Source: an uncultured Acidobacteriota bacterium | GTDB taxonomy: Bacteria > Actinomycetota > Acidimicrobiia > Spongiisociales > ZC4RG35 | Reading direction: 5' to 3' | DNA: 64,000 bases | Assembly (NCBI GenBank): GCA_963828465.1 | Contig: CAWHEU010000022.1 | Coordinates: 4,577 to 68,576, forward strand | In this document: positions 1 to 64,000 of the stretch, one piece after another | How the letters are laid out: the number at the start of each line of letters is the position of its first letter | How positions within the stretch are numbered: the stretch's first letter is position 1 | The notes under the pieces: model-generated | Database searches by the model: none | What the model was told of the DNA's origin: nothing | The model's input: only the letters and a program-made list of their open reading frames with translations | Program-made: the position numbers and the translations under genes

Positions 1-1
1 G

Positions 2-310
2 CTCGAGGTGGTTTACAAAACTGGGGAGAATGTCCATCTCCCGGAACTTCTCCGCTTGCGAGCCGTGTACTCGTTGGCCCAGGGAGGCGATGAGATGGAG
101 GCGGTGGCCGACCTGACCGAGGCGATGCGGGTTGCATCGGAGCAGGGGGCACGGGTGGCCCGGCTCCGTGCCGGCATCGAACTGGCCCGGCTCCCTGAGG
201 CTGTGCGACCCCACGACTGGCGCATCCTGCTCACGCAGGCGAGAGGCGACATCACATCATCGCTTCCAACAGGCGAAACGGCCGACGCCGACGATTTGCT
301 CGCCGTTTGA
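2..310 (+). CDS. 3'-end fragment of a gene truncated by the window start; helical C-terminal region, product unknown
   Basis: Open frame runs from the window edge to a TGA at 308-310. The frame is Ala/Leu/Arg-rich and helical-looking. No diagnostic motif. Confidence 0.3.
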   Translation, partial: LEVVYKTGENVHLPELLRLRAVYSLAQGGDEMEAVADLTEAMRVASEQGARVARLRAGIELARLPEAVRPHDWRILLTQARGDITSSLPTGETADADDLLAV

Positions 311-311
311 C

Positions 312-2378
312 GTGTCCCTGCCGCGCGTTGTCATCCTGGGGGGCGGCATGGCGGGGCTGGCCACTGCCTGGGAGCTGAGCTCGGGTGAATGGAGGGAGCG
401 TCTCGGATCGATCACCGTCTACCAGCGTGGCTGGCGGCTCGGGGGCAAGGGAGCGAGCAGCCGTGGCCGCCACGGACGCATCGAAGAGCACGGGCTCCAC
501 GTCCTGCTCGGTTACTACGACGCCACCTTCAGGTTGCTTCGGGAGGTGTACGACGAGCTGGACCGGACGGTCTCCGACCCGAATTGCCCCATCCGCAGTT
601 GGCAGGAAGCGGTGGCCCCCACGGGTGACGTCGGGCTCGCCGAACACGACGGGTCCGCCTGGTCCCATTTCGTCACCACGTTCTCCCAAAACGGCTCCCT
701 CCCCGGGGAGCTCGGGGCCGAGGACCGGCCTCTGCCTCCCCTGGAAGTTGCAGTACGCGCGATGCGGCTTCTCGTCGATTTCCATCGGTCGTTGGGCTCG
801 TCGTCGGATTCCACCCGACTCCACCTGAGTGGCTCCCCGGTGCCCAGGTCGAGGCGGCCCGATCTGGAGACTCTGATCCGAGCTGGTGGGCTCACCGCCC
901 TTGCCGCATTGTTGGAGGCCACTGAGCGCGCCGCCCGGATCGCCGCAGATGCCGCCCTCCCTTCCTCCACGGTGCAGACACTCGCTGGCGTCCTCGGTGG
1001 GTGGCGCGACGGGATACGGGCGGCGGTCATGGCCGATCCGGCGGCGCGTCGCACCTGGCAGCTCGTTGACCTCGTGGTGACCAACGTTGTGGGGATGTCG
1101 GCCGACGGGCTGTTGTCGGGCTCCGGCTACGAACGAATCGACCATCTCGACTACCGGGAATGGCTGGCCATGCACGGCGCCGCAAGAGAGACACTCGACT
1201 CGCCCATCGTGCGCGGCATGTACGACCTCACCTTCGCCTACGAGGGGGGCGACCGGGCCAGACCCCGTTTCGCGGCGGGGCTTGGACTCCAGTTGGCGAG
1301 CCGGATGCTGTTCGACTTCAAAGGCTCCATCTTCTGGCGGATGCAGGCCGGGATGGGCGAGGTGGTTTTCGCCCCTCTCTATCAGGCCCTGATCGGTCGT
1401 GGTGTCGAGTTCCGCTTCTTTCACCGCCTCGACCGGCTTGGCCTGACCGATGGCGGCGCAATTGGGTTGATCGAGCTCACCCGGCAGGCCGAACTGGCGG
1501 CGGGTCGGAGCAGCTACGACCCCCTGGTCCGGGTGGGTGGTCTTCCCTGCTGGCCGGCTCGCCCAGTCGTCGAGCAACTCGACGCCGATCCCGGGGATCA
1601 TCTCGAATCGCATTGGGGACCGGAGCCCGGAACTGGGAACGAGCGGCTTCTCGCCGGCGAGCACTTCGACGTCGTGGTTCTCGCTGTGTCGTTGGGGATG
1701 GTGCCCTACGTTGCATCGGAACTGGTGGGCGCCGACCGGGCCTGGCGGGACATGGTGGACCGGGTAGCGACGGTTGCCACAAGGTCCGCGCAGCTGTGGC
1801 TCACCGCCACCGAGTCCGACATGGGGTGGGACGGCCCGCCTGGTGTCACTCTCAGCGGGTTCGGCGACTCCTTCGACACCTGGGCCTCGATGTCGCACCT
1901 CCTCCCGATGGAAGCCTGGCCAACCGCCAGGCCGCCGCAGAGCATCGCCTACCTCTGTGGCGCCACAACCGATATCGACCCGGCAGACGGTGAGGAGGCG
2001 GTGCGCGGCGCCCTCGCCCGTTTCCTCGACGAGGAGGTCGGTGCACTTTGGCCCGCAGCTCAGGAGGCCGATGGGTTTCGCTGGGATTTGCTGTGGGACG
2101 AGCAGGGGCGGAGGGGAAGCGACCGGCTGAGCGGGCAGTACTTCAGGGCCAACCTCGACCCCTCGGACCGCTATGTGCAGTCACTGCCTGGCTCGGGCCG
2201 GTATCGCATCGCCCCAGGCGAGACTGGGTTCGACAACCTCGTCGTGGCCGGCGATTGGACCGCATGCGGTCTCGACGCCGGTTCCGTGGAGGCGGCCACG
2301 CGCTCTGGCATCCTGGCTGCGCGCTCCATCCTCGATGGCTCCATCGGCGATATGCATGGGATGGAGGGAGTGGCATGA
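312..2378 (+). CDS. FAD-dependent oxidoreductase, amine-oxidase/phytoene-desaturase-like family
   Basis: N-terminal Rossmann dinucleotide motif VVILGGGMAGLATAWEL followed by YQRGWRLGGK...EHGLHV. The C-terminal AGDWTACGLDAGSVEAATRSGILAA is typical of the FAD-binding tail of this family. A GTG start at 312 lies just upstream of the GxGxxG motif. The stop overlaps the next start (ATGA at 2375). Confidence 0.8.
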   Translation: MSLPRVVILGGGMAGLATAWELSSGEWRERLGSITVYQRGWRLGGKGASSRGRHGRIEEHGLHVLLGYYDATFRLLREVYDELDRTVSDPNCPIRSWQEAVAPTGDVGLAEHDGSAWSHFVTTFSQNGSLPGELGAEDRPLPPLEVAVRAMRLLVDFHRSLGSSSDSTRLHLSGSPVPRSRRPDLETLIRAGGLTALAALLEATERAARIAADAALPSSTVQTLAGVLGGWRDGIRAAVMADPAARRTWQLVDLVVTNVVGMSADGLLSGSGYERIDHLDYREWLAMHGAARETLDSPIVRGMYDLTFAYEGGDRARPRFAAGLGLQLASRMLFDFKGSIFWRMQAGMGEVVFAPLYQALIGRGVEFRFFHRLDRLGLTDGGAIGLIELTRQAELAAGRSSYDPLVRVGGLPCWPARPVVEQLDADPGDHLESHWGPEPGTGNERLLAGEHFDVVVLAVSLGMVPYVASELVGADRAWRDMVDRVATVATRSAQLWLTATESDMGWDGPPGVTLSGFGDSFDTWASMSHLLPMEAWPTARPPQSIAYLCGATTDIDPADGEEAVRGALARFLDEEVGALWPAAQEADGFRWDLLWDEQGRRGSDRLSGQYFRANLDPSDRYVQSLPGSGRYRIAPGETGFDNLVVAGDWTACGLDAGSVEAATRSGILAARSILDGSIGDMHGMEGVA

Positions 2379-3004
2379 CCACCGATCGGTCCGCCAAGGA
2401 AGCCCTTCGGGCCAGGCATCTGGTCGGAGACGTGCAGCGTTTCGGATTGTTCTCGGCCGCCTCGGTGGTCGATCGCTACAACGCCATGGTGGATCGGGCC
2501 ATGGTCGACGACGGAATCGCATCGGTGCCTCCGTCGGGGGACGGGCTCGACCCCGGGTCGCTCGTCGACCGAGCAGCACGGCTGGCAGAGGCCTATCTAC
2601 GGCTTCTCGAGACCACGGCGGTGATCGCATCTCAAGTCGGACGGGGCCAGGCCAGGCCAGAGATGGAAACGATCATCTTGCCCCCGGCGCGGCCGGCGAG
2701 CAGCTCCGAGACTTCGCTGTGGTTGCACAATCCCACCTCGGCGGCGTCGACCGGCATCGAGATCTCGGTGACCGGGCTCATCTCCCCGAAAGGTGCGACC
2801 ATCCCTGCCTCGGCGGTGCGGACTACTCCTCGGAGCGTCGACCACCTCGACCCCTCGACCAGCCGGGAGGTCCGGCTGAGCGTCGATATCCCCCAAGACC
2901 AGCCGGCGGGCATGTACTTCGGATTGGCCCTGATCTCGGATAGTCCCGGTGACGCCATCTCACTCTTGCTGAAGGTGGAACCTTCGGAGGAGGCCAGATC
3001 ATGA
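2375..3004 (+). CDS. hypothetical protein (~209 aa), translationally coupled on both sides
   Basis: ATGA overlap with the upstream stop (2375-2378) and with the downstream start (3001-3004). Good coding periodicity. No recognisable motif. Confidence 0.55.
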   Translation: MTTDRSAKEALRARHLVGDVQRFGLFSAASVVDRYNAMVDRAMVDDGIASVPPSGDGLDPGSLVDRAARLAEAYLRLLETTAVIASQVGRGQARPEMETIILPPARPASSSETSLWLHNPTSAASTGIEISVTGLISPKGATIPASAVRTTPRSVDHLDPSTSREVRLSVDIPQDQPAGMYFGLALISDSPGDAISLLLKVEPSEEARS

Positions 3005-4035
3005 CCACGGTCGGCACCGATTTCCTCGACGAACTCGAGACGTACACCGAGATGGCTCGTCGCGCCGCCCTCTCGTATCTCCCGGAACGGAGAGAGACGG
3101 ATTACCTAGTCGACCCCGCTTTGGAGTATCTGGGGCGACCCGGGAAGGGACTTCGGCCGGCGTTGTGCCTGGCCACCTGCGAGGCCTTCGGAGGTGGGGT
3201 CGACGAAGCGATGCCGACGGCGGCCGCCCTCGAGCTCCTCCACACCGCCTTTCTGGTCCATGACGACGTCGAGGACGACAGTGAACTGCGCCGGGGCGAG
3301 CCCACCCTGCATCGCACCTACGGCCGTGCCCTCGCCATCAACGCCGGTGACGGACTCGCTGTTTTCGCACTCGGCGCTCTGAGGGAGAACGACCGAAAGC
3401 TGGGACGTCGTCTCGCCGCCCGGATCTGGTCCGAGTTCGACTTCATGGCACGTCAGACCGTAGAAGGACAAGCCATCGAGCTGGGATGGCAGCGTGATGC
3501 ACACCACGACCTGACCCCCGACGACTATCTCGACCTGATCATGAAGAAGACCTGCTGGTACACCACGGTGTTGCCGCTGAGGGTGGGGGCGCTGATCGGT
3601 AGCAAGAGGGCGGTGGAGCTCAGACCGATGCTGCGATTCGGGTTCTTCCTGGGCGCGGCCTTCCAGATCCGCGACGACATCCTCAACCTGACCGGGTCTC
3701 CCGAGCTGTATGGCAAGGAGCCCCTGGGAGATATCCGCGAGGGCAAGCGGACGTTGATTCTCCTTCATCTACTCGCCGCCACCACCCCTGCGGACCAGGA
3801 GCAGGTCGAGCGTTACCTTGCCATGGACCGGGTTGACCGATCCGACGCTGTGATCGCGGAGATCTTCACGATGATGCAGGACTACGGGAGTGTGGCGTTT
3901 GCCGAGGAGTTCGCCCGAGGTATCGCCCGATCAGCCGCGGTCGCATTCGACGAGGCCTTCGCCGATGTACCGGATTCGCCTGCCCGACGTTTCGTGCGCG
4001 ATCTCGTCCCTTATATGGTGGAGCGGGATCGATGA
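3001..4035 (+). CDS. polyprenyl diphosphate synthase (GGPP/FPP synthase family, trans-isoprenyl diphosphate synthase)
   Basis: First Asp-rich motif FLVHDDVEDDSELRRG and second motif FQIRDDILN. Length 344 aa. Confidence 0.9.
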   Translation: MTTVGTDFLDELETYTEMARRAALSYLPERRETDYLVDPALEYLGRPGKGLRPALCLATCEAFGGGVDEAMPTAAALELLHTAFLVHDDVEDDSELRRGEPTLHRTYGRALAINAGDGLAVFALGALRENDRKLGRRLAARIWSEFDFMARQTVEGQAIELGWQRDAHHDLTPDDYLDLIMKKTCWYTTVLPLRVGALIGSKRAVELRPMLRFGFFLGAAFQIRDDILNLTGSPELYGKEPLGDIREGKRTLILLHLLAATTPADQEQVERYLAMDRVDRSDAVIAEIFTMMQDYGSVAFAEEFARGIARSAAVAFDEAFADVPDSPARRFVRDLVPYMVERDR

Positions 4036-4045
4036 GCCGGTACGG

Positions 4046-8772
<4,727 letters not shown>

Positions 8773-8805
8773 CTGACGCGCCCGCGGACGAACCGAGGGA
8801 CCGGG

Positions 8806-9003
8806 TCAGCCCTCCTCGGGCATGATCACCCAGAGGACGATGTAGATGAGGACCTGGGGGCCGGGGAGAATCAGCGAGAGCACGAACAGGAGCCTCATCA
8901 CCCCGTGGCTCATTCCGAAACGGTCGGCCAGGCCCGCAGCAACCCCGGCAATCATCCGATCTTCCTTGGGCCTCACCAGTCGAGGCGTCTGACGATCAGT
9001 CAT
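8806..9003 (-). CDS. PspC-domain small membrane protein
   Basis: MIAGVAAGLADRFGMSHGVMRLLFVLSLIL matches the PspC domain core. One TM helix. Confidence 0.7.
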   Translation of the reverse strand: MTDRQTPRLVRPKEDRMIAGVAAGLADRFGMSHGVMRLLFVLSLILPGPQVLIYIVLWVIMPEEG

Positions 9004-9061
9004 CTTTCCACCCTATCGGAGTCCGATCCCCGGACCTCCCGGTCGCTAGCTTCCTGGCTCC

Positions 9062-10090
9062 ATGGCTCCGGATCGCAACGGACCTCGAACAATCGACATC
9101 CACACCCATGTGATACCGCGCCAACTCGCCGAATCGGCCGAGCGAGGGGAGGCTCGTCACGGCATCATCTTTGGACGCGATACGAACGGACGAATCACGG
9201 GCTCGGTAGGGCCGACGACCTTCTCCATAGCATGGCCGAACATCCTGGAGACAGCCGAGGAGCGGATTCGGGCGATGGACGAGATGCGGGTCGATATGCA
9301 GGTCCTCTCGCTGAGCCCATTGATGCATTGGTACGAGCTCGACGCCAGTGCAGGTGTGCCTATGGCGAAGGAAGCGAATGACGACCTCGCCGAGATGGTT
9401 GCCACCAGCCCCGACCGGTTTGCCGCTCTCGCTTACCTCCCGCTGCAGGACCCAGCTGCAGCCGTCGCCGAGCTGGAGCGGTGCATCAGGGACCACGGGT
9501 TCCTCGGTGTGATGGTGGGGAGCCACGTCAACGGTCTCGACTGGGATGCCGAGGGGCTGTTCCCCGTCCTGGCCGCGGCCCGAGACCTGGGTGCGCTGGT
9601 GTTCGTCCATCCCGCCCATGGCCGGGCCAATTCATTTCTCACCCGTTATCACCTGCGCAATTTGATCGGCAACCCCTTCGAAACCACCGTCGCCATCGCC
9701 AGCCTGATCTTCGGTGGCGTGCTCGACCGGCTCCCCGATCTCGACATCTGCTTTGCACACGGGGGTGGGTACGCCTGCCTAGGCGCTGCTCGACTCGACC
9801 AGGGCCGGCAAGTCCGGGACGAGGCAGACTCATCCAGTCTTCCGTCTGACTATCTCCGGCGCCTCTACTTCGACTCTCTGGTGTTCAGCAATCGCGGACT
9901 GAGCAATCTGATCGAGGTCGTCGGCGCCGACCGGGTCGTCCTGGGCAGCGACTATCCGGCCGACATGGGAGAGCCGCGGCCCGTCGAGTTCATCGAGTCA
10001 CATCCTGAGCTGACCGACGACGAGCGTCGGCTCATCCTCGGTGTGAATATGGAGAGACTGCTGATTCGACCGGTCAGCTCGACGCCCTGA
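9062..10090 (+). CDS. amidohydrolase-2 family metal-dependent hydrolase/decarboxylase (ACMSD-like)
   Basis: IDIHTHVIP near the N-terminus, then ...VFVHPAHG... and FAHGGG. Paralog of the 11264..12274 gene. Confidence 0.85.
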   Translation: MAPDRNGPRTIDIHTHVIPRQLAESAERGEARHGIIFGRDTNGRITGSVGPTTFSIAWPNILETAEERIRAMDEMRVDMQVLSLSPLMHWYELDASAGVPMAKEANDDLAEMVATSPDRFAALAYLPLQDPAAAVAELERCIRDHGFLGVMVGSHVNGLDWDAEGLFPVLAAARDLGALVFVHPAHGRANSFLTRYHLRNLIGNPFETTVAIASLIFGGVLDRLPDLDICFAHGGGYACLGAARLDQGRQVRDEADSSSLPSDYLRRLYFDSLVFSNRGLSNLIEVVGADRVVLGSDYPADMGEPRPVEFIESHPELTDDERRLILGVNMERLLIRPVSSTP

Positions 10091-11111
10091 CAAGGAACGT
10101 GGCCATCTGGTCGCGTCGGATCGGATCGTCCGGGCAGTACCTGGTGTTCTCCGGTGGGTTGCAGCCGAGTGTGATCCCGGCTGCGCCCAACCGGTTGATG
10201 GCATCCTCGAAGATGTGACCGCGGTCGTCACCGAAGTAGTCGGTAGTGGCGGCCGGGAGATCAAAGGCGCGAACCAGGAACGCCGCCATCTCGCCTCGAG
10301 TCATCGTGCGGTCGGGACAGAACCTGGTGTTCTGGGGCGGGTTGCAGCCCTGCGTTATGCCCGTGGTGGCAACCTGGTTGATCGCGTTCTCGAACGTCGA
10401 GGCGCTGTCGTCGTTGAAATGGTCTCCGTCGGCTCGGGGCAAATCCAATGCTCGAGCGATGAACGCAGCCATGGCCCCGCGGGTGACGGAGTCATCAGGG
10501 CAGAACAGCGAGTTGTCGGGTGGGTTGCAGCCGACAGTGATCCCTTTGGCCGCGATGGCCTCGATGTTCGGTTCGTGGAGGTTGCCGTCATCGTCGGCGA
10601 AGGTGCCGTTGTAGCCGGGCGTGCGGGTGGCGCTGGCATCAGTTGGTGGTGGTTCGGCGCTCGTGTCGCCCCTCCCGACGAAGACCACCGTGACATACAG
10701 AGAGCCGCCACTGGTGTCGGTCCCGATCCCGACGTAGTTGTAGTCACCCAGCATGTTCGCTTTATGACCGGGGGAGGCCATGAACGCGTTGTGAAGTGAG
10801 GTTGGGGAGCTCCCCTTCCCGACGTTCTCAGCGATCCCTGACCAGCCGGGGCCGGCTGCGGCGGTCAGCTCTGCTTCACTGGAGTGGTAGAGCTCACCCG
10901 CCGCCGCCATTTCTTCAGCATGGCTTCGGGCGTACGAGCGCAAATCCGCGTCGAGCTGCAGAGCGCCGAGGCCATTCGCGGCCCGGGTCGCATTGATCTT
11001 CGACAGGAATTCTGACTCGGTCTCGCTATCCGCGGCCGCGACAGGGGCAAGGGCGAAAAGAGTCAGCGCGACGAAAACGAGCGACATCATCCAACGACTG
11101 CTTCCGCGCAT
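10074..11111 (-). CDS. secreted CAP (SCP/PR-1, YkwD-like) domain protein with three C-terminal SLH-like tandem repeats
   Basis: Signal peptide MMSLVFVALTLFALAPVAAA. CAP motifs (LRSYARSHAEEMA, GHKANMLGDYNYVGIG). Three ~48-aa repeats GIT(V/Q/L)GCNPPxNxxFCPDxxxTRGxMAAFLxRAxDLP resembling S-layer-homology domains. Start chosen at the ATG at 11111; the ORF extends to 11198. Confidence 0.75.
   Translation of the reverse strand: MRGSSRWMMSLVFVALTLFALAPVAAADSETESEFLSKINATRAANGLGALQLDADLRSYARSHAEEMAAAGELYHSSEAELTAAAGPGWSGIAENVGKGSSPTSLHNAFMASPGHKANMLGDYNYVGIGTDTSGGSLYVTVVFVGRGDTSAEPPPTDASATRTPGYNGTFADDDGNLHEPNIEAIAAKGITVGCNPPDNSLFCPDDSVTRGAMAAFIARALDLPRADGDHFNDDSASTFENAINQVATTGITQGCNPPQNTRFCPDRTMTRGEMAAFLVRAFDLPAATTDYFGDDRGHIFEDAINRLGAAGITLGCNPPENTRYCPDDPIRRDQMATFLVRASS
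10080..10560 (-). repeat. three tandem ~144-bp coding repeats (SLH-like modules) inside the CAP-domain gene
   Basis: The near-identical peptide blocks ...GNLHEPNIEAIAAKGITVGCNPPDNSLFCPDDSVTRGAMAAFIARALDLP / ...FENAINQVATTGITQGCNPPQNTRFCPDRTMTRGEMAAFLVRAFDLP / ...FEDAINRLGAAGITLGCNPPENTRYCPDDPIRRDQMATFLVRA recur three times. Confidence 0.7.
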
Positions 11112-11263
11112 CCGTGAGTAATCGGCGCCGGCGACGATTTTCTTTAGGTGGTGGCCTGCCCTCCTTTCCTGCACACGTTTGTGGTATATACCGATCACGA
11201 GCGGCGGCTCATCGTTGGAGGAGACATGGAGCGACTGCGGGCGGCTTTGACTGGCACCCCGGC
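11112..11263. promoter_or_regulatory. divergent intergenic/promoter region with an AT-rich patch (cgtttgtggtatatacc)
   Basis: Lies between the divergently transcribed CAP/SLH gene and the second amidohydrolase. It is the only AT-rich stretch locally in ~70% GC DNA. Confidence 0.3.
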
Positions 11264-12274
11264 GTGACAGGCACCGAGGCTCGTTCGGTGGTAGATGTCC
11301 ACAGCCATCTCCTTCCGAGGTCGGCCATCGCCGCTGCCGAGAAGGGTACCGACTGGTTCGGGTCGCGAATCGAGATCGACGACCTCGGCCGTCCCGAGAT
11401 CGTGACCGGCGACTACCGGGTCTCGATGGGCGGCCCGGCGCACTGGGAATCGATCGAGAAAAGGATCGCCCGCATGGACGACACGGGCGTCGACAGCCAG
11501 GTCATCTCACTCAACCCGATCCTGTTCCGCTACTACCTCGACCCCGACGACGCCATCGAATGCTCGAAGGCAGTCAACGACGAAATCGCCGGCATTGTCG
11601 CCGACCATCCCGATCGATTCGCCGGCTACGGGACCCTGCCAATGCAGGAACCCGCCGCCGCAGTGGGCGAACTGGAGCGGGTGATGTCCACCGCCGGGAT
11701 GGTCGGGGTGAGCGTCGGCACCCACGTCGGCGGGCTGAACTGGGACGAACCCGACCTCTTCCCGGTCCTCGAGGCTGCCGAGCAATCCAATGCCCTTGTC
11801 TTCGTCCACCCAGCCGCCTCCCGGCTGAAGGAGGCACTGCCTCGATATCACATGCGCAATTTCATCGCCAACCCCACCGAGACCACCATCGCCATCGGGT
11901 CTCTCATCTTCGGCGGCATCCTCGATCGTCTGCCCGGTCTCCGTCTCCTCTTCGCCCACGGTGGCGGCTACGCGTGTTGGGCCTACGCCCGTTTCGACCA
12001 TGGTCACGAGGTCAGACCCGAGGCCCGCGAGCATATTTCCAAGCTTCCGTCCGACTATCTGAGTGCCCTGTGGTACGACTCGCTGGTTCACGGGTACGGC
12101 AATCTGCGTCGGCTCGTCGACGTAGTCGGGATTGACCAGGTGGTATTGGGAACGGATTTCCCTGCCGACATGGGCCAGCCCGACCCGGTGGCCTGGATCG
12201 AGGGGAGCGACCTGTCCGAAACGGAGAAGGTCGCGGTGCTCGGTACGAATGCAGAAAGGTTGCTCGGATGGTGA
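11264..12274 (+). CDS. amidohydrolase-2 family hydrolase/decarboxylase (paralog of the 9062 gene)
   Basis: VDVHSHLLP, VFVHPAASR and FAHGGGYACWAYARFDHG are collinear with the 9062..10090 protein. The ORF is open from 11114. The GTG at 11264 gives an N-terminus matching the paralog; the 11114 start is also possible. Confidence 0.75.
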   Translation: MTGTEARSVVDVHSHLLPRSAIAAAEKGTDWFGSRIEIDDLGRPEIVTGDYRVSMGGPAHWESIEKRIARMDDTGVDSQVISLNPILFRYYLDPDDAIECSKAVNDEIAGIVADHPDRFAGYGTLPMQEPAAAVGELERVMSTAGMVGVSVGTHVGGLNWDEPDLFPVLEAAEQSNALVFVHPAASRLKEALPRYHMRNFIANPTETTIAIGSLIFGGILDRLPGLRLLFAHGGGYACWAYARFDHGHEVRPEAREHISKLPSDYLSALWYDSLVHGYGNLRRLVDVVGIDQVVLGTDFPADMGQPDPVAWIEGSDLSETEKVAVLGTNAERLLGW

Positions 12275-13218
12275 AGGACCCGTCAATCGAAACCGTCATG
12301 CCGGCTGGCGCCGCCAGGCTTCGTGAGCTCTTCCAGCGTCTCGATCCCAATTTCGCCAAGCTGTCGTCGACTCATCTGTCCAGGCTCCTCAGCCGGCCCG
12401 GGCTCGACGCCCGGACCAGGCTCCTGGTCCTGACGGGCCAGTACGCCACCACCGGGCGACACGACCAGTTGGGGGAAACCATCGAAGCCGCCCTCGATTC
12501 CGAAGTGCGCTCCTCCGACGTCCTCGAGGTCATCCTCCAGTGCTACGTATACACCGGGCCCTGGGTGGTGGCTGCCGCCGGTGGGGTGTATCTCCGAGTC
12601 CTGGAGCGACGGTCGGAGATCGAAGATGACCTGTCGGCCCGTGTCGACGACGGCGCCAACCGCAACTTGGAGGAGGAGCGTGCCACGTGGAGTGACGCTG
12701 ACCGCGACGACCCTCGGCTCCCCGACCTTATCGAACGGTACGGCTGGCACGGGATCTCGACTGGGCTCCGCCTCCGACCCCGTCATCACCTCAACCTCGC
12801 CGCCACCCTCGATGCTCTCGACCCCGACTACCTGCAGACCTGGCTCGACGCGATCTACGGAGGGATGTACGTCCGGGGCGTGCTCGACGACCGCACCAGG
12901 GTCATCTGCGTGGTGGGCAACACGCTGGCGGCGGGGGAGCAGCACCAATCCCGACGTCACATGCGATCCGCCCTCCGCAGCGGCGCCACACCCAAAGAGC
13001 TCCTCGAGGTGATCTTCCAGACCACGGGTCTGTTTGGCCACACCCATCTCATGCCGGCAGCCGTCGACGACCTGGTGCGGATCGTCGACGAGGAGGGACG
13101 TCTCGACGAGCTGGTTGCCCCTGACCGGATCGAAGAAGTCCGTCGGATCGTTGCGGCCCGGGCGGCCAGCCGTGGCGGCATCGCCGAGATCGATCTGAAG
13201 ACATCTGGAGGGGAAGGA
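12268..13218 (+). CDS. carboxymuconolactone decarboxylase (CMD/AhpD-like) family protein, two CMD-like halves; no stop codon before the downstream ketopantoate reductase
   Basis: Start ATG at 12268 overlaps the upstream stop (ATGGTGA). AhpD-like helical sequence. The frame continues without a stop into MSKRIGVLGAGAIG of the next gene. Confidence 0.6.
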
Positions 13219-14245
13219 ATGAGCAAGCGGATCGGGGTGCTCGGTGCCGGGGCCATCGGGAGCAGTGTCGGGGCCGACTTCACCGAGGCGAGGGAAGGAC
13301 GTCGTCCTGATCGACCAGTGGCCGGCCCACGTGGAGACGATGCGCACCGAAGGGCTGCGGGTGGTGATGCCGGACCGAGAGGTGAACGAGAAGGTCCGGG
13401 CGCTCCACATCGGTGAGCTGGCCACCGAGCGGCCCACATTCGATCTCGTGCTCCTCGCCGCCAAGTCCTACGACACCGTCTGGATGTGTCACCTGATCAA
13501 GCCATACCTGGCCGATGACGGTGTGTTCGTCGGCCTTCAGAACGGGATGAACGAGGAGATGATCACCCCGATCGTGGGCAGCGAGCGGTGCATCGCATGT
13601 GTCGTCGAGCTCTCCGCCGAGATCTGGGAGCCGGGGCTGGTGCAACGGGACACCACCAGGGAGGGGACCTGGTTCGCGGTGGGAGAGATCGACGGGGCGA
13701 TCTCCGATCGGGTCGAAGAAGTGGCGGCCTTGCTCCGGCATTCGGCCCGGGTCGACGTCACCGACAACATCTTCGGCGCCAAGTGGTCCAAGCTCGTCGT
13801 CAACTCGATGACCATGGGTCCTTATACACTGCTCGGGCTGAAGAACTGGGAGGCCTCGGCGCTACCGGGGATGACCGAGATCTCGGTGCGGCTCGGACGG
13901 GAGTCGGTGGCCGTAGGGGAGGGGCTCGGATACCGGCTCGAGCCGATCTTCGGGATGAGCGCCGAGCAGTTCAGCGGTACAGGCGACGAGATGCTGGTCA
14001 ACGCGATCCGGGTCCTGCATGGTCACATCGGGAAGGATGCGACCACGGCCACCGTCCAGGATCAGAGGAAGGGCCGCCGCACCGAACTGGAGCACATCAC
14101 GGGGACTGTGGTCCGCAAAGGGCGGGAGGTTGGGGTGCCCACCCCGGCCAACGATGCGGTTATGAAGCTGGCCGGTGAGATCGATCGGGGCGATCGGAAC
14201 ATGGAGCCGGCCAACCTCGACGCCTTGAAGACGCTTCTCGACTGA
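13219..14245 (+). CDS. 2-dehydropantoate 2-reductase (ketopantoate reductase, PanE/ApbA family); 1-nt frameshift at ~13291
   Basis: MSKRIGVLGAGAIGSSVGADFTEA is in the upstream frame and KDVVLIDQWPAHVE...LLAAKSYDT... in the +1 frame. Deleting one A in gaggcgAgggaagg restores TEAGKDVVLID. RBS GGAGGGGAAGGA precedes the ATG at 13219. Confidence 0.75.
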
Positions 14246-14248
14246 GGG

Positions 14249-15337
14249 TCAGGGTCTCTCGACCGCCACCGCCTCACCGGTGCGGGAGGCCTCCTCGATC
14301 GCCAGCGTGGCGGCCAGGGTCACCAGCGCCTCCTTGCCGGTGGAGAGATGACATGGTGTGCCGGCGGTGAGATAGTCGAGCCACGTCCGTGTTTCCTCGG
14401 CGACCCGACCGAACATGCGCCCGTCCGCCCACTCGCCAGCGGACTGGCTCCCCAGGAAGTAGAGGTTGACTTCCTGTTCGCCGGCATAGGCGTTCTGATG
14501 GCCCTGCTCGGTGTAGAGCATCTGCTCGCGATGGTCGTCGTCGATAAGCAGCGCCCCCTCGGAGCCGAACATCTCGAACCGGATGCTCTGCCCTGTGGTG
14601 GGGAACCCCATGGGGAGCATGTAGCAGACGTCGAATCCGAACACCGACCCATCCGAGTAGGTGAGCGTGGCCGACGTGACATCGTCGACATCGAACCCGT
14701 TCTCCCTGAAGACGATGCCGTGACCACGGGCCAGCGCCTCCACCGGGACCACGTCCTCCCCGACGTACCAGCCGACCAGATCCACCAGATAGGTCAGGAC
14801 GTCCATGACCGGTGTGGCGTGGACACTGCGGCGCAGGATGGCCAAACCCTGGGCCCGGGTGGAATAGACCCTTGCCCATCCACCGACCACCTGGCCTATC
14901 GCTCCCCGGTGCACGTGGTCGCGACCGACGAAGTACTTCTGCAGGAATCGGGCGGAATAGGCGACCCGGAGATCAACGCCGGCGGCGGCGGCCTCCGCCA
15001 CCATCTTCGAGCCGCCCACGATCTCCAGCGCCAACGGCTTCTCGACCATGACCGGCCGTCCCGAAGCGCAGGCGGCCACCACCGCATCGACGTGGGTGTC
15101 CTCGGGAAGCGACACGATGACCGCGTCGACGCGGGGGTCGTCGATCACGGCTGCGAGATCGTCGCCATAGGCGTCTGCTTCGGTGGTCTTGGCCAGACGC
15201 TCCGCCGCCTCTAGCGATTTGTCCATGACCCGGAGGTACTCCACCCCGGGATGGGCTGCGGCCAGCCGGGCCCGGTGGGTCCCCATCCGCCCGGAGCCGA
15301 CCACTCCGAGCCCGATGCTGCGATGACTGCTCATCAT
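14249..15337 (-). CDS. Gfo/Idh/MocA family NAD(P)-dependent oxidoreductase
   Basis: N-terminal Rossmann IGLGVVGSGRMG, then EKPLAL. 362 aa. Immediately downstream of the ABC permease genes. Confidence 0.85.
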   Translation of the reverse strand: MMSSHRSIGLGVVGSGRMGTHRARLAAAHPGVEYLRVMDKSLEAAERLAKTTEADAYGDDLAAVIDDPRVDAVIVSLPEDTHVDAVVAACASGRPVMVEKPLALEIVGGSKMVAEAAAAGVDLRVAYSARFLQKYFVGRDHVHRGAIGQVVGGWARVYSTRAQGLAILRRSVHATPVMDVLTYLVDLVGWYVGEDVVPVEALARGHGIVFRENGFDVDDVTSATLTYSDGSVFGFDVCYMLPMGFPTTGQSIRFEMFGSEGALLIDDDHREQMLYTEQGHQNAYAGEQEVNLYFLGSQSAGEWADGRMFGRVAEETRTWLDYLTAGTPCHLSTGKEALVTLAATLAIEEASRTGEAVAVERP

Positions 15338-15345
15338 TGATTCTC

Positions 15346-16242
15346 CTATTTCGCAGACCCGGAAACGAGACCAGCCACCATGTACCGCTCGATTCGGTTG
15401 TACATGATCAGGAATGGCAGCACGGTGAGGAGGGCGAAGGCGGCCTCGGCGGGGAAGTTGGCGATGCCCTGCCCGGTCTGCAGCATGAACAACTCGAAGG
15501 GGAGAGTTCGCTTGCCTGGGGTCGAGGTCAGGACCAGGGCGAGGGTGAACTCGTTCCAGGCCTCCCGGAAGGCCAGAGCGGCGATGGTGATGGTGGCCGG
15601 GGCGGCCAGGGGAAGCACCACACCTCGGAGACGCTGCCAGAGCGTTGCCCCGTCGACGCTGGCCGCCTCCTCGATGTCACGTGGTATCTGCTGGATGAAA
15701 CCGACCAGTAGCCACACCGCCAGCGGTAGGAGCGTCCCCGTATAGACGAAGATCAGCGTCGTGAGCTTGTCCAGCTGCCCGGTCTCCGCCGCCAGACGGT
15801 AGAGAGGAATCATGGTGCCCAGGCTGGGGACGAGCCGGGGGAGCAGCACCAGAAGCAGTAGGAGGTGTCTGCCCCGGAACCGGAACCGGGCGAAGGCATA
15901 GGCGGCGGGGACGGCCAGCAAGATGGTGAGCAGGGCGGTGCCGAATCCGACGATCACGCTGTTCCAGAAAGCGGCCCGGAAGTTGGGGTCGGCCAGGACC
16001 TGCTGGTAGGCCTGGATGGTCGGGTTCTCCGGGATGAGGTTGTAGTTGGCGAACGTCTCACCCTTGGTCTTGAAGGAGACCGAGATGGTCACCAGGAACG
16101 GGATGACGGTCCACAGCACCAAACCGATCAACGGCAGAGACAGCACCAACCGGCGAACCCACCGGCCCCGACGTGACAGACCAGGAGTGCTGGAGCCCCG
16201 CACCGTGGGCCCGGCCTCCTCGCGCGCCGTGGTGCCCACCAT
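15346..16242 (-). CDS. carbohydrate ABC transporter permease (MalG/BPD_transp_1-like)
   Basis: Six TM segments. EAA-like loop ...IEEAASVDGATLWQRLRGVVLPLAAP. Start ATG overlaps the upstream stop (TGATG on the minus strand). Confidence 0.85.
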   Translation of the reverse strand: MVGTTAREEAGPTVRGSSTPGLSRRGRWVRRLVLSLPLIGLVLWTVIPFLVTISVSFKTKGETFANYNLIPENPTIQAYQQVLADPNFRAAFWNSVIVGFGTALLTILLAVPAAYAFARFRFRGRHLLLLLVLLPRLVPSLGTMIPLYRLAAETGQLDKLTTLIFVYTGTLLPLAVWLLVGFIQQIPRDIEEAASVDGATLWQRLRGVVLPLAAPATITIAALAFREAWNEFTLALVLTSTPGKRTLPFELFMLQTGQGIANFPAEAAFALLTVLPFLIMYNRIERYMVAGLVSGSAK

Positions 16243-17184
16243 CAGAGAGCGACCTCGTAGCGGCGGGAGACCCGAACGTAGGAAAGGGTGAGCAGGGCGT
16301 TGAGCACCAGGATGAAGGTGGCGATGGCCAGTGCCCGGTTGAACTCCAATGACCTGAAGGCGGTCAGGTACATGTCCATGGCGAGGGTGGTGGTGGCATT
16401 GAGCGGCCCGCCCCCGGTCAACGCCAGGACCACTCCCAATCCGGTCAGCGTCGAGTAACTCAGCCAGACGGTGCTGATCACGATCTGAGGTGTGAGCAGC
16501 GGCATGGTGACGTATCTCGCCCGGGTCCAGCCGGTAGCGCCATCGACGAGCGCCGCATCGAGGTACGACCTGTCGATCGTCATCAACCCGCCGAGGAGGA
16601 GGAGGATCGTCAACGGGAGATCGGTCCACACCTGGGCGAAGATGACCACCAGCATCGCTGTCACCGGCTGGGACAGCCACGACGGCCCGTCGATCCCGAT
16701 CTGGCCGAGCAAGCCGTTCACCAGGCCGAACTGGGAGTTGAACAGGATGCGGAACATCAAGGCGGCGGCCACGTTCGAGATCAGGTACGGGCGCGAGCGA
16801 GATCGACCTCAGGAATCGTGCCCGCCCGACCACCTGGAACAGGGCGAATGCGAAGAGCAGCCCGAGGGTGGTCCCGACGATCAGACAGCCTCCGACGAAG
16901 ATGAATGTGCGAATCAGGGAGCTCCAGAACATCTCGTCCTGAAACATCTCGGCGTAGTTCTGGAGGCCGACCCACTCCTCTGGAGCGCCGAGGATCTCGG
17001 GCCGGAACAGGCTCTCCCAGACGCCGTACAGCACGGGAAAGGCCAGAACCGCCGCAACGACGATGATCGTTGGCAGTGAGAACAGATACGGAGTCGACCG
17101 CCCCTGGCCGAGCATGACGCTGTTGTTGGGGTCGGACGGACGCGGCTCCCGTTTTCGGCGGGCCCGCTCGGCGAGCGCCGTCAT
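16242..17184 (-). CDS. carbohydrate ABC transporter permease (MalF-like); 1-nt frameshift near 16795-16805
   Basis: The N-terminal frame (…FLRSISLAP) and the C-terminal frame (…PYLISNVAAALMFRILFNSQFGLVNGLLG…DAALVDGATGWTRARYVTMP) join only after a 1-nt shift in gcgcccgtacc. Confidence 0.75.
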
Positions 17185-17273
17185 GTGTCCACTCTCAGTC
17201 CTCCAGCCGGCCGCAGACGCGCCCGCCCCGGCTGAGCGGGACGGGCACGCAGGTCATAGGTTGATGTTCCGGC

Positions 17274-18593
17274 CTATAGCTCGTCGAGTTGTGGTTGATA
17301 CTCGTCGGCCAGCTCTTGAGCGGTCTTGTCGGTGCCCACCACGATCTCGCCGAACATCTGCTCCAGCACGGCTTCGACATCGCCACCGTTGAGCGCGGCC
17401 GGGACTGAAGCGCTTCCGGCGTACGCCTCCCGGAGCTGATCGGTGAAGAACGGCCAGATCTCATCCAACCGGGGGTCGGCGAGGTGTCTCGAGTTGCGCA
17501 TCGGCACCGACCCATTGGCCGCCGCATCGACCAGCGTCTCGTTGACATAACGCATGGCGAGGCCAGCCTCGTACGGATGCTCGGTGCCGCTGGTGAGGAA
17601 CCAGGTCCGGGCGTTCGAGATCTGGTGGCCGTCTATCTGAGCACCGGTCTGTGAAGCCGGGACGGGGATAACGCCCCACACGGTCTCATAATCGAAGCCG
17701 GGTTCCTCGCCAAGGTCGCCGGCCACCGTGAAGCCGTCGAGGATCATCGCAGCGTCCTGAGCCAGGAAGACGCCTCGCGCCTGGTCCTCGTCCCAGCTGA
17801 TGGCGTCCGGGGGCATGAGACCCTCTTCAGCGGCAGTCAGGAACCACTCCAAGGTGTAGATGCCACCCGGCGACTGCAGGTCGGGGGTCGCGCCCTCGAA
17901 GGGAGCGCCCGCGGCGCTGAGGAAGGTCTTGAACAAGGTGACGCCGGTGGTCGGCAATGCCTGCACGGTGAGCGGGATCCCGTCCGGCCGGGCTGTCTTG
18001 GCTGCCCGCAATGCCTCGAGGACGCCGTCGAGAGAGTCGATGGTCGACGGGTCGACCCCGGCCTCTTCCATCCACGGGACGTTGAAATAGAAGATGTCGA
18101 AGTTGGCGGTCAGGGATGAACCGAGAGTCTGCCCTTCGAGCAGGTTCTCCTCCCAGGCGATGGGCAGGATGTTGGCGAACTCCTCGGGGTCCTCCTCCTC
18201 CCACGTCGCCATTTCCTCGTCGAAGGGCATGACCAACCCGGCCGCGTTGTAAGCCTCGATCAGGAAGGTGTCGTCCTGGACGAGGTCAGGCATCGGCTGA
18301 TCTGCGTCCTGCATGCGCTGCAGCTGCTGGAGGATGTCGTCGTTCGCCTGGACGTCCAGGGTCACGTGGATCTCTCCCTCGTGCCGTTCGTTGAAGGCGT
18401 CGTAGTTGTCCGGTGGGGCATACCAATCACGAGATGCCCACACGAGGAGCTCGACCGGCTCGCCTCCTCCCTCAGCTCCTGTGCCGCCCGTCGTGGTGTC
18501 GGTCGATTCGCCACTATCGCAGGCAGCGAGAACCAGCACCATCGCCAGGAACAGCGACCCGAACCGGACAGCTCGTCTTGATTGCGACTTCAT
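17274..18593 (-). CDS. ABC transporter substrate-binding lipoprotein (extracellular solute-binding family 1, sugar-type)
   Basis: MKSQSRRAVRFGSLFLAMVLVLAAC gives a lipobox (LAAC). RBS GGAGGAGGA lies upstream of the ATG at 18593. SBP-like sequence. The ORF extends to 18656. Confidence 0.85.
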   Translation of the reverse strand: MKSQSRRAVRFGSLFLAMVLVLAACDSGESTDTTTGGTGAEGGGEPVELLVWASRDWYAPPDNYDAFNERHEGEIHVTLDVQANDDILQQLQRMQDADQPMPDLVQDDTFLIEAYNAAGLVMPFDEEMATWEEEDPEEFANILPIAWEENLLEGQTLGSSLTANFDIFYFNVPWMEEAGVDPSTIDSLDGVLEALRAAKTARPDGIPLTVQALPTTGVTLFKTFLSAAGAPFEGATPDLQSPGGIYTLEWFLTAAEEGLMPPDAISWDEDQARGVFLAQDAAMILDGFTVAGDLGEEPGFDYETVWGVIPVPASQTGAQIDGHQISNARTWFLTSGTEHPYEAGLAMRYVNETLVDAAANGSVPMRNSRHLADPRLDEIWPFFTDQLREAYAGSASVPAALNGGDVEAVLEQMFGEIVVGTDKTAQELADEYQPQLDEL

Positions 18594-18747
18594 CCCTGGT
18601 CCTCCTCCGTGGTACCTGAATGTGTTGCCTGGCGGGTTGGACTCGCCATCCTGCAATATACGTGATGCATGATATCCGTGCGGCGTCGAGCAGGGAATGG
18701 CGATTGCTAGGCAAATACCTCGGTTCGAATCGAGCTCCTAGGGACGA
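18594..18747. promoter_or_regulatory. promoter/operator region of the sugar ABC operon, with an AT-rich element ATATACGTGATGCATGATAT
   Basis: Upstream of the SBP start on the minus strand. An isolated AT-rich stretch with an internal ATGCAT palindrome. Confidence 0.3.
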
Positions 18748-19113
18748 TCAGGAGAAGAACTCGGTGATCGCCGCGGTGTCGTCGGAGAAGGCCCAGCGGT
18801 GGGTGACCTTGCCGTCGCGAATGTGATAGATCTCGGCCACCTTGTAGTCGAGGGTTCGGCCATCCCTCTTGCCGGTGGCGTTGATCAGAGCGATGGCATG
18901 TTCGTCGTTGGCGACGACGTCGTGGACCGACCCGTCGATCTCCCAGAGACCAGCCTGCTCCTCCATGTGGGCCAGCAAGGCTGCCTTGCCGACTATCGGC
19001 TCATCCCGGCCGATCTCCCACCATTCGACGGCATCGTCGATGCCGTTGGCATAGTCCTCGACTTCTCCTTCGAAGTATTGGCGAACCAGCGCCGCGTTGG
19101 GGTGGTCTGTCAT
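18748..19113 (-). CDS. SnoaL-like/NTF2-like (ketosteroid isomerase-fold) small protein
   Basis: 121 aa. MTDHPNAALVRQYFEG...HIRDGKVTHRWAFSD is typical of the SnoaL_2/limonene-epoxide-hydrolase-like fold. Confidence 0.65.
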   Translation of the reverse strand: MTDHPNAALVRQYFEGEVEDYANGIDDAVEWWEIGRDEPIVGKAALLAHMEEQAGLWEIDGSVHDVVANDEHAIALINATGKRDGRTLDYKVAEIYHIRDGKVTHRWAFSDDTAAITEFFS

Positions 19114-19244
19114 ATGGGCCTCCTTCGTCCGGCCGCTTCCGACACAAACCTACGCCTCGGCAGGTTGCCAATGGGTGGCCTCAGTAGAGCCTGATCAACG
19201 ACGGCGCGGCGGCGTAGCCTGATACCGCGCACGGACAGGGGGAC

Positions 19245-20812
19245 ATGACCGGAAGCACATCGCTTTGGGGAACGACCTACTTCCTGGCGCTGTTCGCCGC
19301 GATACTGGCCCTTCCCACCAGCTGGTTTCTCTTCCGTCGCTACCGGCGGTCGATTCTTCGGCTGATGAACGAGCGCTCCTCTGGCGATCAGATGGCGGAG
19401 GACATTGGTCCGATCCCTGACCACCCCCGGCCCACGGCGTCACCGCACACCGACGTCATCGAGGCGGGGTTGCGACGGAACGTGATCGTGGTGGTCATCG
19501 TCGCACTCGTCTCCGCGTTCGCCTTCGCCGCGTTGTTCCTGGTCTGGAACGAAGTCGGCCTCTCGGTCTGGCGGCTCTCGACCTTCGGCATTCTCTACTC
19601 CTGGCCGGCGGTGATCGGAGTCTGGATCGTCACCGGCGGGCGGCGACGATGGGTCCTTACTTCCCTGGCCGTGTACTTCGTCTCTCTGGCTATCGCCGTG
19701 ACCGTCGCCGGCGGCTCATGGGACGTGCCGGCGCAGTTGTTCCTGTTCAGCCTGGTCCCCACCGCGGCGATCATCGGGTTCCTCTCCCGCCGCTTTCGCG
19801 GTGTGGGCGCTTTGGTGCTCGGCACGATGATGCTTGCCCTGGCCGGCTCTCAAGCCTTCGCTTTCACCGTTTTCGGTAACGAGGTCTTGATCACAGCTTG
19901 GGCCGAGATTCTCACTGCGCTCGGCGTCACCAGCGGCATGGTGGCGTGGTTGGCTCTGATTGGGGTGGGGTTCGTGTTGTCCCTCCTCCTCGGAGTCGTC
20001 GCAACCAGGCTGCTGGCTGGGTGGTACGCGCGATTTGGCTTCTCGGATCAGATGCTGCTCCTCGGCTCGACCTTCCTGGTCTTCGCCGTCGACCAATCCG
20101 GGTCGGCGAGCACGACGGAGGGAGGCCCCTTTGGAATAGGGCTGCTCATCTATGTCGCCGCCGCCGTGGTCGCCTTCGTTCTGTATCGCCTCATCCATCG
20201 CCGAGCCGGTGGACCCGTCAACTCTGCTGATGCTCAGGGTGTTCTCATCCGACCCCACACGCCAACGTCTGCTCGACCAGATCGCGTCCAAATGGCGGTA
20301 TCTCGGCCCGGTCATGATGATCGGAGGGCCTGACCTGGCCGTGAACAACGTCGAGCCGGATGAATTCCTCGCCTTCGTGAGCGGCCGGACGCGGCGACTC
20401 TTCGTCAGCGGCCCCGAAGATCTCGCCGAGAGGATTGCGGAGCCTCGAGATACGGACCGACCGGGACGCCCGCTACCGGATCGACGAGTTCTTCTGTTTC
20501 GACGACACGTGGCGTTCCACCGTGAGCGAGCTGCTCGCACATAGCGACGCCGTGGTCATGGACCTGCGTTCGTTTGGCCCCGAGAACCGGGGGTCGAGCC
20601 ACGAACTAGAGCTGCTCGCCTCACGAGGCGCATTGGGCCGGACCGTCCTTCTGGTGGACCAGAGCACCGATCGCGCCCTGCTCGACACGATCCTCGCTTC
20701 AGTGCCTGAGTCCAAGCCCCCACCGTTCTCGTGCGTCCACGACGACCAAGCCGATGAGGCGACGCTGGCCTGCCTGGCAGCAGTTGAGGACGCCGTTGCA
20801 AGTCACGGGTAG
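19245..20812 (+). CDS. polytopic membrane protein (~8 TM) with a cytoplasmic C-terminal domain of unknown function; two apparent frameshifts (~20205 and ~20460)
   Basis: Three consecutive ORFs (19245.., 20152.., 20435..) are in three different frames. Each carries protein-like sequence: TM helices, then TLLMLRVFSSDPTRQRLLDQIASKWRYLGPVMMIGGPDLA…, then RYRIDEFFCFDDTWRSTVSELLAHSDAVVMDLRSFG…. This suggests one gene broken by indels. Confidence 0.5.
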
Positions 20813-20892
20813 TCGACCATCGGTAGCCTGGATGTCCCACGAATGAAGGGATTCTGACCATCGTCGATCCCTGAGGTCTGAAGGGGGGACTA

Positions 20893-22398
20893 ATGACCGG
20901 CGCAATGTCGGCACCGAATCCGACATCGCGTCCCAGTGACGCTGTCTTCATCAGCTACACACACGTAGACAACAAGCCGTTCGGCCCCGAGAAGCAACGT
21001 TGGATATCGCTCCTCGACGAGCATCTGAGCGTTCGACTCGAGCAACTTGCACCAGAGCATCACGTGTCGGTGTGGCGGGACGACAAGCTCCAAGGCAACG
21101 ACGTGTTCTCCGAGTCGCTGAAGGAGCGACTGGGGGAGGTAGCAGTGTTGATTTCGGTGTGTTCGCCCAGGTACTTGGTCTCGGAGTGGTGTCAGAGAGA
21201 ACTCAATGAGTTCGTGCAGGCCCAGGCGAAGCGGGGGCTCGAAGTAGGGACGAAGAGTCGGGTATTCAAGGTGATGAAGACACCGGTGCCTCTAGACGAA
21301 CTCCCTCCTCCGCTCGCTCCGCTGTTGGGGTACGAGTTCTATGAGGTATTGCCGGAAGGCGACCACTTTCGAGAATTCCTTCTCAACCCGAATGAGGAGG
21401 CGCGATGGAAGTTCTACGCTCGAGCGGACGATCTCGCCCAGGACATCGCCGATCTGCTCGACGAGTTGGCCGATGAGGCCGTCCGCCCCGAACCGGTCAC
21501 CTCCAGCACCGTGTATCTAGCTGCGACCACATCGGATGTCTCGGAGGGCCGGGACGACCTCAAGCGGGAACTGCAGCGACGCGGCTTCCGGGTATTTCCC
21601 GATCGCGACCTGCCTTTCGTGGCAGACGACCTGTCAGCGGCCATCACTGGCTGGTTGTCCGAGTCGGACTTCTCGATCCATCTCCTCGGTGCCCGGTACG
21701 GCGCCAGGCCAGAGGGTGACGATCGGTCGATTCCCGACCTGCAACTGGAGCTTGCCCGAGGGTTCGCCAACCGACAGGTTCTGACTCAGCTCATCTGCAT
21801 CAACGACGGGCACGAGGTGGTTGAAGAAGAGCAGGTCGAACTCATCGAGAGAGTCGAGACGACGAACGTCGGCCGAGGAGTCGAAGTGGTGAAGGCTCCG
21901 TTCGATAGGTTCAAGGAACATGTCCTGGACACGATGTCTCGGAGCCCGCTGGCGACAAAAGTGGATACCGGAGCAGAGGGTAGGACCGTCTACCTCGCCT
22001 ACGACCGGGTAGACAGCGAGGCAGCTGAAGCGCTGCAGACCTTGATCGAGGATCGGGGGTACAACGTTTTGTCGCCACTCATGGAGGGATCCGAGTCTGA
22101 AGTGCGTGAAGTCCACGAAACATCGATGGTGCTGAGTGACGCAGTGCTGATCTACTACGGCAAATGCACTGAGCACTGGGTGCGAATGCGGCTCTTCGAT
22201 CTCATGAAAGTGCGCGGGTGGGGCAGAACTGAGCCTTACCTGGCTCAAGCCCTGTGGGTCGGTGCTCCCGACACGCCACACAAGGCGAAGGTGCACATCA
22301 CACAGACTCTGCTCCTGAACGGCATGGCCGATCCCGCGCTGACGGCACTCGAGCCATTCCTCGTACGTCTGGAAGGGCGCGACGCGAGCAACGGATGA
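20893..22398 (+). CDS. TIR-domain protein (N-terminal canonical TIR plus two further degenerate TIR-like modules)
   Basis: DAVFISYTHVDNK…WRDDKLQGNDVF…AVLISVCSPRYLVSEWCQRELNEF is a textbook bacterial TIR. Two later blocks beginning TVYLAATTSD… and RTVYLAYDRVDSEAAEALQ… repeat the fold signature. Stop overlaps the next start (ATGA at 22395). Confidence 0.8.
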   Translation: MTGAMSAPNPTSRPSDAVFISYTHVDNKPFGPEKQRWISLLDEHLSVRLEQLAPEHHVSVWRDDKLQGNDVFSESLKERLGEVAVLISVCSPRYLVSEWCQRELNEFVQAQAKRGLEVGTKSRVFKVMKTPVPLDELPPPLAPLLGYEFYEVLPEGDHFREFLLNPNEEARWKFYARADDLAQDIADLLDELADEAVRPEPVTSSTVYLAATTSDVSEGRDDLKRELQRRGFRVFPDRDLPFVADDLSAAITGWLSESDFSIHLLGARYGARPEGDDRSIPDLQLELARGFANRQVLTQLICINDGHEVVEEEQVELIERVETTNVGRGVEVVKAPFDRFKEHVLDTMSRSPLATKVDTGAEGRTVYLAYDRVDSEAAEALQTLIEDRGYNVLSPLMEGSESEVREVHETSMVLSDAVLIYYGKCTEHWVRMRLFDLMKVRGWGRTEPYLAQALWVGAPDTPHKAKVHITQTLLLNGMADPALTALEPFLVRLEGRDASNG

Positions 22399-25300
22399 CG
22401 GCTACGTCCCCACTATTCAATCCCTTCCCCGGTCTTCGGCCGTTTCGCGAGGACGAGACACCTCTCTTCTTCGGCCGAGATGCCCAGATCGACGAGCTCC
22501 TCGCCGAACTGGGTAGGTCCCGATTCGTAGCAGTCATGGGAGCCTCCGGAAGCGGTAAGTCGTCCCTGGTCACCGCAGGGCTTCTGCCCGCGCTCCAGGG
22601 TGGACTCTCACCGCGATTGGGGGCCAATTGGCGCATCGCCAGCTTGCGCCCCGGGGGCGACCCGGTGCGCAACCTGGCCAGGGCCCTCGTCGAACCCGGC
22701 GTCCTCGATCGAGACGGCTCCGATGAGACCAGAGGCGTCGATCAAACGGAGGCGTTGCTCAGACGAAGCGGTCTTGGTCTCGCCGATCTGGCAAGACGTG
22801 ACGAGAGCCTGAGAGACGGCCGCCTACTGGTCGTTGTCGACCAGTTCGAGGAGTTGTTCCGATTTCAGGACGCTGGGGGCAGGGCACACGACGGCGCGGA
22901 CAATCCGGCATTCGTCCGGCTCCTGATCGAGGCTGTCGCCGACGAATCCAACGTGAGTGTGATCTTGACCATGCGATCCGACTACTTGGGGGATTGTTCC
23001 CAGTTCGACCAGCTGCCCGAGACGATCAACCAAGGGCTCTATCTCGTTCCCCGGCTTACACGCACGCAGCTCCGCGGGGCGATCACCGGTCCAGTCGCCG
23101 TCGGGGGCGGAACGATTGCCCCTCGACTTGTGCAACGGCTCCTGAACGACGCCGGCGCGGATCCCGACCAGCTGCCCGTGTTGCAGCACGCCCTGATGAG
23201 GATCTGGGACCTGTGGACTGGGGACGTGACTGCTCCTGGGCCAATCGACCTCGAGCATTACGAGGCTGCCGGCGGACTCGAGGAGGCGCTCGCCCGGCAT
23301 GCCGACGAGGCATATGACGATCTGACCGACGATCGGAGCCGGCGGATCGCGGAGCTTGCCTTCAAGCGCCTCACTGAGCTCGGAAACGATGGTCGCGAGG
23401 GCCGTCACCCGGCCACGTTGGCCGAGATCGCCTCTGTTGCAGATGCCACGGTCGAAGAAACGCGCGAGGTGATCCGTCACTTCGAGCAGCCGGGAAGATC
23501 CTTCGTCATGGTGTCTGATGACGGAGTCGTCGACATCTCCCACGAAAGCCTCATTCGCCAATGGCCGAGACTCCGTGACTGGGTTGGCGAGGAGGCGGCC
23601 TCCCGAGACACGTATCACCGGCTGGCCGAGTCCGCCGGCCGATGGCGTCGAGGTGAGGCTGCTCTCATGCGAGATCCGGATCTGCAGCTAGCTGTGAACT
23701 GGTGGACGGACAACCAGCCGAGCGGTGCCTGGGCCGAGCGGTACGGCTCGACATTCCAGGACGCAGCCGACTACCTGGATCGGAGCCGCAAAGCCGAGAG
23801 AAGCCGGCGGCTTCTGACGTGGTCCGGTGTCGCAGGGCTGGGCGTCCTGGCAGTCCTGTTCGCGGTGTTGGCTGTATGGGCGATAACGGCAGAACAGGAC
23901 GCGAAGTATCAGGAACGTCTTGCTGTCGGAAGGCAACTCTCCGCGGTCTCGACCGAGCACGGACCGGAGCGTCGGACAACCAGCATCCTCACCGCATTGG
24001 AGGCTCTTCGGACTACCGAGACCGACGGACTGCGTCTCCCGGAGGCCGAGGAGGCACTGCGTGCTGCGATGCACGACCCGCTCGGCATCCGACTCCCCGG
24101 CCAGCCGGGTCAGCTCGGCCATGACGAGGATGTGACGACACTGGGTTTCAGTCCCGACGGGAGATGGTTGGCGACGGGTAGCGCTGACGACACGGTGTTG
24201 CTATGGGATCTGGAGGACACGGAAGGGGACCCGCGTCCGTTGCCCGGTCATGCCGACGACGTGGTGGCGTTGGCGTTCAGCCCCGACGCCCGTTGGTTGG
24301 CCACCGGCAGTCTCGACGGCACCGCCATGTTGTGGGACCTGGAAGATGCGGAAGCCAAGCCCCGGATCCTGGACGGCCATACAGATGAGGTGACATCACT
24401 TGCCTTCAGCCCCGATGGCAGCTGGCTTGCCACCGGGAGCGTCGACGAAACCATCCAGCTCCGTGAATTGGACAACCCGGATCTCGTGGCCCGTGTCCTC
24501 CAGAGCGAGGCGGGATTCATCCTCTGCCTGGCCTTCAGCCCTGACGAGAGGTGGCTGGCGGCCGGCACTGGCACCGGCGTCGGGTATCTGTGGGACATGG
24601 GGAATCCCGGCGGCGACCCCGAGACGCTCAGCGGTCACAACGATGCTGTGGTCGCTGTCGCTTTCAGCCGTGACGGTGCTTCGCTGGCCACCGGGAGCAG
24701 GGATGCGACGATCCGGCTATGGGACCCCGACGTTCCGACCAATCCGTTTGCCAGGCTGGAACAAGGCGACGCGGTGCTCGGCCTGGTGCTCAGCTCCGAC
24801 GGGAGATGGCTAGCCACCGGCGGTGAGGACAACGCCGCCCGTGTTTGGGACCTCCAGCGGTTGAGAGGATCCCCTGACCCGTCACTAGTCCTCGTGCACT
24901 CCGGCCCCGTGGAACGGGTCTCCTTCAGTGCTGACAACCGCTGGCTGGCCACCGGTGGTCCTGGTGACCCGGCTCGGCTCTTCCAGGTCAACGACGCGTC
25001 TCTGCCGCCCGTGGTGCTCGCCGGCCCGGTCACGGCCCTCGGGTTCAGCACCGACGACCGATGGCTGGCGATCGGATCGGATCAGGGCTCGGCTCGCCTT
25101 TGGGGGACGGACCAACTCCCAACACAACCGGCAGTGCTCGATCACGACGACAAGGTCTCAGCGATCGAATTTGGCCCGGACGGTCGTGTGGCCACGGGGA
25201 CCACAGCCAATGTCACGCGTCTGTGGAGTCTCGACGACCCTTCGGCTGAGCCCGAAGTGCTAGCGCAAACGGATTTCGGGTTCGATATGGCACAGGTGGA

Positions 25301-26141
25301 AGCGATCGCGTTCAGACCCGACGGACGTATGTTGGCCACCGGCAGCGGTGACATGCGGGTCCGGTTGTGGACGCTGGATCCTTCAGGGTCCCAACTCGTA
25401 TCCGAGGAGCCTCTCGAGGCTGGAATCAATGATCTGGCCTTTAGTGCGGACGGGGACCGGCTTGCTATCGCGGTGAAGGAAGAGGATGTCTTGCTGTGGG
25501 ATGTGGCGGAGCGGTCGTTCGAGCGTCTCGAGGGTCACAGTGCTGAGGTGCGGAGCGTGGCCTTCAGCCCGAACGGACGTTTGCTGGCCACTGGAGACCT
25601 GGACGGGGAGATCCGGGTCTGGAATCTCGAAGATCTGGAGGTTCCTCCGGAGTCTCTGCGCGCCCATGCCGAGCGGGTGACATCGTTGGCCTTCGACGGA
25701 GAGGGACGTCAGCTCGCGTCCGGGAGCTGGGATCAGACCGTCCAGATCTGGGAGGTCGACACGCGGAGCTACATCACGTTGAACACAGATGGTCGGGTCG
25801 ACAATGTAGCCCTTCGACCCGATGGGAAGTTGATTGCAGTGGCAGCCGATCAACCTCATTTATGGGATCTGACCGCCCCCGACCAGAACGACCCGATCGC
25901 CAATCCTGTCATTCTGCGGGACCACACCAGCGTCGTGAACGCGGTTGCATTCAGCGCGGACGGGAGATGGCTCGGTACCGGGAGTGACGATCACTCCGTT
26001 CGTCTCTGGCTCCAACTGGAGGAATTGGCAGAGCTCGGCTGTGCCAGCGCGGGACGGAACCTGAGTCACGACGAGGTGCAGGAAATCAATCCCGGCGCCA
26101 AGAGCGTTAGCACGTGCGAAGAATGGCCCGAGGGGTCTTAG
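22395..26141 (+). CDS. nSTAND-type P-loop NTPase (NACHT-like) with a central TM helix and ~15 C-terminal WD40 repeats
   Basis: PFPGLRPFREDETPLFFGRDAQIDELL…RFVAVMGASGSGKSSLVTAGLLP carries a Walker A motif. Walker B is LLVVVDQFEE. The hydrophobic segment LLTWSGVAGLGVLAVLFAVLAVWAI is a TM helix. Then ~15 repeats of the type GHxDxVxxLAFSPDGRWLATGSxDxTxxLWDL. Confidence 0.85.
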   Translation: MTATSPLFNPFPGLRPFREDETPLFFGRDAQIDELLAELGRSRFVAVMGASGSGKSSLVTAGLLPALQGGLSPRLGANWRIASLRPGGDPVRNLARALVEPGVLDRDGSDETRGVDQTEALLRRSGLGLADLARRDESLRDGRLLVVVDQFEELFRFQDAGGRAHDGADNPAFVRLLIEAVADESNVSVILTMRSDYLGDCSQFDQLPETINQGLYLVPRLTRTQLRGAITGPVAVGGGTIAPRLVQRLLNDAGADPDQLPVLQHALMRIWDLWTGDVTAPGPIDLEHYEAAGGLEEALARHADEAYDDLTDDRSRRIAELAFKRLTELGNDGREGRHPATLAEIASVADATVEETREVIRHFEQPGRSFVMVSDDGVVDISHESLIRQWPRLRDWVGEEAASRDTYHRLAESAGRWRRGEAALMRDPDLQLAVNWWTDNQPSGAWAERYGSTFQDAADYLDRSRKAERSRRLLTWSGVAGLGVLAVLFAVLAVWAITAEQDAKYQERLAVGRQLSAVSTEHGPERRTTSILTALEALRTTETDGLRLPEAEEALRAAMHDPLGIRLPGQPGQLGHDEDVTTLGFSPDGRWLATGSADDTVLLWDLEDTEGDPRPLPGHADDVVALAFSPDARWLATGSLDGTAMLWDLEDAEAKPRILDGHTDEVTSLAFSPDGSWLATGSVDETIQLRELDNPDLVARVLQSEAGFILCLAFSPDERWLAAGTGTGVGYLWDMGNPGGDPETLSGHNDAVVAVAFSRDGASLATGSRDATIRLWDPDVPTNPFARLEQGDAVLGLVLSSDGRWLATGGEDNAARVWDLQRLRGSPDPSLVLVHSGPVERVSFSADNRWLATGGPGDPARLFQVNDASLPPVVLAGPVTALGFSTDDRWLAIGSDQGSARLWGTDQLPTQPAVLDHDDKVSAIEFGPDGRVATGTTANVTRLWSLDDPSAEPEVLAQTDFGFDMAQVEAIAFRPDGRMLATGSGDMRVRLWTLDPSGSQLVSEEPLEAGINDLAFSADGDRLAIAVKEEDVLLWDVAERSFERLEGHSAEVRSVAFSPNGRLLATGDLDGEIRVWNLEDLEVPPESLRAHAERVTSLAFDGEGRQLASGSWDQTVQIWEVDTRSYITLNTDGRVDNVALRPDGKLIAVAADQPHLWDLTAPDQNDPIANPVILRDHTSVVNAVAFSADGRWLGTGSDDHSVRLWLQLEELAELGCASAGRNLSHDEVQEINPGAKSVSTCEEWPEGS
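24100..26010 (+). repeat. ~15 tandem WD40 repeat units (coding repeats) forming two beta-propellers
   Basis: The recurrent peptide AFSPDGRWLATGS…RLWDL is visible ~15 times, including the degenerate units at ~25142 and ~25860. Confidence 0.8.
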
Positions 26142-26151
26142 GCGCGGTCGC

Positions 26152-27213
26152 TCAGGACGGCGGGGGGGAGATCAGGGTCACTACTGCCAAGAACTCGCCG
26201 TCGTTGTTGGTGACGCCGATGTCGTTGATCCCGAGGTAGAGACGACCGTCGGATTCGACGGTCGTCTGGAACTCACTGCCCACTTCGAACGGGACCCCAT
26301 TCTCTCCGATTTTTCCGATGAGCCCGGCATGATTGGCATCCTCGACCCCGGGCAGATTGGATTCGTGTCCCGGAAGGTTGGGGTCACCATCAGGAGTGAG
26401 CAGCGGGCCGTTCTCGGAGTGCTTTATCCGGCCGCCGGCTTCGATGTCGAGTGTGACTCCCGTGACGACATCGATACCGGAGTCCGTCCACAACACCGTG
26501 CCGGGCACCCGGACAGTCTGAGTTTTCGATGGCTCGGCATCGCATGCCTGAAATCCACCGACAAACTCTCCAAGCGGCGGAGCATCCGGGTCCAGCCGCG
26601 CCTCCTCGAACCACGCATTGAATTCTTGGGTGGGAACGCATATCGCGGGCCCCGGGGCCTGGCCTTTGGTCAGAAACGCGGCCTCGGTATAGGTTCCCTC
26701 CCTTGCCTCGTAGGTCTGGGAAAGACCCTCGGAGGTGAGCTCGATCGACCCCTTCTTGACCACGACACACGTGTTCTCAGTCGGCGGCTGACAAGCCGTG
26801 AACACCGTGGCGGGCTCCAATGCCGTGATGGTCGAGCTCGACGTTTCCAGTGTCAGACGGGTGTCGCTCACTTCGTCGTCGGTGAAGGTGACATGACCGC
26901 CGCCGAGGTACGCCCTCGCTTCCGCCGGTTCCCAGCTCTCGAGTTGGATGGCCGCCTGCCTGGACAACTCGAATCTGCCCAGGTCTCGGATCGTGAGGAG
27001 CCCACTGGCGCCGGGCCCCAACGTGATCTGGTTTCCCAGATCGATCGATTCACCGTCCCCGGTGCCGATCTCGGTTTCGCTCACCGAAATAGGGCCCTTA
27101 TAGACAACCAGATCTGCCTGCATGGGCGGTGTGACTTCATCTCCTCCGCAGGCAGCTAAGGCGAGGGTGATGAGCGTGATAGCCAGTCCCCCCCGAGACT
27201 TCCGTCGCAACAT
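26152..27213 (-). CDS. secreted lipoprotein with a beta-rich C-terminal domain, function unknown
   Basis: MLRRKSRGGLAITLITLALAACGGDE gives a lipobox LAAC. The Gly/Thr/Asp-rich C-terminus looks like a beta-sandwich. The ORF extends to 27258. Confidence 0.65.
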   Translation of the reverse strand: MLRRKSRGGLAITLITLALAACGGDEVTPPMQADLVVYKGPISVSETEIGTGDGESIDLGNQITLGPGASGLLTIRDLGRFELSRQAAIQLESWEPAEARAYLGGGHVTFTDDEVSDTRLTLETSSSTITALEPATVFTACQPPTENTCVVVKKGSIELTSEGLSQTYEAREGTYTEAAFLTKGQAPGPAICVPTQEFNAWFEEARLDPDAPPLGEFVGGFQACDAEPSKTQTVRVPGTVLWTDSGIDVVTGVTLDIEAGGRIKHSENGPLLTPDGDPNLPGHESNLPGVEDANHAGLIGKIGENGVPFEVGSEFQTTVESDGRLYLGINDIGVTNNDGEFLAVVTLISPPPS

Positions 27214-27395
27214 GCTCCCTCCAGTCCGGTCAACTCTATCCGAGGTCTGGTGGCCCAACAGGGCGAGAACCGCATATGGGCCACCATCCCGAAAGGAGCG
27301 GGTTGGAGCGGCGCTGATACGAGGATCGGGCCGCCCACGACGGCCGTCTCCGGTTAGCCCAGCCGCGTAGGCTCGGCCGTCGAAAGGGGGACTCG

Positions 27396-28344
27396 ATGGC
27401 CCATGTGACTTTCGTTCACGGAATCATGAATCAGCCTTCGCCCGCACGTCTGCTCAGGGAGTGGAAGCGGGACTTGGCCGACGGTGGGGACGGAGTGGAT
27501 CTCGATGTGTACGGCGTGACGTCATCGATGGTGTACTGGGCGGACGTCATGTATGCCGCCGCCACCGACGCCGGGGGCAGCCTCTCACGAGTCGATCGAG
27601 TACGAGGGCATCGAGTCGGGCGCCCTCACCGAGGTCGACGAGTCGTACATCGCCGAAGCGAGCGGGGACGAGAAGGACTTCATCGAGTCGATGATCGCCA
27701 ACTACGACCTCGACCATCCCGACGTGCCGGCAGCCGAGGCCGCTCCGGACGCGGGGGCAGAGGCCAGGGTGGCGGCGGCGTCGGCGTTGGAGGCAATACC
27801 TCTGCCGTGGTTCGTCAAGCGGCCGCTGATGCGGCTGCTGTTGCGTGACGTCCACCACTATCTCTTCAACACCAGTCATTCGCCTCGAACCGGGTCCAGC
27901 TACAAGGTCCGCGATGAGGTGAGGAAGCGGTTCGGCGCCGACCTCGGGGCCGTCGACGGTGGGCCCCATGTCGTAGTTGCGCACAGCCTCGGCTCGGTGA
28001 TCGCGTATGACTGTCTCAAACGGGTTGCCGGCACCAAGAAAGTGGACCTGCTGATCACGATCGGCACGCCGCTCGGCATGTCCGAGGTCCAGCACAACTT
28101 GAAGCCAGAGTGGTCGAAGGACGACGGCTACCCCGGAGAACTGCCGCGCTGGGTGAACGTGGTCGATCGTCTCGACCCGGTTTGTGTGGCCGACCCGATC
28201 ATCGCCAACGACTACATGCGGAAGAAGGCAGGCGTGGTGGTCGACGAGGTCGTGTCCAACGGCGGGGTGATGCGCCATCCGTCCGGCAAGTACTTCCGAC
28301 AGGCGGTCGTTCAGGATGCGGTGCGCAATGGATTGGGTGTCTGA
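27396..28344 (+). CDS. alpha/beta-hydrolase fold (lipase/esterase-like, GxSxG = AHSLGS); 1-nt frameshift in a G5 run near 27580
   Basis: N-terminus VTFVHGIMNQP, the nucleophile elbow VVVAHSLGSVIAYDCL and LLITIGTPLG are in two frames. These join at gccGGGGGcagc (27575-27586). RBS aaagggggac before the ATG. Confidence 0.7.
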
Positions 28345-28353
28345 GGGAGCCGG

Positions 28354-29919
28354 ATGTCGTTCTTCGACTCGCCACTTGGTGAGCAGCTCCGCTCCAGCCT
28401 CGATGCGGGGAAACCAGAGGACATCGCCGCCGCGGTAGGGGTGGTCAAGGGGAAGGTGTGGTCGGGGACAGTGCAGCCCGATCAGGTCGACGAGGTCCTC
28501 GCAGAACTGCAGCGACAACGACAGGTTCAGCACGTCATCGACATCGCCGATGCGGCCACCGCGGTCGGCTCGATCACGACGTCGGGCCGTCGCCGCTACT
28601 GCCAGATGCTGATCGAGTCGGGAGCCCTCCATGCCGGCGAGCTCGCCTGCGCAGAGCTTCTCGATCTGGCCGAGGATGCGAAGGAGCGGGGGGAGGCACT
28701 GGGGCTGCTCGGGCGGATCCGCAAGCAGCGTTACGTGACCAGCCGCCGGCCCGAGGATTTGATCGGCGCAATTGCCGCCTATCAGTTCGCATACGCGGGA
28801 GGCGGCGACCCGCTCTGGCATGGCATCAATCTCCTCGCACTCACCACCCGGGCCCATCGTGACGGAATCCTCGTTCCCCAACCGGTCGACACGGACGCTC
28901 TGACACGCACGCTCCTCGACGTAGTCAGGCAGACGGCACCCGAGTTGCAAGAGATCTGGGAGCGCACCACCGAGGTCGAGGCCCTGGTCGCCCTGGGCGA
29001 CAAGGCGTCGGTGGACGAAGCGGTGTCGGTGGCACAGAAACTCGCCAGCAGCAAGAGTGTCCGGCCGTTTGAGCTGGAGAGCCTTCGCCGTCAGCTGGCC
29101 GACATCTGGGAACTCGAGCCGCATCACCCGGTGCTGGTGGCCATCGCAGCGCAGAAGCTCCAACTCGGGGCCAGGGCCCATGTCGAGCTGCCCGATTCCG
29201 CGGGCCAGTTGGAGAAGATCTTCGGGACGGCCCTGCCTGTGGGGTACAAGCACCTGATGAGGGGTCTCGAGTGCGCAGAATCGGTGGGAAAGATCACCGA
29301 CGCATCCGAAGAGCCGTGGGGCACGGGATTCCTCCTACGCGGGAATCTGATCCATCCCGACTTCGGCGATGGACTGGTGCTGGCTACCAACGCCCACGTC
29401 TGTAGTCCAGAGCCCGGAGTGGGCAAGCTGCTGCCGAGCGAGGCGAAGGCTGTCTTCGACGTGACCAAGTCGGTCGATGGGGAGCAACTCGTCCTCACCG
29501 GCTTCGAGTGCCTGTGGAGCTCACCACCCTCGGTATGCGATGTCACCATCCTTCGCTTCACCGGACCCGAGCCGGCGCTCAAAGGCCAGCTCGACGTCGC
29601 CGCGTTGCCCCAGCCAGTGACGGAGGGCGCATATGTCTATGTCATCGGCCATCCGGCGGGGGGTGGGATCAAGTTTTCGATCAGGGGCAACGACCTTCTC
29701 GCCTATGACGCCGACATGTTCAAAGTCCACTACACCGCCCCCACCGAAGGGGGCAGCTCCGGGAGCCCGGTCTTCAACCAGGCATGGCAGCTGATGGCTG
29801 TTCATCACGCTGGAGATTCGAAGATGCACCGACTGGACGACCCTTCCGCTACGTATCAGGCCAACGAGGGGATCACGATCAAGGGGATCAGAGAGGAGTA
29901 CTCCAAGAATGGAAAATGA
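28354..29919 (+). CDS. N-terminal alpha-helical (TPR-like) domain fused to a C-terminal trypsin-like serine protease
   Basis: Catalytic triad context: LATNAHV (His), YDAD (Asp), GGSSGSPVF (Ser) in the C-terminal ~220 aa. The N-terminal ~300 aa is helical. No signal peptide. Confidence 0.8.
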   Translation: MSFFDSPLGEQLRSSLDAGKPEDIAAAVGVVKGKVWSGTVQPDQVDEVLAELQRQRQVQHVIDIADAATAVGSITTSGRRRYCQMLIESGALHAGELACAELLDLAEDAKERGEALGLLGRIRKQRYVTSRRPEDLIGAIAAYQFAYAGGGDPLWHGINLLALTTRAHRDGILVPQPVDTDALTRTLLDVVRQTAPELQEIWERTTEVEALVALGDKASVDEAVSVAQKLASSKSVRPFELESLRRQLADIWELEPHHPVLVAIAAQKLQLGARAHVELPDSAGQLEKIFGTALPVGYKHLMRGLECAESVGKITDASEEPWGTGFLLRGNLIHPDFGDGLVLATNAHVCSPEPGVGKLLPSEAKAVFDVTKSVDGEQLVLTGFECLWSSPPSVCDVTILRFTGPEPALKGQLDVAALPQPVTEGAYVYVIGHPAGGGIKFSIRGNDLLAYDADMFKVHYTAPTEGGSSGSPVFNQAWQLMAVHHAGDSKMHRLDDPSATYQANEGITIKGIREEYSKNGK

Positions 29920-30721
29920 CGCAATCCCTCCGGAGTTCCTGGAGCCCGAGGGCGACGCCGAGCGCCAGGATCCCGACCTCGTCTTCGAGACGACGTCAGC
30001 GACACTACGGGGGCTGTGGAATGACTGGATGTGCAAACGAGGTGACGGGACTTTCGTCGACGTCGAATTCTTCGGCCGCCGGATCGGCGGAGTGCCGACC
30101 CCGGCGGTCGACGCCTATCGGGCGCTCGAGGTAGCCCTGCGCTCCGCCGGTTACAAGCCAGATTCGCGGTGGGCGTACAACTGCAGGCTCATCGAGGGGA
30201 CGGACAAGCCCTCGCTGCACTCGGCCGGGATCGCAGTTGACATCGACCCGGACGAGAACCCGTTCTCGAAGGGTGACCCCTTCGCCGGGAAGATGGGTCC
30301 CGACCATGTCGCCGCGGCGCTGGCCATTCGCAACAGCGCCGGCGCCCGGGTGTGGTCCTGGGGCGGGCATTGGAACAAGCCCGATCGGATGCACTTCCAG
30401 CTCGACAGGGGGCCTGCGGCGGTGGATGTGGATTGGCGAACCGTCCCCGGTGGTGGCCCCGAAAGCGCCAGTTCGGGGTCAATGGACGTGAAGGAGGAAG
30501 AGATGGTTCTGTCCAAGAGCATGAAAGGCCCAGCAGTGGAGCGGTTCCAGCAGTGCCTGCTCGATTGGAATGCCAAGGCGCTGCCGAAGGACGGAGCCGA
30601 TGGTGTTTTTGGGAGCGAGACCGTCGAATGGGTGGGGCGGTTCCAGGAGGCCCTTGGTCTGGAGAAGACCGGAGTGATCGACGGGGTGACCGCGGCCTTG
30701 CTGGTCGCCCACGGGAAGTAA
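29909..30721 (+). CDS. M15 family (VanY/D-Ala-D-Ala carboxypeptidase-like) zinc peptidase with a C-terminal peptidoglycan-binding (PG_binding_1) domain; no signal peptide
   Basis: SLHSAGIAVDID (H…D zinc ligands) and GGHWNKPDRMHFQ (His). C-terminal GPAVERFQQCLLDWN…DGVFGSETVEWVGRFQEALGL matches the PG-binding fold. 11-nt overlap with the upstream stop. Confidence 0.8.
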   Translation: MENDAIPPEFLEPEGDAERQDPDLVFETTSATLRGLWNDWMCKRGDGTFVDVEFFGRRIGGVPTPAVDAYRALEVALRSAGYKPDSRWAYNCRLIEGTDKPSLHSAGIAVDIDPDENPFSKGDPFAGKMGPDHVAAALAIRNSAGARVWSWGGHWNKPDRMHFQLDRGPAAVDVDWRTVPGGGPESASSGSMDVKEEEMVLSKSMKGPAVERFQQCLLDWNAKALPKDGADGVFGSETVEWVGRFQEALGLEKTGVIDGVTAALLVAHGK

Positions 30722-30727
30722 CAAGCC

Positions 30728-32245
30728 ATCAAGGTCTTCCTGAGCTACCGGCGGGACGACACGGCGGGGCGCGCCGGAAGGCTCCACGACGCCCTGGCCT
30801 CGAGTTTCGGCACCCGCAACGTGTTCATGGACGTTTCCGCCATCGCGGTCGGCACCGACTTCGTCGACCAGGTGGAACGAGCGATCTCGACGAGCGACGC
30901 CTCGCTGGTGGTGATGGGGCCGAATTGGCTCGGGGCCACTGACCCCGAAGGCCGTCGGCGGCTCGACGATCCCCAGGACCACGTGAGGTCTGAGGTGCGC
31001 TCCGCGCTGGCCTCACCCAACCCGGTGGTTCCGGTGCTGGTCGGGGATGCATCGTTGCCGACCGAGGACCAACTGCCTGACGATCTGAAAGCCCTGGCGC
31101 GCCGACAAGCCGTGGAATTGCGGGACGAGACATGGTCTGAAGATGTCGAGATGCTGGTCCGGCGTCTCGAAGGCAAGGAGACGGTCCGGGAACCCCGCCG
31201 CTGGATTCTGCTGGCCATTGGCTTGATACTCCTGGGTGGCGTCGGCGCCGCTATCTGGATGGCTCAGGCAGGCGGCGAGGATGAGTTGACCCAATGCTCG
31301 GTGCCGGACGAGACATGGACCACGATCGACGTGGAACCCGGCGCCACGGACGTCGAACAATTGGAGCGGGATCGGGCACTCCGCTACACGGTGGTGAGTA
31401 CGGATTTCAGGGATGAACCCGGGGACGAGTGGTACGTCGTGCTCCATGTGAGGCTGGAGAACGAGTCCACGGACGTGGCGGGAAACGACGACCACACCGG
31501 GTACGGACCGTCGATCTTCGACGCCCTGCACGTCGATGAGATCTCGGTCGGGGGCCCTTACTGCTTTGGCGAGAACAGTGGTGACAGCGATCTCGCCCCG
31601 GGGGAGGCGGCCAACGCACGGGTTGGATTCCTCTCCGTACCTGGACCCCACCGAGGCAAGTCTGATGCTCGAGACCGATGGGCCCCTCTTTATCGAGATC
31701 ACCCCGGGCGCGTGATGCCGACGGTCCTGTTCTCGGGCCACATGGTCGATGCACCAGACCGGCCGTCTCCACGCTTCCCACCCGAGCGTGTTCCCCTGGT
31801 GCGGCGGGCGATCGCGGAAGCCGTCTGGCTCATCGATGACACCGACGCGGAGGCGATCTCGGGACTCGCCTGCGGGGGCGATCTCCTCTTCGCCGAGGAA
31901 TGGCTGAAGACCGGGCGGCCCTTGCACGCCTATCTGCCACGTGAAGAGGCGGATTTTCTCGACGAGTCGGTTCGTTTTGCCGGCTCGGAGTGGGTGGACT
32001 CGTTCCGTGAAGTGACCGCTGATCCGAACCTGGTCCTGATCGGTCCGGACCAAGAGATGCTTGGTTTGAACGAACCGCACACCGCGAACAACCTCCGCAT
32101 GCTCGAAGCTGCGTTGCTGCGGCCCGGCGCCCTCAACGGTCTGTTCCTTTGGGACGGCAAGGGAGGCGACGGTCCGGGAGGCACCGAGCACCTGGCCTCT
32201 GAGGTGGTCGAGCAGGGCGGGAGTGTCACCGTTCTCCGTCCGTAG
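30728..32245 (+). CDS. TIR domain – TM helix – C-terminal Rossmann-like (LOG/SLOG-like) domain protein; non-canonical start (ATC where ATG is expected)
   Basis: (I/M)KVFLSYRRDDTAGRAGRLHDALASSFGTRNVFMDVSAIAVGTDF…ASLVVMGPNWL is a canonical TIR. TM helix RRWILLAIGLILLGGVGAAIWMA. The C-terminus has ISGLACGGDLLFAEEWL … LFLWDGKGGDGPGGTEHL, reminiscent of LOG/SLOG Rossmann domains. The reading frame is open only from the TAA of the upstream gene (30719-30721). The first in-frame ATG (30830) lies inside the TIR domain. Confidence 0.65.
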   Translation: MKVFLSYRRDDTAGRAGRLHDALASSFGTRNVFMDVSAIAVGTDFVDQVERAISTSDASLVVMGPNWLGATDPEGRRRLDDPQDHVRSEVRSALASPNPVVPVLVGDASLPTEDQLPDDLKALARRQAVELRDETWSEDVEMLVRRLEGKETVREPRRWILLAIGLILLGGVGAAIWMAQAGGEDELTQCSVPDETWTTIDVEPGATDVEQLERDRALRYTVVSTDFRDEPGDEWYVVLHVRLENESTDVAGNDDHTGYGPSIFDALHVDEISVGGPYCFGENSGDSDLAPGEAANARVGFLSVPGPHRGKSDARDRWAPLYRDHPGRVMPTVLFSGHMVDAPDRPSPRFPPERVPLVRRAIAEAVWLIDDTDAEAISGLACGGDLLFAEEWLKTGRPLHAYLPREEADFLDESVRFAGSEWVDSFREVTADPNLVLIGPDQEMLGLNEPHTANNLRMLEAALLRPGALNGLFLWDGKGGDGPGGTEHLASEVVEQGGSVTVLRP

Positions 32246-32285
32246 GTTTCGACGAGGAAGCTGTCCTTCCGCATAAGGTTGAAGG

Positions 32286-33128
32286 ATGGGATTTCGCCTG
32301 GCCCTCGTCCAGCCGGTCGCCCATCGTCCGCCGGACGACGAGCGGAATGTGATGGATGCACTGGGGCAGATCTCTTACGCCGGCTCACAGGGTGCGGAAG
32401 TCGTGGCGTTTCCCGAGACCTACCCGGGCCCGTGGCGCACACCGATGACATTCGATCCCACGGAGGCGATGGCGGCTGCAGCGAGAGAGCACGGCGTTAC
32501 GATCCAGTTCGGAACGCTGGAAGCAATCCCAGGTGAACCCGAGGCGGCGTACAACGTCCTCAAGCTGATCGGCCCTGACGGAAGCATCAGCGGTGTCTAC
32601 CGCCGCACTCACCCGCCCGGGCCATGGATCTACGCCGGTGGGGTCTGGGATTTCGACTATCGGGTCGGCAACGAGTACCCGGTGTTCGAGAGTGAACATG
32701 GGACCGTCGGGCTGGCGATGTGCAGCGAAGCGTTCATGCCCGAGGTGACCCGTGCCCTGGCGCTGCGCGGGGCTGAGATCATCTTCATGCCCGCCGGAAT
32801 CGACAAGAAGAAACTGTGGGCCGCCTGGCGAAACCTGATCTGGGCCCGGGCCACAGAGAACCTGGCCGTGGTTATCACGACTCAGAACCTCTTCGACAGA
32901 TCCGAGCGAGGTCTGGCCATGGTTGCGCAACCCGAAGAGGTGATTTTCGAGGATGACGGCCCCGGCACCTTTCTGATCGACCTCGACCTCACGAGGATCC
33001 GCGAGATGCGGGAGCAAGTGGACGGCCCGAAGTCATCGGAGGAATACGGCGCCAAGCCTGGTGTGCTCACCCAGTGGCAAAGACCCGAGATGCGGGACAA
33101 GGTCTATCCCGCGGTAACCCGCACATAG
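32286..33128 (+). CDS. carbon-nitrogen hydrolase (nitrilase superfamily)
   Basis: Catalytic triad context: FPETY (Glu), AGIDKKK (Lys), LAMCSEAF (Cys). 280 aa. Confidence 0.85.
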   Translation: MGFRLALVQPVAHRPPDDERNVMDALGQISYAGSQGAEVVAFPETYPGPWRTPMTFDPTEAMAAAAREHGVTIQFGTLEAIPGEPEAAYNVLKLIGPDGSISGVYRRTHPPGPWIYAGGVWDFDYRVGNEYPVFESEHGTVGLAMCSEAFMPEVTRALALRGAEIIFMPAGIDKKKLWAAWRNLIWARATENLAVVITTQNLFDRSERGLAMVAQPEEVIFEDDGPGTFLIDLDLTRIREMREQVDGPKSSEEYGAKPGVLTQWQRPEMRDKVYPAVTRT

Positions 33129-33145
33129 AGAGCGGTGACCCGCAT

Positions 33146-36065
33146 CTAGGACCGGTCCTCGATGGCCTCCGGGGGCTCGATCCACTGCAATACCGTTCGG
33201 TAGTCGGCGGCGGCCCCTTCGGCGATCAGGCGGTCCCGCTCCGGTGGAAGGAGACCACCCTCGACCTCTTCACGGAATCGGGCCATTTCGTCCGGACTGG
33301 CCCCGACCCGGTTCCGCTCGACGCTGCCGAGAAACCGGGCGGCTGCAGACAGGTCACCTTCCGCCAGAGCAAGACGGAGGGCCTGTGCCGGGATCCCGGC
33401 CTGGACCTCTCGATCGAAGAGGAGGAGACGGTGGGCGGCCGATGTGAGCTCGACCCTGGCCGCCGCGAGACGTCCTTCATCGATGTGGCTGCGGATCGCA
33501 CGGGCGCCCGATCGGGCGGAGCAGGGCAGATCACCCACTTCGGCCAAGATCCCGGCTGCCTCGGCCAGATCGTCGGTTGAGGCCCCCAGTCCGAGATCCT
33601 GGGTCACCGCCCCGTGGTAGTAGAGGGCATGGCCCAACCCGTGACGGGATCCCAGATCACTCAGGATCTCGATGCTCTGGCGCAAGTTGGCCAGGACCCA
33701 CTCATCGTGACCGGATCCGATGTGGCTGGCCGAGGTCATCATCGATGCCGCGGCCAGATATCCGTCGCCGACCGTCAGCGCCTTCGAGATCGCGGCTTCG
33801 ACATGCTCCCGCCGCTGTTCCGGAGGACCGGCCTGCCCGAAGGCGAGCATGAACTCGATGATCGCCTGATCCCATTCCGGGTCCCACATCGGCGGGTGCC
33901 GGACATTCGCCAGAATCTGACGACCCTCCTCCATCCAGCCGCCCGCGTCCTGATGACCGACGAGGTTGGAATAGGCCATCCCGCGGGTCAGCGTGAGCCA
34001 CCCGACGAGCGCGTCGTCCCCGGCGCTCCGGGCACATTCGAGACCCAGATCTGCATAGTTCACCGCGGCCGGGTCGGTGAGGAAGGTCGCCAGCAGAGAA
34101 GCGGCCAGCCACGCCCTGGCGGCCATGGCGGGCGAGGCTTCGTCGCCATGTGATCGGAGCGCTCCCACCAACAGGTCCCGGCCTTCGACCTGGAGACTGG
34201 ATTGGGCCCAGAACCAGGTCAGATCGAATCCGATGTCGAGGAATCGGTCGATCTCCCCACGGCCGAGCAACGTGGACATGGCAACGCGGATGTTGTCGTT
34301 CTCCAAACAGGAGACTGCGGTTGGCCTGACGCTGGTCGGGACCGCGCAAGCTCGGGGCGATCTGCGCCACTGCGTTGGCGTAGTGAATGGCGTGGAGGAG
34401 CCGTACTTCGTCTTCCTCTCCTTCATCGGCCAGACGGGCCTGTCCGTATTGGCGGATCGGCTCGAGGAGTCGGAAGCGAGAAAAGCGAGCTTGCTGGATA
34501 GGCACCACGAGCGACTTGTCCACCAGCTGATCGAGCAAACCGAAGACATCGGTGGTGTCTCCGACGTTCTCAGCAGCAGGGAGATCGAACCCGCCGGCGA
34601 AGACCGAAAGACGTCGGAAAAGCGCCGACTCTTCCTCGCTGAGCAGGTCGTAGGACCAGCCGATCGTGTTCTCGAGGGTTCGCTGCCGGCGCACCGTCGT
34701 CTTCGAGGCTGCGGTGAGGACCCGGAACGACGTCTCGAGCTGGTCGGCGAGGTCGAGGAGGGTGAGAGTGCGGACCCGTGCCGCGGCCAGCTCGATGCCG
34801 AGAGGAATCCCGTCGAGACGACGGCAGATCCTGGCGATGGCTTCCAGGTCGGCGTGCGAAGGGGCGAGATCCGGCTTCATCCTGGCGGCCCGGTCGAGGA
34901 AGAGACGCACCGACTCCGATCGCGCCAGGTCCGATCCCTCTCCGGGCAGGCCAAGCGACGAGACCCGGAACACGATCTCGGCGGAGGTCCCGAGCGTCTC
35001 CCGTGATGTGGCCAGGATCGACAGGCCGGGGCTGGATCCGAGCATTTCTACCGCGATCGCCGCAGCCTCTTCGAGGAGGTGCTCACAGTTGTCCAGCAGC
35101 AATAGGAGCTTTCTTCGGGCTAGGTGAGCCTTGATCACCTGGATCAGGCCCATCCCGTCGCCGGCGCGCAGGCCCCAGACGTCGGCCACCTCATTCACGA
35201 CCAGGGCCGGATCTGCGATGTCGGCCAGCCCGGCCATCCAAACGCCATCAGGGAAGTCGTCTCCGAGGGCTCCGGCTACTTCCATGGCGAGACGGGTCTT
35301 GCCGGTCCCACCAACCCCGGTGAGGGTTACCAGCCTGTTGGACTGGAGCAGGGCCTTTACTTCCTCGAGGTCCTCGCGCCTCCCTACAAACGAGGTGAGT
35401 TGCGCCGGGAGATGAACCAGGTCGACCGGCTCGGTGCGCAGTGGCTCGGTTACCTCGGGCAGATCGGGATGGAGCAGCTCGAAGAGGCGCTCCGGGCGTT
35501 CCAGGTCCCTGAGAGGATGGACCCCTCGGTCCTGCAACTCCATGGGGGCTTCAACCAATTCTGCGGTCAGCTCAGCAGTGGCTCCCGACACCAGAATTTG
35601 CCCACCGTTCGCCGCTGCCATCACGCGGGCCGCCCTGTTCACATCGGGCCCGAAGTAATCGCCGGCCCGTTCGTACGAAGTGCCGGTATGGACCCCAATC
35701 CTGACGCGGATCGCCGGCCCTTCCCAAGCTTCGTCCAGAAGACCGAGCTGGGCCCGCATTGCGGCGCCAAGCGCGGCCAACGGCGTGGTGAAGGCGGCGG
35801 CAAAAGAATCCCCGGCGCTGGAGAAGACGTACCCATCGAGGTCAGCGATGGCGGATTCGAGAATGCGGTCGTGGGCGATCAGGCTCGCCGCCATGCCGTC
35901 ACGGTCCGCTTCCCAAAGACGGGTCGAACCGGCCACGTCGCTGAACAGGAACGAGACCGTGCCGGTGGGCCTGGAGTCCACCGTCGGAGGGTATCGGGGT
36001 CCCACGCGGGCCGCTAAGACGTCGGGTTCTACCGCGTCGGCAGGAACCAGTAGACGTAGCCGCAC
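33146..36065 (-). CDS. class III adenylate cyclase – NB-ARC/AAA ATPase – TPR STAND-family protein (paralog 1); frameshift near 34306-34328
   Basis: TGTVSFLFSDVAGSTRLWE…GDSFAAAF (cyclase). TLTGVGGTGKTRLA (P-loop). LLLLDNCEHL (Walker B). TPR-like C-terminus. The last ~390 aa are in another frame (33146..34549). Confidence 0.8.
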
Positions 36066-36099
36066 TCGGCAGCTCTCGTGAATGCACCCATCGCCGGGG

Positions 36100-37497
36100 T
36101 CAGTCGCCGGTTGTCAGCCAGCCCGGCTCGGGGTCGCCGAACATCTCGAGCAAGTAGTCGCGTGAGGCCTCGACCGCTCGGCGGGGCGCATCGAGCGAGG
36201 CCTTGAGCTTGAAGTCCTCCTTGAGCACCTCGCCGTCGACGAGGACGGTTTTCACATTGGAGATGTCGGCCGCGCAGACGACCGCACCCACCGGGTCGAT
36301 GATCGGGGCGATATTCACAGCCGACCCGTCGATGATCACGACGTCCGCCTTCTTCCCGGGTGTCAGCGACCCGGTGCGATCGGCGATTCCCGCCACATCG
36401 GCACCACCGATCGTGGCCCAGGCGAGTGCATCACGGGCGGTGATGAGGCCAGGCGATGCTTCCAAGCCGTCGAGGTCATCGTCCCAGGCCTCCTGGTGCT
36501 TGCGCCCCCGCTCGGACCCGAAGACGGCATGCATCTGGGTGAACTGGTCGGCCGACGCGGTAGTTGCAACGTCCGACGAGAGCCCGATCGGGATGTTGTA
36601 CTCGACAGCCGTGACCGCCGGCGCCCACCCGTGTCCCATCTGGATCTCTATCTGCGGGGCGAAGCTGACGTTCCCGCCCGAATCGCTGACGAGCTGCCAC
36701 TCCTCGTCGGTGAAATGCGAGGCGTGGACATACGTCGTGCCCGGATAGAGGAGGTCCATGTCCCGTAGCGCCGTGATCTGGCCCTTCGTGTAGCCGAACC
36801 GGTCCATGGCGACGTGCACGGTGATGTCGATGCCGAGCTCGTTGGCCAGCTCCCAGTCGTGACGCACGACTTCGGGCTTGCAAAAGCCGGGTCCTCGGGT
36901 GGCCAGGCCCATGGTGACCCGGCCCTCGTCGCTGCTGAAGTACTGCGACCGCAAGCGGCGTGCCTCGTCACCGTCCGACGTCAGGACGCTTCCGGTGTAG
37001 TCGGGGCCGAACCACCAGTCCACCAGCGATGTGTTCGGGAAGCCGTATGCGAAGACCGATCGGATGCCCGTCTCTTCGAGCGCGGCGACCGAGGCGTCGG
37101 CATGCTCGGGCGTGTTCATGATGTGGGCCCAGTCGACCAGCGTTGTGATGCCGGCGTTGATGCACTCGAGCGCTCCCCACTGTGTCGCCGAGTGGACATC
37201 CTCAGGCCGGTAGTGCGGGGCGAACTTGTCGAGGATCGCGCTGAAGTATGTGATCAGAGCGAAGTCGGGGGCACATGTCCGGATGCACGTCTCCCAGGTG
37301 TGCCGATGGGTGTCTATGAAGCCGGGGATGACAATGTCGCCGGTCGCATCGATGACCCGGGCATCGTCGGCCGACAGGTCGGTGCCGATGGCGGCGATCT
37401 TGTCGTCCTCGATCAGCACGTCAGCCTTCGGCAGCTCGCCGAGCTCAGGGTCCTGGGTCAGGACGATCCCGCCGCTCAAGAGGATTCGATCAGTCAC
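36100..37497 (-). CDS. amidohydrolase superfamily protein (cytosine deaminase/chlorohydrolase-like, metal-dependent)
   Basis: PGFIDTHRHTWE (HxH metal motif). 465 aa. Typical TIM-barrel amidohydrolase sequence. Confidence 0.85.
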   Translation of the reverse strand: MTDRILLSGGIVLTQDPELGELPKADVLIEDDKIAAIGTDLSADDARVIDATGDIVIPGFIDTHRHTWETCIRTCAPDFALITYFSAILDKFAPHYRPEDVHSATQWGALECINAGITTLVDWAHIMNTPEHADASVAALEETGIRSVFAYGFPNTSLVDWWFGPDYTGSVLTSDGDEARRLRSQYFSSDEGRVTMGLATRGPGFCKPEVVRHDWELANELGIDITVHVAMDRFGYTKGQITALRDMDLLYPGTTYVHASHFTDEEWQLVSDSGGNVSFAPQIEIQMGHGWAPAVTAVEYNIPIGLSSDVATTASADQFTQMHAVFGSERGRKHQEAWDDDLDGLEASPGLITARDALAWATIGGADVAGIADRTGSLTPGKKADVVIIDGSAVNIAPIIDPVGAVVCAADISNVKTVLVDGEVLKEDFKLKASLDAPRRAVEASRDYLLEMFGDPEPGWLTTGD

Positions 37498-37616
37498 ACC
37501 TAATGCCTTTCTCCTTGGCCTCGGTCAGGATCGTAACCCCTCCAAGCAAGAGGTTTCCGAGCAGCATGCCTCGTTCGGAAAGGAGCGGATTCAGACCGAC
37601 TAACCAGTGAACCGGC

Positions 37617-39201
37617 CTAGTTCTCGCGTCGGGTGGAGAGAGCTTTTTCCGTCAGGGCGAACACCTTGACCGGTCTCTGTACACCCTTCATCACCAGGTC
37701 TTCGACCGGAACCCCATCGACCCGGTCCTGTACCGCTGCCATGGTCCGCTCAGAGACCAGGACCTGACGCGGCTCGGCAGCCGTGGCAAGTCGAGCCGCC
37801 ACGTTCACGTGGTTTCCCACCACCGTGTAGTCGGTCCTCGTCGACGAACCGATGTTGCCCACCGTGACATATCCGGTGCTGATCCCGACGCCGACGGAGA
37901 GCTCCTCCTCAGAACGCATCCACGTGGCCCGCAGCTCCTCCACCTTGGCCAACATCTCGAATGCGGTAGCCACGGCCCGTTCGGCATGATCCTCGAACGG
38001 GATGGGATCACCGAAGAAAGCAAGCACTCCGTCCCCCAGGTACTTGTCCAGCGTGCCCCCGTTGGAGAAAACGATGTCGGTCATGGCGCTGAAGTACTCG
38101 TTCAGGGCATCGACGAGCTCCTCTGGCTCCATTCGCTCCGCGATCTGTGTGAAACCCCGGATGTCCGAGTAGAGGATCGTCAGATTGCGTCGGACCGAGG
38201 CGAAGGCCACCGGCTCGTCCCCGGCGAGTATCGCGTCCGCCACTTGCGGAGAGACGTATCGCCTCAGCTGCTCGGTCCGCTGCAGCTGGGTGACCTGTTC
38301 TTCGATGGTCTGCTCCAGATTGGCATTGAGCTGGCTCAATCCCTCGTACAAGGTGGAGAGCTGCCTGCTCGTCCGGTTCAGGTTGACCGTCAGCCTCCCG
38401 AACTCGTCACGGTTGGGGACTTCTACTTCCTGGCCGAAGTCGCCGTCGGCGATCCTTCCCAGTGCCAGATCGATCTTTCGCACCGGGCGCACCAGCGACC
38501 ACGACAGGATGGCTCCCATCGCCAGAGCGGTGAGCAGGCTGACCCCGGCGAACGCGGCAACAGTCACCGTGAGGAAGCGGCGATTCCCCCGGAAGTTCTC
38601 GAGCTCGGACGCAATGTCTTCCCTCCAGCGAGCCGATCATCAGGTTGAGATCGTCTTCCAGCTCATGTGAGATCTCGTGCTCGGCCGAGATGTGAACATC
38701 GGAGGCTCGGGTCATGTCGCCGGCCTCGTAGAAAGCCAAGACTTCTTCAGCTGCCTCGGCGTACCGGAGGTCGGTTGCGTCGATTCGGTCGACGATGGCG
38801 ACCAGCTCTTCGTCTGCCACATCTCTGATCGCCTGCATGTCGTTCGTGAAGTTCTCTTTGGCCTGGGCGATCTTGTCGTTCCACGAGTCGACCTGGGTGA
38901 TCAGGGCCATAGCCCGGTAATGGCTCTGCGCTGTCACTGCATAGATGCCCTGCTGGGCGAGCTCCAGCTGATCTTGGAGCTCGATCACCTGGTCCATCTG
39001 CCGGTTCATCGCGTTGATCACGACGATGCTGAAGACCCCCATGGCAAGAAGGAGCAGCGCACTCAACAGGAAGCCGGCGAGCAGCTTGGTGTGGATCGTC
39101 GCCGGCGCACGCGCCACCATGTCGATGAGCGGGCGCACCCAACGGACGGGGAGTGGATCTGGATTTGGTTCCGGCGCGCCCTGATTGACCGCGTCTGTCA
39201 T
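37617..39201 (-). CDS. membrane sensor adenylate/guanylate cyclase with a HAMP domain; frameshift near 38620-38635
   Basis: N-terminal TM, periplasmic helical sensor, second TM, HAMP (DGDFGQEVEVPNRDEFGRL), cyclase (ILYSDIRGFT…LDKYLGDGVLAFFG). The two halves are in different frames. Confidence 0.8.
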
Positions 39202-39322
39202 GTGCCTCCCACCTGACCGATGCCCGGCTTTAGAGCGATGAAGCCTATTCCCTCGAGCTGATCGTCGTAGGGGTGTTTATCCCCATGCCAGCGGCGTGCC
39301 AGATCGGAGACAGCGCTACCGG

Positions 39323-39787
39323 TTAGGCCAGCCGATGCTCGTAGTGAATCAAAGTGATGTCGGGGAACACGGTCTCACCGACTCTCACAAAGCCAAGCCT
39401 CTCGTAGAAATGTTGATTGCGGGTGGCGTACGCCGGTGTGTCCAGTGTCCAGACGGTGGCCGGAAACGTCCGCTCGATGAATCCCATCGCCTGAGTGCCG
39501 ATGCCTTGGTTGTGGTGGGCGGGATCGATGGCGAGGACGCCGAGATGGAAATGCCCCGCACCTTGATCGATGACAGTCATCCCTCCGATGATCTCGCCAT
39601 TCAATGAGACCTTGTAGCCCTCGCCGCGGGCAATCGTGGCCAGAGTCTCCTCCACCGAGTCGTAGCCGGGAGGGCCGCCGATCTCGACCCCTGGATAAAG
39701 GCGAGCATCATCGTGGAAAGCCGCGATCTGCACTTTGACCAGGTCCTCGGCGTCAGCGGGAGTCGCCAGCTCGAAATCGATGTTCAT
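39323..39787 (-). CDS. GNAT family N-acetyltransferase
   Basis: …HNQGIGTQAMGFIERTF… is the acetyl-CoA binding motif Q/RxxGxG/A. 154 aa. Confidence 0.85.
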   Translation of the reverse strand: MNIDFELATPADAEDLVKVQIAAFHDDARLYPGVEIGGPPGYDSVEETLATIARGEGYKVSLNGEIIGGMTVIDQGAGHFHLGVLAIDPAHHNQGIGTQAMGFIERTFPATVWTLDTPAYATRNQHFYERLGFVRVGETVFPDITLIHYEHRLA

Positions 39788-40987
39788 CGACGTTCCGCCC
39801 GGAAGATCGTCACCGGGTCGGCGATACCCTTCAGCTCGAATTCACCGATCTCGGTGAGCCTGAAAGCCGTCCCCCGAGACGATCCCCACCACCGGCTCAC
39901 CGACGTACACCTCGGCTGCGTCAGCCTGGGAAGCGATCCGGGCCGCGAGATTGACGGTCCGCCCGAAGTAGTCACCTTCGTCGTAGAGCATTGGGCCGGC
40001 ATTGACCCCGATATGGGTGTCGGGGAGCCCGCGGCTGGGTGCGCTGTCGACCATCTCCAGGGATGCCATCACGGCATCGTCGGGATCGCGGAACTGGAGG
40101 AACACGCCGTCGCCCAGCAACTTGATCACGTTGCCCCGATAATCGGCGGCCACCTCGGTCGCCAGCTGAGCAAAGGTGAGGGCGACCTCTGCCGCCACAT
40201 CGTCACCGGATTCCTCGGTCAGTTCCGTGAAGCCGCTGAGATCGGCAAACACCGCGGTCTCCAACTGGTGCGGCTGGCGTTGCCGAACACCGGCCTGCTC
40301 GAGGGCGGTCTCGACGTGCCCGAACTGATGCTCGGTGGAGAATGTCTCCGAGTGTCGACGGAACAGCCAGCTCAACAGGTCCTCGCCCGAGCGGCCAACC
40401 CGGAGGCCGACTTCACGCAGTGCCGCCTCGTACGCGTCATTGTCGTTGAGTCCTCTTCGCCGAAACTGTTCCTCGACTGTCTGATGGAAGTAATGGGGCA
40501 GGTACTGGGCAACGCGACGCGTGCTGTCTCCCCAGACCCGCGCCATCCGGATCACGTCCCGTTCATCCAGACCCGCGGCGAAGAGGATCCGGACCTCCCG
40601 CAGGGCTTCGAGGTCCTCTTGGCGGACGAACTCGTCCGCCTCGGGCCGGGGCAAGCCAAAGGCCATGTAGATGCTGTCGAGCGTGGCAAATGGGATCCCG
40701 ATCGCTTCGGCCTCTTCGGCAAAGGTGACATCCGACCGAGGGAATCGCCGGCCCGCGCTCTCGAGGTAGCCGAGCGACAGATGACCTGATGCCAGCGCAG
40801 TGGCCAGCGACTCCTCCTCGATTCCCATCTCATCGAGCTGACGGACCACCCGCACCTGCATGACGTCCCGACGCTCGAACGCGCCGTCCTCGGATTGAAG
40901 GATTCCCAGGTCTACGAGCCTCCTGATGTGCGCAGGGCTCGTGCCGGACCGATCGGCGAGCTCCTCTTCGGAGAGGCGGTCGGCCAT
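39784..40987 (-). CDS. MerR-like HTH + class III adenylate cyclase; frameshift near 39865-39875
   Basis: N-terminal LSEEELADRSGTSPAHIRRLVDLGIL (HTH). C-terminal cyclase TAVFADLSGFTELTE…IKLLGDGVFLQF…. The last ~25 aa (RLTEIGEFELKGIADPVTIFRAERR) are in another frame. Confidence 0.75.
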
Positions 40988-40998
40988 CCGACCGCCTC

Positions 40999-41148
40999 TC
41001 AGTCGGCGTAGGCGAGTGGGTCGGTCATGAAGACGTCGTGACAGACCTGGGAGCAGAAGTAGTAGGTCTTGCCTTCATATTCAGCCGTCGCCGCGGCGTC
41101 ATCCGTGTCGATCTTCATCCCGCATACGGGGTCCGTGACCATCGCCAT
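40999..41148 (-). CDS. YHS/TRASH-domain small metal-binding protein
   Basis: MAMVTDPVCGMKID…AEYEGKTYYFCSQVCHDVF. RBS AGGAGG lies 6 nt upstream of the ATG at 41148. The ORF is open to 41232. Confidence 0.65.
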   Translation of the reverse strand: MAMVTDPVCGMKIDTDDAAATAEYEGKTYYFCSQVCHDVFMTDPLAYAD

Positions 41149-41249
41149 CGACAACCTCCTGGAGCCAATCCGTTCGTCATACCCGAGCGTATTCACGCGG
41201 AAACCAGGATGCATGGGCCCGGAATGTCCCATCTACGCTCCGGAACCGT

Positions 41250-42200
41250 GTGAGGGCAGTTGTCTACGACCGGTACGGGACCCCCGATGTGCTGCGAATC
41301 GAGGAGGTGCCGACGCCGACCCCGGGACCAGGTCAGGTGCTCGTCGACGTCATGGCGACATCGGTCAACCTCTCCGACTGGGAGTGCTTGGTTGGCTCAC
41401 CCTTCTACGCCCGCTTCGGTGGCCTGCGCAAGCCGCGACGCCGGACGCTGGGCTCTGACATCGCCGGCCGGATCCGGGAAGTCGGGTCTGGAGTCACCCG
41501 CTTCCGACCCGGTGACGAGGTGTACGGCGAGATTCCGATGGGGGGCTTCGCCGAGTACGCCGTGGCTCCTGAGTCGGCGCTGGCCCACAAGCCGGAGGCG
41601 CTCACCTTCGCCCACGCCTCGACGATTCCACAACCTGGGCCCATCGCCTTGCAGGGCACGGCCACGGTCAAACCCGGACAGCGAGTCGCGATCAACGGCG
41701 CCGGTGGTGGGTCGGGTTCCTTCGCCATCCAGCTCGCCAAGCGAGCCGGTGCACATGTGACCGGAGTCGACAATGCCCAAAAGCTCGACCACATGCGGAC
41801 GATGGGGGCTGATGAGGTGGTCGATCATGGAACTCAGGACTTCACCAGGCTCGAGCCATTCGACCTGATCCTGGACATGGTTGCCCACCGCTCCGTGTTC
41901 GCTTATCGACGGGCATTGGCCCCGGGTGGCCGATACCGGTGTGTCGGCGGATCGGTCCGGGCCTTGCTGCGCGTCCTGACGGTGGGTGTGGTCATCGGCC
42001 GGCTCACCGGTCGCCGGCTCGGGGTGCTCGCTGTGAGACCGGGCCCGGCCCACTTCCGGCCCCTCGCCGACCTCTGTGTCTCAGGTGACGTCCGCATCCA
42101 CATCGACAGGACGTTTTCGATGGATGAGGTGCCCGAGGCGCTGGCTCGCGTCGGTGAAGGGCGTGCCCTAGGCAAGGTGGTCGTCCAGAACGCCCGATGA
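41250..42200 (+). CDS. MDR-family zinc-binding alcohol dehydrogenase / quinone oxidoreductase
   Basis: MRAVVYDRYGTPDVLRIEEVPTP… and nucleotide-binding AINGAGGGSGSFAIQLAK. Confidence 0.85.
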   Translation: MRAVVYDRYGTPDVLRIEEVPTPTPGPGQVLVDVMATSVNLSDWECLVGSPFYARFGGLRKPRRRTLGSDIAGRIREVGSGVTRFRPGDEVYGEIPMGGFAEYAVAPESALAHKPEALTFAHASTIPQPGPIALQGTATVKPGQRVAINGAGGGSGSFAIQLAKRAGAHVTGVDNAQKLDHMRTMGADEVVDHGTQDFTRLEPFDLILDMVAHRSVFAYRRALAPGGRYRCVGGSVRALLRVLTVGVVIGRLTGRRLGVLAVRPGPAHFRPLADLCVSGDVRIHIDRTFSMDEVPEALARVGEGRALGKVVVQNAR

Positions 42201-42222
42201 CAACCCGCGTAGCCTGGCCGGC

Positions 42223-42690
42223 ATGAGCTACGGCTGGTGGAAATTCATCCATCTCGCCGGTGTCGTGGGCTTCGTTGCCGCTCACGGCACCTCCATGGCG
42301 GCCACCGTCTTGATGAGGCGGATCCGTGAGCCGCAGCAGGTGGCGGGAGTCCTCCAGCTCAGCGCAGCCACGGTGAGCACTTTCTATGTCTCGACGTTGG
42401 TTCTGCTGGTGGGAGGGATCGGCGCCGGGGTGGTCGGTCAATGGTTCGATCAGGGGTGGATCTGGTTGTCACTGGGCCTGCTGATCGGGGTCGGGGTCCT
42501 CATGTTCCCCATGGCCCGACGCCACTTCCGTCGGATCCGCATGATCCTCGAGCTGATGGAAACCGGGACAGCCGTTTCCCAAGACGATTTCGCTCGGGTC
42601 GTCAACTCGGGTAGCCCGGTCCTCACCGCAGGCACCGGGTTCGTGGCGCTTCTGTTCATCCTCTATCTGATGGTCCTGAAGCCGTTTTGA
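42223..42690 (+). CDS. small integral membrane protein (DUF2269-like, 4 TM)
   Basis: Hydrophobicity pattern and length (155 aa). No catalytic motifs. Confidence 0.55.
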   Translation: MSYGWWKFIHLAGVVGFVAAHGTSMAATVLMRRIREPQQVAGVLQLSAATVSTFYVSTLVLLVGGIGAGVVGQWFDQGWIWLSLGLLIGVGVLMFPMARRHFRRIRMILELMETGTAVSQDDFARVVNSGSPVLTAGTGFVALLFILYLMVLKPF

Positions 42691-43691
42691 GCGCCTACCG
42701 CCGGATCATCGTCGGGGCTCACGGCTCACCCACCTCGGCAGTGGCCGAGGAGGCCGCCGCCCGGCTCGCCAACCAACTCGGAGCGGAGCTGGTCCTGATC
42801 AATGTCGACGAAACGGGGAGCGGCGAGGACATTCTCCGAGCCGCGGCCGACCGGGCCCGCACCTTCGGCATCGAGGCGCAGACCCTGCATCGCGAAGGTG
42901 AGGTCGCCGAGTCGATAGTTGCCGCCGCGGCCGAGCTCCGTGCCGATCTGTTGGTCATCGGGGACCACGGGATGGGACCGGACAGCCGGTTCAGCCTCGG
43001 CGGCATCCCTAGCCAGGTGGCACATCACTCACCAGTCGACATCCTGGTGGTGAGAACCTCCGACCCCACCCGGGAGCACGACTACCGCAGAGCCCTGCTC
43101 GCCACCGATGGTTCCCTTACTGCCCACCAGGCGACCCGCCACGGTGACGCCCTGGCCCAGGCACTCGGGGCCGAGATCACCCTGATCTACGTCGGTGACG
43201 AGCTCATTGGCGACATCGTGCTCCGGGACACCGCCGCCCGACTCGATCGTGACGGAATCGAGCGGATCGTCACCAAGGGAAATCCGGCGGTGCAGATCTC
43301 GAGACATGCCGGCGACTATGACCTGGTCGTTGTGGGGAACAAGGGGATGACCGGCTCCCGGCGATACATTCAGCGGGCAGTGCCCAGCAGGGTTGCGCAC
43401 GAAGCCGGGTCGGATGTCCTTATCGTTCGGACGGTGAGTAGGTCATTCTTCGATCTCCGCCCCGGGGAAGGCGCCGTCGTCGAGGTCGATGGGGAGAAGG
43501 TCGCGGCATACCTCCACGAAGACGGGACGACCTTTGCCCTCTCCGCTCGGTGCCAGCACATGGGGTGCATCGTCGACTGGAACAGTCGGGCCAAGACCTG
43601 GGATTGTCCCTGCCACGGCTCCCGCTACGAGTACAGCGGCGCCATCATCAACGGTCCCACCACCAAGCCGCTGCCCCCGGTCCAGGCCTGA
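42687..43691 (+). CDS. tandem universal stress protein (UspA) domains fused to a C-terminal Rieske [2Fe-2S] domain
   Basis: Two USP-like halves (…LLVIGDHGMG… and …LVVVGNKGMTG…). C-terminal CQHMGC…CPCHGS are the Rieske ligands. TTG start overlapping the upstream stop. Confidence 0.8.
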   Translation: MSAYRRIIVGAHGSPTSAVAEEAAARLANQLGAELVLINVDETGSGEDILRAAADRARTFGIEAQTLHREGEVAESIVAAAAELRADLLVIGDHGMGPDSRFSLGGIPSQVAHHSPVDILVVRTSDPTREHDYRRALLATDGSLTAHQATRHGDALAQALGAEITLIYVGDELIGDIVLRDTAARLDRDGIERIVTKGNPAVQISRHAGDYDLVVVGNKGMTGSRRYIQRAVPSRVAHEAGSDVLIVRTVSRSFFDLRPGEGAVVEVDGEKVAAYLHEDGTTFALSARCQHMGCIVDWNSRAKTWDCPCHGSRYEYSGAIINGPTTKPLPPVQA

Positions 43692-43706
43692 GGGCTCCGA
43701 CCGAAA

Positions 43707-46700
43707 GTGCTGCCTTCCGGTCTCGTCACCTTCGTCCTGACCGACATCGAGGGTTCGACACGACTCTTCCGCGAGCTCGGTGATGAGTACCCCAGACTGC
43801 TGGCAGACCATTACGAGCTGCTCCGCGCCGCGGTGACCGGCCATGGAGGCGCTGAGGTCGGGACCGAGGGCGACTCGCTGCTGATCGCATTTCCTGATGC
43901 GGCCGAGGCGGTCGCCGCTTGCCTCGAAGGTCAACTCGCACTGTCCGCCCATGTCTGGCCCCTCGGTGTAAAAGTCCAGGTGCGGATGGGAGTGCACACG
44001 GGAGAGGCGACACCGGTTGATGGCAACTACGTAGCCCTTCCGCTTCATCAAGTTGCCCGCATCTCTGCCGGAGCCCACGGTGGCCAGATCCTGGTCTCTC
44101 AGACCACTGCCACCAACATCGAAGGGAGGCTCCCGCCAGGCACACACCTGGCCGCCCTCGGGTCTTTCCAACTGCGAGGCTTCGCTACTCCGGAGCCCTT
44201 GTATCAGCTGCGGCACCCTGACCTCCAGGACGATTTTCCGCCGCTGCGCGCCATCGGGGTCCTTGCCCACAACCTGCCCTTCCGCCGCGCCAGCTTCGTC
44301 GGACGGGCCCAGGATCGGGCGACGCTGGCCGGGATGCTCGGCACGACGGGCCTGGTCACGGTCGTTGGCCCTGGTGGCGTCGGGAAGACACGGCTCGCCC
44401 TCCAGGTGGCCTTCGACGTGCTCGACGAGTTCGACGACGGAGTCTGGCTGGTCGAGCTGGCACCCTTAGCCGATCCTGTCTCTGTGCCCAGGGCAGTCGC
44501 CTCTGCCATGGGCATTGCCGAGGTTCCCGGCCAGAGCACTGAAGAGGCTCTGACTTCGGCTCTTGGGGGCAAGGCTGCCCTGCTCGTCCTGGACAACTGC
44601 GAACACCTCCTCGACGCCGTCGCCGGCCTCGCCCAGATGCTTTCAGAGCGCTGCCCCAACCTGGTGATTCTCTCCACGAGCAGAGAGCCGCTCGACATCG
44701 ACGGGGAGGTTGTCTGGCGGGTAGAGCCACTTCTCACCCTCGACCCCGATCAGACGGTCGGCATCGCCGAGCTGAAGGCGTCGGACGCCGTGCAGCTGTT
44801 CACCGAAAGAGCCGCCTCGGTTCGACCCGGATTCGAGCTCACCGAGGACAACGCCGGCGATGTCGCGAGGATCGTCTTTCATCTGAGCGGCATGCCGCTG
44901 GCGATCGAGTTGGCCGCAGCCGCCCTGGCCGATCGGTCGTTGAGCGGTGTGCTCAGCGGGCTCGAAGACCGGTTCTCGCTGTTGGTCCGGGGACGGCGGA
45001 CCGCCCCCACCCGTCATCAGACGCTTCGCGCCGCGATCGAGTGGAGCCTCGACCTGTTGGAGCCATCCGAGCGACTCCTGTTCGACCGGCTTTCGGTATT
45101 CGCCGGCAGCGGGACCAATGCTGCCGCCGGTGAGGTCTGCGCCGGTGGCGCAGTGGAGGGCAGCGAAGTCTCCGAGATCATGGGTCGTCTGGTCAGGGCA
45201 TCGCTGGTCTCGATCGAGTCGGAATCACCCGATCGTTGGACCATGCTCGAGTCGATTCGCGAATTGGGTGTGCTGGAGCTGGCCGAGTCGGGTGGAACGG
45301 AAGAGTTCTCCCGTCGACACCGGACCTGGGCTGTAGGGCGCGTCGAGGCGGTCGAGGATCGAATCGGCCGAAAAGGGCAGGAGGCCGTCTTGGCCGAGCT
45401 GGCCGACGAACGCGACAACATCCGGCGGGCCATCGAAAACGCGCTCTCGGCCCACGACACGGAGATCGGGTTGCGGATATGCACCGCCATGACCCGCTAT
45501 TGGACGTCGCACGGAGACTGGACCGAGGGATCAGAGCAGCTCGGCAACGTGCTGGCTCTGAGCGGGGGCGACCCGGGACTTCGTGGTCGTGCGCTGGTCG
45601 CTCTGGGCAGCCTCCTTCAACTCAGGGGGGAGCTCGAGGAGGCCGACAAGCGGTTTGGGGAGGCAAGAGAGTTGGCCACCGCTACGGGCGACGACGTCAA
45701 CCTGGCTCGTGCTCTTTTGTATGCGGGTTATGTCGCATTCCGACACTCCCACCTATCGGAGGCCCAGGGTCTTTGGGAGGAGGCTCTAGCCCGCGCTCGC
45801 AGCGGCGGAGACCAGCGCGTGGAGGCCAGTGTCCTCAGAAGTCTCGCCATCGTCGCCGGCACCGAAGGGCGCCAGGACCTCGCAGGCGAACTGTTGGACC
45901 AGGCCATCGGGTTGGCCCAAGCTTCAGGAGACGACCAGCTGCTCCGCCTCCTGCTCGGCTCCTCGGCCGAGATGAACATCTGGCTGGGTCGTTATCAGGT
46001 GGCAGAAAGGGCCTACGGAGACGCTCTATCCCTTGCCGCAGAGATCGGCGATTTCTCGGCCCGCCCACTTTTGCTCGCTGAGTTGGGCTGGGTGGCGATC
46101 CTGCGTGGGGATCCACTCACAGCGCAGCGCCTCTCCATCGAAGCGGTCGAGTTCGCCGAAGACCTGGGAACACCCAGGGTGCTCACCCATGCCCTTCGTC
46201 TGGGCGGAGAGGCCATGATGCGTCTCGGAGACCTGGCCGCCGCGTCCGAGACTCTCGACCGTGCCCTCGCCGTCGCCGAGAGCCTCAACGCTCCCGCCGA
46301 GTTGGCCGGCGTGCGCTGCTCACAGGCGTGCCTGGCCTTGGAGCTCCAGGATTGGGAACTGGCTCGAGTCCACGCCGGAGAGGCGATCGAGACTTCGGGC
46401 TTGGCCCACACGATGCGCCGGACCACCCCGCAGTGGGTTTTGGGGATGGTCAGCCTGCTCGAAGGCGACCTCGGGTCCGCGGGACGACAGTTCCAGGAGG
46501 CCCTCGCCGCGGCGGTAGAGCGGGGCGCACTCCGTCACGAGGCCACCTTCAGCTTGGGTCTGGCCGCGGTAAACACTGCACAGGGGCGAACCACCGAGGC
46601 GGCGAGCCTCTGCAGGCGCGCCCTCGACCTGTGGCAAAGCCTCGGCGACCCGCTTGGCGTGGTCGAGTGCCTGGTCGTGTTGGCGCAGCTCGCGGCGACA

Positions 46701-46928
46701 ACAGAGCCCGAAGGTGCTGCGGAGTTGCTTGATGCGGCCGGGTCGCTTCGGGATCATGCCGGGGCCAAGGCGACACCTCGTGAAGCGGCGCAGGTGGCAG
46801 CCATATCAGGCTCGCTTGGGCAGGTTCTCGCCTCCGAGGGCCTCGAGGCGGCAGCGAAGATGGGTCAAGCAGATGCGGTCGCCGCAGCCGGACGGATCAT
46901 CTCGATGATCGAGACCGGAAATCAATAG
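43707..46928 (+). CDS. class III adenylate cyclase – NB-ARC/AAA ATPase – TPR STAND-family protein (paralog 2, intact, 1073 aa)
   Basis: GLVTFVLTDIEGSTRLF…GDSLLIAF (cyclase). VTVVGPGGVGKTRLA (P-loop). LLVLDNCEHLL (Walker B). Long TPR C-terminus. GTG start. Confidence 0.9.
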   Translation: MLPSGLVTFVLTDIEGSTRLFRELGDEYPRLLADHYELLRAAVTGHGGAEVGTEGDSLLIAFPDAAEAVAACLEGQLALSAHVWPLGVKVQVRMGVHTGEATPVDGNYVALPLHQVARISAGAHGGQILVSQTTATNIEGRLPPGTHLAALGSFQLRGFATPEPLYQLRHPDLQDDFPPLRAIGVLAHNLPFRRASFVGRAQDRATLAGMLGTTGLVTVVGPGGVGKTRLALQVAFDVLDEFDDGVWLVELAPLADPVSVPRAVASAMGIAEVPGQSTEEALTSALGGKAALLVLDNCEHLLDAVAGLAQMLSERCPNLVILSTSREPLDIDGEVVWRVEPLLTLDPDQTVGIAELKASDAVQLFTERAASVRPGFELTEDNAGDVARIVFHLSGMPLAIELAAAALADRSLSGVLSGLEDRFSLLVRGRRTAPTRHQTLRAAIEWSLDLLEPSERLLFDRLSVFAGSGTNAAAGEVCAGGAVEGSEVSEIMGRLVRASLVSIESESPDRWTMLESIRELGVLELAESGGTEEFSRRHRTWAVGRVEAVEDRIGRKGQEAVLAELADERDNIRRAIENALSAHDTEIGLRICTAMTRYWTSHGDWTEGSEQLGNVLALSGGDPGLRGRALVALGSLLQLRGELEEADKRFGEARELATATGDDVNLARALLYAGYVAFRHSHLSEAQGLWEEALARARSGGDQRVEASVLRSLAIVAGTEGRQDLAGELLDQAIGLAQASGDDQLLRLLLGSSAEMNIWLGRYQVAERAYGDALSLAAEIGDFSARPLLLAELGWVAILRGDPLTAQRLSIEAVEFAEDLGTPRVLTHALRLGGEAMMRLGDLAAASETLDRALAVAESLNAPAELAGVRCSQACLALELQDWELARVHAGEAIETSGLAHTMRRTTPQWVLGMVSLLEGDLGSAGRQFQEALAAAVERGALRHEATFSLGLAAVNTAQGRTTEAASLCRRALDLWQSLGDPLGVVECLVVLAQLAATTEPEGAAELLDAAGSLRDHAGAKATPREAAQVAAISGSLGQVLASEGLEAAAKMGQADAVAAAGRIISMIETGNQ

Positions 46929-46942
46929 GAAAGGAACACAGC

Positions 46943-47749
46943 ATGGGATGGCTCGATGGTGAGGTGGCAGTGATCACCGGCGCCGGGTCGGGGCTGGGAC
47001 GGGCCCTGGTGGATCGTTTCGTTGCAGAAGGAGCCCGGGTCGTCGCCGTCGACCGCGCCGAGGACCGGGTGGCCGAGGTCGAGAAAGCCCACGGGGAAGA
47101 GGTTGCAGGAGTCGTTGCCGACGTGACCAGCGCCGAGGACAACGAACGTGCCGTGGCCCAGGGCCTGGCCCGCTTTGGCCAGATCGATGTCTTCATCGGG
47201 AACGCTGGGATGTTCGACTTTGGTGCCAGCTTCGTCGACACTCCCATCGATCGACTGGAAGAGGGCTTCGACGAGTTGTTCGCCCTCAACGTCAAGGGTT
47301 ACCTGCTCGGAGTGAAAGCGTCGGTCAATGCCCTGTTGGAGAGCGGTGGCTCGGTCCTGCTCACCGCGTCGATGTCCTCATGGCACGCCGGGGTGGGAGG
47401 TGTGGTCTATACGGCCTCGAAGCACGCCGTCGTCGGGTTGGTCCGCCAACTGGCCCACGAGCTGGCGCCAAAAGTGCGGGTCAACGGTGTGGCGCCCGGC
47501 TTCATGCGCACCGACATCCGTGGCCCCAAGGCACTGGGCCTCGGTGATGTCACCCCCTCATCCCTTCCCGATCTGGAACAGATCGCCGTCGCCACCACGC
47601 CTCTCAGATTCCTGCCCCGGCCGGAGGACTACACCGGTCATTTCGTTCAGCTCGCGTCGCGCAGCAACGCCCCAGCCACCACCGGAACCGTTGTCGCATG
47701 CGACGGCGGGCTCGACGTGCGGGGAATCGGGCTGCCCCAACCTGGGTGA
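46943..47749 (+). CDS. SDR family oxidoreductase (cis-dihydrodiol/3-hydroxyacyl dehydrogenase-like)
   Basis: VAVITGAGSGLGRA (TGxxxGxG), NAG, YTASKHAV (YxxxK). Confidence 0.9.
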   Translation: MGWLDGEVAVITGAGSGLGRALVDRFVAEGARVVAVDRAEDRVAEVEKAHGEEVAGVVADVTSAEDNERAVAQGLARFGQIDVFIGNAGMFDFGASFVDTPIDRLEEGFDELFALNVKGYLLGVKASVNALLESGGSVLLTASMSSWHAGVGGVVYTASKHAVVGLVRQLAHELAPKVRVNGVAPGFMRTDIRGPKALGLGDVTPSSLPDLEQIAVATTPLRFLPRPEDYTGHFVQLASRSNAPATTGTVVACDGGLDVRGIGLPQPG

Positions 47750-47815
47750 CCCAGCCCGCGGCTTCAAAAGTGAGTCCACCTACGCTTCGGGCATTCCGGC
47801 GCGAGGGAGTGATAG

Positions 47816-48776
47816 ATGGATCACCCGACGACCCTGGGTCGCAGCAGCCTGAGAGTTCCCCGCCTCGGCGTCGGGGCTATGACGTGGGGCGAGCCACGAG
47901 GGCTGGCACGTTTCCACCCGGCGCAGATGGCCTATGGGGGCGCCCACGGGTACGAGGAGGAGGAACGCGCCCTCGAGGCGAGTCTGGAGGCGGGTGTCGA
48001 CTTGGTCGATACCGCTGCCTTCTACAGCGGGGGAGCCTCGGAGCTGCGAGTTGGCAAGCTGGCGCAGGGCAAAGACGTGCTGATCGCCAGCAAATTCCCG
48101 TCCGGGATCCGGTTCAAGGCCGATGACTTCCCGGGAGAGTTGGAGGCGAGCCTGACCAGGCTGGGGCGCACAAACCTCGACCTGTACCAGCATCACTTCC
48201 CGGGACGGGTGTCGATACCGGATTTGATGAACCACATGGCGGATGCTGTTGAAGCAGGGAAGGTGACGGCGGTAGGAGTCAGCAACTACTCGGCGGACCA
48301 GATGCGCCAGGCCCACGCCGCGCTCGCCGATCGGGGAGTACCGCTTGCATCCAATCAGGTCGAGTACTCACTTTTGCATCGACAACCGGAGACCAACGGT
48401 GTTCTCGACGCCTGCCGTGAGTTGGGTGTCACTCTCATCGCCTATACCCCACTCGCTGGGGGAATGCTGACAGGGAAGTACTCGGCCGAGAATCGTCCCA
48501 CCGGGTTCTACCGACGTGTCCTGCCCCGGTATCGCCGCAAAGCGCTGGACGCCATACAACCCGTGGTTTCCGCTCCTCCGCGAGATCGGTGATCGACATT
48601 CGAAGACCCCGAGTCAGGTGGCCATTCGCTGGCTCATCGAGGACCCGATCGTGCTGCCCATACCTGGCGCCAAGAACGGCAAGCAGGCAACAGATAACGC
48701 GGCCGCCCTCGGCTTCTCGTTGGCGGCCGACGAAGTCGCCGCCTTGAGCGATGCAACCCGAGCATGGAGGGCCTGA
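47816..48776 (+). CDS. aldo/keto reductase; frameshift near 48550-48565
   Basis: The AKR core (…LVDTAAFYSGG…, …LIAYTPLAGG…) is in the 47816 frame. The C-terminus (LREIGDRHSKTPSQVAIRWLIEDPIVLPIPGAKN) is in the 48516 frame. Confidence 0.8.
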
Positions 48777-48811
48777 GTCCCCGCTGGAAGCCGGAGATGT
48801 AGCTTCCGTCG

Positions 48812-50482
48812 GTGTCGAGGACTCGTCTGTGGGAGCGTCTCAGTGGTGTGGGCGACGAGATGGTCTCTTCCATCCGTCACCTTGTCGAGGCGCTCCGTGT
48901 CAGGGACATGCGGCGGGTGCTCGCTGCGTACCTCGGCTTCAGCGTGGCCGAGATGGCGAACTTCATCGCCATCCTCATCTACGCCTACGAAGTGGGTGGC
49001 GCCTCGGCTCTCGGCCTGGTCGCGTTCCTCCAGCTCGCCCCGGCCACCGTGTTCGCCCCCGTTGGCGCCACCCTCGGAGACCGCTACCGCCGCGAGCTCA
49101 TGCTCATCGTGGCGTACGCGGTCTTTGCCGCCTCCTCGGCCTCGATGGCGATCGCGCTCTACGCCGATTGGCCAGTGGGCGTGATCTACTTCCTCGCCGC
49201 GGTCAACGGCACGGTTCTGACCCTGGTGCGACCGTTTCACGAGTCCCTCCTCCCCGCCCTCGCCCGGAGCACGGAGCAACTGACGGCGGGGTATGTCGCC
49301 GGCGGAACAATCGAAAACCTGGGCTGGATCGCCGGGCCTCTTCTGGCCGGCGTCACCGCGGCTGCCTGGGGAATAGGCACCACCTTCGTCATCACGACGG
49401 CGCTTCTACTCGTCGGCACGATCTTGGTCTGGAGTGTTCAGACCACCACGGCAGCCGACCGTGGCACCGGCCAGAGCGCAATTCAGATGACATTGGAGGG
49501 GTTCGGCGCCTTCCGCGGCCCCCGCCCCAGGGTCATCCTCCTCTCCTCGACCAGCGTCTTCTTCCTAGCCGGTGTTCTCGAGGTCGCCACCATCGTCCTC
49601 GCCTTCGAAGTGTTCGCCACGGAAGATTCCGGGGCTGCCTGGCTCAATGCCGCTATCGGTATTGGTGCCGCAGCAGGCTCGGTCCTTGCGATCGTTCTGA
49701 TCGGAAAGAGACACCTCGCTCCATCGATGCGGCGGGGACTGCTACTCATCGCTGTATCCGTGTCTTTGATCCCGATCTTTGGATCGCAGGCAGTCGCCCT
49801 TGTCGCTTTGGCCGTCATGGGCGCCGGCTGGACCTTCGTCGATGTGTCGGGTCGGATCATGCTGCAACGGGTCATCCCGCTCGGCGGTCTCTCCCGGGCG
49901 TTTGGGGTCGTGGAAGGAACCTCCACCGCCGCCGAGGCGTTCGGCTCGGTAGCGGGGGCGATCCTCATCGGCTGGTTGGGCGTCGGGTGGACGCTGGTCG
50001 TCGCCAGTCTGCTCATCATCCTTGTCGTCCTGGTCAACCGCGGGGCGCTCCAGGAGGCGGACGTTGGGGTGATAGTCCCCATCGAGCACCTCCACTTGTT
50101 GAGGTCGACGCCGATGTTCGCCGCATTAGGCCCGGCCGAGTTGGAGCGCCTGGCATTGACCATCGATGAGGAATCGGTCGGCCCGGGCTCTGCCGTCTGT
50201 GTGCAGGGGGAGCCGGGGGAACACTTCTACTTCGTGGAGCGGGGGACGGCCCGGGTCGTACGTGACGGCACAGATGTCGCAACCCTGGCGACCGGGGACT
50301 TCTTCGGGGAGATTGCCTTGTTGCGGGACATCCCCCGAACCGCCACCGTCGAGGCCGTGAGCGACCTGGATCTATTGGTCCTCGAAAGGGGGCCGTTCCT
50401 AGACGCGATCAAGTCGTCGGCGTGCCAGATCGAAGCCGCCCAAGCGGTATCCCAGACTCGCATGGACGAGTTGGGAATGTGA
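48812..50482 (+). CDS. MFS transporter fused to a C-terminal cyclic-nucleotide-binding (CAP-effector) domain
   Basis: 12 TM MFS body. The C-terminus has GDFFGEIALLRDIPRTATVEAV, the canonical cNMP-binding motif. Confidence 0.85.
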   Translation: MSRTRLWERLSGVGDEMVSSIRHLVEALRVRDMRRVLAAYLGFSVAEMANFIAILIYAYEVGGASALGLVAFLQLAPATVFAPVGATLGDRYRRELMLIVAYAVFAASSASMAIALYADWPVGVIYFLAAVNGTVLTLVRPFHESLLPALARSTEQLTAGYVAGGTIENLGWIAGPLLAGVTAAAWGIGTTFVITTALLLVGTILVWSVQTTTAADRGTGQSAIQMTLEGFGAFRGPRPRVILLSSTSVFFLAGVLEVATIVLAFEVFATEDSGAAWLNAAIGIGAAAGSVLAIVLIGKRHLAPSMRRGLLLIAVSVSLIPIFGSQAVALVALAVMGAGWTFVDVSGRIMLQRVIPLGGLSRAFGVVEGTSTAAEAFGSVAGAILIGWLGVGWTLVVASLLIILVVLVNRGALQEADVGVIVPIEHLHLLRSTPMFAALGPAELERLALTIDEESVGPGSAVCVQGEPGEHFYFVERGTARVVRDGTDVATLATGDFFGEIALLRDIPRTATVEAVSDLDLLVLERGPFLDAIKSSACQIEAAQAVSQTRMDELGM

Positions 50483-50570
50483 AGAATCCTCGATGGACGA
50501 CGCCAACAGCATGGCGGGTCCGTTCTTCGCTATGTTCCGGCATGCACCCGGAGCGAGGAGGAGAAGAACA

Positions 50571-50822
50571 GTGCCCACATTCATGGACGTCCACAATATG
50601 GACGGGGGAGTATCCGCGGCAGATGTTGCCGGGGCTCACCAGGCGGATCTGGCCCACCAGGATCAGTACGGCGTCAATTACAAGAGCTACTGGGTGGACG
50701 AGTCCAACGGCAAGATCTTCTGCCTCGTCGACGCTCCAGACTCCGAGACTGCGGTGAAGGTGCACCGGGAGGCGCACGGTCTGGTCGCCGACGAGATCTA
50801 CGAGGTCGTCGAAGGGTCTTGA
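50571..50822 (+). CDS. DUF4242-family small protein
   Basis: VPTFMDVHNMDGGVSAADVAGAHQADL…YWVDESNGKIFCLVDAPD. RBS GAGGAGGAG precedes the GTG at 50571. The ORF is open from 50493. Confidence 0.6.
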   Translation: MPTFMDVHNMDGGVSAADVAGAHQADLAHQDQYGVNYKSYWVDESNGKIFCLVDAPDSETAVKVHREAHGLVADEIYEVVEGS

Positions 50823-50880
50823 TGCGGCGCCTGACAGTGCGCAGGCCCGTCTGAAAGCAGCTCCCACGTAGGGTCTTGGG

Positions 50881-52458
50881 ATGGCGGATGTCGCCCTCCC
50901 AAACTCGAGCGGGGTTCGAACCGCTGAGATCATCGCCGCGATCTCGATGGCGACAGACCTGGCCGTCGGCTTCCCGCTGGAGCATGGTTTACGAAGCTCC
51001 GTGATCGCTACGCGCCTATGCGATCGTCTGGGGGTCGACCGGGAGACCGCGTCGCAGGCGTACTTCCTCAGCCTCCTCTTCTACGTTGGCTGCAATGCCC
51101 CGGCCGAGGTGGGCTGGGACGTGTTTGGCGACGACGACTCGCTCACCACATACGCCAGTCCATTCCGATTTGGCAGCCGGGCGGAGATGGCCAAAGGAAT
51201 GATGCGGGCGGTGGCACCGCCAACCGCACCGGCTCATGTCCGTGTCTGGCGTGTCAGTCGCCACCTGCCGGAGTTGGCCATCGGGTTTGCCGGGGTGGTC
51301 GACGCCACCTGCGAGGTCGCGCGGATGCTCACGGACGAGCTGGGCCTGGGGTCACCTGTCTCCAACCTCGTGGCTTTCGAGTCGGCGCGTTGGGATGGCA
51401 AGGGGTTTCCGGGCGGGGTCGGCGGAGACGAGATCCCACTTGCGGTGCGGATAGCCCACGTCGCCCGGGACGCCGCATTTCAGCTCATTCTGGGTGACGT
51501 CGAGTTCGTTTCCGATGTGATCGGCCAGCGGTCCGCCCAGGCGTTCGACCCGATAGTCGCCAGGACTTTCATACAGGACGCGGCCGAGATCGTCGAGATC
51601 GAATCAGAGCTCCCGCTCTGGGACCTGGCGCTCGGCTGCGAGCCCAAACCCTGGTCGTTGCTCGACGGAGAGGCGATCGACCGAGCGCTGGCCGCGATGG
51701 GTCACTTCACCGATATGGCCATTCCCGAATTCGTGGGGCACTCCTCTGGAGTGGCGACTGCGTGCCTGGCTGCGGCCCAGGTGCTTTCGTTCGACTCAGC
51801 GGACACTCTGACCGTTCATCGTGCGGCGTTGGTGCACGACCTGGGACGGGCCGCGGTTCCGGTCCGCATCTGGAGCAAGAGAAAGTCGTTGACGCTGGAC
51901 GACTGGGAGCGAATACGGCTGCACGCCTACCACACCGAGCGGATCCTGACCCAGTCTCCTTTCCTCTCAGACCTGGTTCCGGTCGCCGGGTTTCACCATG
52001 AACGCGTCGACGGAACGGGTTATCACCGTGGTGTCGGGGCGTCGTCCATGGAGCGACCGGCCCGTGTCCTTGCCGCTGCCGACGCCTATCACGCCATGAC
52101 CGAGCCCCGACCGCATCGGCCTGCCCTTTCGCGCGGAGCGGCGGCGGAGGTGCTCACTGGAGAGGCCAAAGCCGGGCGCCTCGATCCGGAAGCGGTCGCC
52201 GCTGTGCTGGAGGGCGGCGGGCATAGCGCTGCTTCGGTGCCCTGGCCTGCCGGCTTGACCGAGCGCGAGATCCAGGTGGTGAGGCACCTCGCACGGGGTC
52301 TTCAGACCAAGCAGATCGCCCGGGCCCTCGAGATATCGCCGAAGACCGTCGACTTTCACATTCAAAGCGCCTATCGCAAGATGGGCGTATCGACCCGGGC
52401 CGGCGCCACCCTGTTCGCCATGCAGCACGGACTCACCACCTGGGAGAACTCCCGATAG
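50881..52458 (+). CDS. HD-GYP-like phosphohydrolase domain protein with a C-terminal LuxR-type HTH
   Basis: HDLGRAAVP… and GFHHERVDGTGYHRG fit HD-GYP with P→H in GYP. The C-terminus LTEREIQVVRHLARGLQTKQIARALEISPKTVDFHIQSAYRKMGV is a LuxR/GerE HTH. Confidence 0.8.
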   Translation: MADVALPNSSGVRTAEIIAAISMATDLAVGFPLEHGLRSSVIATRLCDRLGVDRETASQAYFLSLLFYVGCNAPAEVGWDVFGDDDSLTTYASPFRFGSRAEMAKGMMRAVAPPTAPAHVRVWRVSRHLPELAIGFAGVVDATCEVARMLTDELGLGSPVSNLVAFESARWDGKGFPGGVGGDEIPLAVRIAHVARDAAFQLILGDVEFVSDVIGQRSAQAFDPIVARTFIQDAAEIVEIESELPLWDLALGCEPKPWSLLDGEAIDRALAAMGHFTDMAIPEFVGHSSGVATACLAAAQVLSFDSADTLTVHRAALVHDLGRAAVPVRIWSKRKSLTLDDWERIRLHAYHTERILTQSPFLSDLVPVAGFHHERVDGTGYHRGVGASSMERPARVLAAADAYHAMTEPRPHRPALSRGAAAEVLTGEAKAGRLDPEAVAAVLEGGGHSAASVPWPAGLTEREIQVVRHLARGLQTKQIARALEISPKTVDFHIQSAYRKMGVSTRAGATLFAMQHGLTTWENSR

Positions 52459-52499
52459 GCGACGATCGCCGATTCTCATACCTTGGTCACGAGACCGAG

Positions 52500-53606
52500 A
52501 TGAGCGAGCACATCGACACAATCGTCATCGGTGGCGGTCAGGCGGGTCTAGCCGTCGGCTATCACCTCCACCGCAATGGCATGCCGTTCCTGATCCTGGA
52601 TGAGAACCCCCGAATAGGGGACGTCTGGCGGAACAGGTGGGACTCCCTCCGGCTATTCACCCCCGCCGCATATAGCGGGCTGCCGGGCATGCCCTTCCCA
52701 GGCCCCCGATCTGCTTACCCCACCAAGGATGAGACCGCCGCCTATTTCGAGGCGTACGCCGAAAGATTCGGGCTCCCGGTTCGAACAGGGGTCAGGGTGG
52801 ACCGGCTCTCTGGGAGCGGCGATGGCTTCGTGGTGTCTGCCGGAACTGACCAACTTCATGCCCAAAACGTCGTGGTGGCGACCGGTGCCTATCAGCAACC
52901 GCACATCCCATCCTTCTCGACGCAGCTCGACAACACCATCCTCCAGCTCCATTCGACCGAGTACCACAATCCCGACCAGCTGCGTGAGGGTGGAGTCCTC
53001 GTCGTCGGAGCCGGCAACTCGGGTGCCGAGATTGCTCTCGATATCGCCAGTCACCACCGGGTTTGGCTCTCCGGCCCGGATCCCGGACAGGAGCCCACCC
53101 GCGCCGGGACCATCCCCGACCGGTTGTTGACCCCGATTCTGTGGTTGGCCGCAACCCGGCTGACGGTGAGGACCGCACCCGGACGAAAGCTCCGCGACCG
53201 CTTCATCGATCCCCCCCGTGGCATTCCGCTGGGGCGGGTACGACGGAAGGACATCATCGCCGCCGGGATCGAACGAGTGCCCCGGACCGTCGGAGTGAGC
53301 AATGGCCACCCCGTGCTCGAGGATGGAACGGTGCTCGAAGTATCGAACGTCATCTGGTGCACCGGATTCACACATGACTACGGCTGGATCGACCCCCCAA
53401 TCGCGACGGACAAGGGCTTCCCGATTCACAACCGGGGTATCGTCGAGTCCCGTCCCGGTCTGTACTTCATCGGGCTCCGCTTCCTCTACTCGCTGAGCTC
53501 GGCTCTCCTGGGCGGTGTGGGACGGGACGCTGAATACATCGTCGATCACATCGTTGCCACGCGGCAGGGGAGAAAGGATTTGAGTGACCAGCGAGCGCAG
53601 CGGTGA
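52500..53606 (+). CDS. flavin-containing monooxygenase / NAD(P)-binding FAD-dependent oxidoreductase
   Basis: IVIGGGQAGLAVG (FAD GxGxxG), VLVVGAGNSGAEIA (NADPH GxGxxG), and the C-terminus …WCTGF…. Confidence 0.85.
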   Translation: MSEHIDTIVIGGGQAGLAVGYHLHRNGMPFLILDENPRIGDVWRNRWDSLRLFTPAAYSGLPGMPFPGPRSAYPTKDETAAYFEAYAERFGLPVRTGVRVDRLSGSGDGFVVSAGTDQLHAQNVVVATGAYQQPHIPSFSTQLDNTILQLHSTEYHNPDQLREGGVLVVGAGNSGAEIALDIASHHRVWLSGPDPGQEPTRAGTIPDRLLTPILWLAATRLTVRTAPGRKLRDRFIDPPRGIPLGRVRRKDIIAAGIERVPRTVGVSNGHPVLEDGTVLEVSNVIWCTGFTHDYGWIDPPIATDKGFPIHNRGIVESRPGLYFIGLRFLYSLSSALLGGVGRDAEYIVDHIVATRQGRKDLSDQRAQR

Positions 53607-54252
53607 GAGCTCTCTGCCGCCAGCACGGAAGCGAGCGAAAGACATCGAGCGCAAACGTCGCATCTACGCCGACGAAGCCCCCACCTATGACGATGAGATG
53701 GATTTCTTCGAGAGGCGGATCACGGGGACGGAGCATCGCGGTTGGGCATGCTCACGAGCGAACGGAGCCACGCTCGAGGTTGCCATTGGCACCGGTCTAA
53801 ATCTTCCCCACTATCCGACTGGTCTGAACCTGACAGGAATCGATCTGAGCCCCGAAATGCTCGACGTGGCACGCGCCAGAGCCCAACACTTGGGTCGAGC
53901 AGTCGAGTTGCTCGAGGCAGACGCTCAGAACCTGCCATTTCCGAACAACTCAGTCGACACCGTGGTGTGCACTTACGCGCTGTGCAGCGTCCCCGACGAC
54001 GCCCGGGTCGTCAGCGAGATGAGGCGCGTCCTCAAACGAGGTGGCCGTCTCATCCTCGTGGACCATGTCCGCAGCACATCCCCACCACTGTTCTGGCTGC
54101 AGTGGTTGTACGAATTCATCCCGAGGCGGACAAAGGGCGAGTTCATGACACGTCAACCAGCCCAACATGTCATAACGACGGATTTCGAGATCGTGGACCA
54201 CGATCGTCTTCGAGTTGGAATTGTCGAGCGACTGATGGCGGTCAAGCGGTAG
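53584..54252 (+). CDS. class I SAM-dependent methyltransferase
   Basis: LEVAIGTGLNL (motif I GxGxG), …VDTVVCTYAL…, …LKRGGRLILVDH…. Confidence 0.85.
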   Translation: MTSERSGESSLPPARKRAKDIERKRRIYADEAPTYDDEMDFFERRITGTEHRGWACSRANGATLEVAIGTGLNLPHYPTGLNLTGIDLSPEMLDVARARAQHLGRAVELLEADAQNLPFPNNSVDTVVCTYALCSVPDDARVVSEMRRVLKRGGRLILVDHVRSTSPPLFWLQWLYEFIPRRTKGEFMTRQPAQHVITTDFEIVDHDRLRVGIVERLMAVKR

Positions 54253-54342
54253 TCGGTAGCGGCCCGTGCGACTTTGCTCGCGAACTATCTGCACGTGTGG
54301 CCGACCCTCCCCATCAGGCTTCGGTGTTTCCCAAGTGGATGC

Positions 54343-55833
54343 CTAGGCGCCGAATCGTTCCCGAAGCAGACCGTGACGCAGCCCCCGATCGCTCACCGTG
54401 AGACTCTCCTGACCGAGCTTTCCCATCACAGTGCGGACGATGCAGCACCCGGCCAGGATCACGTCGGCGCGTTTGGGTTGGAGCCCGACGATCGAACGGC
54501 GGGCCTCGGCGTCCTGTGTCCGGTACATCTCGATCTGGCGGTCGATCTCGTCACGTTCCAGGATGGTTCCCTGGACCACGTCGGGGTCATAAGTCGCCAA
54601 CCGGTGAAAGACCGCTGTGATATTGGTCACTGCGCCTCCCATGGCCACCAGGGCGTCGGGCCGGGGGCGGCCGTCGAGAGCGGAGAGATCACGGGAGATC
54701 GCCTCGAGTGCCGAGGCGAGCACATCCGCCTCCACCGCATTGTCCAGCCCGAAAGTCTCGGTGTATCGCACCGCGCCGACAGGGACGCTGAAGCGCTCCA
54801 CTACCTCGTCACCATCGCCGAAGGTGAACTGAGAGCTTCCCCCTCCGGTGTCGAACACCACCAACGAGCCAGGATCCAGTCCGAGCTCGGCCTTGACCGC
54901 CAGATAGGCGAGTCGAGCCTCCTCCTCACCGGAGATGGCCTCGACGGTGAACCCGGTTCGTCTCCGGATGAGGTCGATCACCTGGTCACGATTGGAGGCG
55001 GTCCGCAATGCCGCAGTCCCGACCATGACGATGGCCCTGGCCCGATTCTGTCTCGCATCGTCGACCATCTCTGCGATCGCCTTTGCGGTGCGCTCCATCG
55101 CCTCGTCGGATATTGGGCCGTTCGGCTCCTGCCCCTCGCCGAGGCGGGTCAGTTCGGCCCGGTCGACGACGGCTCTCCATCCATCGGCGGTCTGCTCGGC
55201 CACGTGGAACTTGACCGAGTTCGTGCCGACGTCGACGACCGCGTACCTCACTCCTCCGTCGACGAGGATGATGGTCATGCCCCGGACGAAGTTGTGGTTC
55301 AGCAGCGTCTGCATACCGGTTGTGTTGACAGCATCGATCACTTTGTCGGGGTCTTCGGACTCGATGGCGATCGTCCTCATCGGGACGCTGTCCACCACCA
55401 AATCGGTCAGCTCGGCCATGCAGCCGTCCAACGTGTAACGCACCCGTCTCTTGTGGATCGGCACCGCGCTCACCTGAGGATGGGACGCCAACACCTCGGA
55501 GTGGAATTGGTCGAGCGTGTATGAGTCACGGTTCAGTGGCGGTGGGTCGATCGCCAGCATCGCAAAGACCTTTGCCACATCCGTCGCCGCCAGCGGGAAG
55601 CCCTCCTTCATGACGGGGACCCACTGTTCGAGACCTTCTGGGCTCACCTCCTGGAGGACCTTCACGTCCATCAGTTCGTCGCGGATCTTGACGATCGGGC
55701 CCGATCCTGTGCGCAGATAGACCTCATCGGACTCCTGGATCCCCGTCGGTTCGAGGGCGGCGAACACCGCTTCGGCGGCATCGAAATCGGTGCCGAAGGT
55801 GCGCCACTCCCAGCGAGGGACGATTGTCGTCAT
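54343..55833 (-). CDS. Ppx/GppA family phosphatase (exopolyphosphatase / guanosine pentaphosphate phosphohydrolase-like) with an N-terminal ~150-aa extra domain
   Basis: VVDVGTNSVKFHVAE and VVFDTGGGSSQF (ASKHA ATPase-fold phosphate motifs). Start taken at the ATG at 55833 (MTTIVPRWEW…). The ORF is open to 56133 but that upstream part looks non-coding. Confidence 0.75.
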   Translation of the reverse strand: MTTIVPRWEWRTFGTDFDAAEAVFAALEPTGIQESDEVYLRTGSGPIVKIRDELMDVKVLQEVSPEGLEQWVPVMKEGFPLAATDVAKVFAMLAIDPPPLNRDSYTLDQFHSEVLASHPQVSAVPIHKRRVRYTLDGCMAELTDLVVDSVPMRTIAIESEDPDKVIDAVNTTGMQTLLNHNFVRGMTIILVDGGVRYAVVDVGTNSVKFHVAEQTADGWRAVVDRAELTRLGEGQEPNGPISDEAMERTAKAIAEMVDDARQNRARAIVMVGTAALRTASNRDQVIDLIRRRTGFTVEAISGEEEARLAYLAVKAELGLDPGSLVVFDTGGGSSQFTFGDGDEVVERFSVPVGAVRYTETFGLDNAVEADVLASALEAISRDLSALDGRPRPDALVAMGGAVTNITAVFHRLATYDPDVVQGTILERDEIDRQIEMYRTQDAEARRSIVGLQPKRADVILAGCCIVRTVMGKLGQESLTVSDRGLRHGLLRERFGA

Positions 55834-55897
55834 GCGCAGGTCGGTCCAATCTGGTTGGATTCGGGACCGTCCGACCCTAGACGACCCGAAGGAGACC

Positions 55898-58639
55898 ATG
55901 ACCACCCAAGTAACTGAGCGCGCCGATTGGTACGCCATGGAAGCGGCCGATGCGGCTCTCACGCTCGAGGTGGACCCGAATCTCGGGCTGAAAGCACCCG
56001 AGGTCGAAGAGCGCGTGGCGAAGTACGGGACGAATCGGCTTGCCGAGGGGGAGAAGGAGTCTGGGTTCCGGGCCTTCATCCGCCAATACGAGGACTTCAT
56101 GCAGATCGTGCTGTTGGCGGCAGCGGTCGTCAATCAGCTGGTGACCGGGGATACGCCGACCACGGTCCTTCTCGCCGGTCTCACCGTCTTCAACGCGGTG
56201 ATCGGTCTCCGGCAGGAGGCGAAGGCCGAGGAGAGCGTCGCCGCCCTGGCTTCGATGATGAAGACCATTGCCCGTGTCCGCCGGGATGGTCAGGTACTCG
56301 AAGTGGACGCGGTCGAGCTGGTGCCGGGGGATGTCGTCCTGGTGGAGGCGGGGAACCTGGTTCCTGCCGATGGCCGGATCACCGTCGCCGCGACGTTGGA
56401 GATCGAAGAGGCAGCCCTTACCGGGGAGAGTCTTCCGGTCAGCAAGGCCACTGCCCCGGTCACGGGTGCGGACGTACCGCTGGGAGACCGCACCTGCATG
56501 GCCTACATGAACACCTCCGTGACCCGAGGGCGCGGGGAGATGGTGATCACCGCCACCGGGATGGAGACCGAGATCGGGCATATCGCCGGGATGCTGGCCA
56601 GCACCGAGTCGGAGAAGACCCCGCTGCAAAAGCAACTGGACGCGCTGTCCAAGATCATCGCCTCGATCGCTGCGGTGGCCCTGGTCGTGGTGGTCTTGTT
56701 GGGGCTGTCCCAGGGCCAGACCTTCGACACCCTGTTCATCACCGGGGTGGCGTTGGCCGTGGCCGCCATCCCGACCGGGCTTCCGGCGGTCGTGACCGCG
56801 CTGCTGTCGATCGGCACCCGGGAGATCGCCCGGCGGAATGCGATTGTGAAACGTCTCCCCGCCGTCGAAACCCTGGGCTCGACTTCGGCGATCTGCTCCG
56901 ACAAGACCGGGACCTTGACCCTGAACAAGATGACCGCTCGGGAGATGGTCATTCCCGGCCAGAACGTCTTCCAGGTCTCCGGCGAGGGATATTCGACGGT
57001 CGGTGACATCACACATGTTGGCGGGGCCAACATCGATCTCGACGCATGTCTCCTACCGATGGTCCTCTGCGCCGACGCGGTCCTCGACGGAGAGAGCCTC
57101 ATCGGTGACCCCACGGAAGGCGCTCTGATCGTTCTCGGTGCCAAAGGCGGGCTGGATATCGAACGCACCCGATCGACCTATCCGAGAGTCGCCGAGGTCC
57201 CGTTCGACTCGGAATACAAGTTCATGGCCACCTTCCACGAGATGACGGACCGTGACGGCGATCCGGTCATCCGCTGTTTTGTGAAGGGCGCGCCCGACGT
57301 ACTCATCGGCAGGGGTGGCTCCTACCTCAGCCCCGATGGGGAGGAAGTGCCGGTCACCGACGAGAACAAGCATCTCGCCCTCGAGGCAAACGACCGCATG
57401 GCGGCTTCGGGGGAGCGGGTGATGGTCGTCGCCCGGAGGGACTTTGACCCGGATTCCTTCGATCCGAACGGGAATTTGCTCGATCTCGTCCAGGACCTGA
57501 CCTTGCTGGCAATGGTGGGGATCGTCGATCCGCCCCGGTCTGAAGCCAAGGCTGCCATCGCCAAGTGTCACGACGCAGGGATCCGGGTGCGGATGATCAC
57601 CGGGGACCATGCCACTACCGCTGCTGCCATCGCCGGAGAGCTCGGGATCGAAGGCAGGGCGATCACCGGCGCCCAGTTCGCGGCGATGCCCGACGACCAG
57701 CTCATCGAAGAGCTACCGGAGATCGGGGTGATTGCCCGGGTCGCCCCCGAAGACAAGGTGCGTCTGGTCCGGATGCTCCAGCAGTCCGAAAACGTCGTGG
57801 CGATGACCGGGGACGGGGTCAACGACGCCCCGGCGTTGAAGGCCGCCGACATCGGTGTGGCCATGGGGATCACAGGCACCGAGGTCTCCAAAGAGGCGGC
57901 GGTGATGATCCTCACCGACGACAACTTCGCCACCATCGTCGGCGCCGTCGAGTACGGGCGCGCCCTCTACGACAACCTGCTCAAGTATCTCCGCTTCCAG
58001 ATGTCGACGCTTGTGGCCTATATCGCGGTGTTCATCGGCGCCGGCATCTTCGGCATCGCCGGCGGTGTCCCCCTCAACCCGCTCCAGATCCTGTGGCTGA
58101 ACATGGTGATCGACATTCCCATCGCCATCGCCCTCGGCTTCGACGAGCCCACCCCCGGCCTCATGCAACGTGCACCACGGCCGGTGGGTGCCCCGGTCCT
58201 CTCCGCCCGGGATTGGGTCCGGTTGTGTGTGCAGGGCTTTGTCATGACCGTTGGCACTCTTGCCGTCTATCTGCTGGCAGAACCCGAATACGGAGCCGCG
58301 GTCGCCTCGACCATGCTGTTGACCACGCTGTCGCTGTTCCACCTGATCGCCGGTTACATGGCCCGAGACCCGGACAGCACCGTGTTCGACCGGGCCGCAC
58401 TGCCCGGATCCACTCAGCTGAAGCGCTATGGGCTCGCTCTCCTGGCCATGATCCTGGTGACCACACTGGGGATCCTCCAGCGCATCTTTTCGACGGTCGA
58501 GCTGGGCTTCAACCAGTGGGTGATTTGTGGCGGGATCGCGTTGAGCCTGCTCGTGGTCGAAGAGCTCATCAAATTGTTCCTCCGTCGAAGGAAGTCCGTG
58601 CCCGAGAAGACCCCGGCCCAGCCGGCTCTGGCGGCGTGA
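55898..58639 (+). CDS. P-type cation-transporting ATPase (P2-type, Ca2+/Mg2+-like)
   Basis: TGES, ICSDKTGTLT (phosphorylation site), MITGD, TGDGVNDAPALK. RBS GAAGGAGA before the ATG at 55898. Confidence 0.9.
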   Translation: MTTQVTERADWYAMEAADAALTLEVDPNLGLKAPEVEERVAKYGTNRLAEGEKESGFRAFIRQYEDFMQIVLLAAAVVNQLVTGDTPTTVLLAGLTVFNAVIGLRQEAKAEESVAALASMMKTIARVRRDGQVLEVDAVELVPGDVVLVEAGNLVPADGRITVAATLEIEEAALTGESLPVSKATAPVTGADVPLGDRTCMAYMNTSVTRGRGEMVITATGMETEIGHIAGMLASTESEKTPLQKQLDALSKIIASIAAVALVVVVLLGLSQGQTFDTLFITGVALAVAAIPTGLPAVVTALLSIGTREIARRNAIVKRLPAVETLGSTSAICSDKTGTLTLNKMTAREMVIPGQNVFQVSGEGYSTVGDITHVGGANIDLDACLLPMVLCADAVLDGESLIGDPTEGALIVLGAKGGLDIERTRSTYPRVAEVPFDSEYKFMATFHEMTDRDGDPVIRCFVKGAPDVLIGRGGSYLSPDGEEVPVTDENKHLALEANDRMAASGERVMVVARRDFDPDSFDPNGNLLDLVQDLTLLAMVGIVDPPRSEAKAAIAKCHDAGIRVRMITGDHATTAAAIAGELGIEGRAITGAQFAAMPDDQLIEELPEIGVIARVAPEDKVRLVRMLQQSENVVAMTGDGVNDAPALKAADIGVAMGITGTEVSKEAAVMILTDDNFATIVGAVEYGRALYDNLLKYLRFQMSTLVAYIAVFIGAGIFGIAGGVPLNPLQILWLNMVIDIPIAIALGFDEPTPGLMQRAPRPVGAPVLSARDWVRLCVQGFVMTVGTLAVYLLAEPEYGAAVASTMLLTTLSLFHLIAGYMARDPDSTVFDRAALPGSTQLKRYGLALLAMILVTTLGILQRIFSTVELGFNQWVICGGIALSLLVVEELIKLFLRRRKSVPEKTPAQPALAA

Positions 58640-58699
58640 ACGGGTCCCACGCTCTGCAGGATGACGGGTCTTTGGAATCCTCGGGCATAGCCTGGGTGG

Positions 58700-59110
58700 A
58701 TGGCGGTCGACCGAAGTCGTAAGGCGAGGAGCGCCCGCAAACGCAAGCGCCGAATGGGTCGCCTCGAACACGACCTCAGCGAAGAGCAGTGGGCGACCCT
58801 CAAGGCGGCCTGGGGTGGCTGCGCATATTGCGGGGCCGTCGACAAGCCGCTCCAGCGCGATTGCGTGCTGGCTATCTCGCGGGGCGGGCGATACACCCTC
58901 AACAACATCGCTCCCGCCTGCCAGTCCTGCAATGCCAGCAAGGGCAATCACGAGGTGACCGGCTGGCTGCGACGCAGGCGGCTCGACGAGAGCGCCTTTT
59001 TGCTGCGTCATTTCGAGATCAACGCCGAGCTGGCAGAGCGGTTCCCTGGCGAATTGGCCGCCGAGCTCGATTCCACCACCGCCCAGACTCGGCCTGACCG
59101 GGCTCGCTGA
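58700..59110 (+). CDS. HNH-family endonuclease-like small protein (the usual DH catalytic His is Cys)
   Basis: CAYCGAVDKPLQRDCVLAISRGGRYTLNNIAPACQSCNASKG matches the zinc-finger spacing of the HNH motif C-x2-C…C-x2-C. An alternative start is at 58754. Confidence 0.6.
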   Translation: MAVDRSRKARSARKRKRRMGRLEHDLSEEQWATLKAAWGGCAYCGAVDKPLQRDCVLAISRGGRYTLNNIAPACQSCNASKGNHEVTGWLRRRRLDESAFLLRHFEINAELAERFPGELAAELDSTTAQTRPDRAR

Positions 59111-59280
59111 ATCACGGAGACAACCTTGCGCTATTCGCGCGCTCCCCTCCCGCGCTCCGCCGACGCCATCGGCAGCGGCGGCGAAGTTTCCAGGCTCGGG
59201 GGCAGATCAGGATTGGCCATGGGGAGCGAGCCGGTATCGGGATTCACTCCGATAGGTCGTGATGTCACGGCCCATATAGA

Positions 59281-59308
59281 TGTCGCCCCGCTCGATCGAG
59301 CGGGGCGA
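59281..59308 (-). terminator. perfect 12-bp inverted repeat GTCGCCCCGCTC-GATC-GAGCGGGGCGAC, a candidate intrinsic terminator for the mutarotase gene
   Basis: The hairpin is ~25 nt downstream of the minus-strand stop at 59333. It is followed on the minus strand by a T/A-rich tract (ATCTATATGG). Confidence 0.5.
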
Positions 59309-59332
59309 CTGTCTATGGCGAGTCTCCGCGTG

Positions 59333-60550
59333 TCAGCGGTCGGTGCTGAAGGCGTAGACGGTGGTGGTCTCGTACACCTCGCCGGGGGACAGAACCGTCG
59401 ATGGGAAATTGTCATGGTTGGGTGAGTCCGGGAAGTGTTGGGTCTCGAGGGCAAAGCCGGCGCTCTGCCGGTACATCTTCCCGCTGGTCCCGATCAAAGT
59501 CCCGTCGAGGAAGTTGCCGGCATAGAACTGGATCCCGGGCTCGGTGGTCAGCACCTTCAGCGTGCGGCCACTCTCCGGATCCGTGGCCTTGGCGGCCAGC
59601 TCGAGCCGATCGTCGGTCTTGCGGTCGAGGACCCAGTTGTGGTCATAACCACGACCGATCACCAGCTGCTCGAAGGTGCCGTCATTGATCCGCTCCCCGA
59701 TGGCGGTGGACTTGTTGAAGTCCATCGGCGTTCCTTCCACCGGATCGATAGGCCCGGTGGGGATCAGGGTGTCGTTGACCGGCGTGTACTCATCGGCGTT
59801 GATGAAGAGCTTGTGGTCGTAGATATCGCCGTTGCCCTCACCCGCCAGGTTGAAATAGGCATGGTTGGTGAGGTTGACGATCGTCTCCAAACCCTCGCCC
59901 TCCTCCAGTTCTGCCCGATAATCCATCCTGATCTCGTTCTTCGGGGTGAGCAGATAGGTGACGGTGACGTGCAGGGTCCCCGGATAGTTCTCCTCGCCGT
60001 CCGGGCTCGTGTAGGTGAGCCGGAGACCGACGTTCTTCCCGTCGTCGATCGGCTCGGCAGCCCAGATCCGCTTGTCGAACCCGAAGTCGCCGCCATGGAG
60101 ATGGTTGGGATCGTTGTTGGTGGCCAGCTGGTACGTCTCGCCGTTCAACTCGAACTGTCCCAGCGCGATCCGATTGGCGTAGCGACCGGTGATGTTCCCG
60201 AAGTAGGGGTTCTCGTTCACGTACTGGTCCAGGTTGTTGAAACCCAGGGTGACGTTGGTAAGCCGCCCCCTGCGCCCCGGGATCTCGATGGATTGGAGGA
60301 TCCCCCCATAGGTGAGGATGTTCACCTTCATCCCCTTGCGGTTGGTGAGGGTCCATATCTCGACCGGGTTGCCCTGTTCCGGGTGTTCCGGGTTGGTCGA
60401 GTTGACCTCACCGAATGGCTGGCTGGTGATACTCGCTCCTTGCGTGGTGGCGGCCTGATTGGCGGCCGCGGCGGGCACAACCGCGAGGGCTGTGAGCAGG
60501 AGAACGAGAGTCGTGGCGAAGACTCTGCTTCGCTTGATTGCTCTCCGCAT
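59333..60550 (-). CDS. secreted aldose 1-epimerase (galactose mutarotase)
   Basis: Signal peptide FATTLVLLLTALAVVPAAAA. Mutarotase motifs …NHLHGG… and …HAYFNL…. Confidence 0.9.
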   Translation of the reverse strand: MRRAIKRSRVFATTLVLLLTALAVVPAAAANQAATTQGASITSQPFGEVNSTNPEHPEQGNPVEIWTLTNRKGMKVNILTYGGILQSIEIPGRRGRLTNVTLGFNNLDQYVNENPYFGNITGRYANRIALGQFELNGETYQLATNNDPNHLHGGDFGFDKRIWAAEPIDDGKNVGLRLTYTSPDGEENYPGTLHVTVTYLLTPKNEIRMDYRAELEEGEGLETIVNLTNHAYFNLAGEGNGDIYDHKLFINADEYTPVNDTLIPTGPIDPVEGTPMDFNKSTAIGERINDGTFEQLVIGRGYDHNWVLDRKTDDRLELAAKATDPESGRTLKVLTTEPGIQFYAGNFLDGTLIGTSGKMYRQSAGFALETQHFPDSPNHDNFPSTVLSPGEVYETTTVYAFSTDR

Positions 60551-60628
60551 GACCTTCTCCTTTGGTCGCGGATGAGCAACCCTAGGTCTGAATTGCTAAA
60601 GCCGCAAGCGTGTGCCTGCATACGTAAT

Positions 60629-63600
60629 TCAGGATGTTGTCGCCAGTACCTCCCGCGCCGCGACCAGGTCGTGTTCCTCGAGGCCTTCGGTGAATGTGGC
60701 GTAGAGCGATGCCAGCTCCTCGCTGCCGTCGGGGGTCTTGCCCATCTCCCGATGGAGGTCGACCAGCCGGGTCAGTGCCTGCAACTCGACGAGGTGGAAC
60801 CCTCCCGCCCCTCCTCCTAGAGCCGCGATCAGATAGGCCTGTTCGGCGGCCTCCAGATCGGGGTCGGGGAATGTCCTCAGAATGTCACCTCTGACGATGA
60901 GGAACTCAGGATTGGTCAAGACGTCGGGCCCGCCGGTCGTGACGGCCTCATCGATCAGCTCCAGGGCTCGCTCGGAAAGACCCGCGATGTTGTGCACCAA
61001 AGCTCGCAGACGGAGCAGATCGGGCCAGAACACCGGGGGCGCGGTCAGCCCGTGGTACAGCTCGATTCCCTTCTCGGTCATTGTGAGACCGGTCTCGGGG
61101 TCCCCCAGATAGGACGTCGCCACCCCATCGCAGACGGTGGAGAGGGTTCGCCATACCGGATAGTCGTTCTGCTCGGATACCACGTCCAGCTCCCTGGCCC
61201 GATCCCGCGCCTCCTCGTACCGCCCGCGATAGAGGGCGAGAAGACCGTTGTGATGGAGTCCATAGGCGATGCTGTAGGGGTGGCCGATCTGCCGTGCCAC
61301 ATCGAGGGCGTCCTCGACGCGGTCTACGGCCTGCTCCAACTTCCCGCACTGCCAGAGGAGGATTCCCGAGGCGGTTCGGGCCACCACACCGGTGTTGGGG
61401 CCGAGCCGAAATCGGCCAGAGTCATGGACCTGAGGGTCGTGAAGCTCGATAGCCCGGTCGAGGCTGGGGAGCCCCACCTCGAGGTTCCCGGTGAAGGCGG
61501 TTGCGGCCCCGTAGACATAGTGGCCCTCGATCAGCATCGAGTCGTCGCCGGCCTGCTCACCGAGCTCGAGCAGCTGCTGGCCGAGTTCGGCGACCGCGGC
61601 GAATTGAGCGATACCCATGTAGTAGGTAGCCAGGGCACGGAGCACCGGAAACCGTTGGGTCGGAGTCCCGACCGTCTCCGAGGCCTCCATGGCTTTCTTG
61701 TACGCCGCCTCGGTTTCTGGTCCGTAGCCGCGGACGGCCATCATCGCCCGCGCCAGACTCATCCGGAGTGCCAGCTGCTCGGCGGCGACCTTCGGTGACG
61801 GCTCGACCCCATCCAGCATTTCGATCCCGTCGTTGGCCAATTCGATTGCGGCCCGGTACCAACCCCTCGACTCGTGGAGAGCCCACATCCCCTCGATCAT
61901 CCCGAATATCTGCTCGACTCCGCCTTGGGCGATCCAGTAGTCCCAGGCGGTCCTCAGGTTGCCCAACTCCCGCTCCAGATCGTCCAGCGCTGCCTGCCGG
62001 TCCGCAGCGTGCAGGCGCCCGCCTATGCCGTCGACCAACCTGCAGAAATAGTCGGCGTGGGAGTGCCGGCCCGCCGCTTCCCGGTCCGGCGACTCGGCCA
62101 GCTTCGACTCGGCGAATTCCTTGATCATGAGCAGCATCGAGAACCGCTGGGTCAGCCCCGTGTCTGCACGTCGCACAAGGCTCTTGTCCACCAGCGAGCC
62201 GAGAGTGTCGAGGGCGTCGACCCCACCGAGGACTTCGGCGGCCACGGCCTCTAGCGCGCGAAGGTCGGTGGCGGAGAACACCGACAGCAGTTCGAAAACT
62301 TCACGCTCGTTCTGGTCGAGTAGCTCGTAGCTCCATCCGATCGCCCCCCAAAGGGTGCGTTGACGATCGGGCAAGTCTCGGCCACCCGCACCGAGGACGT
62401 CGAGCCGCTCCCGGAGCCGTTCCAACAGATCCGACGGGGTGAACACGTTGAGCCGAGCCGCGGCTAGCTCGATTGCGAGCGGGAGCCCGTCGAGTCGGAG
62501 ACAGATCTCGGCGATCGTGGAAGCGTTGTCATCCGTCACCGTGAACTCGGGGCGCACTGCCCGGGCTCGGTCGGCAAACAGAGCCACCGCCTCCGACTCG
62601 GCGATGACGGAGGCCTCGTCGTCAGGATGAGGGAGGCCGAGCGGGGGCACCGGGAACACCTTCTCCGCCCGGACCCGAAGTGTCTCCCGGCTGGTAACGA
62701 GGACCTTGATCCCTGGTGCGTGTTGGAGGAGCTCAGACAGCCCCACGGCGGCGGGTGCCACCTGTTCGAAGTTGTCGAGGACGAGGAGCATCCGGGAATC
62801 GCGCAGTCGGGTCTTCAGCACTTCGAGAGCATCGCTACCGCCCGACACAGGGATGGCGAGCGTCGCTGCGACCGCATCGAACACGTTGTCCGGTTCTCGT
62901 TCGGAGGAGAGATCGACGAAGAAGACACCGTCCAGGTAGTGGTCCAACTCATCGGCGGCGACCTGGAGACCGATCCGTGTCTTGCCCGCACCGCCTGGGC
63001 CGGTGATAGTGAGCAGCCTTGTGGTCGGGGATTCCAGCATGAGGTGGATGGCCGCCAGCTCGTCCTCACGACCCAGGAACTCGGTGGCCTGCTGGGGGAG
63101 GTTGTTCGGTCTTCCGTCCAGGGTCCGTGGCGCCGGGAATTCGGAACGGAGGGCGTCGTGGATCACCTGATAGAGATGCTCGGGCTCGGTGAGGTCCTTG
63201 AGCCGGTGGATCCCGAGATCTCGCAGCTCTACACCTGGCGGCAGATATCCGGACGCGGAAGACGTGCCAGAAACCAAGCACTTGGCCTCCGTGCCCGGCG
63301 GCCATGATCCGGGCGGCGCGGTTCATCGCCGGCCCGAAGTAGTCGCCCTCACGGCTCTCGGTGTCTCCGCTGTGGATCCCCATTCGGACCCGGAGAGGGC
63401 CCGTCGGTCCCCACTGCTCCTCATCCAGTGAGCGTTGGCTGTCGACGGCTGCGGAGACGCCATCCGAGACCGAGTCGAACATGGCGATCATTCCATCACC
63501 CGTGGTCTTCAACACCGAGCCCCCGGCTTGGGCTATCGCCTGGTTGAGTATCTGGTCGTGACGAGCGAGTGCGGCTGCCATCTCGTCGCCGTGTTCCTCC

Positions 63601-63647
63601 CAGAGACGTGTGCTTCCTTCGATGTCGGTGAAGAGGAACGTCTGCAT
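60629..63647 (-). CDS. class III adenylate cyclase – NB-ARC/AAA ATPase – TPR STAND-family protein (paralog 3); frameshift near 63275
   Basis: MQTFLFTDIEGSTRLWE…GDGMIAMF (cyclase, 63066..63965 frame). Then GYLPPGVELRDLG…LLTITGPGGAGKTRIG…LLVLDNFEQV and TPR repeats (60629..63277 frame). Confidence 0.8.
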
Positions 63648-63687
63648 CGACGGGGGAATATACGAAATGGCGGGCCACCGCCGCGTC

Positions 63688-64000
63688 TCAGCTGTCGTCG
63701 AGCACTTTTCGCAAGGCGCCGGCGAAAGCCTCTGGGTCGCCCGTCTGGCCATATTCGCCGCCCAGGAAGCCTCCATGGTCACTGGGGAACGTGGTGACTT
63801 TCGTCCCGAGGTGTTCGGCCGCTGCCTCCGCTCCGCGATGGGCCAGTTCGCCATCCGATTCGACGCCGGCGGCGAGGATGATGCGCGTGGAAGCGGCTCC
63901 CAGCGCATCGAAGTCGGGTTGGTAGTGGGTGTTCGTGATGAGGTTCTGCCCGAGCAGCACGTCATCCCGGGAGCCGTCGTCTCCCGTCGGCAGTCCGAAC
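63688..64000 (-). CDS. alpha/beta-hydrolase fold protein, C-terminal fragment (gene continues past the window end)
   Basis: …FPSDHGGFLGGEYGQ… is a hydrolase-like C-terminal region. Open to the window end. Confidence 0.45.
   Translation of the reverse strand, partial: FGLPTGDDGSRDDVLLGQNLITNTHYQPDFDALGAASTRIILAAGVESDGELAHRGAEAAAEHLGTKVTTFPSDHGGFLGGEYGQTGDPEAFAGALRKVLDDS

What the first reader, a model, noticed from the sequence alone, without database searches (positions are those of the whole stretch)
30728..32245. Second TIR protein with a TM helix and a C-terminal LOG/SLOG-like Rossmann domain
The C-terminal ~250 aa contain GLACGGDLLFAEEWLKTGRPLHAYLP and LFLWDGKGGDGPGGTEHL. These resemble the glycine-rich loops of LOG/SLOG-family nucleotide-binding domains (the PGGxGTxEE-type motif). 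SLOG domains have been proposed to bind or process nucleotide-derived second messengers. A TIR fused to one via a membrane anchor suggests a self-contained signal-generating and signal-sensing unit.
Basis: inference. Interest (0 to 1): 0.6.

Follow-up and report, generated by a model that had tools for sequence, protein, structure and literature searches.

The report
Two genes, not one: TIR plus SLOG
The apparent single "TIR–membrane helix–SLOG" protein is really two neighbouring genes, a membrane-anchored TIR sensor and a separate 176-residue SLOG-fold protein, joined only by one extra base in this assembly; the two do seem to work together in a conserved, uncharacterised defence-type gene cassette.

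Summary

The fusion is not real. Relatives of the TIR gene at 72-85% identity end about 26 codons earlier. That conserved tail (LDPTEASLMLETDGPLFIEITPGA*) sits in the window in the +1 frame, after one extra C at 31636. About 1900 homologues of the C-terminal part were found; nearly all of the 120 best listed are stand-alone proteins of about 176 aa. The window has at least five other frameshifts in conserved genes nearby; the two that could be placed on DNA are also homopolymer insertions, so an assembly error is the most likely cause.

The domain between the helix and the "SLOG" is an extracytoplasmic beta-sandwich, so a fusion would put the SLOG outside the cell.

The native unit is gene A (TIR-TM-sandwich, 328 aa, conserved ATC start) translationally coupled to gene B (SLOG). 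Both sit in a conserved cassette with an alpha/beta-hydrolase, a TPR-S-trypsin protease and an M15 peptidoglycan peptidase. A Thoeris-like signal-and-sensor mechanism is inferred, not shown.

The parts
30728..31715 (+). Gene A: TIR - TM helix - extracytoplasmic beta-sandwich protein. It is 328 aa once the extra C at 31636 is removed. It reads in frame 0 up to 31635 and in the +1 frame afterwards, with stop TGA at 31713-31715. The start is most likely the ATC at 30728.
   Evidence: Homologues of 293-329 aa at 55-85% identity end ...VGFLSSLDPTxASLMLETDGPLxIEITPGx*. That tail is found in the +1 frame. The corrected translation is 328 aa, against an intact 329-aa ORF in L007.
30734..31156 (+). TIR domain (residues 3-143), SARM1-like. 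The predicted catalytic Glu is E89, in the motif DxVRxEV.
31202..31267 (+). Single transmembrane helix (about residues 159-180), preceded by the basic stretch REPRR. This predicts N-terminus in, C-terminus out.
   Evidence: Sequence. Helix 160-181 in the AlphaFold model of P0031. R157, R158 and W177 are invariant.
31295..31712 (+). Extracytoplasmic beta-sandwich domain (DUF4352/MPT63-like) with two invariant cysteines (C190, C279). Its last two strands are encoded after the frameshift, in the +1 frame.
31636..31636 (+). Extra C in CTCTC[C]GTACC. This is the single-base insertion that puts gene A into the frame of gene B and creates the apparent fusion.
   Evidence: DNA alignment with L001, L007, L008 and L009, none of which has this base. 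tblastn of the L004 TIR protein switches frame at 31636/31641.
31715..32245 (+). Gene B: stand-alone 176-aa SLOG-fold protein (YpsA/YAcAr-like). Its ATG shares its A with the stop codon of gene A (TGATG).
27396..28344 (+). Cassette gene 1: alpha/beta-hydrolase-like protein (315 aa in relatives). In the window it is split by a frameshift near 27575.
   Evidence: Pfam Abhydrolase_6, weak. tblastn with the L004 315-aa protein changes frame at 27574-27581. Found next to gene B in most related Acidimicrobiia loci.
28354..29919 (+). Cassette gene 2: TPR-S sensor repeats + trypsin-like serine protease (521 aa). The motifs TNAHV, DVTIL and GGSSGSP are present.
   Evidence: Pfam TPR-S E 2e-12 and Trypsin_2 E 3e-15. 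Conserved next to gene B.
29909..30721 (+). Cassette gene 3: M15 D-Ala-D-Ala-type peptidase + peptidoglycan-binding domain (270 aa), with no signal peptide. Its stop lies 2 codons before the ATC of gene A.
   Evidence: Pfam Peptidase_M15_4 and PG_binding_1. Sequence.

Best explanation
The region holds two separate, translationally coupled genes.

Gene A (30728-31715) encodes a membrane-anchored TIR protein. It has a cytoplasmic SARM1-like TIR domain, one membrane helix, and an extracytoplasmic DUF4352/MPT63-like beta-sandwich.

Gene B (31715-32245) encodes a free 176-residue SLOG-fold protein of an unannotated family closest to YpsA/YAcAr.

Both genes are the last two of a conserved five-gene cassette: alpha/beta-hydrolase, TPR-S-trypsin, M15 peptidase with a peptidoglycan-binding domain, TIR-TM-sandwich, SLOG.

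Inferred mechanism, not shown:
1. The outside domain of gene A senses an envelope or phage cue and drives TIR assembly.
2. The TIR cleaves NAD+ into an ADP-ribose-derived signal.
3. The SLOG protein binds that signal and, together with the TPR-S module, switches on the protease and the lytic enzymes.
This would be a Thoeris-like abortive or cell-death response.
For: Two genes, not one:
- Relatives of gene A at 55-85% identity are 293-329 aa and stop at ...IEITPGx*.
- That tail is in the window's +1 frame.
- The extra C is absent from four related contigs.
- Gene B has 1898 homologues. Nearly all of the 120 best listed are about 176 aa. It is stand-alone or fused to other partners in 86 loci, never to the TIR.

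Assembly error:
- At least 6 frameshifts in conserved genes between 19.2 and 39.2 kb.
- The three that could be placed on DNA are +1 insertions that lengthen a homopolymer run: C to CC at 31636, AA to AAA at 34305, CC to CCC at 38621.

Topology:
- Basic residues before the helix, an invariant Cys pair after it, and structural matches to secreted or lipoprotein sandwiches.

SLOG fold:
- G54, D56 and P154-G155-G156-T157 are invariant.

Functional link:
- Same gene order in L001, L004, L005, L007-L009 and L015. Gene A stop and gene B start overlap or lie 25 nt apart.
- In other phyla the same SLOG domain is fused or adjacent to TPR-S in 63 of 86 loci. It sits next to TIR, patatin, nSTAND1, and DUF4231, DUF3380 and DUF4071 genes.

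Precedent:
- The SLOG of ThsA binds the TIR product 3'cADPR. A TPR-bearing effector (ThsI) responds to TIR-made cADPR (bioRxiv 10.64898/2025.12.03.692087).
Against: - No raw reads were available, so a genuine mutation at 31636 in this strain cannot be excluded.
- The window's own contig is not in the searched collection.
- No biochemical evidence exists for NADase activity, for the identity of any signal, or for ligand binding by gene B.
- Gene B has many invariant polar residues (D12, R16, R20, D56, E84, S85, N125, R128). These would fit an enzyme as well as a receptor.
- TPR-S is a more constant partner of gene B than TIR: 63 against 31 of 86 loci, although my TIR profile is narrow.
- None of the cassette's proteins other than the TIR and the trypsin domain matches a PADLOC defence model, and the trypsin match is weak.
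Confidence: 0.8

Rival explanations
1. The fusion is real in this strain. A true 1-nt insertion created a chimeric TIR-TM-(truncated sandwich)-SLOG protein that acts as a self-contained signal generator and sensor.
For: The frame is open for 505 codons with no stop in the 26-codon bridge. TIR and this SLOG domain do occur in one polypeptide elsewhere: P0282 is AAA_35-TIR_2-TPR-S-SLOG.
Against: The bridge is an out-of-frame reading of a conserved tail, and the fusion deletes the last two strands of the sandwich. With one helix and a basic cytoplasmic flank, the SLOG would end up outside the cell. No TIR-SLOG fusion of this kind was found in 86 loci. The window carries at least five more frameshifts in conserved genes, and the two placed on DNA are also homopolymer insertions. 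The one database 'fusion' of this type, P0066, has an Arg/Ala/Pro-rich middle typical of out-of-frame translation.
Confidence: 0.07
2. Gene B is an enzyme rather than a receptor. It would be a SLOG-type nucleotide-processing protein that makes, matures or destroys the TIR-derived signal, for instance to set a threshold or reset the system.
For: Many invariant polar residues cluster in the loops after strands 1, 2 and 5 (GHMxDxPxRxxPRFP, GGD, ESV, N..R, GDGPGGT). SLOG families include true enzymes such as LOG, which appears among the structural hits.
Against: The LOG catalytic Glu pair after PGGxGT is not conserved; the position after T157 varies among E, Q, G, R, K and A. The closest structures (YpsA, DprA, ThsA SLOG, TRPM2 MHR) are binders, not hydrolases. 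Frequent fusion to TPR-S, a predicted sensor module, fits a receiver role.
Confidence: 0.25
3. Gene A is a decaying pseudogene: it has a non-canonical start and a frameshift. Only gene B and the TPR-S protease would then be functional, so the TIR-SLOG adjacency has no present function here.
For: There is no ATG/GTG/TTG before the first TIR strand. There is a frameshift near the 3' end.
Against: The ATC is conserved at the start position in 10 related contigs, including contigs whose names and intact reading frames suggest short-read assemblies, while L015 has TTG and L006 has ATG there. The 34 codons from the ATC to the internal ATG show 469 synonymous against 190 non-synonymous pairwise codon differences, so the stretch is under protein-level selection. 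All invariant TIR residues are intact in the window.
Confidence: 0.07
4. The adjacency of TIR and SLOG is incidental. On this view gene B belongs functionally only with TPR-S proteins and does not read a TIR product.
For: TPR-S is fused or adjacent in 63 of 86 loci, against TIR within 5 kb in 31 of 86. Many proteobacterial loci show gene B with neither partner detected.
Against: Within Acidimicrobiia the TIR-then-B order with overlapping or near-overlapping stop and start is kept across contigs whose gene B products are only 70-90% identical. TIR genes recur near gene B in unrelated phyla with different gene orders (L002, L003, L024, L029, L036). My TIR profile was built from one TIR subfamily, so it undercounts.
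Confidence: 0.1

Closest known systems
Thoeris anti-phage systems (type I ThsB TIR + ThsA SIR2-SLOG; type III with several TIRs and a SLOG effector)
   Different: The SLOG here is free-standing with no SIR2 or other effector domain. It gives no hit to PADLOC or NCBIfam Thoeris models. The TIR is membrane-anchored with an outside domain. The likely effectors are a TPR-S-trypsin protease, an M15 peptidoglycan peptidase and an alpha/beta-hydrolase.
YpsA (B. subtilis, PDB 2nx2) and the YAcAr/YspA SLOG family (Pfam PF10686)
   Different: Only 13% identity to YpsA. The window protein gives no Pfam hit even at E <= 1. Gene B has its own N-terminal motif GHMxDxPxRxxPRFP. Its genomic context is conflict-system genes, not gpsB and cell division.
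TPR-S-centred conflict systems predicted by the Aravind group, and type VIII Thoeris (ThsI, CMP-hydrolase + TPR, activated by cADPR)
   Same: TPR-S/MAP3K_TRAF_bd repeats are coupled to TIR genes and to variable lytic effectors. TPR-centred assemblies with YspA, patatin and TIR partners have been listed before (bioRxiv 10.1101/2023.05.26.542521). The TPR is proposed to perceive the TIR signal.
   Different: Here TPR-S is on a trypsin protease and the SLOG is a separate protein. No member of this cassette has been tested. In type VIII there is no SLOG.
SARM1 / TIR-1 NADase TIR domains
   Different: Bacterial protein with a single-pass membrane anchor and an extracytoplasmic sandwich in place of ARM/SAM domains. 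Activity is untested.

Membership tests
SLOG superfamily (SMF/DprA/LOG Rossmannoid fold) | Three-layer alpha/beta Rossmann-type fold that matches solved SLOG proteins better than other Rossmann folds | tested here: met
SLOG superfamily (SMF/DprA/LOG Rossmannoid fold) | Glycine-rich ligand-binding loops after strand 2 (GxD/E in the YpsA clade) and after strand 5 (PGGxGT-like) | tested here: met
   G50, G54, D56 and P154, G155, G156, T157 are invariant in 87 homologues and nearly so in 136 remote ones. Their positions relative to the strands come from the model.
Pfam SLOG families (YAcAr PF10686, YpsA/DUF1273, LOG/Lysine_decarbox, DprA and others) | Score above the family's gathering threshold | tested here: not met
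   No Pfam hit on the SLOG region of the window protein at E <= 1. Of 136 remote homologues, 8 hit YAcAr only weakly (best E 0.003). One relative, P0066, reaches 29.9 bits against a cut-off of 28.2.
LOG cytokinin-type phosphoribohydrolase | PGGxGTxEE motif with the catalytic Glu pair | tested here: not met
   The family motif is GDGPGGTx[HQ][LM]. The residues after T157 are variable or His, and no conserved Glu pair is present.
Thoeris (types I-IV as modelled in PADLOC 2.0 and NCBIfam 20) | Effector matching ThsA (SIR2-SLOG or TM-Macro) or the type III proteins, next to a ThsB-type TIR | tested here: not met
   Gene B has 0 PADLOC and 0 NCBIfam hits. The gene A TIR gives only partial, far sub-threshold hits to ThsB and ThcB4 models (34 bits against a cut-off of 220).
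TIR domain (Pfam TIR_2), NADase-competent type | TIR fold and a conserved catalytic glutamate | tested here: met
   Relatives stop 26 codons before the SLOG start. None of 86 loci has a TIR-SLOG fusion. The fusion depends on one inserted base.

The most novel reading that the evidence does not exclude
The free 176-aa SLOG protein and the TPR-S repeats form a previously undescribed two-part receiver for a TIR-made nucleotide signal. The receiver is split over two proteins here and fused in one protein in Proteobacteria, Cyanobacteria and Bacteroidota. On this reading it controls proteolytic, peptidoglycan-lytic and lipolytic effectors, in a five-gene Thoeris-like system. The TIR of that system is a single-pass membrane receptor with an extracellular sensing domain, and its dose is held down by a conserved AUC start codon.
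Probability: 0.3. Interest if true: 0.6.

Novelty: new variant of a known kind. Interest (0 to 1): 0.35.

Why it matters
The fused architecture should not be carried forward as stated. It is a frameshift product, and any catalogue of "TIR-TM-SLOG" proteins built from indel-prone assemblies will contain such chimeras; P0066 looks like another one.

What remains is useful. Gene B represents a large SLOG family with no Pfam, NCBIfam or PADLOC model: 2126 clusters at 50% identity, and more than 500 genomes among GTDB species representatives. The family is tied to TIR and TPR-S genes across many phyla.

If the SLOG-plus-TPR-S pair reads a TIR signal, that would add a receptor type and new effector classes to TIR signalling: a trypsin protease, an endolysin-like M15 peptidase and patatin. 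It would also give an example of a bacterial TIR wired like a Toll-like receptor, with a sensing domain outside, one helix, and the TIR inside.

Tried and rejected
1. Sequence searches of gene B against PDB chains, as a single sequence and as a profile, gave only chance-level hits with E >= 0.14. The fold comparison was needed to place it.
2. Pfam, NCBIfam and PADLOC gave no model for gene B.
3. I took P0066 (TIR_2 + YAcAr, 586 aa) as a possible genuine TIR-SLOG fusion. hhalign gave 99.8%. Its 280-residue middle is Arg/Ala/Pro-rich in a way typical of out-of-frame translation, so I do not count it.
4. A phage-encoded 'sponge' role for a free SLOG protein: there is no homologue in 50,697 phage records.
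5. Exact look-ups of the window's fused 474-aa product and of its TPR-S-trypsin protein, to identify the source contig, found nothing on record.
6. The afdb50 structure library was not available.
7. The 2015 paper that defined the SLOG families is not held, so I could not check whether this family was already named there.
8. I considered programmed frameshifting. It was rejected because the shift is an insertion relative to intact relatives, not a conserved slippery site, and because it removes conserved strands.

Full report
**1. What is in the sequence**

In the frame of the finding, the sequence is open from just after the TAA at 30719-30721 to the stop at 32243-32245. It contains both quoted motifs. 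The codon at 30728 is ATC. No ATG, GTG or TTG precedes the first TIR strand (KVFLSYRRDD), so the mechanical ORF list starts the frame at GTG 30821.

Residues 3-143 match Pfam TIR_2 (E 5.3e-14, 53 bits against a cut-off of 28). Nothing else in the 505 residues matches Pfam, NCBIfam or PADLOC beyond partial TIR hits.

**2. The single ORF is a frameshift product**

A search with the whole 505 residues found close relatives (72-85% identity) that are only about 294-329 aa long and cover just the first 53-61% of the query. Aligned, they all end ...ARVGFLSSLDPTxASLMLETDGPLxIEITPGx*. The window diverges after VGFLS into VPGPHRGKSDARDRWAPLYRDHPGRV.

Translating the other frames shows the conserved tail, LDPTEASLMLETDGPLFIEITPGA*, intact in the +1 frame. 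It ends at TGA 31713-31715, whose A is the first base of ATG 31715.

A DNA alignment with four related contigs places the difference at a single extra C: CTCTC[C]GTACC at 31636. Removing it gives a 328-aa protein, colinear with the intact 329-aa ORF of L007.

The last 176 residues, searched alone, have 1898 homologues. Nearly all of the 120 best listed are stand-alone proteins of about 176 aa, the best at 94% identity. In 86 loci that carry this domain it is never fused to the TIR.

**3. Why the extra base is probably an error**

Reference proteins from near-identical contigs map to the window in two or three frames for five further genes. These are a 527-aa protein (two shifts near 20.2 and 20.45 kb), the alpha/beta-hydrolase (about 27575), a cyclase-HTH_77 protein (about 34305) and a HAMP-cyclase (about 38621). 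Their identity on either side of each shift is 68-98%.

The shifts that can be placed on DNA against L001 are +1 insertions that lengthen a homopolymer run: AA to AAA at 34305 and CC to CCC at 38621, like C to CC at 31636.

The related contigs L001 and L005 carry their own, different indels in the same genes. Six independent inactivating mutations in 20 kb of otherwise conserved genes is far less likely than indel-prone sequencing. I could not see reads, so a real mutation is not excluded.

**4. Anatomy of gene A**

An AlphaFold model of the full-length homologue P0031 (58% identical, mean pLDDT 88.9) has three parts:
- a TIR domain (residues 1-147);
- one long helix (160-181);
- a beta-sandwich (200-325, pLDDT about 95).

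Three features place the sandwich outside the membrane and the TIR inside: the basic REPRR before the helix, two invariant cysteines after it (C190, C279), and the secreted nature of the structural matches. A SLOG domain fused behind the sandwich would therefore sit outside the cell. The frameshift also removes the last two sandwich strands.

The predicted catalytic Glu (E89, in DxVRxEV) and the other invariant TIR residues are intact.

**5. Anatomy of gene B**

With an 87-sequence alignment the model reaches pLDDT 92.2 and pTM 0.89. It is a six-stranded alpha/beta fold.

The conserved features are:
- GHMxDxPxRxxPRFP after strand 1;
- SGxACGGD after strand 2, a GxD signature like the one needed for YpsA function (PMC6459960);
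- ESV, then N..R;
- GDGPGGT after strand 5.

The Glu pair of the LOG motif PGGxGTxEE is not conserved. This argues against a LOG-type hydrolase.

At the sequence level the family is orphan. There is no hit in Pfam, NCBIfam, PADLOC or PDB for the window protein. A few relatives touch the YAcAr model weakly.

The family is large: 2126 clusters at 50% identity with E <= 1e-3, and more than 500 hits among GTDB species representatives. It spans Acidimicrobiia, Proteobacteria, Cyanobacteria, Bacteroidota, Desulfobacterota and others.

**6. Context**

In Acidimicrobiia relatives the order is conserved: alpha/beta-hydrolase, TPR-S-trypsin, M15 peptidase with a peptidoglycan-binding domain, TIR-TM-sandwich, SLOG. 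Gene A's stop and gene B's start overlap (TGATG, GTGA) or lie 25 nt apart. More distant members shuffle the same parts: an FHA-TIR divergent from gene B in L002, and gene B divergent from the rest in L003.

Elsewhere the domain is the C-terminus of TPR-S proteins that also carry SLATT, sigma-54 AAA+, kinase or AAA_35-TIR modules. It also sits in several other arrangements:
- [TPR-S-SLOG][patatin][TIR];
- [patatin][TPR-S-SLOG];
- [nSTAND1][TIR] divergent from [SLOG][TPR-S];
- on a Rhizobium plasmid, next to DUF4231, DUF3380 (annotated only as a DUF; from my own knowledge a muramidase-type peptidoglycan hydrolase), patatin and DUF4071 genes.

With home-made profiles, a TPR-S-like module is fused to gene B in 29 of 86 loci and adjacent in 34. 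A TIR of the gene A type lies within 5 kb in 31.

The window's trypsin, M15 and hydrolase proteins keep their catalytic motifs (sequence). Upstream lie a TIR_2-DUF4062 gene and an nSTAND1-WD40 NTPase. The region is therefore a conflict-system island.

**7. Mechanism**

Shown:
- two coupled genes;
- a TIR fold with its catalytic Glu;
- a single helix and an outside sandwich;
- a SLOG fold with conserved loops;
- recurrent linkage to TPR-S, TIR and lytic enzymes.

Inferred from Thoeris precedent, in which the ThsA SLOG binds TIR-made 3'cADPR and the TPR-bearing effector ThsI responds to cADPR:
- gene A senses a cue at the envelope;
- its TIR makes an NAD+-derived signal;
- the SLOG protein receives that signal and, with TPR-S, releases the protease and lytic enzymes.

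The main alternative is that gene B processes the signal enzymatically.

**8. Verdict**

The TIR, the membrane helix and the SLOG-like Rossmann domain are all there, but the fused "self-contained" protein is most likely an artefact of one inserted base.

TIR-SLOG pairing is a known theme. This SLOG family, its split or fused relation with TPR-S, and the protease and peptidoglycan-hydrolase cassette are uncharacterised variants of it.

Noticed in passing
window 30719-30740; L001 9007, L004 9902, L005 3563, L007 4401, L008 5284, L009 8079, L010 7902, L011 2089, L016 8951: The codon at the start position of the TIR gene is ATC in the window and in nine related Acidimicrobiia contigs. In seven of these ten an in-frame stop lies 3-4 codons upstream and no canonical start lies between. 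L015 has TTG and L006 has ATG at the same place. The 34 codons from the ATC to the first internal ATG show 469 synonymous against 190 non-synonymous pairwise differences, so they are translated. This is probably a conserved AUC start, or reinitiation after the M15 gene. Gene callers start these proteins at an internal Met and so cut off the first TIR strand.
   Followed up: partly
window ~20206-20276, ~20435-20469, ~27575, 31636, ~34305, ~38621: There are at least six frameshifts in conserved genes within 20 kb. The three placed on DNA are +1 insertions that lengthen a homopolymer run (C to CC, AA to AAA, CC to CCC). The window looks like an indel-prone (long-read-type) assembly, so other 'fusions' or 'split genes' in it need the same check.
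   Followed up: yes
window 27396-30721: Three genes upstream form a conserved cassette with the TIR and SLOG genes: an alpha/beta-hydrolase-like protein, a TPR-S + trypsin-like protease with an intact His/Asp/Ser triad, and an M15 peptidase with a peptidoglycan-binding domain but no signal peptide (endolysin-like).
   Followed up: partly
window 20893-26141: The 'first' TIR protein (TIR_2 + DUF4062, 501 aa) is followed by a 1295-aa nSTAND1 NTPase with many WD40 repeats. In Paraburkholderia (L036) an nSTAND1 gene and a TIR gene lie divergent from a SLOG gene and a TPR-S gene, so these neighbours may belong to the same system.
   Followed up: partly
window 33146-40987 (minus strand): Three adenylate/guanylate-cyclase-domain genes sit just downstream, syntenic with L001 and L005: cyclase + HTH_77 of about 972 aa, HAMP-cyclase of about 527 aa, and a cyclase + GNAT protein. 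Two of them are frameshifted in the window. Any relation to the TIR/SLOG cassette is unknown.
   Followed up: no
P0066 (586 aa): This database protein is annotated TIR_2 + YAcAr and looks like a real TIR-SLOG fusion. Its residues ~170-400 are Arg/Ala/Pro-rich, as in out-of-frame translation of GC-rich DNA. It is probably another frameshift chimera.
   Followed up: partly
L024 277-4629; L045 5347-9539; L059 7388-10558; L087 (Rhizobium plasmid CP050566.1 33738-40319): In other phyla the same SLOG domain is fused to TPR-S. It is paired with patatin phospholipases, TIR, alpha/beta-hydrolases, DUF4231, DUF3380 and DUF4071 (DUF4231 being SLATT-like and DUF3380 a muramidase-type enzyme is my own reading, not a tool result). 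This is a recurrent receiver-plus-lytic-effector theme.
   Followed up: partly
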